Part shown: piece after piece, positions 1-64,000 of the stretch
Position numbering within the stretch: the stretch's first letter is position 1
How the letters are laid out: every line of letters starts with the position of its first letter
DNA from: a virus
Lineage: Duplodnaviria > Caudoviricetes
Direction: 5' to 3' (one strand)
DNA length: 64,000 nucleotides
IMG/VR virus record: IMGVR_UViG_3300035227_000232
Coordinates: 1-64,000 of that record
Notes under the pieces: generated by a model
The model's input: only the letters and a program-made list of their open reading frames with translations
What the model was told of the DNA's origin: nothing
Databases searched by the model: none
Translations under genes and position numbers: made by a program

Positions 1-474
1 CTTTGACTGCATAGCTTCCGCGATGGTCGCCCTCTCTCCATGTTCATTGTCCCAAGCGAAGTAAGCTTCTCTAGCTTCAGAATCAGCATTTCTGCCTATA
101 ACTGAAAAATTAATCATCCCCGTCCTGTACTGAATCACTGGGCCGACAGAAGGTACGAACTCGTTCTCTATATATTCGCTCATCCTTCTTAAACTGTAGA
201 GATAGTCCTTCACGTCCAAAGGCAAATCCCAATCATTACTATAGATGAGGCCATCATTTTGCCATAGCTCGTTACCCATAGAACAAAAGATTCCAGACAC
301 TCGAGAAAGCACGCTGGAAGGAATCTGCTCGTATACATAGTCTTTGCTGCTGCCAGCAACTAAGTACACATCCTTATCCTCCATCCAAGATAGAAAATGG
401 ATGGCGAAAGACGAATCCATTTTTTCCCTTGGCGGGGTTATGGTTCCGTCAACATCAAACAAATAGCTTTTCAT
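1..474 (-). CDS. Phosphomannomutase-like HAD-IIB hydrolase (PMM2/Sec53 type), 3'-truncated by window edge
   Basis: Not in the ORF track; translated by hand from ATG 474: MKSYLFDVDGTITPPREKM...IQYRTGMINFSVIGRNADSEAREAY. It has the HAD motif I DxDGT and matches the PMM cap motif (EFRxGMxNxSxIGR). Frame is open to base 1. Confidence 0.8.
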   Translation of the reverse strand, partial: MKSYLFDVDGTITPPREKMDSSFAIHFLSWMEDKDVYLVAGSSKDYVYEQIPSSVLSRVSGIFCSMGNELWQNDGLIYSNDWDLPLDVKDYLYSLRRMSEYIENEFVPSVGPVIQYRTGMINFSVIGRNADSEAREAYFAWDNEHGERATIAEAMQSK

Positions 475-665
475 CGATTTCCTCCATTGTTTTCATTGAG
501 TAAATCCCGAAGGAGCTTAAGGTGAAAAACATACCAGCCATCTCCGACAGTAGTGCTTCCCTTCTTCCCAATATTCTCCCTTTTGTGACGCATGTCGTCC
601 TCTTGAGCCTTCTCTATTATCTGATTGAGAAGGACCGTAGCTCTTTCATTTTTCTCCTGAATCAT
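471..665 (-). CDS. Hypothetical protein (64 aa)
   Basis: ORF track; ATGA overlap with the PMM gene. Confidence 0.55.
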   Translation of the reverse strand: MIQEKNERATVLLNQIIEKAQEDDMRHKRENIGKKGSTTVGDGWYVFHLKLLRDLLNENNGGNR

Positions 666-807
666 TTTTCCTAATTTCCTTCTTAAGGTGATCTATTTGG
701 TTTTTCATGGCGGGATCAACTATATCGTCTTCTTCAATCTTATCTAGACCTTTGCCTATCTTCTTCAAGAAATCCACATAATTAAGTTGGTAATCATCGT
801 CACTCAT
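646..807 (-). CDS. Small acidic hypothetical protein (53 aa)
   Basis: Hand translation MSDDDYQLNYVDFLKKIGKGLDKIEEDD...NDSGEK*; TAATG stop/start overlap with the upstream gene; fills the gap in the operon. Confidence 0.6.
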   Translation of the reverse strand: MSDDDYQLNYVDFLKKIGKGLDKIEEDDIVDPAMKNQIDHLKKEIRKNDSGEK

Positions 808-1070
808 TATTGTGCCCAATCTTCGAAATTAAAGACCCAAAATATATCGCCGTCTTTAACCATAACCTTCTGAGGGTCCTTCTCTGATTGGGCCTCAGCT
901 ATAAGCCTACAGAAACACTCATGACAGAATCTCTTCCTTTTGAACTGAAAATATACAAGTTTTTTGGCATCTTTGAGAAGCTTATAATCTTTATGGGTAT
1001 ATTTTAATGCACATGACGAACATTTTACATGTCCTCTGGTCTTTGCTTGAACTACTTCTGCATTAAGCAT
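807..1070 (-). CDS. Hypothetical protein with CxxC...CxxC putative Zn-binding motif
   Basis: CSSC and CHEC motifs; GTGTAA motif 10 nt upstream of ATG. Confidence 0.65.
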   Translation of the reverse strand: MLNAEVVQAKTRGHVKCSSCALKYTHKDYKLLKDAKKLVYFQFKRKRFCHECFCRLIAEAQSEKDPQKVMVKDGDIFWVFNFEDWAQ

Positions 1071-1109
1071 CTAAAGTATTTTACACGTTTTGTTCTGGAA
1101 AAACGAATA

Positions 1110-1310
1110 TTACTTCGAAATGATATGTAATTCCTTCTTGGAATTTTGAATCTTCTTTAGGTGTTTTTCTGCCAATTCCCTGCCTTCTTCAGAAAAAGGG
1201 AATGCTCCGTATCGATAATCTTTTCTTTTCCCGACGATCAAATAATACTTTTTTTTCCTCTTTTTCGAGGGCGTTTTCTTCGCTGATTTTTTAGAGGTAT
1301 TTCTCGGCAT
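1110..1310 (-). CDS. Small Lys-rich hypothetical protein
   Basis: ORF track; overlaps the upstream gene end. Confidence 0.55.
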   Translation of the reverse strand: MPRNTSKKSAKKTPSKKRKKKYYLIVGKRKDYRYGAFPFSEEGRELAEKHLKKIQNSKKELHIISK

Positions 1311-1614
1311 CCTTTTCTATCCTATCCATTAATTTAAATTCGAATTCTTTCTTCCCGAAAAGATAAATTATCTTATTCTCAGCATCTGTATACCTTTCTT
1401 CGTAGTCTGAACTTTCTACCCCCATCAGTTCCTCTAGCTCTAGCTCGTCAATTATGTCTAAATTACCAAGCATCTCTTTTTCCCACCAATCAATAGAGAC
1501 AGTCGCCATATGGTAAGCTTGCTCAGCGCGGAACCTTCTTAAAGCTCGAACACAAGTTTTTCCTAAAAGCCTTTCTAGACTTTTACTATTGTCTCCATTC
1601 TTATCGTTATTCAT
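1291..1614 (-). CDS. Hypothetical acidic protein
   Basis: ORF track 1291..1671; start trimmed to ATG 1614 (MNNDK), which couples to the stop of the upstream ORF. Confidence 0.6.
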   Translation of the reverse strand: MNNDKNGDNSKSLERLLGKTCVRALRRFRAEQAYHMATVSIDWWEKEMLGNLDIIDELELEELMGVESSDYEERYTDAENKIIYLFGKKEFEFKLMDRIEKDAEKYL

Positions 1615-1798
1615 CGATTTCCCTGACGATTTCGCAATGGACAGACTGACATTTGATAAAACCCTCGTCAAATAAATACTTAATGAGTACCTCGGCTTCT
1701 TCTAATGTCATGGTATCAAGCGAGTCTTTTATAACAACTCTTCGAGTGCTATTAGAAATCATTATGTCCACCCCGTTCAATGTGATATGTTTCACCAA
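1607..1798 (-). CDS. Hypothetical protein (63 aa)
   Basis: ORF track (TTG/GTG start); GTGTAA motif immediately upstream. Confidence 0.6.
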   Translation of the reverse strand: MVKHITLNGVDIMISNSTRRVVIKDSLDTMTLEEAEVLIKYLFDEGFIKCQSVHCEIVREIDE

Positions 1799-1814
1799 TA
1801 GTAATTACACCAAC

Positions 1815-2282
1815 ATGGACAAAGAGAAAGGAAGAAAGGTTTTGAACTATCTGTGGAAGATAGCGTTCGTCTTATTCTTCATCTTCTTGGTGTTCGGTTT
1901 AAAATACAAGATACTATACAACAGTGGGGACAGTATGACGCCTACTATTGTTAACGCTCAAATGATAGTCATGGAAAGGTACTGGAATGGATGCTACCCA
2001 GATAGATTAGATATCGTCGTCATCAAATCTTCTGATGATGGAGATACTTTGAACAAGAGGATCGTTGGTATGCCTGACGAAATACTTGAGGTTAGAGACG
2101 GGATAATATATATAAATGATAAGAGAATGAATGACCCTTACGTCGTAGCAACTAGAAATTTCTCGGTAGAGCGGATGTTAATCCCCAAGGACTGTTATTA
2201 CGTCATCGGGGATGATAGAGGAAATTCCCTCTGCGGAATATTTCACCGCAGAGAGATTTGGGGTATAGTTATTTTTTTTTGA
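1815..2282 (+). CDS. lepB: Signal peptidase I (S26)
   Basis: N-terminal TM helix, catalytic Ser box SGDSMTPT, Lys box LNKRIVGMP and box E-like YYVIGDDRGNS. Start moved to ATG 1815 because the longer ORF overlaps a minus-strand gene. Confidence 0.85.
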   Translation: MDKEKGRKVLNYLWKIAFVLFFIFLVFGLKYKILYNSGDSMTPTIVNAQMIVMERYWNGCYPDRLDIVVIKSSDDGDTLNKRIVGMPDEILEVRDGIIYINDKRMNDPYVVATRNFSVERMLIPKDCYYVIGDDRGNSLCGIFHRREIWGIVIFF

Positions 2283-2418
2283 CAGCCTTCTTCCTGCGAA
2301 CAGGTTTTTGGGCGACGACAAATCTTTTGGTTACTACCACTTCGTCCAGTATTCGGTTCCCCAGCCATAGGCCATAGCCTATCGCCGACATCATTAAAGC
2401 AAGGATTGCATAGTCCAT
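2269..2418 (-). CDS. Small single-pass membrane protein (49 aa)
   Basis: Hand translation MDYAILALMMSAIGYGLWLGNRILDEVVVTKRFVVAQKPVRRKKAVKKK*; hydrophobic N-half and basic tail; CAGGTGTAAT upstream. Confidence 0.6.
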   Translation of the reverse strand: MDYAILALMMSAIGYGLWLGNRILDEVVVTKRFVVAQKPVRRKKAVKKK

Positions 2419-2482
2419 AATCTAAATCCTCTAGTACTCCTAGAGAGTAATGTTTATTACACCTGAAAATTAGATAGTGACG

Positions 2483-2517
2483 AAAAAACGCAGCGAAGTG
2501 AAAACCTCGCTGCGTTT
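2483..2517 (-). terminator. Rho-independent terminator
   Basis: Inverted repeat aaacgcagcga...tcgctgcgttt followed by a T run on the minus strand, downstream of the lipoprotein gene. Confidence 0.75.
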
Positions 2518-2540
2518 ATGAGCAGGGCGGAATGTGTTCC

Positions 2541-2690
2541 TCAAGAACTGCAAGAGCAACTACAGCCCTCTACGGAACAAGAACCGGAATCACAACATCC
2601 TGAATCACAGGAACATTTCGAGCATTTAGAATCCCCCCAATTGCAACCCACTAGGGCAACTACAGAAAGCAAAAGAACAATTTTTTTCAT
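2541..2690 (-). CDS. Cys-rich small lipoprotein (49 aa, lipobox LVGC)
   Basis: Hand translation MKKIVLLLSVVALVGC-NWGDSKCSKCSCDSGCCDSGSCSVEGCSCSCSS*; AGAGGT RBS; starts 2 nt after the protease stop. Confidence 0.75.
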   Translation of the reverse strand: MKKIVLLLSVVALVGCNWGDSKCSKCSCDSGCCDSGSCSVEGCSCSCSS

Positions 2691-2692
2691 GA

Positions 2693-3640
2693 CTACCTCT
2701 TTTCGATGACGGTTTTAGTTGTCGGTTTTTTTAAATCGATTACCCGAAGTTGGAATGGGAACAGTTTTTTAGCTGCTTCCTTTTTCTCATCATCTTCAGC
2801 GGTTTCTTCATCTTTGGGCGTGTTTTCGATAGACATTTTTTTAAGTTCTTCGCTGTCAGGCATCGCTACCGTCTTATCGACAGCCCACATGATTTTATGC
2901 CTTTTACAGTAATCAGCGATTCTGCGGACAGGTACGATAAGGTTAAACCCCTCTCCTGCTCCACGAACCAACATCCCTACGTATTTGGCGTCAGACTTTA
3001 AGTAGACTCCGCCCCCGCTACTCCCCGGAAACGCGGTACACGTCGTCTGATCAAACACATGCTTGTTAAGGTCTTTAATGATTCTGCCATGCTGAGAATA
3101 GATTCCATCCGTCATAGAGTTCGCGCCCATTTGACCGAGAAGGGAACCGACGTGTAGGAGGTCTGTCCCTAGTGCAGGAATTTTTTCGTCAAGATAGAAC
3201 ACTACGCTATCAGTCACAAAGTTATACTTACGGACGCGAAGCAATGCAAGATCGTGGCCATCCTCACTATCGCTATACTTTAATACTTCTGCGTCCATCT
3301 GAAGGCGACCAACGGTGCGTCCGTTCTGCCGAATCTCTTTAATAATCATTGGGTCCTTGAACTCCACTAAAGTTCTCGGGGCTCCATTGAGAAGGATTTT
3401 CCTCTCGCTCCTCAAATTATCTATGACATGTCCGGCGGTCCATACCAGATTTATAAGGTTTCCATCCTTGTCTTTTCGAGTAAAGATGACTCCACTCCCT
3501 TCCCCAGCAGAGTAACCGCTTTCTGCCCTGATCGTGACAGATACATTTTGAAGGTGTTCAGCAGTAGAAACTTTTTTCTCTGCGGAGGTTCCGGTAAAGC
3601 TAAGCATTACCGCCATTGAAAAAGCGATGAGTGTTTTCAT
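2693..3640 (-). CDS. Secreted trypsin-like (S1) serine protease
   Basis: Signal peptide MKTLIAFSMAVMLSFTGTSA; catalytic triad motifs WTAGHV, HDLALL and PGSSGGG. Confidence 0.85.
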   Translation of the reverse strand: MKTLIAFSMAVMLSFTGTSAEKKVSTAEHLQNVSVTIRAESGYSAGEGSGVIFTRKDKDGNLINLVWTAGHVIDNLRSERKILLNGAPRTLVEFKDPMIIKEIRQNGRTVGRLQMDAEVLKYSDSEDGHDLALLRVRKYNFVTDSVVFYLDEKIPALGTDLLHVGSLLGQMGANSMTDGIYSQHGRIIKDLNKHVFDQTTCTAFPGSSGGGVYLKSDAKYVGMLVRGAGEGFNLIVPVRRIADYCKRHKIMWAVDKTVAMPDSEELKKMSIENTPKDEETAEDDEKKEAAKKLFPFQLRVIDLKKPTTKTVIEKR

Positions 3641-3712
3641 AATTAACTATATCCCACCATTAATTACACCTGTTCATTTCATTTTTCCGAAACTTTCTAA
3701 TACACTCGAACC

Positions 3713-3895
3713 TCAAACTGTGCCTTCTTTGTATCTCCAAGCATATCTATCTTGTTCTCTCTTCCTACGCATGTAATCCCTTTTCTGTTTTCTCCTTTTT
3801 TCTACATCTCTATTATCGTAGGCTTTCCCCGCTAACTTAATTGCCTCTTTGCCTTTTTCAGTTTGAGAATATTTCTCTTGTCTCTTGTTCTTCAT
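3713..3895 (-). CDS. Small basic hypothetical protein
   Basis: ORF track; K/R-rich helical sequence. Confidence 0.5.
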   Translation of the reverse strand: MKNKRQEKYSQTEKGKEAIKLAGKAYDNRDVEKRRKQKRDYMRRKREQDRYAWRYKEGTV

Positions 3896-3949
3896 GTCTA
3901 TAGTCCACCTTGTTAAAAATTTCTCCGTCGGTTTCGAAATCGTTTTTTT

Positions 3950-4561
3950 TCATTTCTTCTTGATAACCTTAAATCCGTTATGCTCTAGAACTTCTCGACA
4001 AAGAATAATAAAATTCTTGACGCTCATATCAGACTTAGCTGCGTTCGCCTTAGATGTGGACAACCCCAAATTTGATAAATCATTTGTACCTCCTTTGGAA
4101 ACTGGTTTGATGTGATCAAAATTATATAGCTCACCCTTCTTAAGGTCGATAGACTTCCCCGTCAAATAACAAGTAGGATTGCTCCCAATTTTTTTCATGA
4201 CCTCTTTATAGTTAAAATCGATCTTGATATTGTTCACCTTGTGCTTCCCTTTTAAATTCTTCATTCTAGATTTAAATTGTTTCACTTTGTTTCTGAACAA
4301 GTCGTGAGGAGAAAGTTTCCCTGATCCTCTTTTCAGCTTAACATTAGGATACGGTTTTCTGTTCAAAAATACAGATAGTTTTATCCGTATAAGACCATTC
4401 TCTTTCGATGCCCACTTCTTTTTCCTTATCTTATGTTTTTCTTTTTGACCATCGCCGACATGAAAAGAAATTGTAGACTTAGCACAGCCCAATATGCCAA
4501 CGATCTCATCGTAAGTCTTCCCCTCCTTTCTTAACTTAATTATGGATTCCTTTAGCACCAT
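3950..4561 (-). CDS. HNH homing endonuclease with N-terminal HTH
   Basis: HTH GKTYDEIVGILGCAKSTISFH; HNH core FDHIKPVSKGGTNDLSNL...ANAAKSD; adjacent to the tRNA. Confidence 0.8.
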   Translation of the reverse strand: MVLKESIIKLRKEGKTYDEIVGILGCAKSTISFHVGDGQKEKHKIRKKKWASKENGLIRIKLSVFLNRKPYPNVKLKRGSGKLSPHDLFRNKVKQFKSRMKNLKGKHKVNNIKIDFNYKEVMKKIGSNPTCYLTGKSIDLKKGELYNFDHIKPVSKGGTNDLSNLGLSTSKANAAKSDMSVKNFIILCREVLEHNGFKVIKKK

Positions 4562-4565
4562 AACA

Positions 4566-4642
4566 TGGTACTTCCGCTGGGACTCGAACCCAGAACCCTC
4601 GGTTTAGAAAACCGATGCTCTATCCAATTGAGCTACGGAAGC
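4566..4642 (-). tRNA. tRNA-Arg (anticodon TCT), CCA encoded
   Basis: Cloverleaf GCTTCCG/CGGAAGT acceptor, GCTC/GAGC D-stem, TCGGT-TTTCTAA-ACCGA anticodon arm, CTGGG-TTCGAGT-CCCAG T-arm, ACCA end; 77 nt. Confidence 0.97.
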
Positions 4643-4643
4643 A

Positions 4644-4934
4644 CTATAACCGAAAAAGTCTTTCGGTATTATAGTACAACTCTACGAAGTCTACGTCCAA
4701 CGATTGTTTAATCGCGCTTTTCTGGACGGGTAAAATCCTAATGGGGATTTGGATTGCCAAAGTGATTAGTTCATTTCTAACTTTATCCTTGTCGCATTTA
4801 CAACAAACTTTAAAGAAAGCGCACTTTTCTAAGAAGTCATGAAGGACATCTCCCACATCATAAAGTTCAGGGTGGCTATCAAGGAAATCCCTAAAAACCC
4901 CGACGCTCTCGAAAACATGTCCTTTGCTGATCAT
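4644..4934 (-). CDS. Hypothetical protein
   Basis: ORF track; operonic overlap; stop abuts the tRNA 5' end. Confidence 0.6.
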   Translation of the reverse strand: MISKGHVFESVGVFRDFLDSHPELYDVGDVLHDFLEKCAFFKVCCKCDKDKVRNELITLAIQIPIRILPVQKSAIKQSLDVDFVELYYNTERLFRL

Positions 4935-5272
4935 CTACTAAGTTTACACAGAGAGCGGTAAACTAGTAGCGATAGAATATATACCATAGCCCACGAGACG
5001 AAGGCCAAACCTAAAAAAATACAGCAAATGATGGTTGACCAGAACCCAATACAATAAGGGCACGAAATCAATTTAGTATAAAAACTCGGATATCTCACCA
5101 AGAGATACTCTGGATAATTTTTACACTTACCATCTAATTCGTAATCATCATAATCACACACGTCCACCAACCCTCCTAAATTAAAAAAGTTGATATACTC
5201 TACAACACCGTTAGTTTCGAACCACAAAACTAGAAAGGTGGTAACAAATCCTACTGAAAAAGCAATCTCCAT
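4931..5272 (-). CDS. Membrane protein, DUF1360-like (SCPYCxGFW)
   Basis: Hydrophobic helices around LISCPYCIGFWSTII. Confidence 0.6.
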   Translation of the reverse strand: MEIAFSVGFVTTFLVLWFETNGVVEYINFFNLGGLVDVCDYDDYELDGKCKNYPEYLLVRYPSFYTKLISCPYCIGFWSTIICCIFLGLAFVSWAMVYILSLLVYRSLCKLSR

Positions 5273-5274
5273 TT

Positions 5275-5856
5275 TTATGTATCCTTTCTATTAAACCATT
5301 TCCATTCAATTGGAGGTAAAGGTTTTAACTCTTCAGCCTTTATGGCATAAGCACCCTCTAGAGGTCCTGACTTCACAGGCTCCGTAGGTAGATCGCTATC
5401 CGTGGCCCAACCAGTAAAAATAACTTCTTTAGGAAAACTCTCATCTTCCCAAGGTTTAATCAATCCATGAACATAAATCTGTCTTTCGTGCCTTTCTCTT
5501 GGCCTGACAAGCAGATGGTAATCCAAAGCTGTCATATGATCATAACGCCAAAGAGAAACCTTAAAGTCAATATTGGTTCCGATTATATCTTCTCCTCCGT
5601 CTCCAATATGAGGAAATTTATTTTGCATGTATCTGGACTGAATATACCCTTCTATACCTCCAGAGAATAGCTTGTTTCCAGCGAGGGTTCCAAGTTGCCC
5701 AACCAAGCTGTCTATCTTTTGTCTTTCTAGCCTCTCTGCTTTATCAGAAAAAATTCTTGATACCCCGCCGACCTCGGCTTCCTTGGCCTCGAATTCAGCA
5801 ACTGAGAAGTAAAATCGATTGATCCTTACTCTTACGATGTCATTTTCTGCAATCAT
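5275..5856 (-). CDS. Hypothetical protein, possible PD-(D/E)XK nuclease fold
   Basis: GDGGEDIIGTNIDFKVS resembles the D...(D/E)xK core. Confidence 0.45.
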   Translation of the reverse strand: MIAENDIVRVRINRFYFSVAEFEAKEAEVGGVSRIFSDKAERLERQKIDSLVGQLGTLAGNKLFSGGIEGYIQSRYMQNKFPHIGDGGEDIIGTNIDFKVSLWRYDHMTALDYHLLVRPRERHERQIYVHGLIKPWEDESFPKEVIFTGWATDSDLPTEPVKSGPLEGAYAIKAEELKPLPPIEWKWFNRKDT

Positions 5857-6329
5857 TTAGTGGAAGAAATACCAGATGATCCAAACCCTTTCTCTCCCCT
5901 GTCTGAATCAGTAAGTTCCTCTTTCAAATCCCACTGCACGCCGATGCATTGTTCAATTATTAATTGTGCAATTCTATCGCCCGGATTAATGATAAAATCA
6001 TTAACATTCCCGAACATACCACCGAATGCGCGATCTTCTACCACTGCATTAAGATTGCATAACAATACCCTGACCTCTCCCCTGTAAGATGAATCGACAA
6101 CGCCAGCCATAACATCTATCCCATTCTTAACAGCAAGCCCACTCCTTGGAGCTATCCTTCCATAATAACCATTCGGGATTTCCACTGCTATCCCCGTAGA
6201 AATCAGTTTTCTCTCAAGTGGCCCTATTTTTTGCCTAACCACTGAATACAAATCATAACCAGCATCCCCATCCTTAGCTCTAAATGGCTCTACTGCCGAT
6301 TCTCTCAGCTTCATGTAATTGATGTTCAT
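5853..6329 (-). CDS. dut: Trimeric dUTPase
   Basis: Motifs AGYDL, IAPRSGLA, GVVDSSYRGE, GDRIAQL and RGEKGFGSSG. Confidence 0.95.
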   Translation of the reverse strand: MNINYMKLRESAVEPFRAKDGDAGYDLYSVVRQKIGPLERKLISTGIAVEIPNGYYGRIAPRSGLAVKNGIDVMAGVVDSSYRGEVRVLLCNLNAVVEDRAFGGMFGNVNDFIINPGDRIAQLIIEQCIGVQWDLKEELTDSDRGEKGFGSSGISSTK

Positions 6330-6748
6330 AGGAGTAAGTCTTCATCGATCTTTTGAATCAAATCGATACGGAAATCTTCAGCTAAAGTCAGAGACGAATA
6401 ATCTCTATCGTAAACGTCTTGAAAAACTAAAGTTCTTATACCATACGCAGCGATTGTTTTAATACAATCATTACAAGGCAGAAGTGTGCTGGCAATCAGC
6501 CGACATTCACCGGGACGAACGTAGCGAAGGGCATTAACTTCAGCATGAATCACTCGTTTCCTTCTTGCGTCTCGATTATCCCACAAGATATCTATACCGG
6601 GAGGTGGCCCATTGTACCCTATTCCTCCTATAGAATTATCGTGCCTTAATACACAGGCCCCAACTTTAACATAAGGGTCTTCACTTCTCTGGGCAGCTAC
6701 TTTAGCTAAGCTTAAGGAATACTCCTCCCAAGAGAGACGTTCAGGCAT
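6326..6748 (-). CDS. dCMP deaminase
   Basis: HAEVNA and PCNDC Zn motifs, KVGACV; start trimmed to MPERLSW (ATG 6748). Confidence 0.9.
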   Translation of the reverse strand: MPERLSWEEYSLSLAKVAAQRSEDPYVKVGACVLRHDNSIGGIGYNGPPPGIDILWDNRDARRKRVIHAEVNALRYVRPGECRLIASTLLPCNDCIKTIAAYGIRTLVFQDVYDRDYSSLTLAEDFRIDLIQKIDEDLLL

Positions 6749-6881
6749 CGTCTGACTCGCCTCTGATGAAGCGTTCATATTCTTCTTCTGACTCAAAGTG
6801 GTCATCGTACCAAGCCTTTTTTCTAACCCAAACGCAAGTAACGTAAAAGAGAATAAATCCTACTATTAATCCGAAACCCAT
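6741..6881 (-). CDS. Small membrane protein (46 aa)
   Basis: Hand translation MGFGLIVGFILFYVTCVWVRKKAWYDDHFESEEEYERFIRGESDDA*; stop overlaps the deaminase ATG. Confidence 0.6.
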   Translation of the reverse strand: MGFGLIVGFILFYVTCVWVRKKAWYDDHFESEEEYERFIRGESDDA

Positions 6882-6887
6882 CCCCCG

Positions 6888-6915
6888 ATGGTATCAAAAA
6901 TTTCTCGACTGTCAA
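6888..6915 (-). promoter_or_regulatory. Sigma70-like promoter (TTGACA-16-TACCAT)
   Basis: Read directly; ATG 6881 lies 6 nt after the -10 box. Confidence 0.6.
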
Positions 6916-6923
6916 GTATTAAC

Positions 6924-6951
6924 TTTACATCAGAAGTCTAAATGTTAACTT
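6924..6951 (+). promoter_or_regulatory. Sigma70-like promoter (TTTACA-16-TAACTT)
   Basis: Divergent partner of the promoter above; ATG 6958 lies 6 nt after the -10 box. Confidence 0.5.
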
Positions 6952-6957
6952 CTCCAC

Positions 6958-7383
6958 ATGACAGTACTGGATGCGACAATGGAACTCTTCACTTTCTTCC
7001 AATCGAACGATTGCTTTGAAATAAACAAGGATTTTTCTGCCGTAGTCCAAATCACGGATAATCCTGAGCAAGATAGGGCTGCTGTCCAGTGCGCTTTAGA
7101 GGAGATGGAGGAATTCGGAGTCCTTAGACATCACGAGTCTGATAGTACGACTCATTACATCTTGAAGAAATCTCTTGACTCGAACGAACAAGAAGTCAAG
7201 ATCGCGCCGATGACCGCCGTGGGAGTCTCTAAAGCGATAAACGGATTCTGCCACATCATCGAAGACTATAAGGACGAATGTGATCCATTAGCCATCGAAG
7301 AGAAGGACATCCAAAATTTAGTCTTTATTGTCGGGTTTCTTGCTCATCAAGGGGCTCAACAAGAAGAAGAACAAAAAGAGTGA
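6958..7383 (+). CDS. Hypothetical acidic protein
   Basis: ORF track; natural-looking composition. Confidence 0.7.
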   Translation: MTVLDATMELFTFFQSNDCFEINKDFSAVVQITDNPEQDRAAVQCALEEMEEFGVLRHHESDSTTHYILKKSLDSNEQEVKIAPMTAVGVSKAINGFCHIIEDYKDECDPLAIEEKDIQNLVFIVGFLAHQGAQQEEEQKE

Positions 7384-7394
7384 GAATCTCTTTT

Positions 7395-7776
7395 CCTGTG
7401 GATAAAGATAGCCACAAGGTTTCCTGAGGCAGGGTGATTTTAGCAAAGTAGCCAGACGCCAGTAATGGTGACAGGTGCGCGGTGTCCGCATATTCAAAGC
7501 CAAAAGGAAAGTAGCACCCCAGAGTATACGCTTTGGAAAAAACTGATGGGTAGCCCCCATTGTAATGGCCCGACGTGTGATATCATATCAGGGTTAACCG
7601 ATGTAATGAGTTTTTAAGCATAGTTTCTCAGCCTGTAATCAGGTAGTCGGTTCCAACTTAGGTTGGTTCGTGTCAGTCCGCAGAACGTCCCATCTGCATG
7701 AAAAACACTGGGCCTCAGAGGAAAGTAAAACATTACTGAGGACACGGAAGCCCCCTTAATCGGGGGTTTTCTGTCC
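7395..7776 (+). ncRNA. Candidate large structured RNA (family unknown; strand inferred)
   Basis: ~530 nt gap with no credible ORF; at least ten nested helices found by eye, including long-range pairs and a GUAA tetraloop; ends in a long GC hairpin. Confidence 0.6.
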
Positions 7777-7913
7777 TTATTTCCTAGCGGAAAGTTGCAC
7801 ACTACGCAATGACTGTGTAATATGATCATAGATACTAATGTTAATAATGCTTTTTTATCCGAGAACCATGCAAAGCTTGACATTAGGGTTAACTCCCAGA
7901 CTTAATAACCAAA

Positions 7914-8525
7914 ATGGAAAATAACTTTAGATGTCGCTTCATCGGCCTTGCTGGCGTGGCCACTGCTGGCAAAGATACATTCTTCAAGCTCCTCTCCCAA
8001 AGGTTAGATGATGTGAAACGCTATGCTCTGGCTGACAAACTTAAGTCAGAACTCCGTGGCTTTGTTGGTCACTATTATGAAGTAGATATCATGTCGTGTG
8101 ATCCAAAGACCAAAGAAAAACTCAGACCTTTAATGGTTTTTCATGGGTTAATGATGAGAGATAGAACCGAAGGTCGATACTGGATTAGATGCTTAACGGA
8201 AAAAATGGAAGACGATGATCCAGAAGGAATAGTCGTAATAACTGATATAAGATTTGCCGAATATGGGAAAAATGATGAAATCTCTTGGTTGAAAAATAAA
8301 ATTGGCGGGAAATTGGTTTTTATAAACAGGCATAAAATCATAAGTGGCGTAAAAGTTTATGTCGATCCTCCTAATTTAGAGGAGACTAGGAATAATGACT
8401 CACTCAAAAAATCCGCAGACTACATTATCGATTGGCCTACTATGGACGGGACTGAAGAAGAAATAGAAAAGCAACTCGCTCCCTACGTCGATAAGTTTAT
8501 TGAATGGTACGGGAAGGATGTCTAA
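7914..8525 (+). CDS. Deoxynucleoside monophosphate kinase (T4 gp1/T5 dnk-like)
   Basis: P-loop IGLAGVATAGKDT, ALADKLK and VVITDIRFAE; TTGACA at 7877-7882 upstream. Confidence 0.8.
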   Translation: MENNFRCRFIGLAGVATAGKDTFFKLLSQRLDDVKRYALADKLKSELRGFVGHYYEVDIMSCDPKTKEKLRPLMVFHGLMMRDRTEGRYWIRCLTEKMEDDDPEGIVVITDIRFAEYGKNDEISWLKNKIGGKLVFINRHKIISGVKVYVDPPNLEETRNNDSLKKSADYIIDWPTMDGTEEEIEKQLAPYVDKFIEWYGKDV

Positions 8526-8874
8526 TAGACTGAAAGCTTTGTTCGTTGTAAAACCTCACGGCCTTGTTACTACGGAATCAGGAGAATTAGTAAATTACGT
8601 CGTTACTATATATAAGAGGAACCTCGCTACAAATTTTTCAGTTTACTATATCTCGACGCACATGTTTTTTCCTAACACTGGTGATACAGAAGAGGATGAA
8701 AAAGTATTCTTAATGGAACAGAAGAACTTGGTGTCAGGGTATTTAAGAAGGTTAAGAACGATTTTAGGGCATCACCCTATCGATGTATTAGACCTCAGGA
8801 AATCGAAGGTAGATGAAAGCACCTACCCAGAGATAGTTAAGGCATGGAACGATTCGTGCAAACGAGAAGACTAA
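8518..8874 (+). CDS. Hypothetical protein
   Basis: ORF track; start trimmed to ATG 8518. Confidence 0.65.
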   Translation: MSNRLKALFVVKPHGLVTTESGELVNYVVTIYKRNLATNFSVYYISTHMFFPNTGDTEEDEKVFLMEQKNLVSGYLRRLRTILGHHPIDVLDLRKSKVDESTYPEIVKAWNDSCKRED

Positions 8875-8883
8875 ATTTAAAGG

Positions 8884-8911
8884 TTGACAGCCCCGAATTA
8901 AAGTCTAAATT
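8884..8911 (+). promoter_or_regulatory. Sigma70-like promoter (TTGACA-16-TAAATT)
   Basis: Read directly upstream of ATG 8922. Confidence 0.55.
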
Positions 8912-8921
8912 AGGGAGCGAT

Positions 8922-9230
8922 ATGAGTGAACAACAACAAAAATCAGACTGGGAAGACCGTGAATACGGTGCTCTCTGGAAAAAAACATCTAAATCAGGCA
9001 CTGAGTATTATGGCGGTAAGATCGGAGATCAAGCTGTTATTATCTTTGCGAACAAAAAGAGGGAAGAAGGCTCTAAACAGCCCCATCTCCAAGTCTATAA
9101 AGACACACGCCCACCACTGAAGCAGGAAGGACAGCAGCAGCAACAACAGCAGCAGCAGCCCCAACAGCAGCAGCAGCAGCAGCCCCAACAGCAGCAACAA
9201 CAGAACGTCGAAGAAGACGTCTTTATGTAA
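8922..9230 (+). CDS. DUF736-like / putative ssDNA-binding protein with polyQ linker and acidic tail
   Basis: GALWKKTSKSGTEYYGGKI...PHLQVY core, Q9-P-Q7-P-Q6 linker, C-terminal EEDVFM. Confidence 0.55.
   Translation: MSEQQQKSDWEDREYGALWKKTSKSGTEYYGGKIGDQAVIIFANKKREEGSKQPHLQVYKDTRPPLKQEGQQQQQQQQQPQQQQQQQPQQQQQQNVEEDVFM
9132..9203 (+). repeat. CAG/CAA trinucleotide repeat (24 codons, polyQ with 2 Pro)
   Basis: Seen directly in the sequence. Confidence 0.95.
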
Positions 9231-9231
9231 A

Positions 9232-10338
9232 ATGCACCCCGAAATTGCCGTCAACGTTGCTCTGAACGGCGTCTCTTTCGGTCAGGTCTCAATCGGGTTG
9301 TTAAGGGAAATGCATAGGAGAGGAATGTCTCCATGCATCTTCCCGATCAACCCTCAGAATGTAGACTTGTCCGCTCAAGAACTGCCTGAAGAATTTAGAA
9401 GCTGGTTAAACGAATGTTTAGCCAAATCTTTAAGGACTCACAAGAGAGATACCCCGTCTTTCAAACTGTGGCATCTTAATGGTTCTCTTGACTCTGTAAG
9501 TAAGGATCAATTCTTATTTACATTCTATGAACTCGATCAGCCGACGGCTGAAGAGATGAACATAGTGAGGAACCAGAAGAAAGTCTTGGTAAGCTCCAAT
9601 TATACTAAATCGATACTTGAGGCGAGTGGTGCAAACAATATAGGGTTTGTCCCCCTGTTCTTCGACGAGCATAACTTTAGCCAAACAGAAAAAGCTAAAG
9701 ATAATAGTTACTTTAAGGACGGGAGGATAACTTTCAACCTAACTGGCAAGTTGGAAAGAAGGAAAAATCACCATAAGTTAATTAAGGCTTGGGCTAAAAA
9801 ATATGGCGATGATCCTAAGTATTTTTTACAATGCGCTATCTACAACGGATTCCTTAAGCCCGAGGAAAACAACTCTACCATCGCTGCTATATTAGAAGGA
9901 AAAAAATTCTTTAATATTAACTTCCTTGGATTCATGGCGAAGAACGAACTCTATAATGACTACCTTAATTCTGGGGACATTATTATAGGAGGGAGTGGGG
10001 GAGAAGGCTGGGGATTACCAGAGTTTCATTCGGTCGCCCTAGGAAAGCATTCTGTGATACTCAACGCTACCGCTTATAAGGATTGGGCAGACGATATAAA
10101 TTCCGTTATGTTTAATGCTTCAGGCAAAGTAGAAGCATACGACGGAAAGTTCTTTATTAAGGGACAACCATTCAATCAAGGATCGACTTTCGATTTCGAA
10201 GAAGAAGAATTCCTTGATGCTTGTGATAGAGCGATTGAAAGAGTCAAGAACGAAAGAATTAACGAAGCTGGGTTAACTCTACAGAAGAAATTCACTGTAG
10301 AAAATACTGTAAATCAAATTTTTAAGGAGTGTGAATAA
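9232..10338 (+). CDS. GT-B glycosyltransferase (GT4-like)
   Basis: GKLERRKNHHKLIKAW and SGGEGWGLPEFHSVALGK (GT4 ExFGLPxxEA-like motif). Confidence 0.8.
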   Translation: MHPEIAVNVALNGVSFGQVSIGLLREMHRRGMSPCIFPINPQNVDLSAQELPEEFRSWLNECLAKSLRTHKRDTPSFKLWHLNGSLDSVSKDQFLFTFYELDQPTAEEMNIVRNQKKVLVSSNYTKSILEASGANNIGFVPLFFDEHNFSQTEKAKDNSYFKDGRITFNLTGKLERRKNHHKLIKAWAKKYGDDPKYFLQCAIYNGFLKPEENNSTIAAILEGKKFFNINFLGFMAKNELYNDYLNSGDIIIGGSGGEGWGLPEFHSVALGKHSVILNATAYKDWADDINSVMFNASGKVEAYDGKFFIKGQPFNQGSTFDFEEEEFLDACDRAIERVKNERINEAGLTLQKKFTVENTVNQIFKECE

Positions 10339-11401
10339 TAAAACTGCCATATTTTGGCCCTACTTATACGATAGCGCGGTCAGCGACAAAAGTTGGTCTT
10401 GGGAACCAAGATACCAATTGATCGCAGAAGCTCTAAGGAAAGAAGGGTTCACTATCTTAAATCACCCAAGATTCAATTGTGATCTCGGTGAAAGTATCCC
10501 CTATGAAGGAGAGGAAAAATGTGATGTCGTAATTTACAACCATTGCGACGCGGGCGAGGTAAGAGGAGACGTAATAAATGCTGAACGTACTTGGTTTTTC
10601 AAGCCTACTGTTCCAGATGATTTTCAAACGACTTTAGATACCCTCGGGTATGGTTCTTACTCTTCCGTCACTTACGAAAGGCCCGACTACCTTAACATTG
10701 ACGAAGTCTTCATTGATAAGTTCTTCGAAGAGACCGTAAAAGGGTGGGTAGATAAAAACAGTTCTAAATGGGGAGATAACCATTTCTCTATCGGGTCAGA
10801 AAATATAGAAGGCCCATACGCTCTTTTCCTTGGCCAGTGTGGCGGAGATAGCGTAGTGAACAGACAGGACTTCGGTAGCTATTTTGCTAAGATGGAAACT
10901 ATAATCTCTGAGCTTTCGAGAGTTTATAAGAAGAAGATAGTGGTGAAGCTGCACCCATACACGAACGGAAAAGACTATAAAGAAGGAATTGATCAAGACT
11001 TTATAAAAAGGCTAACATCAGTTTATCAGGGGATTTCAGATAAGATAACTGTCGTGGGAGACTTCTCATCTATCCACGATTATCTTCCTCAATGCGAATT
11101 TGTAGTAACTGGCAACTCTGGTTCTGGGTTTGAGGCAATGATGCATCACAAACCGATCATATCTTTCTGTAAACCAGAATACCATTGGATTACTTTCGAC
11201 TTAAGGAAAGTATGCGAACTAGGAAGAGCTATTCATACAGAAGATTGGTTCGATAAAGAAGCAAGTGATCGGTTTCTTTATTGGTACATGAGAAAATACT
11301 GTTTCTTCGATTTAGATTCCGCACAATTCAGAGTCAGAGAATTACTGGACGAGGAAAAAAACAAATTCATCAAAAAATTCTATGCCGATCTATCAATATA
11401 G
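10331..11401 (+). CDS. Capsule polysaccharide synthesis protein, KpsS/KpsC-like
   Basis: IVVKLHPY and SIHDYLPQCEFVVTGNSGSGFEAMMHHKPII motifs. Confidence 0.65.
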   Translation: MNNKTAIFWPYLYDSAVSDKSWSWEPRYQLIAEALRKEGFTILNHPRFNCDLGESIPYEGEEKCDVVIYNHCDAGEVRGDVINAERTWFFKPTVPDDFQTTLDTLGYGSYSSVTYERPDYLNIDEVFIDKFFEETVKGWVDKNSSKWGDNHFSIGSENIEGPYALFLGQCGGDSVVNRQDFGSYFAKMETIISELSRVYKKKIVVKLHPYTNGKDYKEGIDQDFIKRLTSVYQGISDKITVVGDFSSIHDYLPQCEFVVTGNSGSGFEAMMHHKPIISFCKPEYHWITFDLRKVCELGRAIHTEDWFDKEASDRFLYWYMRKYCFFDLDSAQFRVRELLDEEKNKFIKKFYADLSI

Positions 11402-11747
11402 AAACCCTAATACAGGGGAAGTAATAGAAGTCATTCAAGGAATGAAAGACAAGCATGAGTACGTCGATGAAAATGGAGTAGTCTGTGAAAGGGTATGGCA
11501 TAGCCCTAATGCAGCGATTGATTCACAGATTGATGCTTTTAGTGAGAGTGATTTTGTAAATAAAACGAGAAATAAAAAATCTTCGATGGGCGATTTCTGG
11601 GACATGTCTAGAGAGATGAAAGAGAAGAGGGAACAGAAGTCAGGAGCCCCTGATGAAGTACAAAGAAAATATATGGATGAATGGAGCAGCAAAAGAAAAG
11701 GGAAAAAACACCCATCTACTGGATCGTCAGATATCATAGTAGGGTAA
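11382..11747 (+). CDS. FmdB-like ribbon protein (Cys-depleted)
   Basis: MPIYQYRNPNTGEVIEV matches the MPxYxYxCxxCG family without the Cys pair. Confidence 0.55.
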   Translation: MPIYQYRNPNTGEVIEVIQGMKDKHEYVDENGVVCERVWHSPNAAIDSQIDAFSESDFVNKTRNKKSSMGDFWDMSREMKEKREQKSGAPDEVQRKYMDEWSSKRKGKKHPSTGSSDIIVG

Positions 11748-11760
11748 TTCCTTTTCGTAC

Positions 11761-11789
11761 TTGTCACCATTTTAATCTAGGGATAGTCT
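11761..11789 (+). promoter_or_regulatory. Sigma70-like promoter of nrdA (TTGTCA-17-TAGTCT)
   Basis: Read directly; followed by a small hairpin ccga-gttt-tcgg. Confidence 0.55.
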
Positions 11790-11818
11790 AAGCCGAGTTT
11801 TCGGTCATATCATGAATT

Positions 11819-14284
11819 ATGAGTTCAAATAATATTCACGTCAAAAAGAGGAGCGGTAAATTAGAACCACTAAACATAGACAAGATCAATCTATGCGCTG
11901 AAAGGGCATGTTTTGGACTTGAGAATGTGTCATCTAGCGAAGTGGTCATCGATGCAAATGTCCAATTCTATGACAAGATACAGACGAAGGAGATAGACAA
12001 GGCTCTCGTATATTCGGCTAGGCAGAAGGTAGAAAAGGAACCTAATTATTCTTATGTCGCTTCTAGGCTTCTCCTCGGCAACATAACGAAAGAAGTTTTC
12101 GGCTCAAGCACAGATAAGGACTCTTACGATAGTGAGTATAGGGTAAACTTCATAAAAAATTTGAAAAGGCTTTCCAAGAACGAAATCCTTAACCCCAAAC
12201 TCTTAGAATTCGATTTACAAAGATTATCTCAAGCAATAGTACCAGAGAGAGATAAGAAGTTTAAGTATCTCGGGCTTCAAACAATTTATGACAGATACCT
12301 ACTCCACATCGAAAGTCGAAGGCTCGAAACGCCTCAAGCTTTTTGGATGCGGGTAGCGATGGGACTCTCGCTTAATGAAGAACAAAAAGACGAAAAAGCT
12401 ATTGAATTTTACCACGTACTTTCTGAGTTTCGTTTGTGTTGCTCTACTCCTACTCTCTTCAATAGCGGTAGCACACATAGTCAGCTTTCTAGTTGTTATC
12501 TCAATACTTTTGATGACAGCATAGATGGTATATTTGAAGGGCTATGGCAGGAAGCAAGAAAATCAAAGTATGCTGGAGGGCTTGGGTTCGACGTCACCCC
12601 TTGGAGGGCAAGTAATTCATTCGTCAAGGGGACTAATGGTAAGTCCTCTGGACTTGTGCCTTGGCTTAAAATCTATAACGACACTCTTATAGCTGTGGAT
12701 CAAGGAGGGAAAAGACCCGGAGCAGGATGTGCTTACTTAGAACCTTGGCATTTAGACATAGAAGAGTTTCTGGACCTGAAGAAAAACACTGGGGATGAAC
12801 GAAGACGTTGCCATGATATGAACACTGCGAATTGGTTGCCAGACCTATTCATAAGAAAAGTCCAAAAAGATAGTAAGTGGTATCTTTTTTCACCTTCTGA
12901 CACTAGGGATTTACATGAACTCTACGGACATGAATTTGATAAGAGATATAAGAATTATTGCAAGATGGCCGATAAGGGAGAAATCTCGAACTTCAAGGTC
13001 GTCCAAGCTAAAGACCTCTGGAAAAAGATGCTTCGGGTTTTATTCGAGACCGGACATCCTTGGATGACTTTCAAAGACAACTCCAATCTCCGCTATTCTA
13101 ACTGTCACGAAGGCGTTATCCATAGCTCTAATCTATGTACAGAGATTTTTCTCCACACGAAGCCTTCCCTGTATGATGAAGGAAAGAAAATCGAAGTAGG
13201 GGAAACCGCAGTATGTAATCTTAGTTCCGTAAATCTTAAAGAGCACCTCAGAGATGGCAAAATCTGTTACGAACTTCTGGCTGAGACCATCGCCCTACAA
13301 ATAAGGATGCTCGATAACGTCATCGATCTAAACTTTTACCCTACCGAGGAAGCCCGAAAGGCTAACATGTCCCATCGCCCCATCGGAGCAGGAAGCATGG
13401 GGTGGGCTGATGTATTTCATTCCTACGAAATAGACTTTTCCTCTGACGATGCAGTTAAATTTTCTGATGAGCTATATGAATTCATTTCTTATCATTGCAT
13501 TCTGAATTCATCAATCCTATCCAAGGAAAGAGGCAAATATAATAGTTATGATGGGTCTCTATGGGACCAAGGGGTATTTCCTATAGACACGTACAAGAAA
13601 TTGATGGAATACCTTGGGGAAAAACCTATTATTCATAGGGGGAGAAAATATGTTCCTGAATTGGATTGGAAGACAGTTAGGGAAAGCGTTAGGGATCATG
13701 GGATTCGTAATAGTAATACTATGGCTATTGCTCCTACTGCCACTATTAGCTTCATTGTGGGTTGTTCTCCTTGTATTGAGCCGGACTACTCAGTCCTCTA
13801 CGTATACGAAAACAAATCAGGGAACATATACGTCACCAACGAATGGTTCGTCGAAGCATGTAAAAAGGCTGGGCTCTGGGACAAATCAGTAATTGAAGCT
13901 GTTAAGATGGTTGACGGAGATTTGAATCTCCTCAATGGGACTCTCCCCGAAAACATAAAGAAACAATTCTGCACTGCGTTCGACCAAGACCAGTTCAAGC
14001 TTATCGATTGTGCTGCTGCTCGTCAAAAATGGATAGACATGGGGCAGAGCCTTAACCTATTTAATGGGCAATCATCCATGAAGCATCTCAATGATCTCTA
14101 TCTGCACGCTAGAAACAGAGGACTAAAATCCACCTACTATCTCAGGGGGCGTGCTGCGAGCAAAATAGAAAAGTCCAATGCGGGAGACAGTGATTCTATA
14201 GAAGAAATAGAAGGTAAACATGAAGCCCTCGCCTGTAGTATAGAAGCTATGGCTAATGATGGCACTTGCGAGAGTTGCCAATAG
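11819..14284 (+). CDS. nrdA: Class Ia ribonucleotide reductase alpha subunit with ATP cone
   Basis: N-terminal VKKRSG ATP cone, STPTLFNSG, QLSSCYL, SSNLCTEI, MAIAPTATIS and C-terminal CESCQ. Confidence 0.96.
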   Translation: MSSNNIHVKKRSGKLEPLNIDKINLCAERACFGLENVSSSEVVIDANVQFYDKIQTKEIDKALVYSARQKVEKEPNYSYVASRLLLGNITKEVFGSSTDKDSYDSEYRVNFIKNLKRLSKNEILNPKLLEFDLQRLSQAIVPERDKKFKYLGLQTIYDRYLLHIESRRLETPQAFWMRVAMGLSLNEEQKDEKAIEFYHVLSEFRLCCSTPTLFNSGSTHSQLSSCYLNTFDDSIDGIFEGLWQEARKSKYAGGLGFDVTPWRASNSFVKGTNGKSSGLVPWLKIYNDTLIAVDQGGKRPGAGCAYLEPWHLDIEEFLDLKKNTGDERRRCHDMNTANWLPDLFIRKVQKDSKWYLFSPSDTRDLHELYGHEFDKRYKNYCKMADKGEISNFKVVQAKDLWKKMLRVLFETGHPWMTFKDNSNLRYSNCHEGVIHSSNLCTEIFLHTKPSLYDEGKKIEVGETAVCNLSSVNLKEHLRDGKICYELLAETIALQIRMLDNVIDLNFYPTEEARKANMSHRPIGAGSMGWADVFHSYEIDFSSDDAVKFSDELYEFISYHCILNSSILSKERGKYNSYDGSLWDQGVFPIDTYKKLMEYLGEKPIIHRGRKYVPELDWKTVRESVRDHGIRNSNTMAIAPTATISFIVGCSPCIEPDYSVLYVYENKSGNIYVTNEWFVEACKKAGLWDKSVIEAVKMVDGDLNLLNGTLPENIKKQFCTAFDQDQFKLIDCAAARQKWIDMGQSLNLFNGQSSMKHLNDLYLHARNRGLKSTYYLRGRAASKIEKSNAGDSDSIEEIEGKHEALACSIEAMANDGTCESCQ

Positions 14285-14296
14285 GAATAATGAAAA

Positions 14297-14626
14297 ATGA
14301 AAAAAGCAGAAATTAGGAAGCAAGCCAAAGAACTGCTCATCAAAGAGCTAAACGAAAGACACTCTAGAAAGAAGAGTGGAACAGTCTTTAAACTGAGAGA
14401 CATAAAGGCAAGCACTAGGTTCAAGGAAGACTTGGGTTTAGATTCTTTAGACATGGTAGAAATGCTTATGGTCTTTGAGGAGAACTTATTCGGAGGAAGC
14501 CTTTATCTAGATGAAAGCATGTTTACGAAAATGCCTACCTTTGGAGAAGTAGAGAAGGTGCTCCTCGAATTTTATGAAGAGCACAAAGATAATCCGAAAC
14601 TTTTCGGGGAAGGAATAGAGAAATGA
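14297..14626 (+). CDS. Acyl carrier protein-like
   Basis: FKEDLGLDSLDMVEMLMVFEE, a DSL phosphopantetheine attachment site. Confidence 0.8.
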   Translation: MKKAEIRKQAKELLIKELNERHSRKKSGTVFKLRDIKASTRFKEDLGLDSLDMVEMLMVFEENLFGGSLYLDESMFTKMPTFGEVEKVLLEFYEEHKDNPKLFGEGIEK

Positions 14627-14865
14627 CTAACAGGGAACTATTTGAGAAAATAAAATCTTTACCTCAGGATCAAATATTGGCTAGGGCATTCGCTCACGAA
14701 AAAGTATTCGGTCATATAAAAAGCCAAATCAAAACCTCTAAAACAGATCGTGATGTATATAGAAGGAGAGAGATGGTCCGCCTACAGATAGCGAAAGGGT
14801 ATATAGGAAGAGCTCTGAAGGCAGGAAGAAGATATAGCAAAAACGAAAATATTAATAACAAATAA
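14623..14865 (+). CDS. Hypothetical basic protein
   Basis: ORF track; ATGA overlap. Confidence 0.6.
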   Translation: MTNRELFEKIKSLPQDQILARAFAHEKVFGHIKSQIKTSKTDRDVYRRREMVRLQIAKGYIGRALKAGRRYSKNENINNK

Positions 14866-14867
14866 AT

Positions 14868-15884
14868 ATGAGCAATAAAACAGGAATGCTCCTAGACTCT
14901 GAAGATGTCGCGGGAGTAAATCAAATATTACCTCACAAACATAAGTTCGCATGGGATTTATTTCTAAAAGGAGTAGCAAACAATTGGTCTCCCGCAGAAG
15001 TAAATATGAGCGATGACGTAGAACAATGGAAGAACGGAGCACTATCAGAAGATGAGAAGTTACTCGTCAGAAGATGTCTTGGCTTTTTTGCTGGAAGTGA
15101 GTCCTTGGTTGGCAATAATTTACTTCTTACTGTCGCAAGGTGGATAACAGATGCCGAGTGTAGGCAATATATCCTTCGCCAAGCTTATGAAGAAAGCCTA
15201 CATAACTGGACCGTGGTTACTTGCTGCGAAAACTTCAATTTGAAAGTTTCCGAAGTCTTCGAGGCTTATAACAATATCCCCAGCATAAAAGCTAAGGATG
15301 ATTTCTTAATGGAAATAACGACTGACGTTAACAGGCCAGATTTCCATATCAAATCAGCGGAATGTAAAAAAGAATTCCTCAGAAATTTGGTTGTGTATTA
15401 TATAGTTTGTGAAGGGACTTTCTTCTTCAGCGGGTTTGCGATGCTTCTAGCATTAGGTAGACAAAATAAGCTCCCCGGATTATCGGACCAAATAAAATAC
15501 ACTCTCAAGGACGAAAGTCTCCACATCCAATTTGGTACGTACCTGATCAACACAATAAAAGAGCAGTACCCTACTTTATGGACGCATAAATTTGAAAATG
15601 AGACCATCGGGTATATCAAGAGAGCGGTAGAACTTGAGGTAAATTATGCCCATGACGTTCTCCCCCGTGGAATCCTTGGGCTAAATGCTGAGATGTTTGT
15701 GGAATACATGCACTATATTGGGAACAGAAGACTCGAAGGAATTGGGATAGATTTTAGATTTGAGAGTGATAAGAACCCTTTCCCTTGGTTGTCTGAGGTG
15801 GTGGACACTGGCGTAATGACCAATTTTTTCGAAAGAAAAGTTAAAGATTATCAATCTTCAGGCGTTCTTGAGGATGACTTCTAG
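14868..15884 (+). CDS. nrdB: Class Ia ribonucleotide reductase beta subunit
   Basis: Di-iron ligand motifs EESLHN, VCEGTFF and DESLHI; C-terminal NFFE. Confidence 0.95.
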   Translation: MSNKTGMLLDSEDVAGVNQILPHKHKFAWDLFLKGVANNWSPAEVNMSDDVEQWKNGALSEDEKLLVRRCLGFFAGSESLVGNNLLLTVARWITDAECRQYILRQAYEESLHNWTVVTCCENFNLKVSEVFEAYNNIPSIKAKDDFLMEITTDVNRPDFHIKSAECKKEFLRNLVVYYIVCEGTFFFSGFAMLLALGRQNKLPGLSDQIKYTLKDESLHIQFGTYLINTIKEQYPTLWTHKFENETIGYIKRAVELEVNYAHDVLPRGILGLNAEMFVEYMHYIGNRRLEGIGIDFRFESDKNPFPWLSEVVDTGVMTNFFERKVKDYQSSGVLEDDF

Positions 15885-15907
15885 AGATAATAGGTGTAAA
15901 TCTCTAT

Positions 15908-16219
15908 GTGAATATTCTCTTGAAAAGAAAACTCGAGGAAATCATAGAATCTGGTAAATCTAGAAGCGAAGATTTAGAGCATATCGAAGTAGATAAGGAA
16001 GATATGGTCGTCATATTCAACCCTTCCAATACCAAAGCTTGTCTCCTTAAATATCTAAGGAACAGGGTTCAGAAGATTATCTGCTATGGAATAGACGTAA
16101 AAACAGTCCTTTGGGCAGAAAAAGAAGGGTTTACGAAGGATGACATGATTCAAAACCTCAATAGTGACCTGTTCATCCCTATTGAAATAAAGAAAGTCGA
16201 AGAACATTTGTTCGGTTAA
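15908..16219 (+). CDS. Hypothetical protein
   Basis: ORF track (GTG start); GTGTAA 8 nt upstream. Confidence 0.6.
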   Translation: MNILLKRKLEEIIESGKSRSEDLEHIEVDKEDMVVIFNPSNTKACLLKYLRNRVQKIICYGIDVKTVLWAEKEGFTKDDMIQNLNSDLFIPIEIKKVEEHLFG

Positions 16220-16248
16220 TACTTTCAGTGTGTAAGGAGAGGTAGATT

Positions 16249-16509
16249 ATGATAGATATTGATTTTCAATTTTTCGTAAACGTCGTCATCGCGCTGGCCT
16301 CATTCTTTGGTGGCTGGATTCTTAAAGTTTTCAATGCAAAGATCACAAAACTAGAAGAAAAATGCGATGAAAGAGAAGACAGACTGATTAATCTTGCCTT
16401 AAATATGCCCAAAGAATACGTCAGGAAAGACGACTTCAATAGATTCTCAGAGATGATGAATGAGAGGTTCGACCGTCTAGAAGACAAACTTGAGGGCTTA
16501 AGAAAGTAA
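16249..16509 (+). CDS. Single-TM coiled-coil protein (holin/XhlA-like)
   Basis: N-terminal TM helix, then YVRKDDF...RFDRLEDKL; GGAGAGG RBS. Confidence 0.5.
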   Translation: MIDIDFQFFVNVVIALASFFGGWILKVFNAKITKLEEKCDEREDRLINLALNMPKEYVRKDDFNRFSEMMNERFDRLEDKLEGLRK

Positions 16510-16518
16510 GAAATATAC

Positions 16519-16547
16519 TTGACGGTTTCCTAAACTAGGATTACAGT
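16519..16547 (+). promoter_or_regulatory. Sigma70-like promoter (TTGACG-17-TACAGT) with inverted repeat TCCTA-aac-TAGGA in the spacer
   Basis: Read directly. Confidence 0.65.
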
Positions 16548-16603
16548 GTTTTCAAGCCCTTGGAACTAACACCTCTTTCTGGGCTCTTAATAAAAAAGTA
16601 AAT

Positions 16604-17041
16604 ATGAAAACACTATTAGATATCGAACCCAAACTCATCGGCGATATAAACAGTGCGGTCCAACGCAAAAGTGAGCTAGAGGCCGATGTCGCTGACAAAA
16701 CAGAAGCTTTCGAAAAGTCCATAAAATCTGAAAGGGACGAAATAGAAAGCTTAAATAAGACACTGGTCATGCTCGAACCGAGGCTTTTCGGTAAGAACCA
16801 AAAGAATAACGGTTCAGTTAAGCCTCTCAAGAGTAAACCAGCCCCTCAGAAAGGGACTCCTCGCGGAGCAACGAAGCAGAAGGTGATCGATTTTCTGAAG
16901 AAAAACCCTAAGGGTGCTTCTCAGACAGAAATCGCCGATAAGACAGGGATTGCTGCTTCCTATGTCAACTACCTACTCAGGGATAAAAAGACGTTCCTGA
17001 AGCAACGTCAGGGCCGTAAAAGCCTAACCTCACTGAAGTAG
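16604..17041 (+). CDS. Coiled-coil + C-terminal HTH DNA-binding protein
   Basis: Heptad region aa 15-55, basic Pro linker, then KVIDFLKKNPKGASQTEIADKTGIAASYVNYLL. Confidence 0.7.
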   Translation: MKTLLDIEPKLIGDINSAVQRKSELEADVADKTEAFEKSIKSERDEIESLNKTLVMLEPRLFGKNQKNNGSVKPLKSKPAPQKGTPRGATKQKVIDFLKKNPKGASQTEIADKTGIAASYVNYLLRDKKTFLKQRQGRKSLTSLK

Positions 17042-17058
17042 AAAACCCAACTAGATTG

Positions 17059-17088
17059 AGGCCCCCTTTCGAGGGGGTCTTTTTTTTT
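17059..17088 (+). terminator. Rho-independent terminator
   Basis: gccccct-TTCG-agggggt stem-loop followed by a long T run. Confidence 0.9.
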
Positions 17089-17105
17089 GGGTTAAAAAAG
17101 CTTTT

Positions 17106-17432
17106 TTATAAGTCTTTCATAAATTTCAACTGGCCGAGTAATGATGGAGTACTCGAGACAGTTATCCCGTCTGACCTTATAGTCCTCGGGAAACTCAATG
17201 TAGTGTCTATCCTTACCCCCTCTTCTCTCGTCTCTGGAGAGGTGAAATCATCCACGAAATCAAATAAGCCTCTCTTTTTAAGCGTTTTCCAGTAAAAATC
17301 AATTGACTCTGGCTCCGACTCAATTAAGATGTCGTAAAGTAAGTCGTGCTTTGCTACGAGAGTCAGAAACCTGAAGTATAGACCCTCAGATAGAGGTTCC
17401 AGAGTAAGATTGGATACCACGATTAGGTTCAT
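17106..17432 (-). CDS. Hypothetical protein
   Basis: ORF track; lone minus-strand gene with GTGTAA 9 nt upstream. Confidence 0.6.
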   Translation of the reverse strand: MNLIVVSNLTLEPLSEGLYFRFLTLVAKHDLLYDILIESEPESIDFYWKTLKKRGLFDFVDDFTSPETREEGVRIDTTLSFPRTIRSDGITVSSTPSLLGQLKFMKDL

Positions 17433-17460
17433 CTTAATAATTTACACGTTTTTTTTAACT

Positions 17461-18462
17461 ATGAAAATATTTTGGCCAGATCACCATTTTACTGTAGTCG
17501 ATGGTCTAGCGAAAACACTTCATTCCTTGGGGCATGAAATGATTATGCCTTCTAAAGAATACCAAATTTCTAGAAGACCGAATCATACTGATTTTGTATG
17601 GAATGAGGGGTGGGATCAAGAGCAAGTAGAAAGTCGTATCGGTCTAGACAACGTAACCGTAGCTTCCAAAGAAAGGGTGCTCGACGAAAAACCCGATCTC
17701 CTTTTTGTGTCATGCTTCGAAAATCAATTTGAAGTAGTAGAAAATTTATACATGCCCCTCAAAGATTCTGGAACCAAATTAGCATTTTTCAGTGCTAACG
17801 ATTATTGGGACACTGCTTATCCTTGGCCAGCAATTAAAAATTACGTGGCAGCAGATCGATTAGCCGTAGCTCTATGTAACGCACACAGCACCCCGAATTG
17901 GATAGACTATAGACCTTGGATTGATTACGACAAATTCAGTTACGAAGGCACTAATGACTCGAACAGGATAGGTTCATACATAAACGAATACCAATCGAAT
18001 TTTCCACAAGCATATTCAATATACGACTACATATCTAAGGAAGAAGGGCTCAAAGAATTCGACTTTTTCCAGTGCGATAACAAAAGCAGGAGCGAGGTAG
18101 TTGAAGAAATGAATAGCAGTTTTTGCTCTTTACACCTTAAAAATCTAGAAGGATACGGGTATTCTATAATAGAGAGCATGGCGTTGGGGAGGCCCGTTTT
18201 TTTGTACAGGGCTTTCGCTGGTAATAAAAGCTACAGGGATTGGGCGATAGAAGGAGAAACCTGTTTTTTCTTCGGAAGCCCGACTGACCCTAACTTTACC
18301 GACGAAGGATACAATGAATTGTTGTTTAAGCTAAAAAACTTTTATGAAGATGAATCTTTTAGACATGATACGCAGGAGAAATGTGCTAAGTCTATTAGAC
18401 AACTCATAAATAATGAGGAGCAAACAGAAAATTTCAGGCTATTCTTAGAGAACTTACAATGA
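17461..18462 (+). CDS. GT-B glycosyltransferase (GT4-like)
   Basis: EGYGYSIIESMALGRPV motif; start trimmed to ATG 17461. Confidence 0.75.
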   Translation: MKIFWPDHHFTVVDGLAKTLHSLGHEMIMPSKEYQISRRPNHTDFVWNEGWDQEQVESRIGLDNVTVASKERVLDEKPDLLFVSCFENQFEVVENLYMPLKDSGTKLAFFSANDYWDTAYPWPAIKNYVAADRLAVALCNAHSTPNWIDYRPWIDYDKFSYEGTNDSNRIGSYINEYQSNFPQAYSIYDYISKEEGLKEFDFFQCDNKSRSEVVEEMNSSFCSLHLKNLEGYGYSIIESMALGRPVFLYRAFAGNKSYRDWAIEGETCFFFGSPTDPNFTDEGYNELLFKLKNFYEDESFRHDTQEKCAKSIRQLINNEEQTENFRLFLENLQ

Positions 18463-19178
18463 ACAACCCATTCGATTTTTTTGACAAGATTCTCTGCGTC
18501 AACCTAGCAGATAGGACGGATAGATGGGAGGAATGTCTTCCTGAGTTCGACAAGGTAGGGATAAGAAACAAGGTCGAGAAATTCGAGGCATATAGATACG
18601 AAAATAAATCTACTCATTTCTTTATAGGAAGAGCAGGAGTTACAACTTCATTCAAGGAAGCAGTAAGGTACGCGAGAGACGAAGGGTGTGAGAATGTCTT
18701 AGTCCTAGAAGATGATGTGTCCTTCGTTAAGGATACACTGAGCGTCTTAGAGAAGTCTCTCGAAGAACTGAAAGAGAGAGATTGGGACATGTTTTTCTTG
18801 GGTATAAACCCAGAGGGAGATACCCCGTTCGAGTCAGAGTCAGATCATCTCTTAAGGCTTCGCGCTGGGCTTTGCTTACATGCAGCATCTTATAATAAGA
18901 AGTTCTTTGAGACAGTGTTAACTAGTCTACCCGAGCCACCGCAGATGTTTGAGTGGTTGAGAGCCCTTCATAACGGGACAGGTTTCGGAGCAGTGGATGG
19001 TTGGGTCATGACAAGTGTGATGCCTAATTTTAATGTGTATTGCACTAACCCAATGATTGCCACACAAAGACCTAGCTGGTCCAGTATAGATAATAAAATG
19101 GTCGAGTTCGGGGAAGATTTACTCGAAAGATTCTCAATCAAAGAAAAGGAGTTAAGAAATGAAAGAATACAAGATTAG
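18459..19178 (+). CDS. Glycosyltransferase family 25
   Basis: CVNLADRTDRW, VLVLEDDV and HAASY motifs. Confidence 0.8.
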   Translation: MNNPFDFFDKILCVNLADRTDRWEECLPEFDKVGIRNKVEKFEAYRYENKSTHFFIGRAGVTTSFKEAVRYARDEGCENVLVLEDDVSFVKDTLSVLEKSLEELKERDWDMFFLGINPEGDTPFESESDHLLRLRAGLCLHAASYNKKFFETVLTSLPEPPQMFEWLRALHNGTGFGAVDGWVMTSVMPNFNVYCTNPMIATQRPSWSSIDNKMVEFGEDLLERFSIKEKELRNERIQD

Positions 19179-19521
19179 TCTCAATGAAGAGGAAGTCATC
19201 TTGGATAATAACGGGGCAAGCGTTTCTGAGGTGCATATTGTGCTTCAAGTCTGGCAAGACCTAAGGAAGTCCAAGATTATACATCCTGAAGATAGAGTAA
19301 TAGAAGCAATACTCGAACAGGTTCTCAGGCATGAATATAATGGTGACATACCTAAAGGATATGATGCAGAACAAGGAGTCATGAACTTTGCGCCGAATGA
19401 AGACGGAGCCTTGTCTCAAGTAGAAAAAATAGAGAGCCCGCGCTTTGAAATGCCCCAAGACTACAATGTAGATCAAGGAGGAGGACCTATGTTCGATGAT
19501 CAGGGCAACATTGTAAAATGA
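19159..19521 (+). CDS. Hypothetical acidic protein
   Basis: ORF track; overlaps both neighbours. Confidence 0.6.
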   Translation: MKEYKISLNEEEVILDNNGASVSEVHIVLQVWQDLRKSKIIHPEDRVIEAILEQVLRHEYNGDIPKGYDAEQGVMNFAPNEDGALSQVEKIESPRFEMPQDYNVDQGGGPMFDDQGNIVK

Positions 19522-20396
19522 TAACGAATACAAGCATAGGTCATTACGGAAGGCTGGGGAATCAAATGTTCCAATATTGCCTCTTATTCGCTGTATCCAA
19601 AAAATTAGGACGCGAAATTGTTCTTCCTATCGAAAATGAACGCCGAGTTAAAGGGAGATTCAATCCAGTCATAAGCAAAGAAGACGTATATGGTCTGGAC
19701 TTGTTTAAGGGTTTCGATATAGATGCCCATACTGCAACCCATAATGAACTTTTAGATAGGATAGAATATAAATACAATGAAACGTATAGTGGTTATTGTC
19801 CCGATGTTTTTACAACGCCCGACAATACTGATTTTAAAGGATACTTTCAGTACTGGAAATATTTCGAAGGCATGTTTGATGAGATCAGGGAAGAATTCAC
19901 TTTCTTAAATTCAATTGAATCGATAGCTCTCGAAAGGATGAATGATCTTTCGGGAGGACAGAAAACGATAGGCATCCATGTCAGAAGAGGGGATGGCCTT
20001 CAAGACAATGATCGTTTCCAAATCCTATATCCCTTAGACTACTACAGTAAAGGTATTGAGATAATAAAGTCACCCTTGGAAGAAGAAGTTAAAATCGTCG
20101 TTTTCTCTGATGATACTGATTGGTGTCAGGAAAATATAAAATTCGATAATATGGTTGTCGCTGACAAATGGAAAGCGGAGAAGGGTGCTAACCTAGAGAA
20201 CGAACACATAATTGATTTATGCATGATGACCATGTGTGACCATTTGGTGATGGCAAACAGTACATATAGCTGGTGGGGTGCTTTCCTAATGAGGAATAAA
20301 TCAGGCAGAGTCGTCGTACCAAATGAATGGTGGGGGTGGGGGCTTAAACAGAATAGCGAGGAATTTTTAAGGTTACCGCATTGGATTTCGATATGA
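19518..20396 (+). CDS. Alpha-1,2-fucosyltransferase family (GT11)
   Basis: GRLGNQMFQY, IHVRRGD, VFSDD and ANSTYSWWGA motifs. Confidence 0.9.
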   Translation: MITNTSIGHYGRLGNQMFQYCLLFAVSKKLGREIVLPIENERRVKGRFNPVISKEDVYGLDLFKGFDIDAHTATHNELLDRIEYKYNETYSGYCPDVFTTPDNTDFKGYFQYWKYFEGMFDEIREEFTFLNSIESIALERMNDLSGGQKTIGIHVRRGDGLQDNDRFQILYPLDYYSKGIEIIKSPLEEEVKIVVFSDDTDWCQENIKFDNMVVADKWKAEKGANLENEHIIDLCMMTMCDHLVMANSTYSWWGAFLMRNKSGRVVVPNEWWGWGLKQNSEEFLRLPHWISI

Positions 20397-21241
20397 TTGA
20401 CGATCTCACTTTTGTAATGCCCAGCAGAAACGACAATTACAGTTGTCGAGATAGAGGTAGCCAAGACGAACAGATCAAGAAGGTCATGCTTTCTATCCGT
20501 TCGGCAGAAAGGAATTTTCCGGGTAGTAAATTTATCCTAGTAGAGTTTTGCCCCCTCCCCGGAAAACCTAGGTACAAAGACATCCTCCCTAAAATAAATG
20601 GGCTCAAAATTTTAACCCTTGGCAAAGACTTGGATAAAGTTCTACTAGAGGACTCCCAAATCCCATCCATGAATTTCTACGAACACCTATCGAAACATAT
20701 GGGGATAGGCATATCAGAGACGGAACATTTTATAGTCATAAATCAGGAAACCATATTGCCTTCTTTAGGAAGGGATGATCTCTTGAGGGCTCTCTACGAA
20801 GGGACAATTACTCTCTCTTACAAATGTAAAGTTTCTTATGACCTCATAGACAACAGCGTCGATGATATAATAGACATGTTTGAAAAAGAGGAAACTCCGA
20901 CCATAACAGAAAAGGGTGCTTGGGGTAATGGTGATTTTTTAGGGATGAGCAAAAAGACTTATAATGAGATAGGAGGTTTGCTTATGGCCCACCAAAACTG
21001 GGGAGTAGATAATGAGATATTACTTAGGGCTGGAATAAGCAACATGGACCCTTTAGCTGCAAGAGGGCCTTATAATTTTAGTAGAAATTATTCTTTCTAT
21101 TGCTTAGATCATGTCACTGACGGACAAGACAGACCATCCGTCGGTAACTGTTCTAACCCTTGGGCTAGAGGGGCGAAGCCTATATCTCTAGAGATAGTAG
21201 GAAGACTCGATGAATTTATAGAGGAAATAACAGAGCTATGA
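20381..21241 (+). CDS. Probable GT-A fold protein
   Basis: LTFVMPSRND N-terminus, GDFLGM and WGVDNE motifs; cluster context. Confidence 0.5.
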   Translation: MDFDMIDDLTFVMPSRNDNYSCRDRGSQDEQIKKVMLSIRSAERNFPGSKFILVEFCPLPGKPRYKDILPKINGLKILTLGKDLDKVLLEDSQIPSMNFYEHLSKHMGIGISETEHFIVINQETILPSLGRDDLLRALYEGTITLSYKCKVSYDLIDNSVDDIIDMFEKEETPTITEKGAWGNGDFLGMSKKTYNEIGGLLMAHQNWGVDNEILLRAGISNMDPLAARGPYNFSRNYSFYCLDHVTDGQDRPSVGNCSNPWARGAKPISLEIVGRLDEFIEEITEL

Positions 21242-21564
21242 AAATCGTTTTCGATTTAGACGGCACTCTTTGTGATACAAGGAAGAAAGAAGATGGGGGG
21301 TGGAATTACTCCGGTTCCAAGCCTTACCTCAATAGAATTGAAGTTGTTAACAATCTTTATGATGAAGGCAATCATATCATTATAGATACGGCTAGAGGCT
21401 CTTGGTCTAAAAAAGATTGGTCGGAAGTAACAGCGGAGCAACTTAAATCTTGGGGGGTAAAGTACCATGAATTAAGAGTTGGTGAAAAGTTAGCAGCAGA
21501 CCTCTTTGTAGATGATAGGGCAGTCAATTCAGAACAATATTTCAAAGACATAAGAGAACTGTGA
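21238..21564 (+). CDS. HAD phosphatase (capsule biosynthesis type)
   Basis: VFDLDGTL, DTARG and FVDDRAVN motifs. Confidence 0.8.
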   Translation: MKIVFDLDGTLCDTRKKEDGGWNYSGSKPYLNRIEVVNNLYDEGNHIIIDTARGSWSKKDWSEVTAEQLKSWGVKYHELRVGEKLAADLFVDDRAVNSEQYFKDIREL

Positions 21565-22238
21565 TGGATTTCTCAGGAATAGATTCTCTTATCAATGAGA
21601 ATATCAGCAAGGTAAGGATAGACATTGGCCTGTCTTTTAATGCTCCTATCTCTAGAAGATGGCTAGAATATTTCGATGATAGAATCGTTATAGGCATAGA
21701 GCCAGACCCCGAAAACGTACAGAAAATAAAAGATGGAACGGTTAACCCTTTTGACGGTAAGGCAATTCCCCCAATGAGTTTCGATAGGTTTTTTTTGATA
21801 GAAGCTGCCTGTGATCCAGACGATGTGGGCCAAAAGGAATTCCATAAAGTAAAAGGAATGGATACTGGTTGTTCCAGTTTATATAAGCCTACTAGCTCAG
21901 ATTGGTCTTTCGACTTGATAAAAGTGAAAACCGTAAACCTTAGCGACCTCATAGAATTTCTGCTCGATAGATTTCCATTCATTGAACAAATAAAAACAGA
22001 CACACAGGGGCATGACCTCATTATCCTGAAATCCATAGAACGGCATCTTTCACGTATAGCTTTTTACGATTTAGAGAATGGCACAAGTGGACAATACCAG
22101 AAAGAAAGGGATGAAGATAAGGCTTTGGGCTTTATTACTCAGAAAGGCTTTAGCCTCATAGAAAATAGCCACGGTAATCATAGATTCGCCAATAAAAGAT
22201 TTTCAAATATCAATAACGAAAGCGGGGTTCTAGACTAA
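21561..22238 (+). CDS. FkbM-family methyltransferase
   Basis: IDIG, GIEPDPEN and IKTDTQGHD motifs. Confidence 0.75.
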   Translation: MMDFSGIDSLINENISKVRIDIGLSFNAPISRRWLEYFDDRIVIGIEPDPENVQKIKDGTVNPFDGKAIPPMSFDRFFLIEAACDPDDVGQKEFHKVKGMDTGCSSLYKPTSSDWSFDLIKVKTVNLSDLIEFLLDRFPFIEQIKTDTQGHDLIILKSIERHLSRIAFYDLENGTSGQYQKERDEDKALGFITQKGFSLIENSHGNHRFANKRFSNINNESGVLD

Positions 22239-22240
22239 AA

Positions 22241-23572
22241 TTGGCATCTATTTCCAACATTATAAAAAAGCAACCCCAACTCATAAGAAGGGCTTGCTAC
22301 TCTATCGTTCCGTTCAGATACAGGTATGGCTCTAAGTTCAGGGAGACTTGTGATTTTTTAGAAAACGCTGACTCTTGGAGCTATGATAAAGCTAAAGATT
22401 ACCAGCTAAACAAACTTCGGAAACTCCTTATCTACTGTTCTAAAAAGATACCTTACTATTATACCCTTTTCAAAGAACACGGATTCGACCCAAACATACA
22501 ATGTTTCGAAGCCCTAAGGAACCTTCCTACTCTGAACAAGGAAACGATAAATAAAAACAAGTCTCTCCTCCTTACTCCCAGAAATAAGGATAAGCTATGC
22601 AAATTCGGAACATCTGGCTCCACTGGGGAAAGGTTAGAATTCTTTGGGGACGATGATTTATACAAGATCGAAGCAGCTTTTGTGTGGAAAGCCTATCACG
22701 ATCAGGGAGCTACCTTATACGATAAGCCTTCAGTGTGGATAAGAAGATATTCCCCTAAAAAAGGAGACCCGATTTCATTTGAAGATCACGAATTAAAACG
22801 ACACTACATGTCGGCTTTTCACCTTAATGAAGAAACGGTTTTAGACTACGTCAATTTTATCAATGAGTCTAAAGTCGAGCTTCTCGTTTCTTACCCATCC
22901 ACGATCCATTACCTAGCGACACTATGTAAAAAATCTAATTTAGTTCTTAACCATGTAAAGTATATTCACGGGGCTTCTGAAGTCTGTCTGCCTTCTTGGA
23001 GGGAAGTAATCAAAACAGAGCTAGGAGCAGAAATCAAAATGCATTACGGACAAATAGAGAAAGTCTCTTTCGCTCATCAGGACAGTGAGGACAATGACTA
23101 TAGGGAAAATCTACTATATGGATACAATGAATTTTTAGAGGATGGAGACATCATTGCCACCGGATTCCACAATAAGGTAATGCCATTCATACGATATGAA
23201 ACGAAGGACAGGGCTCTGTTAAAAGAATCGCCGAAACTAGACGGTGCTTTCCCTAAGACGATAGAAGATATCCTTGGTAGAGATGGAGATATGCTCCTGA
23301 CAATTAAGCGATCTAAAGTACCAGCCGTAAATTTTTACTCCTTCATGGGAAAATTTAGAGAAGTCGATGCTTTCCAAATCACCCAGAAAGAAGAGACTCT
23401 TGAGCTAGATTTCTATATCATACCTAGCGAAAGGTTCAATTTATTAACAGAAGACAAGCTCCTCCAAGAGATGTATAATAGACTCGGCGAAATACCTATT
23501 AAGATTCACCAAGTAAATGAACTCAATAGAGATAAGAAGTCTAAGAAATTAAAAACTATAGCCTTAATATGA
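22241..23572 (+). CDS. CapK / phenylacetate-CoA ligase-like adenylating enzyme
   Basis: TSGSTG, YGQIEK and PFIRYETKD...GRDGD motifs. Confidence 0.8.
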   Translation: MASISNIIKKQPQLIRRACYSIVPFRYRYGSKFRETCDFLENADSWSYDKAKDYQLNKLRKLLIYCSKKIPYYYTLFKEHGFDPNIQCFEALRNLPTLNKETINKNKSLLLTPRNKDKLCKFGTSGSTGERLEFFGDDDLYKIEAAFVWKAYHDQGATLYDKPSVWIRRYSPKKGDPISFEDHELKRHYMSAFHLNEETVLDYVNFINESKVELLVSYPSTIHYLATLCKKSNLVLNHVKYIHGASEVCLPSWREVIKTELGAEIKMHYGQIEKVSFAHQDSEDNDYRENLLYGYNEFLEDGDIIATGFHNKVMPFIRYETKDRALLKESPKLDGAFPKTIEDILGRDGDMLLTIKRSKVPAVNFYSFMGKFREVDAFQITQKEETLELDFYIIPSERFNLLTEDKLLQEMYNRLGEIPIKIHQVNELNRDKKSKKLKTIALI

Positions 23573-24663
23573 GTGGTTACTCCGATTTCATCGAACTTAA
23601 GAAGCAGTCAGGACTTCATTCCCCGTCCGTCTCTGAGATGTCATCTCTTGGGATAGACATAAAAGTTGACTCTTGTTTTCTTTGCAATCCATATGCTTTC
23701 GACCTTTTCATGGAATACTATAACCAAACAGACCTCTCTGATTATGTTAAGTATTACCCACCTCAGAATTCTATTTTAGCCAAGGAGTTATCTGAATCAC
23801 TTGGGCTTGACCCAGACTATGTTTTCCTAGGGAACGGGGCAATACAGATAATAGAACTTATACTCCGAGAGTATCACGGACGTCGGAAAGGAATAGTAAC
23901 ACCAACTTTCTCCACGTATTACGAATACGACGAAGAGAACATCTCGTATTTTAAGACAAGAAAAGAAGAAAATTTTAAAATAGACATCAAGGAATTAATT
24001 AAATTCTCAGAAGCGGTTGAAGTCTTAGTCCTTGTCAACCCCAACAACCCTACAGGAAGCACCCTAACTAAATCAGAAGTGATGACTATCGTAGATTCTT
24101 TGGAAGACACCATCGTTATCGTCGATGAAAGTTTCATAGACTTCTTCGACTCAGAAAACAGCGTCGAAAAAGAAGTTTACGATAGGGACAATCTTATCGT
24201 TCTAAGAAGCATGTCTAAAGATTTTGGAATCGCCGGATTGAGGCTGGGGTACTCGGTCTTAAGCCCAACACTTAAACAGGAATTATTTAAAAAATACGGT
24301 CTCCTTTGGAATATAAATGGGTTAGCTCACTTTTTCATACATGTTACCAAAGAGAAGGCGTTCAAAGACATGTACCTCAGGGGTAGAAATCTTTATCTGA
24401 AAGGTAGAGAAATTTTCTATGAAAACTTGAAGGAAATAGAGCAATTAAAAACCTATCCGAGCAAGTCTAATTTCTTCCTCATTGAGGAAAAGCAGAATAT
24501 CGAAGAAGTTTTTTCTTTACTTCTATTCGAGTACGGCATTTATACTAGGATTTTGAACGACAAAAGAGACTTGAATGGTTCCTTTTTAAGGGTAGCATGT
24601 GGGAAGGAAGGAGACAACGAGTATATATACCAAAGTCTTAAGGAAATTTTTGTTGCCAGATAA
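23569..24663 (+). CDS. Fold-type I PLP enzyme (HisC/CobD-like)
   Basis: GNGA, NPNNPTG, VDESFIDF and RSMSKDFGIAGLRLGY motifs. Confidence 0.85.
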   Translation: MSGYSDFIELKKQSGLHSPSVSEMSSLGIDIKVDSCFLCNPYAFDLFMEYYNQTDLSDYVKYYPPQNSILAKELSESLGLDPDYVFLGNGAIQIIELILREYHGRRKGIVTPTFSTYYEYDEENISYFKTRKEENFKIDIKELIKFSEAVEVLVLVNPNNPTGSTLTKSEVMTIVDSLEDTIVIVDESFIDFFDSENSVEKEVYDRDNLIVLRSMSKDFGIAGLRLGYSVLSPTLKQELFKKYGLLWNINGLAHFFIHVTKEKAFKDMYLRGRNLYLKGREIFYENLKEIEQLKTYPSKSNFFLIEEKQNIEEVFSLLLFEYGIYTRILNDKRDLNGSFLRVACGKEGDNEYIYQSLKEIFVAR

Positions 24664-24671
24664 TAGAAGAT

Positions 24672-25928
24672 ATGAAAAAATTATCATTGATCGGACTCGG
24701 AAAGCTAGGACTACCTTTAGCCACAGTCTTCGCTAGTAAAGATATCTATACTATAGGAATCGATGTGGATTCCTCCAAGATAGATGGGTTAAACGAAAAC
24801 AGGCTCCCATTCCACGAAACAGATTTAGAGGACAGTTTCTCCAGTAGCAGAGACCATCTCCATTTTACCGAAAACTTTAAAGACGCAATTAACGAAACTG
24901 ATATAAGCGTTATTCTGGTCAACACGCCTTCAGATAATGAGAAGAAATCATTCTCTAACGCATACATAAAGTCTTCTCTTACTAGCTTGTGTGCAGAGCT
25001 TAAAAATAGTTCAAAGGATTACCATCTAATCGTTATAAGCAGTACGGTAATGCCTACTACTTGTTCCAAGGTCGTAGTCCCTTTAATAGAGGAGGTCTCT
25101 GGCAGAAAGATCAATGAAGGTTTCGGGCTCTGCTATATTCCAGATTTAGTTGCCCTCGGCTCCATCATCAGAGACTTTAAAAACCCAGACTTATTGATAG
25201 TCGGAGAAAGCGATAAGAAAGCTGGGGACATGGCTTTAGAATATTATAGTCTTATAATTGATAATGAAGCTCCTGTCCAAAGGATGTCTGTCATCGATGC
25301 TGAGATTACGAAAGTGAGCCTGAATGCTTACATAACCATGAAAATCAGTTTTGCTAACTTCATCGGCAATATATGTGACCGTATAGAGGGAGCGAATTCT
25401 GGCAATATAACTTCCGCCTTGGGGAAAGACAGAAGAATCTCCCCTTACTATATAAAAGCAGGACTAGCGTTCGGTGGCACTTGTTTCCCAAGGGATACTT
25501 GGGCATTCGATGAATTTTCTACTCAATTAGGTCTAAATGCAGTCCATGTAAAAGCAGCAGAGGAAATAAATAAGATGCAGCACGATGTTTTATATGACAA
25601 AGCAGTTGGCCTTAACCGAAGTAAAATCGCTATCTTAGGATTAGGATTTAAAGCTAACACACCAGTAGTAGTAGAATCTCCAGCTATCATTTTAGCAGAA
25701 AGACTATCAAATAATGGCTATACGGTAAACTTATGTGATCCGTTAGCACTTATTGAAGCGAAGTTAACCTTAGGAAATAAGGCGAACTACTTCGACAGCA
25801 TGGAAGCGTGCCTTACATCCTCCGAGTGTTGCGTCATTGCAACTCCTTATCTCGGATTTAAGGATATAACAAAACTCGTCGGGGAAGATTTTCCGATCCT
25901 AGATTGCTGGGATATTTTAAACAAATAA
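24672..25928 (+). CDS. UDP-glucose/GDP-mannose dehydrogenase family
   Basis: GLGKLGLP, VNTP, STVMP, FGGTCFPRD and LGLGFKANT motifs. Confidence 0.9.
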   Translation: MKKLSLIGLGKLGLPLATVFASKDIYTIGIDVDSSKIDGLNENRLPFHETDLEDSFSSSRDHLHFTENFKDAINETDISVILVNTPSDNEKKSFSNAYIKSSLTSLCAELKNSSKDYHLIVISSTVMPTTCSKVVVPLIEEVSGRKINEGFGLCYIPDLVALGSIIRDFKNPDLLIVGESDKKAGDMALEYYSLIIDNEAPVQRMSVIDAEITKVSLNAYITMKISFANFIGNICDRIEGANSGNITSALGKDRRISPYYIKAGLAFGGTCFPRDTWAFDEFSTQLGLNAVHVKAAEEINKMQHDVLYDKAVGLNRSKIAILGLGFKANTPVVVESPAIILAERLSNNGYTVNLCDPLALIEAKLTLGNKANYFDSMEACLTSSECCVIATPYLGFKDITKLVGEDFPILDCWDILNK

Positions 25929-25940
25929 CTAACACATAAA

Positions 25941-26909
25941 ATGAGTAAAAAAATATTAGTGACCGGAGGCGGAGGATTTATCGGAGGATATTTAGTTAAA
26001 GACTTCGTAGAGAAAGGGTATCAAGTCACCATAGCTGACATTAAACCATTCGATCAATGGTATCAGCTTTTCGAGGAATGCGACAACCATTCCCTTGACA
26101 TGGAGGTAAAGGAAAATTGCTACAAGATGATAGATGGACAAGACGAAGTCTATAACTTGGCTTGTAATATGGGTGGCATGGGGTTCATCGAAAATAATAA
26201 AGCCATGTGTATGCAAGCGGTACTCGTCAATACTCATATGCTTATGGCATGTAAGGAAGTACATAACCCCAAGAAATATTTCTATTCTTCGAGTGCATGT
26301 GTATACAACGCTTCGAAACAAACCAGCGTCGATCTTGTGGCCCTAAAAGAAGCAGATGCTTACCCAGCAGATGCAGAGGACGGATACGGATGGGAGAAAC
26401 TATTTAGCGAAAGGATGTGTCGCCACTTTAGCGAGGACTTCGGAATCAACGCCTACATAGCTCGATTTCACAATGTGTATGGGCCACTCGGCACGTATGA
26501 TGGAGGAAGAGAGAAAGCCCCTGCTGCTATCTGTCGCAAAGTAATTCAAGCCAAACTAGACGGTACGAGTGATATCGAAATCTGGGGAGACGGGGAACAA
26601 ACGAGGAGCTTCATGTATATTGATGACTGCGCTACTGGCATCAATAAGTTAATGGAGAGTGGTTGGCATGAACCTATCAACCTCGGCAGGGACGATCTAA
26701 TTTCGATTAACCATCTCGTGACCCTTGCGGAAGGCTTTGCGGGGATAAAGTTAAATAGAAATTATAAACTCGATGCCCCCTTGGGAGTGCGTGGTAGGAA
26801 TAGTGATAATACCCTCATTCAAAATGTTCTCGGGTGGCAACCCAGTATTATAATGGAAGAAGGTCTCAAGAAGACATACGATTGGATATATGGGGAAATG
26901 ACAAAATGA
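25941..26909 (+). CDS. GDP-mannose 3,5-epimerase-like extended SDR
   Basis: TGGGGFIG, NLACNMGGMGFI, SSACVY, YGWEK and GGREKAPAAICRK motifs. Confidence 0.85.
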   Translation: MSKKILVTGGGGFIGGYLVKDFVEKGYQVTIADIKPFDQWYQLFEECDNHSLDMEVKENCYKMIDGQDEVYNLACNMGGMGFIENNKAMCMQAVLVNTHMLMACKEVHNPKKYFYSSSACVYNASKQTSVDLVALKEADAYPADAEDGYGWEKLFSERMCRHFSEDFGINAYIARFHNVYGPLGTYDGGREKAPAAICRKVIQAKLDGTSDIEIWGDGEQTRSFMYIDDCATGINKLMESGWHEPINLGRDDLISINHLVTLAEGFAGIKLNRNYKLDAPLGVRGRNSDNTLIQNVLGWQPSIIMEEGLKKTYDWIYGEMTK

Positions 26910-27622
26910 ACCAGCAGCAAAAATGTGTGGTAGAATTAAGACCCTTCCCCATGTGGGGCCCACACTTGGTCGGCAAGGCTGACGAAGGCGAAGATGATTT
27001 TGTTATAGACTTTTTTAATGGAGAGAAAGGACTTACGGTCGTTGATGTCGGCGCAGCAGATGGAGTTACTGGTAGCAATTCTTTTCGATTGATTACTGAG
27101 TACGGGTGGACAGGTTTGTTAATTGAGCCTCACCCAGCATTTACTAGATATCTGAAAAAGTTATACAAAATGTTTCCCTGTAATGTTTCTATCCTCGAGG
27201 TGGCCATAGACAAAGAAGACGGAGAAAAAACTTTCCACTTCCCTCCAATGCACGCGCATGGGATGGGAACCATTTCGGAGGAATTTAGATATGAAGCACA
27301 GAAAGAATCATTTGAGTGTCCAAAAACTGGATTAAAAGGAGAAACCGCTGTGAAAACTCTTACTCTCAATAGCGTGCTGGAAAATTCTGAATTAGAGATA
27401 GACGAAATAGATTTTCTTTCCATCGACACAGAAGGACATGACTTGGTTGTGTTGGAATCTTTAGATTTCGAAAAATATTCTCCCAAAATCATCTGTATCG
27501 AACAATACATAAGCAAGGTTAAAGGAGAAGCTGAAAGGTGGACCGAAAGACTCCGCTTGAAAATGAAAAATTTAGGCTACTTTAATATAAAAAAAACGCA
27601 TTCTAATCTACTCTTCTCATGA
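26906..27622 (+). CDS. FkbM-family methyltransferase
   Basis: VDVGAADG, LIEPHP and SIDTEGHD motifs; start trimmed to ATG 26906. Confidence 0.8.
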   Translation: MNQQQKCVVELRPFPMWGPHLVGKADEGEDDFVIDFFNGEKGLTVVDVGAADGVTGSNSFRLITEYGWTGLLIEPHPAFTRYLKKLYKMFPCNVSILEVAIDKEDGEKTFHFPPMHAHGMGTISEEFRYEAQKESFECPKTGLKGETAVKTLTLNSVLENSELEIDEIDFLSIDTEGHDLVVLESLDFEKYSPKIICIEQYISKVKGEAERWTERLRLKMKNLGYFNIKKTHSNLLFS

Positions 27623-28671
27623 AAAAAGTTTTGGTAACTGGAATACTGGGGCAAGACGGTGCTAATATGGCCGAGTACTTACTTGCAAAAGACGAGCCTA
27701 TTAAGGTGTATGGTATGATGCGGAGAACAGCTACTCCTAATTTTATTAATGCTATTGCCTTTAAGGACCATGAAGATTTCAAATTGGTTTACGGAGACCT
27801 TGCTGACGAAGTGAGTATTAATAATTTGGTTAAGTCAATTCAACCAGACTATTTTGTAAACTTCGGAGCGAACAGCTTTGTCGGTTGCAGTTGGGACATG
27901 CCAATACAGGTTTTTGATGTAAACGCTTTAGGAGTAATAAGGTGTCTCGAAGCTATAAGAAAACACTACCCTCCTTGTAAGTTTTACAGTGCTGGGAGCA
28001 GTGAGGAAATGGGTGATGTAGAATATTCTCCTCAAGATTTGGAACACCCAATCAAACCGAGAAGTCCATACTCCGCATCGAAAGCAGCAGCACGACACAT
28101 CGTTAAGGTCTATAGAGAGTCTTATAATATGTTTGCTGTCCACGGAGTCCTGTTTAATCACGAAGGAACGAAACGCGGTGAAGAGTTTGTCACCAGAAAG
28201 ATAACTAAAGGGGTTGCTAGAATCCATAAAGCCATTAAGGACGGAGAGGACTTTGACCCCATTGAGTTGGGCAACCTCGACGCAAGGAGAGATTGGAGTG
28301 ACTCTGAAGACTTCGTAGATGGCGTATGGCTAATGCTGAATCAAGAGGAGCCTAAAGACTATATCTTGGCCAGCGGAGTATCCTACAGCATAAAAGATTT
28401 TGTAGAAAGAGCCTTCAAACACGCTGATCTCGCAGGAAGCTGGATTGAAAATGAAGGTGACCCATTGTCTACTAAATATGTTCTAAACCTCCATGACTAC
28501 AAGGTTGCAGTGAAAGTAAACGAGGAATACTATAGGCCAGCGGAAGTATCGAGCCTCACGGGAGATGGCAGTTTAGCAGTCACTGAATTAGGATGGAGCC
28601 CGAAAGTCACATTTGACATGCTCGTAGAGAAGATGGTAAAATGGGACCTTGACGAAGAAAGAAATACATAA
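27619..28671 (+). CDS. gmd: GDP-mannose 4,6-dehydratase
   Basis: TGILGQDG, SSEEMG, PRSPYSASK, LFNHEG, FVTRKIT and LGNLDARRDW motifs. Confidence 0.93.
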   Translation: MKKVLVTGILGQDGANMAEYLLAKDEPIKVYGMMRRTATPNFINAIAFKDHEDFKLVYGDLADEVSINNLVKSIQPDYFVNFGANSFVGCSWDMPIQVFDVNALGVIRCLEAIRKHYPPCKFYSAGSSEEMGDVEYSPQDLEHPIKPRSPYSASKAAARHIVKVYRESYNMFAVHGVLFNHEGTKRGEEFVTRKITKGVARIHKAIKDGEDFDPIELGNLDARRDWSDSEDFVDGVWLMLNQEEPKDYILASGVSYSIKDFVERAFKHADLAGSWIENEGDPLSTKYVLNLHDYKVAVKVNEEYYRPAEVSSLTGDGSLAVTELGWSPKVTFDMLVEKMVKWDLDEERNT

Positions 28672-29044
28672 GAACTGCCTCTTCTTGATTAAGAAGTTTT
28701 GCCGAAGCCCCACTCAACTAAGCAAGGATAATCTCTACGGCAGAGAAATCAAAACTGCCAAACAGCTTTTAGACTTGTACCCCGTCTCTTTTTGGGAAAG
28801 GCTCGGCTTGCCTTTTCAGGTTAGTAGCTTGATGTGGTTCCTTTCAAAGAAAGGGAAAGCTCTCCTTCAGATAGAAGACATGAAGACTGGGCTTAAGACT
28901 CCAGAGATAAAAGAGCATGAATTGGCTGAAGAAAATTTCGGCGAAGATGTAGAATTCGAAAAAAATACAAAACCTAAATCAATATTAGATTTTTTAAGGA
29001 CAGACTATGGCGAAAGTAAAACAAGCACCGAAGAAGGAAGTTAA
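28649..29044 (+). CDS. Hypothetical protein
   Basis: ORF track; overlaps neighbours. Confidence 0.6.
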   Translation: MTKKEIHKNCLFLIKKFCRSPTQLSKDNLYGREIKTAKQLLDLYPVSFWERLGLPFQVSSLMWFLSKKGKALLQIEDMKTGLKTPEIKEHELAEENFGEDVEFEKNTKPKSILDFLRTDYGESKTSTEEGS

Positions 29045-30143
29045 TTACAGTAGTTTAATTAATTCTTTCCTGAAGGGAAGCGAATATAAAAATTATCACT
29101 TTGCGTTCGAGAAACCAATCGACTACAAGGTCTCGACAGGGAGTCTATTATTCGACCTAGCAACAGACGGTGGGTTTGGCCCCGGCTTAATAAGATTTAT
29201 TGGGCAATTTTCGGGAGGCAAAACTTCCGAGTGTCTAGAGGTAGCAAAGAATTTTCAAAAGACAGTACCCAAACCATTCGTGCTCTACATCAATGCCGAA
29301 GGAAGATTAAATCATGAGATGCTTGAGAAATCAGGGATCGATTACAATGATGAGACTAAATTTAAAGTCTTACCGACTAACACTCTCCATGTATGTTTCG
29401 ATACTATCAGAAAATGCATAATGGAAAATATGGCCTTACCAGAAAACGAAAGGTCGCAGTTCTTGTTTGTAATTGACTCTATGGATGCTCTTTCTTCAGC
29501 AGCAGACCAAGATAAAAATGCGAAAGAGGCAACAAGGGTTGCGGGAGGGGCGGTGGTTACCAGTCAATTCCTTAAAACGATGGGGCTCGTAATTAACATA
29601 CAAGGGCATATGTGTATTTGTATTAGCCAACGTCGAGACACTATACAGGCATCTCAATATGCGCCGAGGTCTTTCAAAAGTCATAGTGGCTCTGGTGGCC
29701 ACGCTTTAGACCATCATGCTAATTGGATTTTTGAATTCGAAGGTAGATACAAGAAGGATAAGATTTTAAAGAATGAAGGAAGTGCATATGACGACGATAA
29801 GAATCCAGCAATAGGGCACTTTTGCAAAATGAGAATCAAGAAATCCCCTAATGATAAGAATGATATACTGGTTTCTTACCCGATAAGATACGGAAGAAGC
29901 GGAGACGGAAACATCTGGGTTTCTAAAGAACTCGTAGAAATGATGGAAAAGACCGGATGGTACGAACAAAAAGGAGCTTGGATTAATTTCGCGGAAAGTA
30001 TTACAGAAGAGTGTAAATCAGAAGGAATAGAATTACCCGAGAAAGTGCAAGGGCAAAAAGCTCTTTTCCAATTCATTGAAGAGAACGAGAAATTCAGGCA
30101 GTTCGCTTACAGCAGATTCAAAGAAGTGTTCTCTGGAGTTTAA
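29007..30143 (+). CDS. RecA/UvsX-like recombinase
   Basis: STGSLLFDLATDGG, Walker A GQFSGGKT, Walker B FVIDS, SGSGGHALDH and GAW near the C-terminus. Confidence 0.85.
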   Translation: MAKVKQAPKKEVNYSSLINSFLKGSEYKNYHFAFEKPIDYKVSTGSLLFDLATDGGFGPGLIRFIGQFSGGKTSECLEVAKNFQKTVPKPFVLYINAEGRLNHEMLEKSGIDYNDETKFKVLPTNTLHVCFDTIRKCIMENMALPENERSQFLFVIDSMDALSSAADQDKNAKEATRVAGGAVVTSQFLKTMGLVINIQGHMCICISQRRDTIQASQYAPRSFKSHSGSGGHALDHHANWIFEFEGRYKKDKILKNEGSAYDDDKNPAIGHFCKMRIKKSPNDKNDILVSYPIRYGRSGDGNIWVSKELVEMMEKTGWYEQKGAWINFAESITEECKSEGIELPEKVQGQKALFQFIEENEKFRQFAYSRFKEVFSGV

Positions 30144-30164
30144 GTATGGGAAGACTAAATTGGG

Positions 30165-30578
30165 ATGAGGCTCTTTGATATCAAGGGTAGATTAAGATTT
30201 AAAAACGTGAGCAAAAAGCTCATCAGTTGGAATAAAAAAAGTAGATCAAAATTACAAAAAAAAGTTAAAGATTTCCTCAAACCTTACTGGAAGAGCCACA
30301 TTTGCTACGAAGAGTTTCCTGTATACGGAACCAGAATGTCTGTGGATTTACTAAACGCAACGAGGAAAATCGCCATAGAAGTCAACGGAGAGCAACACGA
30401 AAAATATAATAAGTTTTTCCATAAAAATCGTCTAAACTATTACTATAGTATCAAGAGAGACTTTGATAAGAAAAAATGGTTAGAAATGAACGAGTATACA
30501 GTTATTGAGATTAATCACGATGAAATAGACCAACTTAGTGAGGAATTCTTCCTCTCTAAATTTAACATTAGACTTTAA
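30165..30578 (+). CDS. DUF559/Vsr-like endonuclease
   Basis: EEFPV...VDLL...IAIEVNGEQH...RDFDKKKWL pattern. Confidence 0.75.
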   Translation: MRLFDIKGRLRFKNVSKKLISWNKKSRSKLQKKVKDFLKPYWKSHICYEEFPVYGTRMSVDLLNATRKIAIEVNGEQHEKYNKFFHKNRLNYYYSIKRDFDKKKWLEMNEYTVIEINHDEIDQLSEEFFLSKFNIRL

Positions 30579-30633
30579 TCTCTGTGTAATATATAATGTG
30601 AATTACGAAGAATACCTTAAAGGAGGAGGAAAA

Positions 30634-31851
30634 ATGCCAGAAGCAGAAAGCACACCACCAGAGAACCAAACGCCAGAAGAAGAGAACGGTAAGATAGAAC
30701 AAGCGGATGGTTCCATCGAAGACCTTGGGCTTGAACTACCAGATATTCCGCTTCCTATGACTGAGCCTGACAGGGCAGTCATAGAGGATGCATTTAAAGG
30801 GAAGTCAGCATTTCGTTTAGCTATCGTCGGAGTCGGCCAAGGTGGTTCTAGGATAGCTGAAGCCTTTTGGAATCTCGGGTACAGGAGGGTTTGTATTCTT
30901 AACACAGCTAAACAAGATTTAGCCAGTGTTGATGTGCCAGAAGACAATAAACTCCTTGTCGGGGATAGTGGCGGTGCTGGAAAAGACCCTGATAAGGCTA
31001 GGGCAGTGTTCGAGCGCAATTATGAAGACATCCTTGATTTTCTCCGACGATCTTTCGAAGGAGGATTCGACAGGGTTATTGTGTGTGCTGGTGCTGGAGG
31101 AGGAACCGGAGCAGGAGGCGTCGAAGTAATAGTGAATGTCTGTCATGACTTGTGTCAATCTCTTGGAATAGAGAGAGGCTCTAGCTTCAGTTCTCAAGTA
31201 GGTGCTGTTGTTGCCCTACCTACAAGAGCAGAAGGTCAAAAAGTCCAAAGCAACGCTGAAAGTACATGCTCTTCACTCATTAGGATGAGCAAAGAAAATA
31301 AACTTTCTCCTATGGTCCTTTTAGACAACGAAAAAATTAAACAAATTTATCCGGGGCTATCCATCAGTAAATTTTGGAAAACCGCGAATAACAGTATCGT
31401 CTCGTTGCTCCATGTTTTCAATAGGATTAGCGCACAAGATAGTGAATTCACATCTTTTGACAGGGCAGACTTGGATACAGTCTTTGCATCAGGGATTATT
31501 ACTTTCGGTGCAACACCGATTGACCCTGAAAAAATCAATGAAACGGCCATTAGCCATGCCATCAGGGATAATTTAAGGAATAGCATATTAGCTGGAGTTG
31601 ACCTTTCCACTGGGAATATCGCAGCAGCAGTTCTGATAGGCCATAAAGATTATCTTGACGAGATACCACAGGAAAGTATAGAACACGGGTTCGAACAGTT
31701 AACAAGACAGCTAGGAGAGGGCTCAACAGTACATCGAGGTATTTACCCGAGCAATCAGAAGACGTTAGCCGTGTATACAGTTATAGGTGGGTTACAGCCA
31801 CCAGAAGAATTATTTTCATACTTCTTCAAAACGGACAGACGTTATAAGTAA
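30634..31851 (+). CDS. Tubulin/FtsZ-superfamily GTPase
   Basis: GVGQGGSRIA (T1), GAGKDP, GAGGGTGAGG (signature), LPTRAEG and FDRADL (T7-like); AGGAGG RBS before ATG 30634. Confidence 0.88.
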   Translation: MPEAESTPPENQTPEEENGKIEQADGSIEDLGLELPDIPLPMTEPDRAVIEDAFKGKSAFRLAIVGVGQGGSRIAEAFWNLGYRRVCILNTAKQDLASVDVPEDNKLLVGDSGGAGKDPDKARAVFERNYEDILDFLRRSFEGGFDRVIVCAGAGGGTGAGGVEVIVNVCHDLCQSLGIERGSSFSSQVGAVVALPTRAEGQKVQSNAESTCSSLIRMSKENKLSPMVLLDNEKIKQIYPGLSISKFWKTANNSIVSLLHVFNRISAQDSEFTSFDRADLDTVFASGIITFGATPIDPEKINETAISHAIRDNLRNSILAGVDLSTGNIAAAVLIGHKDYLDEIPQESIEHGFEQLTRQLGEGSTVHRGIYPSNQKTLAVYTVIGGLQPPEELFSYFFKTDRRYK

Positions 31852-31883
31852 GAGCCTTCTTTCCCTAGAGGAAAGAGGATGAA

Positions 31884-33416
31884 ATGCAAGAAAGTATTAG
31901 GAACGAAATAAGTTCCATAACTAGGTCACCTGAAGTCGAACGGAATTTACTCCGTGGCCTAATCAAACACCCAGACGTATTCCCTACGGTAGATTTAGTA
32001 TTGCAGGAGTGCGACTTCTCTAGCGATGTCCACTACACTCTATACTGTATAGTAAAAGATTGTCGCCTGAACAAAGAGGAGATCGATCCAATAATGCTCG
32101 CTCACCGTGTGCAAAGTTTGGGGATCACCTTCGAAGATCAAGCTATAGACATCTTTGACTATATAGAAAACATTTGCTACAAGCACGTCTCTTCAGAAGC
32201 GACACTTCAGTATGCCCAATCGCTCATAGACATGAGAGTGAGAAGAACTGTAATTGGTCAATGTGAAAGGGCCATTTCTTTTACTAAAAAAAGTGGCGGT
32301 ATAAAATTCGATGAGTATAGGTCAGAGGTAGATAAAATCCTGTATGGAGAGATGATGGAGTTCGAGAAAGATGACGGTCCCAAAAATGTCTTTGATGGAG
32401 CCGAAGAATCAATTGAGGAAAAAGCGAAAAAGGAAAACCAAATGGAAGACGTAGGCTTAGCTACACCGTTCGAAGAGTTCAATAATTTTTATGGAGGGCT
32501 CGAGCCCGGAAACGTATATGGAGTTGTCGCAAGACCCGGACAAGGGAAAACGACTTTTCTTAACTACATGGCAATGTATACATCTCAAATAAACAACGTC
32601 CCTGCCCTCATGCTGGACACGGAGATGACTTACGAAGAAATTCAAGAGAGAATTGTGGCTTCTATGTCGGGAGTTCCTCTTTGGCATATTAAAACGGGTA
32701 ACTGGAGAAGAAATGAAGAGATGTCCAAAAATATTCGTGACGTTTGGGCCAAGATAAAAAACCTTAAGTATGACCATATGCACGTAGGGAATAAAGATAT
32801 AGATGAACTTGTCTCAATAGCTCGTCGTTGGCATTTTTCTGAGGTCGGAAGGGATAAACCCTCCATAATATGCCTAGACTATATAAAGCTCACCGGAGAA
32901 AAAGTAGGACAAAACTGGGCTGAGTATCAAGCGATAGGAGAAAAAGTAGATAAGATCAAAAGACTCGCTATAGAACTGAATTGCCCCATCTTTACCGCGA
33001 TGCAAATGAATCGTAGTGGAGAAAGCTTCAACAGGAACTCTGGGCAAGTGACTGATGATGCATCCGTTATAGCTATCTCTGATAGATTTACTTGGTTCGC
33101 TTCTAATGTGTTTCTTTTCCGACAAAAGACAGCAGACGAGAGGGCTTTAGATGGAGAAAGGTGGGGTACTCATAAATTGATTCCAGTGAAGACAAGGATA
33201 CAAGGTAAAATGGCTTATGGTCATAGCCCTTATTTGGACAGACCAATGCCTCCAGACGGAGAAAATAAACCATGCCCATTCTATCTTAATTTTGACATAG
33301 ATAATTTCAGAGTTACCGAAAGGGGCTCTCTTAGGCATGTAATTGAGGAGGCTAGGGAAAACTATCAGCTAAACGATAATCAAAACAATGAAGAAAGAAG
33401 TAACGTCTCGGTATGA
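31884..33416 (+). CDS. dnaB: Replicative DnaB-type helicase
   Basis: ARPGQGKTT, DTEM, ICLDYI and QMNRSG motifs. Confidence 0.9.
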   Translation: MQESIRNEISSITRSPEVERNLLRGLIKHPDVFPTVDLVLQECDFSSDVHYTLYCIVKDCRLNKEEIDPIMLAHRVQSLGITFEDQAIDIFDYIENICYKHVSSEATLQYAQSLIDMRVRRTVIGQCERAISFTKKSGGIKFDEYRSEVDKILYGEMMEFEKDDGPKNVFDGAEESIEEKAKKENQMEDVGLATPFEEFNNFYGGLEPGNVYGVVARPGQGKTTFLNYMAMYTSQINNVPALMLDTEMTYEEIQERIVASMSGVPLWHIKTGNWRRNEEMSKNIRDVWAKIKNLKYDHMHVGNKDIDELVSIARRWHFSEVGRDKPSIICLDYIKLTGEKVGQNWAEYQAIGEKVDKIKRLAIELNCPIFTAMQMNRSGESFNRNSGQVTDDASVIAISDRFTWFASNVFLFRQKTADERALDGERWGTHKLIPVKTRIQGKMAYGHSPYLDRPMPPDGENKPCPFYLNFDIDNFRVTERGSLRHVIEEARENYQLNDNQNNEERSNVSV

Positions 33417-34321
33417 ACGAAAGTGTCTACGAAATTTTAACTTCAATCGGTTATACCCTTACCGATAGCGGTCAAGAATATCGCACCACGCCATTATATC
33501 GTGACTCAGATAATGAGAGCATCCTTTCCATAAGGAAAAAAGATGGGGCTTGGTTCGACTTTAAGGAACAGATAGGCGGAGACCTAGAAAAGTTAGTACA
33601 GATAACTCTTAAATTAAGTAGCCCGGAAGACGTAAGAAAAGCCCTCGGAAATAAATACCGCTTGATAGAGAAGGCAGAAGGCCAAAAGCTCCTGCTTAAG
33701 ACCCAGAAGAAATACCCTAAGGAGATGTTAGACCGCCTAATAAAAAGACACAAATACTGGGAACTGAAGGGGATTAGTGAAGAAACAGTTTCACTCTTCC
33801 GAGGAGGGATAGCCTATAAAGGACAAATGGCTAGCAGATACGTTTTCCCTATCTTCAATATGAGAGAAGACGTCGTCGGTTTTTGCGGAAGAGATTTGCT
33901 AAAAATTGAGAACTCTCAAAGACCAAAATGGAAAATAATAGGCGAAAAAAAACAATGGATGCATCCCTTCTTCTTCAATCACGAGATAATAAAGGATAAA
34001 AAAGAAGTCATAATTGTAGAGGGGATCGGAGACATGATGGCTCTCTGGGATTGCGACATTAAGAATACCTTATGCGTGTTTGGAGTAGGAGGATCGAGCG
34101 GTATCGTAAAAGCTCTCTTGAAGTGCGAGCCAGAAAGTATCATAATATCTTTAGACAACGACTCAGACTCTGGAGGAGCCGGAAATCGCGGAGCGAAAAG
34201 ATTACGGAATGGGCTTTGTAAACTCTTCTCTCCTAGTAATATTAAGGTTAGGCTTCCTTCTAGGAATGACTTCGGGGACATGTCGAAGCCTGAAATAAAG
34301 GAATGGTATGCACAAATTTAA
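33413..34321 (+). CDS. DnaG-type primase (TOPRIM)
   Basis: YVFPIFN...VVGFCGR, VIIVEGIGD and SLDND motifs. Confidence 0.85.
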   Translation: MNESVYEILTSIGYTLTDSGQEYRTTPLYRDSDNESILSIRKKDGAWFDFKEQIGGDLEKLVQITLKLSSPEDVRKALGNKYRLIEKAEGQKLLLKTQKKYPKEMLDRLIKRHKYWELKGISEETVSLFRGGIAYKGQMASRYVFPIFNMREDVVGFCGRDLLKIENSQRPKWKIIGEKKQWMHPFFFNHEIIKDKKEVIIVEGIGDMMALWDCDIKNTLCVFGVGGSSGIVKALLKCEPESIIISLDNDSDSGGAGNRGAKRLRNGLCKLFSPSNIKVRLPSRNDFGDMSKPEIKEWYAQI

Positions 34322-34345
34322 ACTTAGAAGAGTCTGGAGATAATT

Positions 34346-35299
34346 TTGAAAAAGGTAAGAGATAACAATACATTATACTTGTCTGCCTCGAGGATAAAAA
34401 CCTTGGAGACATGTTCTTGGCTTTTTTGGACAAAGTATTTTCTAAAAATGCCCGACACAACCAATGACGGGGCCATAAGAGGAACTGTCTGCCATCTAGT
34501 CTTTGAGATGTTGCTCCATGAAAAACATAGGCGTCACTACGATTTAATTTTATTAAACGATGGGATACAAGGAAGTGCTGCTGTTAATAGATTGGTGATT
34601 AAGAAGCTTAATGAGTATGAAGCATTCACCCAAGAAAACTATGATATGTGCAGCGATATGATAACCCTTGGACTAGGCCAAGACTTCTTTGGCGAGGGCG
34701 GAGAACTATCTGAACCAGAAATTAAATTCGAACTAACGAAGAGAAGCCCCAAATACAAAGCATTAGGATTCATTGATAAAATTACTAGATACGAAGAAGA
34801 AGGTGTCGTAAAAATCACTGACTATAAATCTAGTAAGAATAAATTTAGAGGAGAAGAACTCACTACTAATGTCCAAGCAATGATGTATTCATTGGCCAGC
34901 AAAAAATTGTGGCCAAAGCTAAAGCCTGTCGTCGAATTCTTGTTCCTTCGTTTCCCGAGGAGCCCAATTCAACGACTCGAATACACGAATGCTCAACTAA
35001 AAGGCTTCGAGCATTATCTCTCTCATATCTACGACCTAATGGTTAATTTCACTGAGAACGATGCCAAGAGTAATTACGCTTACAACAACAAGAAGAATAA
35101 GTGGCTATGTGCTGCTGGTAAAACTTGGGTTTGTCCCATGAGGGACCCATTTACTTATTACGTGATAAGAAATAAAGAAGGCAAGATTAAGAAAAGTTCA
35201 TTCAGTAAAGATGAATTAAAGCCTGATAAAAAAGAAGATATAGAAAAAATAGAATATGATGGTTGCCCCAAGTTTCACGGCGAGAACAAGCTCTTATGA
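34346..35299 (+). CDS. PD-(D/E)XK exonuclease, Cas4/AddB-like
   Basis: LSASRIKTLETC, GTVCH, GFIDKI, TDYKS and QAMMY motifs; C-terminal Cys cluster. Confidence 0.85.
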   Translation: MKKVRDNNTLYLSASRIKTLETCSWLFWTKYFLKMPDTTNDGAIRGTVCHLVFEMLLHEKHRRHYDLILLNDGIQGSAAVNRLVIKKLNEYEAFTQENYDMCSDMITLGLGQDFFGEGGELSEPEIKFELTKRSPKYKALGFIDKITRYEEEGVVKITDYKSSKNKFRGEELTTNVQAMMYSLASKKLWPKLKPVVEFLFLRFPRSPIQRLEYTNAQLKGFEHYLSHIYDLMVNFTENDAKSNYAYNNKKNKWLCAAGKTWVCPMRDPFTYYVIRNKEGKIKKSSFSKDELKPDKKEDIEKIEYDGCPKFHGENKLL

Positions 35300-36078
35300 G
35301 TAATAAAACGATCCCATTATTCAAAAGCCACTACAGCCTTGGGAAGAGCATCCTAACTCTCTCCGACGAGGACGATCCTTCTGGTCCTGACTCTATCATA
35401 GGAATTTGTAAAAATCATAATCTCAGTCAAATGTTTCTAGTGGAAGACTCCATGAGTGGTTTCCTCGAGGCTTATACGAATTCTGAAAAAAACAAAATCC
35501 AATTAATATACGGGATACGTTTAACAATTTGCAGGGACATGGAGAAAAAGAATGAGCAGTCCTTATCCGAGGAAAGCAAATATATCATTTTCGCCAAAAA
35601 CAAAAACGGATACAAAAAGCTTATAAAAATTTATTCAGAAGCAGCTACGGAAGGCTTTTACTACGTCCCTCGTTTCGACTTCGATAGGCTCAAAGAAAAC
35701 TGGGATGATAAGAGTTTAGAACTATGTGTTCCATTCTACGATTCTTTCTTATTTAAGAACTGCCTTCTATCTAAAAGGGTATTACCCAATGTGGATTTTA
35801 CCGAGATGACCTTCTTCGAAGAAGAAAATAATCTCCCTTTCGATGGCTTACTAAGAAGAAGGTTGAGGGATTATACTGACGATGGGAAAAAATATAATTC
35901 AATCCCCGTGCAAACAATTTATTATAAAGGGAGAGAAGATTTTCTTGCTTACCTTACCCATCGTTGCATTAACAAAAGGAGTACCTTAAACAAACCTAAC
36001 TTAGACCACATGCACTCTAGGGAATTCTGTTTTGAAAGCTGGCTTGAAGGAGAAGGAGGCAAGTTATGTGCGGAATAG
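35296..36078 (+). CDS. Stand-alone PHP domain of DNA polymerase III alpha
   Basis: KSHYSL, LIYG, IFAKNKNGYKKLIKI and YVPRFD pattern of the DnaE N-terminus. Confidence 0.8.
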   Translation: MSNKTIPLFKSHYSLGKSILTLSDEDDPSGPDSIIGICKNHNLSQMFLVEDSMSGFLEAYTNSEKNKIQLIYGIRLTICRDMEKKNEQSLSEESKYIIFAKNKNGYKKLIKIYSEAATEGFYYVPRFDFDRLKENWDDKSLELCVPFYDSFLFKNCLLSKRVLPNVDFTEMTFFEEENNLPFDGLLRRRLRDYTDDGKKYNSIPVQTIYYKGREDFLAYLTHRCINKRSTLNKPNLDHMHSREFCFESWLEGEGGKLCAE

Positions 36079-37931
36079 TCGGCTATATAGGGCCTAAAGA
36101 CGCCTACGAGGAGGTTTACAGAGGTTTGATTGACCTAGAATACCGAGGGTATGATTCTTGCGGTATAGCCCTCTTAAATGAATCCTCAGGCCATGTACAC
36201 ATAGAGAAAGAGATTGGACCCCCTTCCTTATCTCTTCCCAAAACAATCGCTGAAAAGAACTCTATCGGGGAAATAAAGGGCGGGGTCGCGATAGGGCATA
36301 CTAGATGGGCTACTCATGGGAAAGTCACAATTGAAAACACTCATCCTCATAAAAGCGCAGATGGAAAGTTCCATCTAGTGCATAACGGAATCATCGAAAA
36401 CCACTCTGAATTAAAGACGATGCTTATCGATGAAAAGTATTGTTCTTTTTATTCTGATACCGATAGTGAAGTTCTAGTAAACCTTATCTCTTATTACTAC
36501 GACAAATTTGAGAGCTTAGAGATGGCCATTACGAAGGCACTATCAAAAGTGGAGGGTACTTTCGGGATAGGGGTTATTTGCTCTGACAGGCCAAACTTAT
36601 TAATAGCAGCAAGGCGTAGCTCTCCCATCTCTATAGGACTGAGCGAAAATGGAAACTACTTATCTAGCGATTCTTCAGTATTCTCTGGCAATTTCTCTGG
36701 AGTCGTTGATCTAGACGACAACAGGATAGCTTGGATCACTGGAAACGATGTCAGAGTGCAGGATTTTTATCAGTCTGAAGTTCCTCTTGAGATTAAGGAT
36801 ATACAGGATCGGCTAAAAGATAATTCTACTGATAGCCATCCTCTGCTGGGCGAGTATTCCTCACATATGGAAAAAGAAATATTCGAACAGCCCGATTCTA
36901 TACGGAGAGCAATAAGAGGAAGACTAAAAGAAGGAAAAATAAAAATACCTTCCATTGAAAAAATTTACCCCGATAGGATTCTGATTATCGGGTGCGGTAC
37001 ATCATATCATGCCGGACTTCTAGGGAAATATTATTTCGAAGACATATCAGGAATTCCTACTGAAGTCGAAACAGCTTCAGAATTTAATTATCGGTCAGTC
37101 CCAAAAGAAGAAAACGTTTTGGCGATATTTATAAGCCAATCCGGGGAGACAGCAGACACAATAACTTCTTTACTAAAATGCAGAGACTTAGGGTATGATC
37201 TTTTTACTATAACAAACTCTGTTTGTAGTACATTAGCTAGAGAGGCTGGCAAAGGAATATATCAATACGCGGGTAAAGAAGTGTCGGTCGCATCGACGAA
37301 AACATTCACATCACAAGCAACGATTCTATTAATGATGGCGTGCTACTTTGGTAAGGCAGAAGCAGATTACATATCCAAGATTCCAGAACTAATAAAAGAA
37401 GTTCTCGAAGGAAATGAAATTGATGATTTGGTGAATTCATTGCCATCTCGAGCAATGTACGCATCTGGACCGTCACTCCAGACATTAGAGGAGGTCATCT
37501 TCCTCGGTAGGCAGTCAATGTATCCCGTGGCACTTGAAGCCTCCCTTAAGCTCAAAGAAGTGTCTTATATCAACAGTCAGGCTTACCCTTCTGGTGAAAT
37601 AAAACATGGCCCCTTAGCCTTAATCACAGAAGATACCCCTGTGATTCTATTCGCTGCTCAAAATAATTTAGAGAAAAAGAATTCCTCTACAAGTAGTGAA
37701 GTATCATTAAGAGGTGGGGAGGTCGTTATAGTAAGAAAATCTAACCAACAGATAACAGGGAAAAAATTTGCTGAAGTAGTAATGCCGGATTGCAATGACT
37801 ACGTTGCTCCGATCCTGTCCGTAATATTCTTCCAACTCTTTGCTCTCCGTGTCGCAATCAGGAAACATCAATTTGAGAACATAAATATAGACAAACCTAG
37901 AAACTTAGCTAAATCTGTAACTGTAGAATGA
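36066..37931 (+). CDS. glmS: Glutamine--fructose-6-phosphate aminotransferase
   Basis: MCGIVG, LEYRGYDS, GHTRWATHG, HNGIIEN, SQSGETADT, VASTKTF and PRNLAKSVTVE motifs. Confidence 0.96.
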   Translation: MCGIVGYIGPKDAYEEVYRGLIDLEYRGYDSCGIALLNESSGHVHIEKEIGPPSLSLPKTIAEKNSIGEIKGGVAIGHTRWATHGKVTIENTHPHKSADGKFHLVHNGIIENHSELKTMLIDEKYCSFYSDTDSEVLVNLISYYYDKFESLEMAITKALSKVEGTFGIGVICSDRPNLLIAARRSSPISIGLSENGNYLSSDSSVFSGNFSGVVDLDDNRIAWITGNDVRVQDFYQSEVPLEIKDIQDRLKDNSTDSHPLLGEYSSHMEKEIFEQPDSIRRAIRGRLKEGKIKIPSIEKIYPDRILIIGCGTSYHAGLLGKYYFEDISGIPTEVETASEFNYRSVPKEENVLAIFISQSGETADTITSLLKCRDLGYDLFTITNSVCSTLAREAGKGIYQYAGKEVSVASTKTFTSQATILLMMACYFGKAEADYISKIPELIKEVLEGNEIDDLVNSLPSRAMYASGPSLQTLEEVIFLGRQSMYPVALEASLKLKEVSYINSQAYPSGEIKHGPLALITEDTPVILFAAQNNLEKKNSSTSSEVSLRGGEVVIVRKSNQQITGKKFAEVVMPDCNDYVAPILSVIFFQLFALRVAIRKHQFENINIDKPRNLAKSVTVE

Positions 37932-38569
37932 ACGAAGAACTATTAAGATATGATAACGAAAAGACTCTAGTCTTTATAGACTGCGAGACTGAAAACCTTT
38001 GTCTGAGTTTTGAGAAAAATTTGCCTTGGCAAATTGCGATGATCAAAATCCGAGGGAATTCAATAATAGAAGAAAAAGACTGGTACGTTAAATGGCCCCA
38101 GAGAGACATTGATGTAAGTAAGGAGGCAGCGAGAGTAACTAGATTTAACTATCAAAATTATATTTCTAAAGCAGTACCTTTCGAAGAAATGAGTGACACT
38201 ATTTTCGATTGGCTTGATGACGCGGATCATATAGTCGGCCATAACGTGTTAGGCTTCGATATCTATCTAATTAGAGAGATGTATCGTCATTGCAAGAGGG
38301 ACAGTGACCATTTAACAGAAAAAATTATAGATACGATGTGTATGGCGAGAGGGATAAAAGGAGAACACTTCTACCAAAAAGGATCAGACTTCTTAGAATA
38401 CCAATACAGGATGCTCCACTTCCGAAAAAGAGGGTTGAGGAACAGGCTAGACCAGCTAGGGGAACAGTATGGTATTGCACATAATTACGATATGCTACAC
38501 AATGCGCTGAACGACTTGCAGCTTAATGTCAAAGTCTGGCATAAAATAAAATACCAAGTAGAAATTTGA
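37928..38569 (+). CDS. DEDDh 3'-5' exonuclease (DnaQ-like)
   Basis: FIDCET, VGHNVLGFD, IDTM and HNALND motifs. Confidence 0.85.
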   Translation: MNEELLRYDNEKTLVFIDCETENLCLSFEKNLPWQIAMIKIRGNSIIEEKDWYVKWPQRDIDVSKEAARVTRFNYQNYISKAVPFEEMSDTIFDWLDDADHIVGHNVLGFDIYLIREMYRHCKRDSDHLTEKIIDTMCMARGIKGEHFYQKGSDFLEYQYRMLHFRKRGLRNRLDQLGEQYGIAHNYDMLHNALNDLQLNVKVWHKIKYQVEI

Positions 38570-38570
38570 T

Positions 38571-38807
38571 ATGGCTTCATTAGATAATGTTTACGATCTC
38601 AAAGATCGACTAGACGAGGAGGGACTAGATTACCTTATAGTCACTTCTAAACATTCCGAAAAATCTGATAAGAGAAGGAGTGATGTTTTTTATAGACTAA
38701 GGACTCAAGATTCTGCCGAATCTCTATATGGGATTGTTAATGATTTATGTGAGAACTTTCACATATTAGAAATAGGCCCCCCACCAAGGAAAAATAAAAA
38801 TGATTGA
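38571..38807 (+). CDS. Hypothetical protein
   Basis: ORF track; operonic. Confidence 0.6.
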   Translation: MASLDNVYDLKDRLDEEGLDYLIVTSKHSEKSDKRRSDVFYRLRTQDSAESLYGIVNDLCENFHILEIGPPPRKNKND

Positions 38808-39462
38808 GTATGATGATGTAGAATTCGAAATGTACGATCTGGACTTGTGGATCGAGGCGCAAGCTAAAGACCAAGGGATAGAGATAAAAGGAGAACAACT
38901 AGAGTTCCTTAAGGAAAAAATCAGAATGTACCCACCCATTCCTGCTAAAGATATGCTTCCCCCTTGGTACACGAAAGACCACATTTTAAGACATTGCTAT
39001 GGGATAAGATGGGTGACTTCTCGTGGATATCTCGTGAGGGCTCCCATTAATTTCATGATCCACAATTTCATGATTAAACCGATGACAGAAGAAGCAGTGA
39101 AGCAAGGGTTTCCGTTCGAGAACGGAGATTTACCGCATGTTTTCAAATGCAACCTTCCTTGGATGATCCGATCTAAGGATGAGAAGCCAATTGATATTCT
39201 TTGCATTACGCCAGCGTATCACTTCAAAAGCGATATAGATATTAGGATTCAACCGGGAATTTTAGCTGGGGATCATAGACTTTCTTATGAAAAGACCAAA
39301 AATAGAGTCGAAAAAAAGGGCGAAGAGATGCCCGATTTTCTAAAGGACCCTTTCGGGGAAGAGGTAAATCCACTCTTTTGTTCTAAACCTATCAAAGACG
39401 AAAAAATGTTGGTATTTAAAGAGGGATATCCGATGGTCCAATTAATCCCGATCTATAAATGA
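38800..39462 (+). CDS. Hypothetical protein (pattern like DUF6065/dUTPase-fold phage proteins)
   Basis: PIPAKDMLPPWY...HCYG...GY...PW...PG...GYPMVQLIP pattern, recalled and not searched. Confidence 0.4.
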   Translation: MIEYDDVEFEMYDLDLWIEAQAKDQGIEIKGEQLEFLKEKIRMYPPIPAKDMLPPWYTKDHILRHCYGIRWVTSRGYLVRAPINFMIHNFMIKPMTEEAVKQGFPFENGDLPHVFKCNLPWMIRSKDEKPIDILCITPAYHFKSDIDIRIQPGILAGDHRLSYEKTKNRVEKKGEEMPDFLKDPFGEEVNPLFCSKPIKDEKMLVFKEGYPMVQLIPIYK

Positions 39463-42035
39463 GTTTCTCAGAGAAATTTAAGCCTTATAATCTAAACCTT
39501 CATGGAGTCAGGCTACCCACGTTTGATACCCCAGAAGGAGAGACTAGTAACGAAGAATTTTTAAGGTCCCTTGGCCTCGAAGGTTTTAGAAAACTAGGAC
39601 TAAAAAAAGGTTCCGAAGAATACAAGAAATATTCTGACAGAGCGAAGCGCGAACTCGGCATCCTCAGGGAACTCGGATTCATCGATTATATCTTACTGGT
39701 ATGGAAAGTCGTCGATTTCTGTAACTCTAATAATATACCCACTGGTCCGGGGAGAGGGAGTGCTGCTGGAAGCCTCATCCTCTTCTTGATAGGAGTTACC
39801 AAGATCGATTCAGTGAGACACGACCTTTACTTTGAAAGATTCGTGTCAAAAATCAGAGCAAAGAAGAAAGTAGTAAATGGAATAACTTATCTCGATGGGT
39901 CATTAATGTGCGATGTCGATCTCGACATATGTTATTACAATCGAGGGAAAGTAATTGAGTTCCTACAAAAAGAATTCGTAGGTAAAACTTCCAAAATCCT
40001 GACTTTAAGCAAGCTAAGTGGCAAAATCCTAATTAAAGATTGCGGAAAAGTAATTTCTGGTAAGACAGAAACAGAGATGAACGGAGTCACTGCTCTAATA
40101 CCTAAAGTGTTCGGCATAGTGAAAGACATCGAAGAAGCATATACCTCTGAGGATTCATTCAGGGAATGGTGTGATGAGAACAGGAAGGTCTATGATATAT
40201 CACTAAAGCTAAAAGGTCTCATTAGGAACAAGGGAGTCCATGCCTCCGGTATGCTTCTGTCAAGAGACCAACTTAGAAAAAATTGCCCAGTAGAATTAAC
40301 ATCTGACAAGGACTTCGTGTCTGGTTATGACATGAACTGGGCCTCTTTACTTAACGTGAAGCTCGACCTACTTGGCTTGCGAAGCGTTACCGTGGTAGAC
40401 GACGTTTGTAAACAGATAGGAATAGATTCTTCAGATATCGATGTAGATGATCCGTCTATTTATAGGAACTTACAAAAACTTAAATGCCCGCACGGTCTCT
40501 TTCAATTAGAGGCAGGAACCAATTTCAAAGTTTGCCAAAAAGTAAAACCCCGGAACATAGAAGAATTGAGTGCTGTCCTTGCTCTTGCAAGACCCGGAGC
40601 CTTAGCCTTCCTAGACCAGTACGCAAAATATGTAGAGACAGGTGAAGCAGTTCCCATACACCCATTCTTTGATGACATTTTATCATCAACGGGGGGAGTA
40701 GCTCTTTACCAAGAGCAGTTGATGCAGATGGCTCACAAGATCGGTTTCACATTAGACGAAGCAGAAGTCCTCAGGCGAATAGTCGGCAAAAAAAAGGTCA
40801 GCGAAGTAAGAAAATGGAAAAAGAAAATTAGAGAAAAAATAAAAGAAAACAAATTAGACCCAGAGATAGGGGACGTCCTCTGGAGAGTCCTTGAAGATTC
40901 GGCTAATTATTCTTTCAATAAGTCTCACTCTATCGCCTACGCTAATCTCTCAGCTACTACTATTTACCTAAAGTTTAATCACCCCAAAGAATTTTTCTTA
41001 TCTCTTTTAAGGATGACGAGATTCGAACCTGATCCTATTTCTGAAATCTCTAAAATACATAGAGAGTTAAAGAAATTTGGCGTTGAACTCCTTCCTCCTC
41101 ACCTTATAAAATCTGATATGAGTTTCTCTATTGAGAAAGGGAATATTAGGTTTGGCCTTCTCTCTATCAAAGGCATATCTGATAAATCTATAGAGAAAGT
41201 GAACAGCTTTAGGAATAAGTACTCTAATAAATTTGAAATTTTTCAAGCAGCACAAGATGCTGGAATCCCTATGGGCATTCTATCATCTTTAATTCAAGCA
41301 GGAGCACTGGAAGGATTCAAGCAGTCCAGAAGTCAAGTCGTCCTAGAATCGCAATTATGGAAAATCCTCACGGATAGAGAAAGACGCTTCGTTATACCTC
41401 TCGGGGAAAAGTTCGAGTATGATTTGCCTAAAATCGCTAGACACTTATGTTCCTTTAAAGATGAGAAAGGGAAGGTCATAATTAAGCCATCAAGAAGAGA
41501 GACTATCAGAAGAAAGTATTCTCCTTACGTCAGGATTTACCAGCAAAACAACAAGTCTAAGAGGTTCGCTAATTGGTATTATGAAAAAAGTTGCTTAGGG
41601 TATGCTTATGATGTCTCTCTGAGGGATATTTTTCTTGAAAAAAAGCCTAATCTGGCGACACTGGACACAGTAGACGAGACTCCTGCGAATTCTATAGTCT
41701 CATTCGTAGGAGAAATAAAAGATGTCTACAAGAGTAAATCTAAGAAAGGTACTAAATATGTTAAATTTCTCATCACTGATGAAACCAACAGCATCGATGC
41801 TTTGTTATTCGAGAATAGCTTCGATAAAGTAAAAAACGTCAATAGAGGCTCTATCCCTGAGAAGGGAAACATTGTAATCGTCAACGGGCGTAAAAAAGGT
41901 GACGCAGTTTTTATAAACTTAATGGGGGCTCAGGATCATAGGGTTTATACTAAGCTATCCGAACTACCCAACGAAATTAACGAAGAAACAATAAGACAAA
42001 TAGATTCTATCTTAGATCAACTAGGAATTAACTAA
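39459..42035 (+). CDS. dnaE: DNA polymerase III alpha catalytic core lacking the PHP domain
   Basis: GPGRGSAAGSL, FERF, CDVDLD, GVHASG, KLDLLGL, LFQLE, LYQEQLM and YSFNKSH motifs; C-terminal OB fold. Confidence 0.93.
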   Translation: MSFSEKFKPYNLNLHGVRLPTFDTPEGETSNEEFLRSLGLEGFRKLGLKKGSEEYKKYSDRAKRELGILRELGFIDYILLVWKVVDFCNSNNIPTGPGRGSAAGSLILFLIGVTKIDSVRHDLYFERFVSKIRAKKKVVNGITYLDGSLMCDVDLDICYYNRGKVIEFLQKEFVGKTSKILTLSKLSGKILIKDCGKVISGKTETEMNGVTALIPKVFGIVKDIEEAYTSEDSFREWCDENRKVYDISLKLKGLIRNKGVHASGMLLSRDQLRKNCPVELTSDKDFVSGYDMNWASLLNVKLDLLGLRSVTVVDDVCKQIGIDSSDIDVDDPSIYRNLQKLKCPHGLFQLEAGTNFKVCQKVKPRNIEELSAVLALARPGALAFLDQYAKYVETGEAVPIHPFFDDILSSTGGVALYQEQLMQMAHKIGFTLDEAEVLRRIVGKKKVSEVRKWKKKIREKIKENKLDPEIGDVLWRVLEDSANYSFNKSHSIAYANLSATTIYLKFNHPKEFFLSLLRMTRFEPDPISEISKIHRELKKFGVELLPPHLIKSDMSFSIEKGNIRFGLLSIKGISDKSIEKVNSFRNKYSNKFEIFQAAQDAGIPMGILSSLIQAGALEGFKQSRSQVVLESQLWKILTDRERRFVIPLGEKFEYDLPKIARHLCSFKDEKGKVIIKPSRRETIRRKYSPYVRIYQQNNKSKRFANWYYEKSCLGYAYDVSLRDIFLEKKPNLATLDTVDETPANSIVSFVGEIKDVYKSKSKKGTKYVKFLITDETNSIDALLFENSFDKVKNVNRGSIPEKGNIVIVNGRKKGDAVFINLMGAQDHRVYTKLSELPNEINEETIRQIDSILDQLGIN

Positions 42036-42036
42036 A

Positions 42037-42594
42037 ATGCAAACACAATTTTATAAAGCGAACCCGAAAGGGACAGGGGCTGCATGTCAGTTCTATCTCA
42101 GCAGTAGCAGTATTATGCTCAGCATGATAAAGCAAGACAGTTGGGACGCAGAAAAGAAAAAGGGCGACTTTAAGAAAAACAAGAACACCCCGACGGGGAG
42201 TCTTTTCATGAAGCTTACTAGAGTAGAAACCGCTGGACTAATAAGAGGGATCGAACGCTGTCAGGAGTGGAGTTGCTATCACCGAAGCCCCACTCAGGAA
42301 GCGTCTCTTAAATTAACTATCTGGAGAGACGATGAATCTGGAGGTAGCCCAAAAGGATATGGAATTACTGGGAATAAGAAGGTAACCACCACAGAACGAG
42401 CAGGGGAAACTGCGTCCTTCTTCGTAACTCTGACCCTAGATGAGGCTCGGTTATTAAAAAGCGATTTAGAAAGCTTCCTTTATGTTACTCTTCAGTCCAC
42501 CGGACATGGGAATAAGACAGGAAAAACGATAGGAGTAAAAGGGAACGCTGGGCCTAAGGAGACTTATTCTAATAGGAGCAACTATCAACAATGA
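42037..42594 (+). CDS. Hypothetical protein, possibly ssDNA-binding (PC4/Whirly-like)
   Basis: Beta-rich pattern and low-complexity tail directly after dnaE; fold assignment is a guess. Confidence 0.35.
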   Translation: MQTQFYKANPKGTGAACQFYLSSSSIMLSMIKQDSWDAEKKKGDFKKNKNTPTGSLFMKLTRVETAGLIRGIERCQEWSCYHRSPTQEASLKLTIWRDDESGGSPKGYGITGNKKVTTTERAGETASFFVTLTLDEARLLKSDLESFLYVTLQSTGHGNKTGKTIGVKGNAGPKETYSNRSNYQQ

Positions 42595-44534
42595 GCGATA
42601 AACTCAAAGTATTAGTTCATACTGATTCGAGCTTAGCAAAAACTGGGTTTGGTCGAAACGCTAGGGCTATACTCTCTCATCTTTATAATACAAAGAAATA
42701 TGAGTTAGTCCATTATTGCATAGGGACACAGGAAAATTCTCCGGTGCTGAAGAAGACCCCTTGGCGTTCAGTAGGTTGTTTGCCTTCAAACCAATCTGAG
42801 TTGGAAAGAATAAATAGAGACCCTACCTTCGCTAGGATGGCTGGATATGGTTCATACTTTATAGATAAGGTAATAGACGAGGAAAAACCTGATGTTTACA
42901 TAGGGGCACAAGATATCTGGGGGCTTGATTACACCGTAGATAAATTTTGGTTTAACAAGATACCTAGTGTAATCTGGACAACTCTAGATTCTCTTCCGTT
43001 ACTTCCCACTGCCGTAGAAAAGGCGAAGAGCATAAAGGACTATTGGATTTGGGCTGACTTCGCCACCAAAGAGATGCACCGTCTTGGGCACAAGCACGTC
43101 AGAACGATGCGCGGATCAGTAGATACTCAATTTTTCCACAAACTTCCAGACTCAGAAAAAACGGAACTAAGGAAGAGACACGGAATCTCCGAAGATGTTT
43201 TCATAATTGGGTTCGTGTTTAGAAACCAACTAAGAAAAACCATATATTCTCTTTTAGAGGGTTTCAAAATGTTTAAATCTCGAGAGCCAAAGGCTCAAAG
43301 AGCTAAACTCCTTCTGCATACTCATTTCTCGGAAGGCTGGGACATCCCTAAGTTGGCAAGCGAATATGGGGTTGACATGGAGGATATACTAACCACTTAC
43401 GTTTGCCGTACTTGTAAATTCTATTTTATTGCAACGTTTCAAGGGCAGGATAAAAAATGCCCCGCTTGTGGATCGGAGAAAGAGGCAGGACTCATCACCA
43501 CTAACACTAATAATGGTGTTACAGAAAGCCAACTTAATGAAGTATATAATCTGATGAACGTATATTGCCACCCATTCACTTCTGGTGGTCAAGAAATACC
43601 GATACAAGAAGCGAAGCTTACTGAACTAATCACATTAGTGACGAACTATAGTTGTGGAGAGGACCTTTGCGTTGATGAAGCTTGCTCTATACCTCTCGAT
43701 TGGAAAGCATACAGGGAACCTAATACTCAATTTATTAAAGCCCAAACTCATGAAAGCTCGATATCTAAACAGTTAGCGAAGGTTTTCAAAATGAAACCAG
43801 CCCAACGAAAAAAGATGGGCGAAAAGGCTAGAGAATGGGTCATCAATAACTTTTCGGTAGAAGTTATATCTAAGCAAATAGAAGATTTTTTGGACGGATG
43901 TGAGAAAACCGATTTTGACTTTAAAAATACGGAAGAGAAAAAAGACCCGAATATACAAATCCCGACAGGGTTAAGTGATAAGGATTGGCTGATATGGATG
44001 TACCACAACATTCTAAAGATGGAGCATGTGGACGAAAAAGATGACGGATACAAATACTGGACTCAAGAATTGGAAAAAGGTACAGACAAGAAACAGATAG
44101 AAGACTATTTTAGACATGTAGCGGTCAATGAAAACAGCAAGGGAGATAATAAAGGCGATCTCACTGACGTCCTTGATGAAGACGATGATGGGAAAAGGAT
44201 GCTATACGTAATGCCTGAGGCGATAGGAGATATATACATATCGACTAGCCTCTTCCGGTCAATGAAAGAACAATATCCAGATTATAATTTATATGTCGCT
44301 GTACGTCCTGAATTCTCAGAGGTCCTAGATGGGAATCCATACGTACATAAGACGATTCCTTATGCTCCGCAGATGGATAGCCTCCCTTGGTTAGAAGGAT
44401 CGAAGACTCACAAAGGTTACTTCAAGATTGCGTTCCTTCCTTTTGTGAATACTCAGAAAATCCTGACTTGGATGCATAACGGATTAACAAACATAGCTTA
44501 CAAAGATTTGAGGTACGAAAATGCACTTGATTGA
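42591..44534 (+). CDS. GT4-like glycosyltransferase with Zn-ribbon insertion, fused to the N-half of a GT9
   Basis: RNQLRK and GGQEIPIQEA motifs; CRTC...CPAC; C-terminal MPEAIGD...RSMKEQYPD...NPYVHK. Confidence 0.75.
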   Translation: MSDKLKVLVHTDSSLAKTGFGRNARAILSHLYNTKKYELVHYCIGTQENSPVLKKTPWRSVGCLPSNQSELERINRDPTFARMAGYGSYFIDKVIDEEKPDVYIGAQDIWGLDYTVDKFWFNKIPSVIWTTLDSLPLLPTAVEKAKSIKDYWIWADFATKEMHRLGHKHVRTMRGSVDTQFFHKLPDSEKTELRKRHGISEDVFIIGFVFRNQLRKTIYSLLEGFKMFKSREPKAQRAKLLLHTHFSEGWDIPKLASEYGVDMEDILTTYVCRTCKFYFIATFQGQDKKCPACGSEKEAGLITTNTNNGVTESQLNEVYNLMNVYCHPFTSGGQEIPIQEAKLTELITLVTNYSCGEDLCVDEACSIPLDWKAYREPNTQFIKAQTHESSISKQLAKVFKMKPAQRKKMGEKAREWVINNFSVEVISKQIEDFLDGCEKTDFDFKNTEEKKDPNIQIPTGLSDKDWLIWMYHNILKMEHVDEKDDGYKYWTQELEKGTDKKQIEDYFRHVAVNENSKGDNKGDLTDVLDEDDDGKRMLYVMPEAIGDIYISTSLFRSMKEQYPDYNLYVAVRPEFSEVLDGNPYVHKTIPYAPQMDSLPWLEGSKTHKGYFKIAFLPFVNTQKILTWMHNGLTNIAYKDLRYENALD

Positions 44535-45717
44535 ATCTTATGCTACCCATTGCGGGTTAAAAATCGATAAACCGTTTATATCGGAGAAATTTTTTCCGTT
44601 ATGCTTCGATAAATATATCACCTTTCATCCTACTACGAAGTCATCTAGATTTTATGACTACTGGCAAGAGGTAGTCTCAATCCTCGCCCCATATTTAGCA
44701 GAGGCGGATATTAGGATTCTTCAATTAGGAACACAAGCTGAACACTCGTATGCCGGATGTAGTCACTTGCAAGGACAAACTAACATTGGCCAAACTGCAT
44801 ACGTACTAAGGGGAGCAATGCTGCACTTGGGCTGCGATAGCTTTCCTACTCACATGGCGAGTGGACTCAATAAAAAAATAGTTTCTACTTACGGGGTTTG
44901 TTCTCCGGGTAATACAACTCCCTACTGGGGAAATCCAGATGACCATAGGCTTTTTCATCCAGACAGGAAAGGAGAGTCTCCGTGTTATAGCAATGAAGAT
45001 GATCCGAAGATGATTAATAATCTGAAGCCTGAAGATATAGCAAGATCAGTATGCGATCTCTTAGGACTAGAGTTCGATTACCCATACAGAACTCTTTATT
45101 TAGGCCCTACTTATTCGAGTAGACTCGTAGAATCAGTTCCCGATTCTTTGGTAGATATAAAAAATCTTGGAATCGATAACCTTATCATTCGAATGGATTA
45201 TTCGTTTGATGAGGATATATTATCTAAGCAATTGCAACTAAACCACTGCTCCATCATTACTGATAAGCCTATCAGTGAAGACATTTTAAGGAACTTCAAT
45301 AAACAGATCAGTGAAGTCATATATATCTTAGACGAAAACCATAGCCCCGAATTTGCGAAGCTTGTCCAAGGGCTTAATATAAAGATGATGCTTCTTTCGG
45401 CTCTCGATGAAGAAAAAATAAATGACATCAAGATTCCCTATTTAGACTTTGATTCTGTGATAACCGAAAAACAAAAATTTAAAATCGAAGAAGTATCGAA
45501 GGAAGGAAACCCACTAGCTGTTTTTAAAGACAAGAAACTAGACGATCTTTTTTATAAATCTTCTAAAGTAACCCTCAGCAAAGAAAAAGTATATTTGAGT
45601 AAGTTAGATTGGCAGAATGGAGACAGTGTTGAATCAACAGACGATATAAGACCAGTAATTAATATAGAAGAATTCTGGTATGACCTAGAATACATGACAA
45701 TATTGGAGAAAATATAA
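44521..45717 (+). CDS. C-half of GT9 glycosyltransferase plus unknown C-terminal domain
   Basis: ITFHP...YWQEV...ILQLG...HLGCDSFPTHMASG...YG motif. Confidence 0.7.
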   Translation: MHLIESYATHCGLKIDKPFISEKFFPLCFDKYITFHPTTKSSRFYDYWQEVVSILAPYLAEADIRILQLGTQAEHSYAGCSHLQGQTNIGQTAYVLRGAMLHLGCDSFPTHMASGLNKKIVSTYGVCSPGNTTPYWGNPDDHRLFHPDRKGESPCYSNEDDPKMINNLKPEDIARSVCDLLGLEFDYPYRTLYLGPTYSSRLVESVPDSLVDIKNLGIDNLIIRMDYSFDEDILSKQLQLNHCSIITDKPISEDILRNFNKQISEVIYILDENHSPEFAKLVQGLNIKMMLLSALDEEKINDIKIPYLDFDSVITEKQKFKIEEVSKEGNPLAVFKDKKLDDLFYKSSKVTLSKEKVYLSKLDWQNGDSVESTDDIRPVINIEEFWYDLEYMTILEKI

Positions 45718-46508
45718 TGAGCAACCCTATGGAACTAAATAAAAATACATCAGCCGATACGAGAGACAATCGCGGGCTGATGAATAATGAACATATAGAA
45801 TACAAATTTAATGAAGACGGCTCTATTGATTGGAGAGCTATGGTCTCAGAGAAATATCTTTACCCGAATAGACAATGGTTCGAGAGCAGAGAGAAGACTG
45901 TTCCTACTTCTATAGAAGGTCTCAAAGACAATCAGCTTCTCATCATGATAGGGGGGCTGAAGGAACTCGCTCAAGTAAGAGGTTATTCGAGCGTGTCATA
46001 TCAAGTTTATACAGCCGAACCTGATTTCGTAACAGTTTCTTGCCAAATAGATTGGCTCCCAAATTATGAGACTCAAGGTAAGCCAATTCAATTTCAGTCC
46101 TTATCTTGTGCGTCGGTATCAAACACTGACGGTTTCGCCAGATATTACCTACCTGAGATAGCAGAGAACCGCGCTTTTACTCGTTGCGTTCGCAATTTCT
46201 TAAAGATCAATATTGTCGGTCAGGATGAAGTAGCAAGGACACCCCAAGAATTATCGAAGACAGCCGAAACCATCGATGTGACCAAGAAGTCTGTAGTGTC
46301 AGATCAGTTTGAGAATAGGGCGAACGTACACTACATGCTGGAAAAACTCATGAGAGATAAAGATATTTCTTTCGAACAGGTCAAAAAGAAATGTATTAGC
46401 ATGAAGGTAGATGGCGCGGAAAATTTTGAAGGCTTACATAATATCCCGAATATCACCGTCTATGAATTAACGACGGCCCTTCAAAAGTATAAGCCTAAAG
46501 AGAGCTAG
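45717..46508 (+). CDS. Rad52/ERF-like single-strand annealing protein (putative)
   Basis: GGLKELA, VTVSCQI and [14 protein letters not shown] pattern. Confidence 0.5.
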
Positions 46509-48718
46509 TAAGCGTACCACATGCCTTCATCTGATCCGTGTGGTTGGGTCCACCAAAAGCCATCTCCATCACTAACAAGGGTTAAGGGTTGGTAGGCGTA
46601 CATGGTACTCATGCCATTACCGTTCGAAAGACCCCCGCTCATACTATTGTACTCGTTGTAAGCGTCATAGATAACATCACTTCCAGAAGCAGAGGCGGTG
46701 ACCTTCACGCTATTCATGCCAATGTCAAAGATAATACAAGTTATCTTCGTCCCCGCTCCTGCGCTGGATGCAGTCGGGAGAGTTAATACAAAATCCTGAC
46801 TAGACCCGTTGTTGTCTATTATGTACAGGGTATCGCCTGTTACACTGGACGTAATATCACCATCTGAAGTAACTACTACCCTAGTTAAACCTCCGCCAGC
46901 ACCAGTAGGGCCTGTGGGTCCAGCAGCACCACCGGAACCTGTAGGACCAGCGGGCCCAGCACCTCCAGCACTTCCAGTAGGCCCAGCGGGTCCAGCACCT
47001 CCAGCAGGGCCTGTCGGTCCAGCAGGACCACCAGCGGGACCAGCGGGACCTGTGGGTCCAGCAGGACCACCAGCGGGACCCGTAGGGCCAGCAGGACCAG
47101 CGGGGCCAGCACCTCCAGCACCACCAGCGGGGCCAGTAGGCCCAGCGGGACCAGCACCTCCAGCACCACCAGCGGGACCTGTAGGTCCAGCAGCACCAGC
47201 AGCACCAGCAGGGCCTGTCGGACCCTGATCACCACCACCCGGACCCGGATCACCTTGAGGACCAGCGGGGCCTGTCGGTCCAGCAGGACCACCAGAGGGA
47301 CCAGCAGGACCAGCAGAACCAGCAGGACCTGTAGGTCCAGCAGGGCCAGCAGGGCCACCAGCGGGACCAGTAGGACCAGCAGGACCAGCAGGACCAGCAC
47401 TACCTGTTGGACCAGCAGGACCACCAGAGGGACCCGTGGGGCCAGCAGGGCCAGCAGAACCACCAGAACCAGTAGGACCAGCAGGGCCAGCAGCACCTCC
47501 AGAACCAGCAGGACCTGTCGGTCCAGCAGGACCACCAGAAGGGCCAACAGGGCCAGTAGGACCGAGAGGACCAGCGGGACCAGCAGGACCTGTAGGACCC
47601 CCAGCGGGCCCAGCAAGACCTTGAGGACCAGTAGGCCCACTAGAACCCACAGCACCTGTCGGACCTTGCGCTGCGGGAGAAAAAGACATCACTAAGATAT
47701 CCGAATTGGAAAAGCTTCCTAACGAATCATTACTAGATACGTTCAGTTTCTTGTAATAACCACCGCCTTCTTCACTCGCTGAAGTGATGGTAAGACTCAC
47801 CCATTTTGTAATAGGGGAATCTTGTTTAAAAATCTTTATCCTTGATCCGAGAACATCATCTAAGGACGCCAACCAAGTAGCTATGTTCCCCCCAGCATCG
47901 AAATAATTAACATAGACTTTAGTGACTGCCATAAGATCAGAATCATTTAATCTTAATTCCCCTGTTCCGGGGTCAGCATCAGTAGTAGAACTGTCGAAAG
48001 TAAATTGATACGAGTCTCCGCCAAACCCTCCAATAGGGCCAGTAGCACCCGTGGAACCCGCAGAACCTGTAGGCCCAGCAGGACCAGCAGAACCAGTGCT
48101 GCCATCGTCGCCATCAGGGCCAGCGTCTCCTTTTTCACCCGTAACAGAAAATGCAACGACTAGTTCATTGTCGTTTCCGAACACAGCAGTAATAGTATTA
48201 CTACTATAAGTAATTGCAGATACGCTTATTTTTCGGTACTGACTCCCCGATACATTCGCTGCATTAATCTTAAATGTTACGAAATTCTCAGGCGCAGACT
48301 TCTTAAAAATCTTGATTCTCCCTCTGTTGGTAGAGTTACTAGAGTTATCGTCGAAGGAATCCAACCAAGTAGTAATATTATTTTCTCCTTGGTCGTAAAT
48401 GCTAATATACGCAGTATCAACTGATGAAAAGTAGCCGGAATGATTAAGTCTCAGATATCCTATTCCGGGGTATGAATCAGTTGTAGAAGTGGAAAATTTA
48501 TATGGTTGCGCGTCTCCTGCAAAACCGCCTTGAGGACCAGTAGACCCCTGAGGGCCAGCAGCACCAGCACTTCCTGTATCCCCAGTTGACCCAGCGGGCC
48601 CGATAGGACCAATAGGCCCAGTGGGTCCAGTAGCTAGTGGTCCGGTCGGCCCGATAAAAGTACTACCTTCTTCAGTCGTAACTGCGTCTTTGTCTAAAAT
48701 TGTTTTTCTTCTAGCCAT
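46505..48718 (-). CDS. Collagen-like fibre protein
   Basis: Three G-P-X blocks separating two ~120-aa homologous domains and a C-terminal domain. Confidence 0.85.
46885..47660 (-). repeat. GC-rich collagen-coding repeat array (GPT/GPA/GGA triplets)
   Basis: Recurring ggaccagc/gggcc units seen directly. Confidence 0.9.
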
Positions 48719-48723
48719 TGGTC

Positions 48724-51700
48724 TTAACTATCCTGTGTTAAAAAACCTTTAAAATAAAACTTACCTTCTAACGCTCCCGCCGTTGCGCCACTGCTTATAG
48801 TCACTATCATATGATCGGTTGCCTTCGTATCATTCAACGCCAGATACCTTTCTCTTTGACCCTCTGTGATTGCATCAATAGCATTCTTATCCGTATACCC
48901 CTCTAAGTCACCACTATAACCCATCATGAACTCGGGGCCAGTTAGAACTGGGTTAGTTGATTCGGTAATTAACAATCCCGCCTCATCCGCATAAAAATAA
49001 CCTTCTGGGCTCATATGAATAACATGTTTTCCGGTCTGAGTAAGGTCTATCTTCTTGGTCATCATGACCGTCTCGGCCATCAGGTGGTCTCTATAGAATG
49101 TGTCAGAGTTTCCGAATGCGGTAGAACCCACATATTTCGTGGGATATATATTCGCCCCCGTATTTTGCGGAAAGATATGAGTACCAGAGAAATGGGGACT
49201 AACGATAAGGTGACCGCCGTTTACTACTTGAGCAACTTCTACGACAGAGGAACCAAAGCTAGATGGGGCCACCTCAGTTAATTGGCCAGAGGTCACGTCA
49301 CTCAAGTAGAGGGGTTGTCCTGCTGTATAACCAGTTATGTAAGGAATCTGACCGTGGGAAACATATTCAAAACTCGATCCTAAAACCGATTTAACCACGC
49401 CTAAGGGAGTCGAAGTGCTAATGTTGTTGGCGCAAGCCTTAACATATCCTGAAATAGCGGGGACGCCGGGAGATACTACAGGTTGTTGTTCGTATCTGAT
49501 TACATCTCCAATCGCAAACCCATGACTCAATTGCCCATGATGAATTATAGTATTAGCTGCTAAATCACCAGTGGTAAGATTAAAAGTGACTGGATTCGTT
49601 CCCAAAACCTGAGTTAGACCGCCGTAAACATTTACTGATCCACCAATATTGGAGTCGATTACAGAGACGTTACTATCAACGTTCTGAGCGTCATTGAAAT
49701 TTTGAAGAACGATTTCGTGTGCATCGATTATCTGCACCGACCCAGAAACATTTAACTGTTTGTTTATCCCTGTGAACGTCATACTGCTGACGTTGCCGAT
49801 TATGTTTCCTGTCGGCTGTTCCAGATGCACAGCCCCGTCGATATAGATATTGACTGTATTTCCTGAATCAAAATTGGTCTGACCGATATTATCGTAAGTC
49901 CCCGTTATCGTAACCGTGGAGTTATGTATCGTGTTAGTGTTTGTAAACTCATTATCCGAAATTGTGCTACTGAAAGTAGGAGAGAAGTTGCTCTGAGAAT
50001 AGTAGCCAACAGCAGAGAATGTGTTATCCCTGTAATCAGCATGTACTCTTGGGGCATTGTATATGTTAACAACCCCACCTGAAATATTTGTAGTATTGCT
50101 TACCCCCGTAACATTATGAACTGATCCTGTTATGGAAGGATTATTGTACTGGTATGATGTAGCCGAGCCAGCATACCCGTAATTGGCGGAGTTCGAGGTG
50201 TGCGTATTGTACTGATAATGCAGGGCCTCTGGGCCAATATGATTTATATCTGTAAACGCACCGCTGTGTTTTTCTATATTCCTGAACTGGTAAACATTTG
50301 TTAGGCCACCGGATATTATAACCCTAGCATCATTAGAGGTTCCATCTGTTTGAGTATACCAAACATTAATTTCGTTCGGATGATCTGTGATGTTGGTAGT
50401 TCCGTGGTAAATATCTATATCGTGACCAGAAACATAGGAGATCGAACCTCCTGTCACTACCATAGTACTATTATACAGCAAGACATCCTCACCAGAAAGG
50501 GTGACGTAATTAATTCCTCCTGAAATATCGATGTTGCGACCAGTGAATGTATTTATGCCACCAGTAATATAAATGTTGCTGCTGTCGCCTTGGAGGATAA
50601 CATCAGAATCGTGAATATTATTGCTGCCCTGATAGATATTTACCCCAGTAGCATAATCGAGATTCGTTAAACCGGAATTTATGGTTATTGATCCAATACC
50701 ATCAGAGGCATACACCGGAATATTCGTCGTCCCAGTATAGATATTAGCGGTCTCTATCAGCTTCCCTGTTACATTTCCAGTTATGTACGTAGTCCCTCCA
50801 GTGATAGTCGTAACTTGAGTCAGATAATTCTTTATTACCGATGAGGAGGAAGCATCAACCGTTTGGAGCAATGAATTGTCTATGTTCGCTACGCCCGAAC
50901 GATTGTCTATGTAGTTGGTGTTTAAGCCACCTGTAATATTCAAGTTAGAGAAGTCGTTGGCTGTAACCGTGCTTTCATACACGAAGATATCACCATCTGT
51001 CTGAGTGGCATTAAGAACGCTGGTAGTGAGGTTTATTGCATTGTTCTGACCAGTGATAGAAGTCGTACCATCTGTAATATTAACCGTGAAGTCCGTGCCA
51101 GTTACCGTTACTCCCGTATTGTATTGGAGATGGAAGGTTCCGCCATAAGCATCAATATTATCAATATCTTGGTTATGGTTGATGTAGTTCGTGCCACCCG
51201 TGATTCCTACATAGTGGCCTGTTATATCATTTATTCCTCCGTCAACCTGTATAGTTCCGCCCGTTACAGTATTAACGCTATCTTTGAGGGTAAGGTTCGC
51301 GATATCTCCGATGATTGTTGCAGTACCACCATCGATGGTATTATCTCCACCGCTAATATTTACGATCTGATCGTCTCCTCCAGATATGGCATTAACACCG
51401 CCCGTAATCCTTAAGCTAGTTATCGCATCAGAATTAACATTAACAGTACCGCTAATTACCGTATTTACATGAGAATGATCACCCGTAAGATTTACCGTGT
51501 TGTTGGTACTCTTGTTGAGGGTGTTATATACATTTAAGACACCTGACCCTGTGACAGTGTTTCCTGTAGTTACGAATGATCCGGTCGTTACCGAATTATC
51601 CGTGTTGCGTAGCGTCCCGATGTAAGCTGCGTAAAGTGTTAGATTATCACCTTCAAGGTCGTTAATGCCTCCAGTAATAATAACATTCTCAATGATTCCA

Positions 51701-54700
51701 GTAGCATATTGAGTACCACTAAATATTTGATTGATGGTGACGCCAGAATAAAGGTTTTCGACATTTCCAGTGATGTTAATGAAGCCACCTTCTTCAATGT
51801 AATGTCCAGAAACGGTAGTCGCTCCTGTAAAGATGTTTTGTGCTCTCGTATATATTTCGTTATGACCGCCTGTCACGAATATGGCATTCGTGGTTTTGGC
51901 CAAATCGAGATTGGAGTCGTATGCGTATACGGTCGATCCAGAGATGATTGGATTCGACCCTGTTATGTTCGCTGTTCCAGTAATGCTAATTGTGTCAGCA
52001 TCGTAGATATGAATCCCATCAGACCCAGTGATATGAACAATTCCATCACCAGTTATTGAAACCTGATAAACGTTTCCAGTGTTAGTGAAAGTGTTTGTAC
52101 TGCCATAATAGGAACTGGTACTTTGAGAAATGCTATTTGTGAAATTCGCATTCAGGAACAAATCTGATCCAGACTCAAGGACGATATCCACGGTTACTGG
52201 TGAATTGTCCTTGGTAAAGACTTGGCTACTAGAATTGTTTGATGCATACCCCCCAGCGGGAGATGCCGTCGATGAGTAATATGTCGATAAATCTATAGTC
52301 GAATCTCCTACGTGACTTCCAATATCCAGCCTAATAGCACCAACTTCTTGATCGGCACTTGCCGAAGTAGTGGCCACCGCGCCACCGCCATAGTAACTCG
52401 AAGTAGCATAACTCGATTGAGTATTCTCGTAGTTCTGGAAAGCGTTTACTGTTAGATCACCCGATTGATAGTCGATATCAAAATCACCAGTGCTCGTTCC
52501 GGTTAGGTAAACATTTCCAATAATTCCGGTGTCGATATCCAGAATCCCCGATCCAAGGAAGATATTAGTTATCTCGCTGTTGTTTACATAGAAGTTATCT
52601 ATGTTCGACTCAGAATAAATATTATTACCACTTCCAGTAATGATTGTGTCCGTCAAATCGAGATAAGAAGAAAGCTGGATAGTCCCGATAGTCCCGCTAA
52701 TCAAATCGATATCGAAATCACCTATATTTCCTGTGTGATTTAGCGTTCCTATCGAATGATCAGTGCCCGCTTGACTTATACTTTCGATAGTTCCTGTGGA
52801 CTGCCAATTGGTAATGTCTCCGTACACATATGTGCCAGTTGGCATATACAGGTAATTGTCCCCTCCGTGAATATCTATCTGCGAATTAGTACCCGTAATC
52901 GTAACTTCGCCCGAGTTGATGGTTAAATTATGTCCATCGCCCGAATGATAAATAAATATATCCCCTTCCTCTACGGATATGGAACCTGATCCAGTGACAG
53001 TGTTCCCTGTAATCGTGGGCTTATTATTTATCGTTATGTCCCCACCGTAGCTATGAATAGTATTATTTAAACCGCTACTCAGGGTTGCTACGAATCCAGC
53101 ACCACCAGAAATGTAATTAATTCCTCCTGTTATATAAGCCGAACCGGAGATGTGACTTACTCCACCGCTTATGTAGTTGGTGCTATTGGTAAGCGTCAAT
53201 GATGCATCAGAGCCAGAAGCAATATTTACCTCTATGTCGTTTATACTTTCTTGGACTGTGATTTCACCACCTGTGATATTAGTGTGGCCGGAGATTATTG
53301 TTACCGTGCTCGTGTTTATGTAGTTTGTATTTCCGCCTGTGTAGTGGTTTATCTCCACTGAACTTTCATCTACATCAACGTTACTAGTAAGAGTGTTGCT
53401 GTTTAATGTTACGTGACCGCCTGTTACGCTAAGGTTATTTACGGTTCCCGTTATCCCCACCGAGCCTGATGCATATGGTCCCGTGAAATATCCGGTCCCC
53501 GAACCTGTAATAGTAACATTAAGAGGACCATTGGTAATCCCTATGACCAGATTTCTAACCGTGTTTAACTCTACGTCTCCAGTAACTAAACCGCTTTCGT
53601 GGACCGATGGACCATATGCAGTTAAACTCGAAAACGCATTAGTACCCCCCAGACTCACGGTGTTGAACGTATTATGAGCCTGTGAAATTGTGCCAGCATT
53701 TATATTCTGAGAACCCGTTAAATAAACGTTAGAATAATTGGCGTTGAAAGTATCTATAAGGTGATGGTGGGTGGCTGCATTATCATGCGACGCCAAATCA
53801 ACATCGATGTTGGTTGTTCCACCAGCTTGAGAGGTAGCGGTGATGTTGTTCGTCCCTGCGTTGCTTGATCCAGCCTCAAACGTATTCCCTGTGATGTATA
53901 ACTTAATATCCGTTAGCTCATTTCCTGTGGCGTAGATATTTGTGTCTTGTCCAGACATCAAATTCACATAACCGGAATGAAGAATATTGAACGTGTTCAC
54001 GCCTCCGGTGACGGAATTCACGTTGTCGGTAGTGATCGTATTAACGCCACCCGTTATGGCCCTAACATCCCCACTGACGACCATAGTATTAACACCGCCG
54101 TCTAAACCGACGGTCTGGGAAAACACATTGTTAACGCCACCGGAAAGGGTGGCTGTGTTGGTGAATATGTTAGCTACTGAATCATAGATACTATTTTCAC
54201 ACCCTGAATTAATGGCGACGGTCGATCCAGTTATGCCGATGGTGAAAGTCGGACTTGCTCCAGATGCTATGCCACTTCCTATATGTACTAAGCCACCAGA
54301 AATGTGCGCTATTCCAGTATCGACATTAACTACGCTCCCATCTTGTGGGAAGAAGTAGTTATCATTTCCATATATCCCAAGCTCTCCGTACAGGTCTGCC
54401 GTTCCCGTAAGGTAAATGCTTTCATTACCTGAGAGAGAATTAGTACCTTCATAAATGTTGACTTCACTATCTGAAATAGAATTTTTGCCACCAGAGACAG
54501 TAACTTCTCCAGTTATATTTACTATTGATGTCGTCCCAGAAACATTAATAAGAGTATTGCCAGCACCAGTAATGAAATAACCCGTATAGATATACTCTCC
54601 GGGATTAGTATACGGACCATTAAAGACGGTTACGTCACTACCAGTAACGTCTACGATACCGCTATTAAGAATCTGAACATCACTATCTTCTACATTTACT

Positions 54701-57700
54701 ATGCCACCTGATAGATTCGTGAAGTAAGCATTTCCGTCATAAATGTTCACGTTCTCTCCAGTGAAGTACTGGTTACCTCCGGTAATGGAAATATCATTTA
54801 GAGCGTTATAAATATGAACGTCACTATCGTAAATTATGTTAGTCGATAAATTTCTGGCCCCAGTAACGTATACGTCATCAGCACCAGAGAAAGTGTTATA
54901 GCCACCACTTATTCTTACGTCGAATATGTTTGTGGCGGTGACGTAGTTGATCTCTTGGCTATAATCGTTTACCGTGATTCCCGAGCCCGTGAAATGGAAT
55001 GTATTCCCAGAGCCAGTGATGCTGTAGTACGAGAAGTCACCAGTCTTATCTATCTTTAATACGTTATTGTAAGTATTAGTTTGTGTTATCTCAGTTATCG
55101 TCTGATCAAAATACGGATGATAACTATAGTCGTTTAAGGTAATTCCTGTTCCAGTGACGCTTACTGAATGGCCACTCCCCGTAACAGTCATGAACGTTCC
55201 AGATTTTTCTATCTGGTAAACGTTTGTGATTTGCTGTCTGTTGTCCTCAACAGTTATTCCAGTACTTCCGGTTATTGTGAAGGTCTGGTTAGTGCCAGTG
55301 ATGGTTACGAACGATCCCGATCTATCTATCTGGTAAACGTTTGTGGTATTTCTTGTATAATCATTTACGGTAATCCCGCTCCCAGTGATCGTTATTGAAT
55401 TTCCGTCTCCCGTGATGCTGTAGAACTCTCCAGTTTTATCTACCTCATAAACATTTGTGGTCTTGCTCGAGTAGTCATTTACAGTAATCCCACTACCAGT
55501 AAACGTCAGGACATTCGAATCTCCCGTGATGCTGTAGAACTCTCCTGATTTTTCTATCTCGTATACATCTGTATATGAATAAGAGGAGGAGTAATCATTG
55601 ATAGTCGTTTGCCCTGAGCCAGTGACAGTAACGTTATCCCCAGTAACCGTTATGAATATTCCTGTTTTATCTACATCGTAAGTAACATTTGAGGAATAAT
55701 CATATATGGTCGTCTGCCCAGAGCCAGTTATTGTATTGTTGTCTCCTGATACCGTAATAAATACGCCAGATTTTTCTACGAACCCACCATTATAAACATA
55801 CGCATCCCCATCAAGGACTCTTATCGTCGCATTGTTATCACCCGAGATTGTTATATACGTTCCAGTGTTATCGAAGAACGTGTTGTAATTCTCGGTAGTC
55901 GAATAATCGAATGTCCCAGATTTTTCTACAACAGTAGTCGTTGTAGTTTTTGTGGAATAATCTTTTATGGTCGTCTGCCCAGAGCCAGTGATAATGTTGT
56001 TGTCACCGCTGACGGTGATGTAGACTCCTGTCTCGTCGATTAGGTTAACCGTCGTATATCTGTTGGAGTAGTCTTTTATGGTCGTCTGCCCAGAACCAGT
56101 GACGATATTCTCATTTCCATTTACGGTAATATAAGTTCCAGTTTCCTCAATTAGGTTAACCGTCGTATATCTGTTCGAATAATCGTTTATTGTCGTTTGG
56201 CCAGAGCCAGTGACGATGTTCTCGTTTCCGTTTACGTCTATGAAAATTCCACTCTTATCTATCGAACTCCGTGTTACGTATCTATTGGAATAATCATTTA
56301 TGGTCGTTTGTCCCGATCCTGTGACGATGTTATCATTCCCGCTAACATCTATGAACGTCCCGCTTTTACCGACGGTGGTGAACGTTCTGTTCGTGACGGT
56401 AAAATTCCTAACCTCTACGTCACCAGCACCAGTAATATTATTAGTAGTGTTATTCCCTGTTATGGTAACGAATGTTCCGCTCCTTGCGATTGCAAAAATA
56501 TCGTTCCGGTTGATGTACTGGCTATAGTCATTTATCTCCGCAAGCTCATTCCCCGTAACATTAATAGTATTTCCGCTCCCGGTTATACTTACGTAATGGA
56601 AGTCCCCGCTCTTATCTACGAAAGCGGTAATATGATTCGTGGTATTGAAAGTATCTCTATCATCGAGGATGATATGATTGTTCCCGTTAAAGAAACGATT
56701 CAAATACCCACTAATATAAGAACACTCACTATCGTAAAAGAAATTATAAAGGCCACTTATCTCTGCATTTCCTGTGAAATTATAGAAGTAGTTAAAGCCT
56801 TGTAAGATATCACAATCATCAGTGGTGATTTCGTTATGGCCCGCTTGAGTCGTTACTCCCGTGGAATAAACGTAATTTACTCCCAGCTTAATTTCGACAG
56901 GACCACTGTATATATCATTTATACATCCAGAGATGTTAATCGTCGTGTCATCATAAGCGTTGATGAATGCGCCTGAGCCAGTGTGGTGCAGATTCACAGT
57001 AGATGTGTTATAAGAAACGACATCAACTGTTTGGCCTGTCTCTATGTAAATATGCCCAATCGAGTTATTAAGCTGAGCGGTTAAATTAGTGTCTACCCCT
57101 GTGAAAAAGGCAGTACCGCTATATACGCTAGCTGAATATACGTTATCAGCGACGAAGCTGGAATCATACGCGGTGATAGTAGAATTCCTATCTATGTCTA
57201 TCTGAGTACCGCTATAGATAGGAACAATTCCGTGATAAATACTTGGGTAGTCCCCGACGTTTACCTGACCGGAATAGTTTAGGATAGTATTATTGGTCGC
57301 AGTTACATCTACTCCCATCCCCGACACGAAAGTCATGGTGACATTTTCGCCGTTTACAATCCCCGAAACTGTTCCTGTAAAATTAGTAGTACCATTAGTT
57401 ATCGTGGCCATCTCAACATCAGTCATGTTGACTGTAGAACCACTTATGATTGGGCTTTCTACGCCTAGAAAAATAAAGTCATCTCCAGAAAGATTTACGA
57501 AGTTAAGACCTCCTGTAATGTAAGGACTACTCGGCGTATTTACTACCGTGTGCCCGCCTGACAAACCAACGATACTAATATTTACACCTGTAACACTATT
57601 GACAATGCCCGTGATGGTTACTAGATCATTATCATAAACTAGAATATCTCCGGTGCTAAGCCCAGAGATGTACACATTATGTGCATTTGTAACTGTTATG

Positions 57701-60700
57701 TTTCCTGACGCTACGAGATTTGCGCTCGCGCCGGAATTAAAGAAAATATCATCTCCTGTTATAAGATTTTCACCGCCGTGGATGAAAACCGTACTCCCCG
57801 AAATCCTGTTATCGCCAGAGCCATAAATTGATACATTCCCGCCTATGACATCAAGGTTTCCGCCGTCATGAGTTATGGTCGCTGTTCCTTCTCCCGAAAG
57901 ATTTATAAGTCCTACATCTCCTTCTATAGTGTTGTTTCCATAATAGATCGTTCCCGTAGGAAGAGTATTAAACCCTCCGTATACTACGTTACTGGAAGGA
58001 GAATTTATTATCGGGTTTGAAGGATTATTTAAAGTGGTCGTTCCTTGATTTACCGTTACATCAGTTGCAGACCCTATGGTGGTCGTGCCACCTGAAATTG
58101 CGAATCCCCCTGTTCCTATATCTACAGTAGAATCAAAGAAGTACGATGTGTCGCTCGTGACATTAACAGTGCTTGATCCAGTATAGCCACTGAACGATAT
58201 GTTCGGAGCCATGCCAGTAACGTTAGCTTCTGTCGCTCCATAGACATATGTATTAGCGTTTCCTCCGCTCTCTGGATTTTGGTTTATCGTGACAGTAGAT
58301 AAACCTGTAACAAAATTCGTTCCATGATTTATTGTTAATTCACCAGAAAGATCGACAAGATTAAGACCACCGCTTATTGTAATCTCTCCACTAAAATCAT
58401 TTTGCAGAACATTAGTGCCCCCACTAATTATGACAAGATTTCCGGTTACATTAGTTAGTCCCCCCGCTATGATAGCCTGACCGAAACCAGTTACTAAAGC
58501 TGTGCCATTAGAATTCGTGTTATCTACGGTAACAATTGAACCATCACTAAATTGTAAGATGTGCGGAACATTGCCAGAGGCGTTAGAGTTATAAACGGAA
58601 ACATAATTCCCATCTCCAGAAAGAGTGATCAATTCGCTACCCGAAATATAGTTATTCGTTGTAGCTCCTGATACACCAAAGATATTTACTAAATTGCCGG
58701 AACCAGTATTAGAAAAATTTGAAAAGTCTAGCCAGTTATTTCCGTGATAAATATCTACGACATTGCCAGTGATAAGATTTTGTTGGGTGTAAACTACGAA
58801 CCCACTTGAAGGATGCGAGAAATCTCCTCTGACTACATAGATTCCAGTATTATCCGTCGGCGTAAAGTGTAGGCTCTGATACGCAATACCGATAGACGGA
58901 TCATACATATTAACGCTTGCGCCAGACCCTTCGAACGTAGTGATATCGCTATTCGTAATATTTACGATTCCACCGAACACATTTTCCGCTGATGTATTGG
59001 CATAGAAGTTAACGACTCCAGAGTTATGGACTTGCGTGTCAACACCGCTAGTTATATTAAGTTCCCCTTGAATTGGGTTTGTTATGTCCACCGTTCCTGT
59101 GTAGACATTCATCGCCCCGTATACGGACGGAGAATTGACTCCATTAAAGATATCTAAATAATCAGTGGTAATCGTATTTACGCTATCATAGATATAATTT
59201 CTACTACCCGAGAGAGAGACGACGCTGTCGTTGATGGCCGTGTTTAAAACCCTCGAAAAATTTCCGTATGCACCGATAGTAACACCACTACTGTTCTGAA
59301 TAGTTTGATTCCCACTCGTTATATTTATGTTCTCTGAACCAGTGATAGTTATTGTGTTTACTTGCTCATTTATGTCTATCCCCGTGGAACTATGGATATG
59401 GATAATGTCGCCCGTGACATGAGCCAAAGAAGGGTTATTAACAGTTAGATTAACCTCATAAGCATCTCTAGCATCGACGTAAGAAATCCCTCCTGTAGCA
59501 TTTAACTCAAGATCGTATTCAGTACTGATAGTGTTGGTCGAATCATAAGCGTAGACAACAGAAGCATCGCTAATCGATACATTTTGATCAGCACCATTAA
59601 TATATGCAGTATTAAGCTCGTTAATGTAAGAGTTCGATAGCGTCAGATTAATCGTTTGATCCCCGGTTATGTACGTGGAATAAGTTCCATAACCATTCTC
59701 ATCACCAATGTTTAAAGTCGTGCATTCCGACCCGCTATTGAAAGTTACTATTCCCGTATGAGAAGTAATGTTTGCCGTACTTAGGACTGCGTCGCCTTGA
59801 AAAATTGCATAAGGATGAATGTCGATATTCGCCGTGGTCGGGTTCATCGTCCCCATGAAAATACCGCTGCCTGTGATATAGGCAGTCATAGTACCATTCG
59901 ATGTGATGGTATTGTCTCCGTACCAGACGTTGATATCTGACTTACCCAAATAACTGTCATCGACAGTCATTGTATTAACGCCACCCGTTACTATTAGATA
60001 TCCCCCGGTCTTTGCATGTAGGGCATTAACGCCTCCCGTAATATTGATTGGCACAGAGGAGCCGGAAGCGTTGTTCAGTACATTAATATTAGTAGTTAAG
60101 AGATCGCGGTTTACAAACTGTACACCAGAATAAATTGTGATGTAATTCTCCTGATATCCGTAGTTCCCATTAGAGAATGATGGGGAATAATGTCCGCCCT
60201 CCTCGATATTGTTTTCTATAGTAGTATAAACTGGTGCTGGTTCATCGCCGGATACGTAATCCGTTATAAGGATGCTAGAGTGTGTGACATCAAGGGTTCC
60301 CGTTCCAAAAGAAACGATAAAAGAAGAGTCGCTACCGGAAACACTGACTACTGAATCTGATATAACAGCATTACTTTGCTCTATATAAACTGGGTCTACA
60401 GTATTAACATGCGTAGTACCACTCCATATGCTAAACGCAGCACCCGTGGCGTTTATGTTGCCTCCTGTTATATAATTGCTGCCTCCTGAGATATGCACGA
60501 GCCCAGAATTCGCGATAGTCTGTTGTCCTCCGATGACCTGAAAAACTCCAGCTTCGTCTAAATCAATAGTGTTGATACCACCAGAAATATTTATATTACC
60601 AGTTATATTACCGGAGACATTTAGGATACCGCCATAATTTGAAATATAGTTATCGCCACTAATGTCTACACTTCCGCCAGAATTCCAGATGTTTAAAACC

Positions 60701-62130
60701 CCGCTGTTCCTGTCAATGAAAGCACGGTTTAAATTATAGACCGTATTTTGTGATCCGGGTTCAATGACAAACAAATAACCAGTGATATCAGCAATAATAT
60801 TGGAACCATGATAGTTCCTCATTAAGACGGTCGAACCTATCCCTACATTATTTACTGAAAGCTGCTGATTCGAATCATCAATATTTAGGGTGATTACATC
60901 GTTAGTTCCACCGTCTACGGTTATGTCTCCAGCCGGATTGTTTACGTTGGTTGAATACGTAAGCTGCTCGATTACACCACCTGTTATCTGGACTCCAGCA
61001 GATGAAACGTCGATGTTCTTGATTGTATCTCCGGTGACTGAAGCGTTGCCTCCATCTTCCACAAACACATTTATACCACTCTCAAAATCTAAAACGTTTT
61101 TACCGTTTACATAAAGCCCCCCGCTAATATTAACGTCCTTATGAAGAGTGAGAGTGCTTGTCTTAAGGAAATTTTTTCTAATCTCGAAATCAGGAAGAAC
61201 ACCCTCGTATAAATGTACTGATTCTATGTTCCCGGTGAAGTGGTTATGGGTATGTGTCTCTCCCGTGTTATACCCTACTAGAAATGGCTGATCGTTATAA
61301 GATATTGCAGCCCCAGCTTGAGAAGAATCTCCTGTTATATATTTTCCATTAGCGTAAATGCTATGGGTCGTTCCGTCCCACTTCGCCGTAACGTAATGCC
61401 AGCCACTCCAATGTATATCATCTACCGCTACTTCTGAGGCTGAATCGTCAAACCTAATCCTATGGACAAGTCTTCCAGAATTATAATAGTGAAAGCCATA
61501 GCTCGTATCATTTCCTTTTGTTAGCTTACCAGCTACGAAGTTTCCTTCTCTGTGCCCTTCTTGAGTAGGATTAAAATACATCCCGAAAGTAAATACCTCA
61601 GGACGGATGGAGCTACTGTCTTCGATTCTTCCGAAATCGCCAGTTTCATCGACAATGAATTGATTGACATGAAACTCAGCCATCTGACCCGTACTCACGA
61701 ATGATAGATCATTTTCGTAATACGATTGGTCATACCACTGTGCCCCAGTACCATGATAGCTGTCTAATTTGGAGGCATCTAAATCTAAACTAAGCCCTGA
61801 CTTAACAATGGAGTTGGGGTCATTTGCTATCGTAGACCTAAGAGGAATCCCATTTATATAATAATCTCCAGCATTAAGGAACAAGCTTCCACTTTGTACG
61901 GATAAGTCACCACCATAGATCGTTACATTTTTATCGAAGAAAGCGTCACTGTCATGAACGTGAAGAGCACCGAAAAGCTCGGAGTCTCCCTCTACTAATA
62001 AGCCCGTCCCTTTGACATGAAAAAGACCAGCGTTTACCTGTCCCAACTCATTAGAGAGGTAAACGTTGACATCCTGAGGTATCGGCACAAGCTCAGGAAT
62101 GAAACCCGTAATTATCGTACAATTCGCCAT
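48724..62130 (-). CDS. Giant 4468-aa virion fibre/adhesin: LamG domain, long T/G/N/S/I beta-solenoid, C-terminal phage fibre domain
   Basis: [11 protein letters not shown]...[10 protein letters not shown]...YANG...[11 protein letters not shown] (LamG); repetitive beta-strand pattern; C-terminal [11 protein letters not shown]...GQPLYLSD...GQLTEVAP. Confidence 0.8.
54960..56620 (-). repeat. ~35-37 aa tandem repeats within the giant protein
   Basis: Units such as (V/I)(D/E)K(S/T)GxFITVxGxxNxxTGSGxTxINDYS; DNA tggtcgtctgcccaga recurs. Confidence 0.85.
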
Positions 62131-62142
62131 TAAATCATCATC

Positions 62143-64000
62143 CTAGCATACCCTATAAGCAGTAAAACCTGTAATCTCAAAATCCCCGAATTTTATTGTT
62201 TTCACAAAATCTAAATTATCACCCGAAATCGTAAATGATCTAAACGGCTGACCAGCGACAGGGAACACTCCATCTACCCTCATGGGTCTCACGTTCGTAA
62301 AAATACCCGTAGAAACAGCGATTTCCCCTACAATATTCTCAGCTAAGAGATGACCAGAGCCACTAAAAGAATACGGAGGATTGAAGCTAAGTGAGTAGTC
62401 ATCTGAAATAATTAAGTTATCTGCAAATCCAGATACTGACGGGAATGAATCAAATCCACTAAACATAACTCCCGTAATTTGAGAAAGACTGTATCCCTCC
62501 ACGGAAACTGAAGTGTTTTGATATCCAAACTTCGGGGAAAATGAATTTATCGTCGGTAATGGTGGCAATAGTTGATATTTTTCATCTTTAAATAATATCC
62601 CATCTAGATGCCCTATTTCATTAAGGAAATGCATTCTCCCTGAAACGAGTGCTGATACCTGTGCCTCTGGGGTGGATGTTTCGAAAATGGGGTCCTCAGC
62701 TATCAAAGCAAAATATCCACTTTCGAAATATTCAGTATCTGCGTCGTATGGTAGAACCCCAGAAAAATAAGAGTATCCGGGGTACGTATACGTAGGTGGA
62801 TCACCGCTATCGCCATTAAGAAATATATCAGTTCTACCAAGACTTACCCCACCAGCTTTATTGTTTCCGGTATAACCCAGAACGAGTGATCTAATAGCAT
62901 TAATCCCAGAGACACAAAACTGTGTAGCAGCGAATCTAATTGTATTTGGCGAAGATGGATTCTTTAAAGTCACACCTTCTATAGTCGGGATTACCGTGAA
63001 ATTTCCTATATCTGGATAGTAAAAGGCGTTTCCCGCTATTCCAGAAACGTACACTTGCGAAGAAAAAGTTTCTTTCGGTACTTGAAACGTCGCTCCAGTT
63101 TCATTCGTGTATATAAGATTGTCCCCTTTAAGAGTATTAGCATCCGTTACACCATCAGCATTTCTGAAGAAAAATTCTGCTCCTGATAGATTAAGTCCAG
63201 ACACAGTGATTACATCAGAATATCTCCCAGATAATGGAGTCATGCTTTGGACAGCAGCATCAAAAATTACATTAAATTCATTAGCAGAAGAAGTGGAGCC
63301 TCCCTCATTCGTCACTCTTATCTCTCCATCTATAGCGTCATTAGGAACGTTGACTCCGATTGCCCTATTGTTTAGTAACTTAAAACTAGTCGAATTTATT
63401 CTGGACTCTGTTTCATTCTCTCCCGAAAAATCCACATTAAGAGCAGAGGGCATCCTTGCACCGCTAAGGATTATGTAATCTCCTCTTCTCCCAAGGGGGG
63501 GATTGATATCATCTATAGAGACAGGAGACATCAATAACTTAAAATCCTCGCTTGAGGTAGCTCCCCCACCTGTCGCGACGATATGAATCCTATTATCTCC
63601 GACTAACGAATCAGGTACTTTAAACTGTATTTCCCCAGAGCTTATTACAGTGTCTGCGTCATTCTCTATCCCTGTTATGCCATTCACCACAAACCCAGAA
63701 GCGTGAATATATCCCCCGAACCCAATGCTTGAAACGTTTATGTAGTTGGCTCCCGAAACCGTGATAGTCTCCCCAGTGAGGCCGGACGCTGGAGAGAATC
63801 CTTTTATGTAAGGAGGAGGTATTACTTTAAACGGATGGCCTACCCCGGTGTGCCACTGATCATAGCGATTACTTAATACAATCTCGTAATCTATAGTTCC
63901 TGATACTGCTGATTCATATTTATTATCATATCCAGAAAGAGAAACAGTTTCTGGAACAGAAAATCTAAGTTGATCACCATTGGTTATATCCCAACTATCT
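62143..64000 (-). CDS. IPT/TIG-repeat structural protein, 5'-truncated by window edge
   Basis: Repeated PxIxxFSP..G...G..ITISG units; I read the frame open from 63999 down to the ORF-track start at 63690. Confidence 0.75.
   Translation of the reverse strand, partial: DSWDITNGDQLRFSVPETVSLSGYDNKYESAVSGTIDYEIVLSNRYDQWHTGVGHPFKVIPPPYIKGFSPASGLTGETITVSGANYINVSSIGFGGYIHASGFVVNGITGIENDADTVISSGEIQFKVPDSLVGDNRIHIVATGGGATSSEDFKLLMSPVSIDDINPPLGRRGDYIILSGARMPSALNVDFSGENETESRINSTSFKLLNNRAIGVNVPNDAIDGEIRVTNEGGSTSSANEFNVIFDAAVQSMTPLSGRYSDVITVSGLNLSGAEFFFRNADGVTDANTLKGDNLIYTNETGATFQVPKETFSSQVYVSGIAGNAFYYPDIGNFTVIPTIEGVTLKNPSSPNTIRFAATQFCVSGINAIRSLVLGYTGNNKAGGVSLGRTDIFLNGDSGDPPTYTYPGYSYFSGVLPYDADTEYFESGYFALIAEDPIFETSTPEAQVSALVSGRMHFLNEIGHLDGILFKDEKYQLLPPLPTINSFSPKFGYQNTSVSVEGYSLSQITGVMFSGFDSFPSVSGFADNLIISDDYSLSFNPPYSFSGSGHLLAENIVGEIAVSTGIFTNVRPMRVDGVFPVAGQPFRSFTISGDNLDFVKTIKFGDFEITGFTAYRVC

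What the first reader, a model, noticed from the sequence alone, without database searches (positions are those of the whole stretch)
7395..7776. Candidate novel large, multi-branched structured RNA in an otherwise gap-free genome
This is the only long non-coding gap in 64 kb. Local hairpins seen directly: cctgtgg/ccaca-agg 7395-7419; cgcca-GTAA-tggtg 7457-7470 (GNRA loop); tgata/tatca; cctg/cagg; ccaac-ttag-gttgg 7653-7666; gcag/ctgc; terminal ggaca..gccccc/ggggg..tgtcc 7740-7776. Longer-range helices: ttcaaagc 7493-7500 with gctttgga 7530-7537; ggcccg-ac-gtgt 7567-7578 with acac-tgggcc 7705-7714, closing a multiloop; aaccgat 7596-7602 with gtcggtt 7646-7652, closing a 3-way junction. ctgaggc 7424-7430 can pair with gcctcag 7712-7718, which can alternatively pair with ctgagg 7736-7741, so a switch or pseudoknot is possible. 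GTAAT recurs four times. I could not match tmRNA, RNase P, SRP or group I/II intron cores. Large ornate RNAs of unknown function (GOLLD, ROOL) are established in phage contexts; that this is a new member is inference.
Basis: partly seen in the sequence, partly recalled or inferred. Interest (0 to 1): 0.85.

Follow-up and report, generated by a model that had tools for sequence, protein, structure and literature searches.

The report
New multi-pseudoknot RNA in marine phages
The gap holds a gene for a roughly 400-base RNA that folds into a compact knot of 13 helices and four pseudoknots. It is conserved in about 28 uncultivated marine phages and matches no described RNA family, so it is a new large structured RNA whose job is not yet known.

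Summary
About half of its proposed helices were wrong.

- **Family.** I found the same element in about 28 metagenomic phage contigs. Its DNA is about 95% identical between phages whose flanking proteins are only 73-78% identical.
- **Structure.** Covariation supports a 5' hairpin (H0), helices H1 and H5 to H13, a three-way junction and four pseudoknot or loop interactions (PK-A to PK-D). The central domain is 96% paired, with a covariation score of 0.67 against 0.27 in shuffles (0 of 500 shuffles as high).
- **Transcription signals.** The RNA ends at a hairpin with an invariant C/G run and a U-rich tail. One relative (L010) has a near-consensus promoter that would start it at H0.
- **Not a known family.** Rfam 15 gives no match. 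tmRNA, RNase P and group I intron tests fail. There is no conserved ORF.
- **Unexpected feature.** A 23-nt segment of the 3' domain (DR1) is repeated just behind the terminator (DR2). The two copies evolve in concert within each phage (p about 1e-7), and no RNA pairing partner explains this.

Function is unknown. My best guess (about 0.3) is a stable RNA whose DR1 mimics DR2 and so ties it to expression of the downstream replication and nucleotide-metabolism operon. Rivals are a purely trans-acting ornate RNA or ribozyme, a cis-acting leader, and an origin primer.

The parts
7375..7393 (+). H0: 5' hairpin AAAGAG / CTCTTT that overlaps the stop codon of the upstream ORF. It moves with the RNA when the RNA sits elsewhere (L029).
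   Evidence: The stem covaries by eye in the alignment (AAAGGG/CCCTTT, AAAAGG/CCTTTT and others). In L010 a TTGACA-17-TATGAT promoter would place the transcription start just before it.
7395..7419 (+). H1: CCT-GTGG / CCAC-a-AGG hairpin with a bulged A.
   Evidence: helix 1: 93% paired, 4 of 7 pairs with changes on both sides.
7457..7470 (+). Hairpin CGCCA-GTAA-TGGTG (GNRA loop), an insertion specific to the window's clade.
   Evidence: Absent from the other clades in the alignments.
7476..7518 (+). PK-A: hairpin TGCG/CGCA (7476-7490) whose loop GGTG (7481-7484) pairs with CACC (7515-7518).
   Evidence: helices 2 and 3. All 4 pseudoknot pairs show compensatory changes (GGUC/GACC, GGCC/GGCU, GGCU/AGCC, AGCU/AGCU).
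7519..7536 (+). H5: CCAGAG/CTTTGG hairpin. Its loop ATACG (7526-7530) pairs with CGTGT (7669-7673), forming PK-D.
   Evidence: helix 4. PK-D cognate versus non-cognate duplex test gives p = 1e-4, with 12 distinct sequence versions.
7540..7543 (+). PK-C 5' strand: AAAC in the H5/H6 linker pairs with GTTT (7623-7626) in the H9 loop.
   Evidence: helix 1: 4 of 4 pairs compensatory (only AU and GC types), 95% paired; p = 5e-4.
7545..7561 (+). H6: GATGGG / CCCATT hairpin.
   Evidence: 6 of 6 pairs with changes on both sides.
7569..7593 (+). H7: CCC/GGG stem enclosing the conserved CGTG and an optional inner hairpin TGATA/TATCA.
   Evidence: helix 2 (invariant C-G pairs, so uninformative). The inner hairpin is present in about half of the clades.
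7596..7652 (+). Three-way junction: H8 (AACCGAT / GTCGGTT) closes H9 (TGAG 7607-10 / CTCA 7627-30) and H10 (CCTG 7632-35 / CAGG 7640-43). The junction nucleotides GTAA and GGTAG are conserved.
   Evidence: H8 has 7 of 7 pairs compensatory and is 98% paired. U-G pairs read correctly on the + strand only (pair 66-127: CG 12, UG 9).
7653..7666 (+). H11: CCAAC-TTAG-GTTGG hairpin.
   Evidence: Compensatory variants are read directly (CCGAT/ATCGG, CCGAT/GTCGG, CCAGC/GCTGG, TCAGT/ACTGA). No column-wise statistic was computed because MAFFT shifts the register.
7667..7748 (+). 3' domain, closed by H13 (GTGT-CAGT 7670-7677 with ACTG 7735-38 and ACAC 7742-45). It contains H12 (GCAG 7680-83 / CTGC 7694-97), whose loop CCCA (7689-92) pairs with TGGG (7709-12) to form PK-B.
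   Evidence: H13 7 of 7, H12 4 of 5 and PK-B 4 of 4 pairs with changes on both sides. H13 p = 1.7e-5, PK-B p = 2e-3.
7713..7736 (+). DR1: first copy of the co-evolving direct repeat, CCTCAGAGGAAAGTAAAACATTAC.
7740..7776 (+). Terminator-type hairpin: GCCCCC-TTAATC-GGGGG plus the U-rich tail TTTTCTGTCC. A lower stem GGACACGGAA / TTTTCTGTCC extends it.
   Evidence: The C/G run is invariant in 23 of 23 members. The lower stem covaries (p = 0.012).
7783..7805 (+). DR2: second copy of the repeat, CCTAGCGGAAAGTTGCACACTAC. It marks the end of the strongly conserved block.
   Evidence: It overlaps a possible -35 (TTGCAC-17-TAATAT, 7795-7823), which I read by eye only.

Best explanation
Window 7375-7776 (conserved block to 7805), + strand, encodes a roughly 400-nt non-coding RNA. 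It belongs to a previously undescribed family confined, as far as I could search, to one group of uncultivated marine large phages.

**Shown.**
- The RNA folds into 13 helices locked together by four tertiary pairings: PK-A, PK-B, PK-C and PK-D.
- It carries its own promoter in at least some relatives.
- It ends at a C5/G5 hairpin with a U-rich tail.
- Part of its 3' domain (DR1) is duplicated right behind that hairpin (DR2). The two copies evolve in concert.
- No intramolecular Watson-Crick partner explains that concerted evolution.

**Inferred.**
- The terminated transcript accumulates as a compact, stable RNA.
- DR1, displayed on it, mimics DR2, which lies on the read-through transcript (or on the DNA) at the head of the downstream early operon for nucleotide metabolism, replication and glycosylation.
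- Both copies are recognised by the same unidentified, co-evolving factor. The amount of free RNA would therefore set how much of that factor reaches DR2, and so how the downstream genes are expressed.

Confidence that this is a real, new structured RNA is about 0.95. Confidence in the mimicry and titration mechanism is about 0.3.
For: **Conservation.** The gap DNA is about 95% identical while the flanking proteins are 73-78% identical. About 28 members were found by nhmmer, covariance models and a pattern scan.

**Structure.**
- 5' domain: 83.5% paired, covariation score 0.44 against 0.26 in shuffles, 0 of 500 as high.
- Central domain: 96% paired, 0.67 against 0.27.
- 3' domain: 82.6% paired, 0.37 against 0.18.
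- In all three, sliding the 3' partners by 1-3 columns collapses the score.
- Alignment-free tests comparing duplex energies within a phage to those between phages: H13 p = 1.7e-5, PK-B 2e-3, PK-C 5e-4, PK-D 1e-4.

**Strand.** U-G pairs occur on the + strand only.

**Transcription unit.** L010 has TTGACA-17-TATGAT preceded by TG, an 11 of 12 match. Terminator-like hairpins are found in the window and in relatives. A second terminator of the same CCCCC/GGGGG type lies at 17058-17081.

**Direct repeat.**
- DR1 aligns to the DR2 of its own phage with mean score 24.1, against 15.2 for other phages (p = 1e-7).
- There are only two copies in 89 kb.
- DR2 travels with the RNA into the other operon in L029 and L095.
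- No RNA segment covaries with the DR core.

**Read-through.** In L046, L049 and L031 the next ORF starts 15-50 nt after DR2. Those ORFs must therefore be transcribed through the hairpin.
Against:
- The factor proposed to bind DR1 and DR2 is unidentified.
- The neighbouring 141-aa protein is a poor candidate. It is acidic throughout the family (pI 4.3-5.2), although it has a winged-helix fold.
- In the window and in L010, DR2 lies about 100 nt upstream of the next gene, which seems to have a promoter of its own close to its start. There DR2 would reach RNA only by read-through.
- A 400-nt fold with four pseudoknots is far more than is needed to display a 23-nt decoy. The fold very likely has a further function that this model does not explain.
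Confidence: 0.3

Rival explanations
1. A purely trans-acting 'ornate' RNA. The fold itself is the functional unit: a ribozyme, an RNA-only homo-oligomer as in ROOL and GOLLD, or the scaffold of a ribonucleoprotein. DR2 would be a secondary feature, for example a processing or termination aid. Some of the four tertiary pairings could be intermolecular.
For: - Size and complexity: 13 helices and four covarying tertiary pairings.
- Conserved unpaired junction nucleotides: GTAA, GGTAG, AGTTTT and AAGTAG.
- Its own promoter and terminator.
- It relocates as a self-contained module.
- The gene downstream is not constant: dNMP kinase, an unknown ORF of 241-277 aa, or a 115-119-aa ORF that in L029 gives a faint DUF1360 match.
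Against: - It does not explain why DR2, which lies outside the terminated RNA, is as conserved as the RNA and co-evolves with DR1.
- No cleavage site, oligomer or partner protein has been shown.
- Loops are not consistently self-complementary (read).
Confidence: 0.3
2. A cis-acting operon leader. The RNA folds on the nascent transcript and controls whether RNA polymerase passes the C5/G5 hairpin into the long co-directional operon, by attenuation or by processive antitermination as with HK022 put or Bacillus EAR. Alternatively it stabilises or controls the read-through mRNA. DR1 and DR2 would be alternative docking strands.
For: - It is always followed on the same strand by ORFs 15-110 nt after DR2. 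In several clades there is no room for another promoter.
- The conserved block runs past the hairpin.
- In the window's clade the 3' strand of H13 (GACACGGA) overlaps the lower stem of the terminator.
- The operon behind it is about 38 kb, all on one strand.
Against: - No conserved antiterminator overlaps the invariant C5/G5 stem.
- Pairing of DR2 with the terminator tail or with the H13 5' strand is not supported (p about 0.2).
- It is far larger than any known attenuator or put/EAR element.
- Only one other strong + strand terminator lies in the operon.
- The first downstream gene varies.
Confidence: 0.2
3. A replication-origin module. A structured primer or R-loop transcript (as with ColE1 RNA II or T4 oriF) runs into an AT-rich unwinding region, and DR1 and DR2 are iteron-like DNA sites for an initiator.
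For: - The element sits next to the switch of gene orientation and the minimum of cumulative GC skew, near 7 kb.
- Direct repeats that are phage-specific yet matched within a genome behave like iterons.
- AT-rich DNA follows DR2 in many members.
- The phage has UvsX-like recombinase, primase and helicase genes.
Against: - Compensatory changes, G-U pairs and four pseudoknots show selection on an intricate RNA fold, which a primer does not need.
- There are only two repeats, and their spacing of 55-77 bp is not phased.
- The GC-skew switch coincides with the switch of transcription direction, which could explain it by itself.
- No initiator gene was identified, and the neighbouring winged-helix protein is acidic.
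Confidence: 0.07
4. Not a functional RNA: either a small protein-coding gene or only a DNA regulatory region with chance hairpins.
For: The window has ORFs of 50, 80 and 89 aa overlapping the gap.
Against: - These ORFs break into different frames even in close relatives and are absent in other clades. The longest stop-free frame changes strand and frame between members.
- Pair-wise compensatory substitutions far exceed both the shuffled and the slid controls.
Confidence: 0.02

Closest known systems
ROOL and GOLLD RNAs (large ornate RNAs, often in phages and prophages; Rfam; cryo-EM structures in PMC12286853)
   Same: Phage-borne, several hundred nucleotides long, many helices with pseudoknots and loop-loop contacts, no known function, encoded as free-standing genes.
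   Different: No sequence or structure homology: no Rfam match even at E <= 10. It is smaller (about 400 nt against about 580 and 800). It occurs in a marine phage group rather than in Lactobacillales, rumen or lake sources. Oligomerisation is untested. The DR1/DR2 duplication around a terminator has no counterpart that I know of.
tmRNA
   Same: Similar length (about 360-400 nt) and four pseudoknots joined by A-rich linkers.
   Different: No tRNA-like domain, no CCA end and no tag reading frame. ARAGORN and the Rfam tmRNA models find nothing.
Bacterial RNase P RNA
   Same: A large RNA with long-range pseudoknots. The window's DR1 contains AGAGGAAAGT, which resembles conserved region CR-I (recalled from memory).
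   Different: That motif is not conserved in the family: other members have AAGGAGAAAAAG, AAAGAAAAG or AAGGTGA. It lies at the 3' end rather than near the 5' end. There is no P4 partner and no Rfam RNase P match.
HK022 put and Bacillus EAR processive-antitermination RNAs; riboswitch and attenuator leaders
   Same: Structured RNA at the head of a long operon, directly followed by an intrinsic-terminator-type hairpin, with genes that in some members can only be reached by read-through.
   Different: Three to five times larger. No antiterminator competes with the GC stem. It has its own strong promoter and behaves as a movable module. The downstream gene is not constant.
Regulatory mimicry systems (6S RNA, CsrB/RsmZ, ribosomal-protein mRNA operators that mimic rRNA sites; lambda nutL/nutR as phage-specific paired sites)
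   Same: Two copies of one recognition element in different molecular contexts. They are phage-specific but matched within a genome, as boxB is in nutL and nutR of lambdoid phages.
   Different: No binding factor is known here. The copies are only about 75% identical and differ systematically: one extra nucleotide in DR1, and a purine-rich linker in DR1 against a U/A-rich linker in DR2.

Membership tests
Any Rfam 15 family (including GOLLD, ROOL, raiA, OLE, HEARO, 6S, SRP, T-box, riboswitches) | Covariance-model score at or above the family's gathering threshold | tested here: not met
   The only hit at gathering thresholds in the window is the tRNA at 4569-4642. At E <= 10 there are only noise hits of 19 bits or less in 7250-8000. 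Six relatives give nothing relevant at E <= 1.
tmRNA | tRNA-like domain formed by the 5' and 3' ends, plus a tag-peptide reading frame | tested here: not met
   ARAGORN finds only tRNA-Arg in the window. The 5' end is hairpin H0/H1 and the 3' end is a terminator hairpin with a variable loop.
Bacterial RNase P RNA | Universally conserved CR-I (GAGGAAAGUCC) and CR-V strands forming P4 | tested here: not met
   The look-alike motif varies freely between members. No Rfam RNase P match.
Group I intron | Interrupts a host gene, so the flanking exons join into one ORF; P3-P9 core with a G-binding P7 | tested here: not met
   The upstream ORF ends with its own stop codon. The downstream dNMP kinase is full length, with 100% coverage against homologues. 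No Intron_gpI match. The P7 core was not examined by hand.
Intrinsic (Rho-independent) terminator, as the 3' end of the RNA | GC-rich hairpin directly followed by a U-rich tract | tested here: met
   The tail is U-rich but interrupted (TTTTCTGT, TGTTGTGT). Termination itself cannot be tested here.
Riboswitch or attenuator | Conserved alternative pairing that disrupts the terminator stem | tested here: inconclusive
   The H13 3' strand overlaps only the lower extension of the hairpin, and only in some clades. Nothing found competes with the invariant C5/G5 core.
ROOL/GOLLD-type RNA-only oligomer | Homo-oligomeric assembly through intermolecular loop contacts | not testable with these tools
   Covariation cannot tell intramolecular from intermolecular pairing for PK-D or the other loop contacts.
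CRISPR mini-array (repeat-spacer-repeat) | Near-identical repeats flanking a variable spacer | tested here: not met
   The period of 55-77 nt fits, but the repeats are only about 75% identical. The 'spacer' is a conserved hairpin, and DR1 is built into a conserved fold.
Reverse-transcriptase template RNA (retron, or DRT2-like with repeated template ends) | An associated reverse-transcriptase gene | tested here: inconclusive
   No RVT_1 match in the 89-kb record, but the record is estimated to be 56% complete.

The most novel reading that the evidence does not exclude
The RNA is a new class of large functional RNA: either a new ribozyme or RNA-only machine, or a new kind of operon controller. 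In the controller reading, a 400-nt multi-pseudoknot fold presents an internal copy (DR1) of a site that recurs just past its own terminator (DR2), so that RNA folding, termination and downstream expression are coupled by self-mimicry.
Probability: 0.25. Interest if true: 0.9.

Novelty: new variant of a known kind. Interest (0 to 1): 0.75.

Why it matters
Large bacterial and phage RNAs with intricate, well-supported tertiary structure are rare. Almost all of those with a known function are ribozymes or central machines, and the orphans (GOLLD, ROOL, OLE, raiA) have turned out to build unexpected RNA architectures.

This family offers an unusually well-determined secondary and tertiary map from only about 28 sequences. 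At about 400 nt it is small enough for cryo-EM and chemical probing.

It also has a built-in clue to function: the DR1/DR2 pair that evolves in concert around a terminator. That clue makes concrete experiments possible.

The family also marks a poorly known group of marine large phages with extensive nucleotide and sugar metabolism.

Tried and rejected
- **Expression data.** No read mapping was therefore possible, and I did not try to obtain it another way.
- **Cultured relatives.** blastn of the gap and tblastn of both flanking proteins against 50,697 phage records gave no match.
- **Single-protein locus searches and one DNA pattern in IMG/VR** found nothing. Relatives came from protein-cluster look-ups and an alignment-based scan.
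- **Host clue.** A pattern scan of 185,579 prokaryote genomes gave 67 hits. All are chance matches: at most 27 bits with model R2, against at least 63 bits for true members.
- **The 141-aa neighbour as protein partner.**
  - Its predicted structure is confident (pLDDT 91.6): a winged helix plus two helices. Its closest solved folds are BlaI/MecI-like, but the matches are weak.
  - The whole family is acidic.
  - The RNA occurs away from it (L029, L095), and the protein occurs without the RNA within 2.5 kb in seven loci. Of five of those records searched whole with R2, only G002 (L095) held it.
  - I rejected it as a likely binder.
- **Pairing of the 5' segment with DR1 or DR2:** no co-variation.
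- **H9 U-tract with the DR1 core:** none.
- **Terminator tail or H13 5' strand with DR2:** none.
- **Scan of the whole RNA for any partner of the DR cores:** none.
- **DR as a genome-wide promoter or operator motif:** there are only two copies.
- **Helical phasing of DR1 and DR2:** not conserved.
- **Reverse transcriptase nearby:** none found.
- **Many internal terminators, as an argument for antitermination:** only one further strong + strand site.
- **mafft-qinsi** was unavailable. MAFFT register errors in H5, H11 and H13 lowered some column statistics.
Full report
**1. What the sequence is**

The window is the first 64 kb of an 89,413-bp IMG/VR virus record, estimated to be 56% complete.
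- Genes left of about 6.8 kb run leftward and include dCMP deaminase and dUTPase.
- From 6958 onward about 38 kb of genes run rightward. They include a 141-aa ORF, a dNMP-kinase-like gene, glycosyltransferases, both RNR subunits, sugar-nucleotide enzymes, a UvsX-like recombinase, helicase, primase and DNA polymerase.
- The gap 7384-7913 lies between the 141-aa ORF and the kinase gene.

**2. Checking the observation**

- The + strand of the gap folds better than dinucleotide shuffles: z = -3.08, with none of 100 shuffles as good. The - strand gives z = -2.12.
- Rfam 15 gives no match at gathering thresholds and only noise at E <= 10. ARAGORN finds no tmRNA.
- The three small ORFs that overlap the gap are not conserved. 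They split into different frames even in close relatives, and the longest open frame changes strand and frame from member to member.

**3. Relatives**

- No cultured phage has this DNA or either flanking protein.
- Look-ups of protein clusters gave metagenomic contigs with the same gene order and a gap of 490-550 nt.
- In the closest set the gap DNA is about 95% identical, although the flanking proteins are only 73-78% identical. That is the signature of a constrained non-coding element.
- An alignment-based scan for the kinase in IMG/VR gave 80 loci.
- nhmmer, two covariance models, a motif scan and a whole-record search then gave about 28 members in at least a dozen divergent lineages.
- Model R2 separates members (63-114 bits) from everything else: no other hit at E <= 0.5 in 0.5 Mb.
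- A motif scan of 185,579 prokaryote genomes found only chance matches.

**4. Structure**

Three domain alignments fitted to covariance models give the following results. In each case no shuffle out of 500 reached the observed score, and sliding the 3' partners by 1-3 columns collapsed it.

| Domain | Cells paired | Covariation score (observed / shuffled) |
|---|---|---|
| 5' domain | 83.5% | 0.44 / 0.26 |
| Central domain | 96.0% | 0.67 / 0.27 |
| 3' domain | 82.6% | 0.37 / 0.18 |

The consensus, in window coordinates:
- H0, 7375-7393.
- H1, 7395-7419.
- A hairpin with a GNRA loop at 7457-7470, found only in the window's clade.
- PK-A: hairpin 7476-7490, whose loop GGTG pairs with CACC 7515-18.
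- H5, 7519-7536.
- H6, 7545-7561.
- H7, 7569-7593.
- H8, 7596-7602 with 7646-7652. It closes a three-way junction with H9 and H10.
- H11, 7653-7666.
- H13, 7670-77 with 7735-45. It encloses H12 (7680-97) and PK-B (CCCA 7689-92 with TGGG 7709-12).
- A terminator-type hairpin, 7740-7776.

Two further long-range pairings emerged:
- **PK-C.** AAAC 7540-43 pairs with GTTT 7623-26 in the H9 loop. Only AU and GC pair types occur and there are no one-sided changes.
- **PK-D.** The H5 loop pairs with the segment just after H11. This occurs in 12 different sequence versions.

I also ran an alignment-free test on the helices that MAFFT aligns badly. It compares duplex energy between the two segments taken from the same phage with segments taken from different phages. 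Results: H13 p = 1.7e-5, PK-B 2e-3, PK-C 5e-4, PK-D 1e-4.

U-G pairs fit the + strand only.

In the window itself PK-D (CGTGT 7669-73) and the upper part of H13 (GTGT 7670-73) use the same bases. In other clades the two strands are adjacent, or overlap by two bases.

**5.

- **Right:** H1, the GNRA hairpin (although it is clade-specific), H8 and its three-way junction, H10, H11, H12, and the terminal hairpin.
- **Wrong:**
  - ttcaaagc/gctttgga; the local hairpin H5 covaries instead.
  - ggcccg..gtgt with acac..tgggcc; both halves have other partners.
  - ctgaggc/gcctcag as a conserved helix; it is strong only in this clade, with p = 0.39 across clades.

**6. Transcription signals**

- The hairpin 7746-7771 plus its T-rich tail is scored as terminator-like in the window and in relatives.
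- Its C/G run is invariant in 23 of 23 members, whereas every other helix covaries.
- A second terminator of the same CCCCC/GGGGG type lies at 17058-17081, so this looks like the phage's usual terminator form.
- In L010 a TTGACA-17-TATGAT promoter with an upstream TG lies inside the last codons of the upstream gene. It would start the RNA a few bases before H0.
- By eye, several other clades have a TAnnnT hexamer in the same place. I did not test this statistically.
- The window's own clade has none, so there the RNA may be co-transcribed with the 141-aa gene.

**7. Genomic setting**

- In most members the order is 141-aa gene, RNA, then either the kinase or an unknown ORF of 241-277 aa.
- In L029 and L095 the whole module (H0 to DR2) sits on the other strand, directly after the dUTPase gene.
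- The RNA is therefore a self-contained module. It stays in the early nucleotide-metabolism neighbourhood but is not tied in cis to one gene.
- The 141-aa protein is predicted with confidence (pLDDT 91.6) as a winged helix plus two long helices, with weak BlaI/MecI-like matches.
- That protein family is uniformly acidic (pI 4.3-5.2), which argues against it binding nucleic acid.

**8. The direct repeat**

- A 23-24-nt stretch of the 3' domain (DR1, 7713-7736) recurs just behind the hairpin (DR2, 7783-7805).
- Each phage has its own version in both copies. The mean alignment score within a phage is 24.1, against 15.2 between phages (p = 1e-7). The newly found L095 shows the same pattern.
- DR1 always has one extra base. 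The linker before 'ACAC' is purine-rich in DR1 and U/A-rich in DR2.
- Spacing is 55-77 nt and is not phased.
- There are no other copies in 89 kb.
- DR2 is as conserved as the RNA, and conservation stops right after it.
- No segment of the RNA covaries with the DR core. The obvious alternative pairings are also not supported.
- In several clades the next ORF begins 15-50 nt after DR2. It must then be transcribed through the hairpin, so DR2 is present on RNA at least there.

**9. Interpretation**

It is firmly shown that this is a real, new, intricately folded RNA (about 0.95). Its function is not shown. I weigh four readings:
- **Mimicry (0.3).** A stable free RNA displays DR1, which competes with DR2 on the read-through transcript or on the DNA for one co-evolving factor. 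This would link the RNA's abundance to expression of the downstream operon. It is the only reading that uses every observed feature. But the factor is unknown, and the fold is far larger than a decoy needs.
- **Purely trans-acting ornate RNA, ribozyme or oligomer (0.3).** This fits the complexity but leaves DR2 unexplained.
- **Cis-acting leader controlling passage of the hairpin (0.2).** This fits the read-through requirement, but no antiterminator competes with the invariant stem.
- **Origin primer with iteron-like repeats (0.07).** This fits the position at the GC-skew and gene-orientation switch, but not the RNA-level selection.

A coding or purely DNA explanation is excluded by the covariation (0.02).

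**10. Novelty**

- The RNA is not in Rfam 15.
- A 2023 survey reported thousands of candidate structured RNAs in IMG/VR, on average about 67 bases long (PMC10690425). I could not check whether any fragment of this RNA is among them.
- I place it as a new family within the known kind 'large ornate phage-borne RNAs of unknown function'. Its distinctive addition is the co-evolving repeat around the terminator.

Noticed in passing
window 48724-62130 (-): A single ORF of 4468 aa, next to ORFs of 515 aa or more (62143-63999, -) and a 737-aa tail-fibre-like gene with collagen-like repeats.
   Followed up: no
window 46505-48718 (-), especially 47000-48000: GC content jumps to 0.59 against about 0.41 elsewhere, inside the tail-fibre or collagen-like gene.
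   Followed up: partly
window 4566-4642 (-): tRNA-Arg (anticodon TCT), the only Rfam or ARAGORN hit in the window.
   Followed up: no
window 6958-7383 (+) and homologues in 23 loci: A conserved, uniformly acidic (pI 4.3-5.2) protein of about 125-150 aa with no Pfam or PHROG family. It is predicted with pLDDT 91.6 as a winged helix plus two long helices. It usually lies just upstream of the RNA but also occurs without it.
   Followed up: partly
window 9232-11401, 19518-20396, 24672-28671, 36066-37931, 42591-44534 (+): An unusually rich set of sugar-nucleotide genes sits among the replication genes: several glycosyltransferases, UDP-glucose dehydrogenase, two nucleotide-sugar epimerases and a GlmS-like amidotransferase. 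This hints at glycosylated DNA or virion components.
   Followed up: no
window 17058-17081 (+): A strong intrinsic terminator, GAGGCCCCC-TTTCGA-GGGGGTCTT followed by T8. It has the same CCCCC/GGGGG form as the hairpin that ends the RNA.
   Followed up: no
L010 3478-3506 (+): A near-consensus promoter (TTGACA-17-TATGAT with TG, 11 of 12 matches) is embedded in the last codons of the 141-aa-homologue gene and points into the RNA.
   Followed up: partly
window 7875-7913 (+): A perfect TTGACA, invariant in close relatives, lies about 35 nt before the kinase start codon, followed by the conserved ACTTAATAA. It may be a promoter giving a very short or absent leader. I read this by eye only.
   Followed up: no

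Follow-up and report, generated by a model that had tools for sequence, protein, structure and literature searches.

The closest described systems include the autotransporter TibA, in which Ser-313, located in an NSGG motif of the beta-helix, is heptosylated by a GT9-related enzyme whose gene adjoins that of its substrate (PMC4358343). Such autotransporter protein O-heptosyltransferases (BAHT; TibC and Aah, with TibA and AIDA-I) are encoded next door to their substrates and glycosylate them in the cytoplasm (PMC4358343). In the collagen-like BclA3, SgtA, whose gene lies beside bclA3, attaches O-GlcNAc to the GPT threonines and also accepts Ser (PMC7157674). O-glycosylation of phage virions is known in mycobacteriophages, whose own glycosyltransferases (GTs) modify their virion proteins (Freeman et al. 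2023, as cited in PMC12619734). Finally, TMEM260, a eukaryotic endoplasmic reticulum enzyme, O-mannosylates the IPT domains of plexins, cMET, RON, and fibrocystin on the first two strands, with the sequon P-x6-P-x3-P-x2-G-G-x3-T (bioRxiv 10.64898/2026.09.21.753134).

The phage studied here is uncultured and marine. The window (the whole 64,000-nt stretch of DNA that was analyzed) belongs to an 89,413-bp contig that is 56% complete and holds replication, sugar-metabolism, and tail-tip/fiber genes; a capsid or tail-tube gene was not found there. Three of its tail fiber proteins, labeled A (collagen), B (giant fiber), and C (IPT/TIG), were originally predicted to be saturated with Ser/Thr-Gly (S/T-G) dipeptides serving as a candidate sequon for virion glycosylation by phage-encoded GTs. 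The features concerned are as follows.

9232..11401, (+): GT1-like gene (368 aa, GT368) and KpsS-like capsule-synthesis gene
17410..28671, (+): 11-kb glycan-synthesis island with GT1-like, GT25-like, and GT11 genes, two FkbM methyltransferases, a CapK-like ligase, an aminotransferase, a UDP-Glc dehydrogenase, an epimerase, and Gmd
42037..46508, (+): cassette downstream of DNA polymerase III alpha (p185, GT647, GT398, p263), convergent with A
in the cassette, (+): GT647, a GT-B/GT4-like part plus the N-half of a GT9 fold
in the cassette, (+): GT398, the C-half of a GT9 fold plus a domain of no assigned family
46505..48718, (-): protein A, collagen-like tail fiber of 737 aa, three collagen runs between globular domains
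48724..62130, (-): protein B, giant fiber of 4,468 aa, consisting of an N-terminal domain, Laminin_G_3, repeats, and a C-terminal domain
48724..49680, (-): conserved C-terminal domain of B (residues 4151-4468)
49681..61155, (-): repeat region of B, about 3,800 aa, irregular and beta-solenoid-like (residues 326-4150)
61180..61632, (-): Laminin_G_3 (concanavalin-like) domain of B (residues about 167-317)
62143..64000 in the window, gene to 64434, (-): protein C, 763 aa, about eight IPT/TIG domains

Profile searches passed the respective cut-offs for collagen on A (PF01391; 73 bits versus 27.2), for IPT/TIG on C (PF01833; 29 bits versus 20.9, E 1e-6; likewise precomputed for the protein cluster of C), and for Laminin_G_3 on B (PF13385; 56.4 bits versus 27.6, E 5e-15), the last emerging when residues 90-330 were scanned alone and going unreported when the whole 4,468-aa protein was scanned. 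The giant fiber family of B is an orphan, with only four matches among 1.84 billion representative proteins.

A script counted S/T-G pairs in the translated window and contig, and the counts were compared with the number expected from the amino acid composition of each protein. B contains 288 pairs versus 124.6 expected (ratio 2.31, z 14.6); Ser or Thr precedes 53% of its Gly residues, and SG and TG rank as the top two of the 400 dipeptides in overrepresentation. C contains 38 versus 16.0 expected (2.37) over its full length and 31 versus 12.0 in the 618 aa lying in the window. Set against 1.15 (120/104.5) in the pooled nonvirion proteins, the overrepresentation in B and C is real. The earlier count of about 24 pairs in a 515-aa part of C proved exact (24, among 53 Gly), and all seven LamG tetrapeptides quoted from B are present at residues 109-297; the segment 96-325 has nine pairs versus 3.8 expected (shuffle p 0.0045). 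The bias is directional, as the reversed order G-[ST] shows no enrichment (1.07 in B and 0.31 in C).

The statement that S/T-G saturates all three proteins stands for C and the repeats of B (266 pairs versus 113 expected in the repeat region) and has limits elsewhere. A has 45 pairs versus 32.6 expected (1.38), a signal carried by its collagen only; its three globular domains lack the bias (1.03, 0.39, and 0.91), and the excess in the C-terminal domain of B (10 versus 6.8 expected, 1.47) is not significant. Protein D (1.34), the gpJ-like central fiber (1.03), and the tape measure (1.17) were counted as unbiased. Rather than extending over the whole virion, the bias is confined to the repeat beta-domains and the collagen of A, and it tracks repeat beta-architecture, not virion exposure. 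Virion proteins of T4, T5, and S-CBS4 and the E. coli protein Ag43 mostly fall between 0.6 and 1.9, and by this ratio the T4, T5, and S-CBS4 fibers are free of the bias; with 0.56 to 1.3 in T4/T5 fibers and 0.93 in Ag43, a beta-helix autotransporter, the bias is no general trait of fibers or beta-helices. Asn-Gly is depleted in the virion proteins (0.43 versus 0.95), in B partly because Ser/Thr fill half of the positions before Gly, and S/T-G and N-G are anticorrelated across 81 proteins of relatives (rho −0.49).

The sequence context of the pair is regular. In B, short strands end in [VI]-x-[IV]-[ST]-G-(G/S/D), with 7 or 9 residues between successive sites in most cases; Ile or Val occupies −1 at 45% of sites (3.1x and 1.9x background) and Val or Ile occupies −3, while +2 is mixed polar (S, G, T; D 10%) and acidic residues are not among the commonest at −1 or −3. 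Thr and Ser are equally frequent before Gly. Animal proteoglycan xylosylation uses Ser-Gly flanked by acidic residues, so that the likeness to such sites drawn in the original prediction does not hold, and a proteoglycan-type site was discarded on the basis of the hydrophobic −1/−3 residues and the equal use of Thr. In C, the strand motif [IV]-[ST]-G-x-N-[FLY] recurs at one alignment column in six of the seven aligned TIG domains; C shares T-[IV]-[ST]-G-x-N-[FY] with canonical IPT/TIG domains (PF01833; Bacteroides BACOVA_02650, PDB 5E7H), its motif aligning with TITGQNF of the solved 5E7H structure. However, C carries about 4.75 pairs per domain, about two of which are explained by canonical positions, and distant TIG proteins reach whole-length ratios of only 0.85 to 1.5. 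In relatives at 31 to 41% identity, the hydroxyl-Gly pair is kept, with Ser and Thr swapping freely and Asn or Asp rarely substituting ahead of a retained Gly (17/684). The bias is present in 12 BLAST-separate fiber families of the same phage group; the other families mostly have a hydrophobic residue at −1, often also at +2 or +3, with G-[ST] unenriched, and one of the 12 has the nonhydrophobic context N-x-Q-[ST]-G.

We consider the S/T-G pair to be probably structural, a motif that terminates strands in the repeat beta-architectures of the side fibers, and the bias is explicable without any modification. In B, each short strand would place the Ile/Val residues at −1 and −3 inward, and an outward Ser or Thr would end the strand, followed by Gly and then by G/S/D, often Asn; Gly may provide the backbone angles for a tight arc, with the beta-hydroxyl capping the turn. 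In C, the pair would close the canonical motif T-[IV]-[ST]-G-x-N-[FLY] and occupy a few further recurrent turn positions, and in A, T-G would be a by-product of Gly-Pro-Thr triplets. Turns are more usually formed by Asn/Asp, but the chemical lability of Asn-Gly and Asp-Gly may explain why Ser/Thr take their place in a particle that persists for long outside the cell. AlphaFold models, whose confidence is low to moderate (pLDDT 50 for B residues 1201-1800 and 66 for C), are all-beta and consistent with this placement: in B, with strands of 4 to 6 residues, Gly lies outside a strand at 38 of 43 sites and Ser/Thr is the final strand residue or the next one at 23 of 43, and in C the sites gather at strand ends. 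By sequence context and these models, the sites are thus largely confined to beta-turn positions, as a purely structural origin would have it; they are probably not buried, since strand alternation is predicted to point the Ser/Thr side chain outward. The structural interpretation gains from the lack of bias in the nonrepeat domains, protein D, the gpJ-like fiber, and the tape measure, from the mostly hydrophobic context in the other fiber families, from the Asn-Gly depletion and the anticorrelation of S/T-G with N-G, and from GTs that show no specific tie to a protein-glycosylating family. It is weakened by the rarity of Asn/Asp replacements, as structural ST and Asx turns usually interchange, by the spread of the bias over 12 separate families, one with the N-x-Q-[ST]-G context, and by the unbiased T4/T5 fibers, Ag43, and distant TIG proteins.

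Where the original prediction counted at least eight GT genes in the window, family searches support seven GT-like genes, and three of these exceed the Pfam cut-off (Capsule_synth, GT11, and the GT9 half). The window also encodes PMM, GlmS, Gmd, an epimerase, a UDP-Glc dehydrogenase, and a pair of FkbM methyltransferases. The GT9 profile (PF01075) passes with 37.1 bits versus a cut-off of 22 on the nucleotide-sugar-binding half, and the top structural-database match of the GT9 half is PDB 1PSW; the N-half motif, at residues about 536-590 of the 647-aa ORF, corresponds to residues 2-55 of WaaF. In hhalign comparisons with E. coli WaaF, the C-half in GT398 scored 92.5% and the N-half in GT647 scored 60%. 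A BAHT identity of the two halves was rejected, as hhalign to an annotated BAHT (L016:288-1508) gave probabilities of 0.3% (GT398) and 0.4% (GT647). The GT9-like domain of the cassette, the only one among these GTs whose family has protein-glycosylating relatives, thus resembles the lipopolysaccharide (LPS) heptosyltransferase WaaF and not the autotransporter protein O-heptosyltransferases; no TibC chain appeared among the PDB matches of GT398 and GT647, and no specific tie of any GT to a protein-glycosylating family was found. Unlike WaaC and WaaF, which are single polypeptides, the domain is split over two ORFs, a split that is kept in relatives.

At least 80 viral contigs, complete genomes of 170 to 209 kb among them, have conserved the cassette, always after DNA polymerase III alpha inside a block of replication and nucleotide-metabolism genes. 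It adjoins fiber genes in this phage and its closest relatives and lies beside unbiased proteins or ordinary tail genes in many others, such as L019, L030, L078, L083, L091, L093, and L096, so adjacency to fibers is not constant. Every relative with enough DNA bears the cassette; hence there is no GT-free contrast, and the joint presence of cassette and bias counts as a single phylogenetic event with no independent comparison. In the complete relatives G004 and G005, GT368 has copies of 52 to 55% identity and the KpsS-like gene has no match; of the island, Gmd matches, the epimerase does so weakly, and nothing else does, and yet their fibers are biased.

The main alternative to the structural motif is that, as the side fiber folds in the cytoplasm, phage GTs O-glycosylate its outward Ser/Thr wherever a turn reads hydrophobic-[S/T]-Gly, with GT647/GT398 together with p185 and p263 as candidates, perhaps joined by GT368 and GDP-6-deoxyhexose supplied through Gmd; sugar ladders would then line the solenoid and the TIG array and decorate the collagen GPT threonines. 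We regard this as rather unlikely. It would account for a conserved hydroxyl and Gly with interchangeable Ser/Thr and almost no Asn/Asp, for a directional bias in 12 fiber families of phages that, in every relative examined, have the cassette, a bias not seen in T4, T5, and S-CBS4 fibers, and for a cassette abutting fiber genes here, and O-glycosylation at matching structural positions is proven for the turn Ser of TibA and the GPT Thr of BclA3 (PMC4358343, PMC7157674). The BAHT systems also combine a beta-helical surface protein with many turn-motif Ser residues, and the sequence pattern and low-confidence model of B would fit a putative BAHT-type acceptor, a Ser in a short loop between beta-helix strands. 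However, the phage enzyme is split and aligns to WaaF; only Ser was found modified in TibA, whereas the phage pair uses both residues equally, and the phage bias (2.3x) exceeds that of AIDA-I with its SSGG repeats (1.6x). In the mycobacteriophage precedent, the glycans are placed by the citing account (PMC12619734) on the C termini of capsid and tail-tube subunits, not on fiber turn repeats. Further evidence against fiber O-glycosylation comes from the lack of a GT detectably related to protein O-GTs, the linkage of the cassette to polymerase III alpha rather than constantly to biased fibers, the single phylogenetic event behind their co-occurrence, the unbiased exposed nonrepeat domains and gpJ-like fiber, hydrophobic flanks differing from those of proteoglycan sites, the largely unmatched island in relatives with biased fibers, and a load of about 290 sites in one protein, far beyond any known case. 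In its broadest form, that uncultured marine siphophages of a widespread lineage hyper-O-glycosylate their giant side fibers at these turns, with hundreds of sites per chain, through the conserved cassette and its two-polypeptide GT9-like enzyme, the proposal seems unlikely to us; if true, it would be an independently arisen analogue of autotransporter heptosylation and the first sequon-like signature of fiber glycosylation in a phage.

The collagen of A has 107 G-X-Y triplets, arranged in 10 runs; X is Pro in 61 of them and Y is Thr in 27, and the S/T-G signal of A arises because Gly-Pro-Thr triplets yield T-G automatically. Bacterial and phage collagen-like proteins often have Thr at Y, glycosylated or not, and A has few relatives in the phage group (three in its BLAST cluster); we find it very doubtful that the collagen stalk of A alone is glycosylated at its GPT threonines, with the bias of B and C purely structural, even though A is the gene nearest the GT cassette and a neighboring GT glycosylates such threonines in BclA3 (PMC7157674). 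A and BclA/BclA3 share GPT triplets in a bacterial-type collagen, with Thr preceding the next Gly, but the latter are coat glycoproteins of the spore exosporium and A is a phage tail fiber. There is, by our estimate, an even chance that the GTs are unrelated to the virion and instead remodel the LPS core or capsule of the host against superinfection, or modify phage DNA, the bias being a separate matter. The likeness of the GT9 halves to LPS heptosyltransferase II, the KpsS-like, GT25-like, and GT11 genes typical of LPS or capsule synthesis, the location of the cassette right after polymerase III alpha, and an island that varies among relatives as host-surface genes would all point this way, against which the window ORFs scanned included no Wzx/Wzy, ABC exporter, or lipid-carrier priming transferase. 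A hydroxymethylase check in relatives returned only ordinary ThyA or ThyX matches, which we see as uninformative. As this possibility concerns the role of the GTs, it is compatible with the structural-motif explanation and no competitor to it.

If structural, the S/T-G motif defines the repeat of an orphan giant fiber family and suggests that long-lived marine virions swap labile Asn-Gly turns for Ser/Thr-Gly, a testable idea about durability. If glycosylated, the fibers would represent a new type of virion glycosylation in phages, one that can be read from the sequence, making fiber glycosylation predictable from metagenomes, and would give a function to the GT cassette of at least 80 viral contigs.

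TMEM260 and C both concern IPT/TIG domains, the TMEM260 modification being an IPT-specific O-linked glycosylation, but its acceptor is not the residue before Gly, and no TMEM260 homologue turned up within the window. On the TIG consensus, the acceptor Thr of its sequon presumably lies two residues upstream of the [ST] in [ST]-G. Thr or Ser occupies that position in four of seven C domains.

The 89,413-bp source contig (CheckV completeness of ~56%), the first 64 kb of which form the window, carries the following fiber and tail genes:

46505-64000, minus strand, three genes encoding the fiber proteins A, B, and C
A, 737 aa, Collagen (PF01391), with many PHROG matches to tail-fiber and collagen-like minor-tail families
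B, 48724-62130, giant fiber of 4468 aa, without a Pfam match in a whole-length scan; a separate scan of residues 90-330 matches Laminin_G_3 (E 5e-15)
C, 763 aa at full length, extending past the window end to 64434, IPT/TIG (PF01833)
D, 898 aa, neighboring protein farther along the contig
Lambda-like tail-tip genes, farther along the contig, matching the PHROGs for gpM, gpL, gpK, and gpI
gpJ-like central fiber, 1482 aa, PHROG match, farther along the contig
Putative tape measure, a 3738-aa ORF after the gpJ-like gene

Given this gene content, A to D constitute the side-fiber module of a large siphophage. This phage has no close cultured relative: its polymerase III alpha shares no more than 31% identity with that of any cultured phage, and no match to B was found in cultured phages.

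Taking the expected number of S/T-G dipeptides (Ser or Thr directly before Gly) as (S+T) x G / length, we obtained observed/expected ratios of 2.31 for B (288 versus 124.6; z = 14.6), 2.37 for C (38 versus 16.0), and 1.38 for A (45 versus 32.6). The original prediction had counted about 24 of these dipeptides, close to half of the glycines, in a 515-aa part of C and had listed seven tetrapeptides from the LamG domain; our recount gave exactly 24 (45% of Gly), and all seven tetrapeptides are found in B. SG and TG are the top two overrepresented dipeptides of B, and the pre-Gly position is poor in nearly all other residues (N 0.31, V 0.29, and I 0.48). Reversed, as G-[ST], the pair shows no enrichment (1.07 in B and 0.31 in C). 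The contig's non-virion proteins gave a pooled ratio of 1.15. Outside controls were lower, with ratios of 0.56 to 1.30 for T4 gp34, gp35, gp36, gp37, gp10, gp12, and wac, 0.75 for T5 pb1, 0.71 to 1.61 for virion proteins of Synechococcus phage S-CBS4, and 0.93 for Escherichia coli Ag43; T5 pb4 (1.87) was the highest control with solid counts, and the 2.34 of T4 gp20 comes from 5 sites only. Thus, the S/T-G bias is real, strong, and unusual. Chance as its source is ruled out by the z score and by shuffles, and a nucleotide-level cause is ruled out because the bias persists at 31 to 41% protein identity and is missing from non-virion genes. Generic Gly/Ser/Thr-rich linkers are excluded by the lack of G-[ST] enrichment, and a proteoglycan-type sequon is excluded by the hydrophobic flanks of the sites.

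The proposal that all three structural proteins are saturated holds for the repeat beta-domains of B and C and for the collagen but is overstated for the proteins as wholes. S/T-G is enriched in the LamG segment of B (9 versus 3.8 expected; p = 0.0045), in its repeat region (266 versus 113 expected), and in the long collagen run of A (ratio of 2.03), whereas the C-terminal domain of B (1.47, not significant), the three globular domains of A (1.03, 0.39, and 0.91), and the other virion proteins, namely, D (1.34), the gpJ-like fiber (1.03), and the tape measure (1.17), are unbiased. Hence, the bias is tied to repeat beta-architecture and collagen and not to virion proteins as such.

Within B, the sites have a periodic context: I or V occupies the −1 position in 45% and V or I the −3 position in 37%, the main residues at +2 are S, G, T, and D, with N commonest at +4, I/V recurs at +6, and neighboring sites are in most cases spaced 7 or 9 residues apart. 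This pattern would correspond to a short beta-strand that is hydrophobic on its inward side and ends in [ST]-G, and strand alternation would place the S/T side chain outward. Residues 1201-1800 of B were modeled with AlphaFold from a five-sequence alignment (pLDDT of 50); the model, used for secondary-structure position only, predicts strands of 4 to 6 residues and short turns of ~3 residues throughout, with Gly outside the strand at 38 of 43 sites and S/T ending the strand or directly following it at 23 of 43. When the seven anchored TIG repeats of C were aligned, [IV]-[ST]-G-x-N-[FLY] fell in one column in six of them, with lesser recurrent clusters at P-x-S-G and two further turns; the main motif aligns to TITGQNF in the solved Bacteroides TIG protein 5E7H, and in the model of C (pLDDT of 66; 75 to 89 over residues 205-420) the sites are predicted at strand ends or in two- or three-residue turns. 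In A, 27 of the 107 triplets have Thr at Y; T-G there consists of Gly-Pro-Thr plus the first Gly of the next triplet.

The bias is retained in the giant relatives of B (31 to 41% identity; ratios of 1.88 to 2.41) and in relatives of C at 77% and 31% identity (2.38 and 2.19); distant TIG proteins gave 0.85 to 1.51. Across four relatives of B, S/T at S/T-G sites is kept as S/T in 74% of cases versus 47% for other S/T, and Gly is kept in 74% versus 57% for other Gly; S and T are exchanged at about one-third of the retained sites, and of 684 kept Gly residues, 591 are preceded by S/T and just 17 by N or D. Selection therefore acts on a beta-hydroxyl residue with Gly directly after it. B's repeat region is an orphan: among 1.84 billion cluster representatives, a profile of residues 1201-1800 matched only four proteins, including three giant relatives of B itself. 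For B, sequence and profile searches of PDB yielded only chance matches, no PATR repeat match was found, and ESM Atlas gave weak neighbors only. As these searches and that of cultured phages returned its own family or weak or chance matches only, they supplied no cellular or glycosyltransferase (GT)-free comparator for B. Scans of viral contigs gave no matches, whether the query was the C sequence or its alignment.

At least eight GT genes had been predicted in the window; seven GT-like genes have family support, of which three lie above the Pfam cutoff (Capsule_synth, GT11, and a GT9 half) and four below it (three GT1-like and one GT25-like). Further sugar genes encode PMM, GlmS, Gmd, an epimerase, UDP-Glc dehydrogenase, an aminotransferase, a CapK-like ligase, and two FkbM methyltransferases. 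Nearest to the fibers is a four-gene cassette:

42037-46508, plus strand, p185, GT647, GT398, and p263, the genes nearest to the fiber module, convergent with A

A GT9-like (heptosyltransferase-like) GT-B fold is split here over two overlapping ORFs (42591-44534 and 44521-45717; junction at 44200-44990), with the nucleotide-sugar-binding half at the N terminus of GT398 and the matching N-half at the C terminus of GT647. Because the split is present in every relative seen, it is not a sequencing error. In profile comparisons with E. coli WaaF and with one protein annotated as "autotransporter strand-loop-strand O-heptosyltransferase" (BAHT, the type of TibC and Aah), WaaF gave 92.5% (C-half) and 60% (N-half) versus 0.3% and 0.4% for BAHT. 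The domain thus does not belong to BAHT and resembles a heptosyltransferase of the LPS type in two parts. GT647 and p263 profiles had no matches in PDB. The GT-B part of GT647 also contains an invariant CxxC...CxxC (C272, C275, C290, and C293; residues 272-293, window 43404-43470) resembling a zinc-ribbon insertion. Among cultured phages, GT647 matched solely the first GT of the cyanosiphophage S-CBS4 (27% identity, 40% query coverage), in which glycosyltransferase, galactosyltransferase, and methyltransferase genes lie between the portal and prohead-protease genes (L117 9916-12282). As a probe for DNA glycosylation by the cassette, thymidylate-synthase families were searched in the relatives and gave ordinary ThyA or ThyX matches only.

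The cassette is present at 46 to 66% identity in all four loci reaching downstream of the B homolog (L004, L006, L009, and L010; L009 is a duplicate of L006). GT647 matched 142 viral contigs, and the 80 fetched share the cassette gene order, which starts right behind polymerase III alpha wherever that flank is covered, except that neither GT398 nor p263 is seen in L074, L075, and L094; the block from polymerase III alpha to p263 (window 39459-46508; L017-L096) thus keeps its order in nearly all of them, complete genomes of 170 to 209 kb included. The region downstream is variable. At many loci it holds convergent proteins with ratios of 2.1 to 3.9, and others have unbiased large proteins (L019, 0.3; L083, 1.3; L091, 0.9; L093, 1.4; and L096, 0.6) or ordinary tail genes, so the cassette does not constantly adjoin a biased fiber. 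The complete relatives G004 (209 kb) and G005 (170 kb) lack BLAST homologs of A, B, and C and have biased proteins elsewhere (2.0 to 2.9; z of 4 to 7) that adjoin large Gly/Ser/Thr-rich proteins at ~1.0. The only sugar genes kept in both are GT368 (GT1-like), Gmd, and the cassette; matches to most of the 11-kb glycan island, the KpsS-like gene, PMM, and GlmS were not found in these two genomes, on which the island comparison rests, the fragmentary relatives' records being 22 to 23% complete. Clustering of 134 large proteins of the group gave 32 BLAST clusters, 12 pooling at ≥2.0 and 20 at 0.3 to 1.7. Biased clusters have G-[ST] ratios of 0.3 to 1.5 and a mostly hydrophobic −1 position, the one exception being an N-x-Q-[ST]-G-[VIL]-A repeat. 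In G004, two adjoining proteins (L102 3233-8911; G004 103233-108911) consist of repeated N-x-Q-[ST]-G-[VIL]-A-R-I units, with S/T-G at 2.1 to 2.8 times expectation; the sequence context differs from the one seen in B and C. No phages with biased homologs and without GTs were found among the relatives examined. Since cassette and bias co-occur throughout one lineage, they count as a single evolutionary observation.

The observed bias is confirmed, and its interpretation leans toward structure. We consider it fairly probable that S/T-G is a structural motif. Such a motif would account for the periodicity of the site context, for the canonical position in TIG domains and the collagen triplet, for the lack of bias in non-repeat domains and in other virion proteins, and for GTs without a tie to any protein-glycosylating family. 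The lack of bias in T4/T5 fibers and Ag43 and the exclusion of N and D fit this reading less well. One reason might be chemical, as Asn-Gly is the dipeptide most prone to deamidation. Asn-Gly occurs 46 times versus 105.8 expected in the virion proteins (0.43; rest of the contig, 0.95), with ratios of 0.31 in B (48724-62130) and 0.28 in the tape measure (genome positions 78196-89412), which has no S/T-G bias; in T4 fibers, it is at or over expectation. Among 81 proteins of the relatives, which are not independent, S/T-G and N-G are anticorrelated (rho = −0.49). Long-lived particles possibly avoid Asn-Gly, yet this evidence is only suggestive, because S/T fill half of the pre-Gly positions of B and lower N-G there arithmetically, and avoidance as the only cause is not established.

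O-glycosylation of the virion at S/T-G, as originally proposed, seems unlikely, although precedents at like positions make the idea chemically reasonable. In TibA, Ser-313 in an NSGG of the beta-helix is heptosylated and the sites are "patterned solenoid-like" (PMC4358343); AIDA-I, with SSGG repeats, has an S/T-G ratio of 1.6. Animal receptor IPT domains are O-mannosylated close to the same strand (bioRxiv 10.64898/2026.09.21.753134), and mycobacteriophage virions are glycosylated by the phage, as cited in PMC12619734. GPT threonines of BclA3 receive O-GlcNAc from the adjoining SgtA, which accepts Ser as well (PMC7157674); glycosylation of the collagen only, as this precedent might suggest, strikes us as quite improbable. 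The finding is of moderate interest, as the bias is strong, directional, and specific to this phage group versus the other phages checked, and coexpression with mass spectrometry offers a cheap test.

Gene organization in the contig shows further features. A tubulin/FtsZ-like gene lies within the replication block, and polymerase III alpha has its PHP domain and its catalytic core encoded by different genes (window 30538-31851, 35263-36078, and 39459-42035 for these features). D, C, and B share one reading frame (window 62128-62148; L002 2432-2443, i.e., genome 64432-64443): the D stop TAA is followed by one codon and the C ATG, and the C stop TAG by GAT GAT GAT TTA and the B ATG, such that read-through at both stops would join the three proteins in one fusion.
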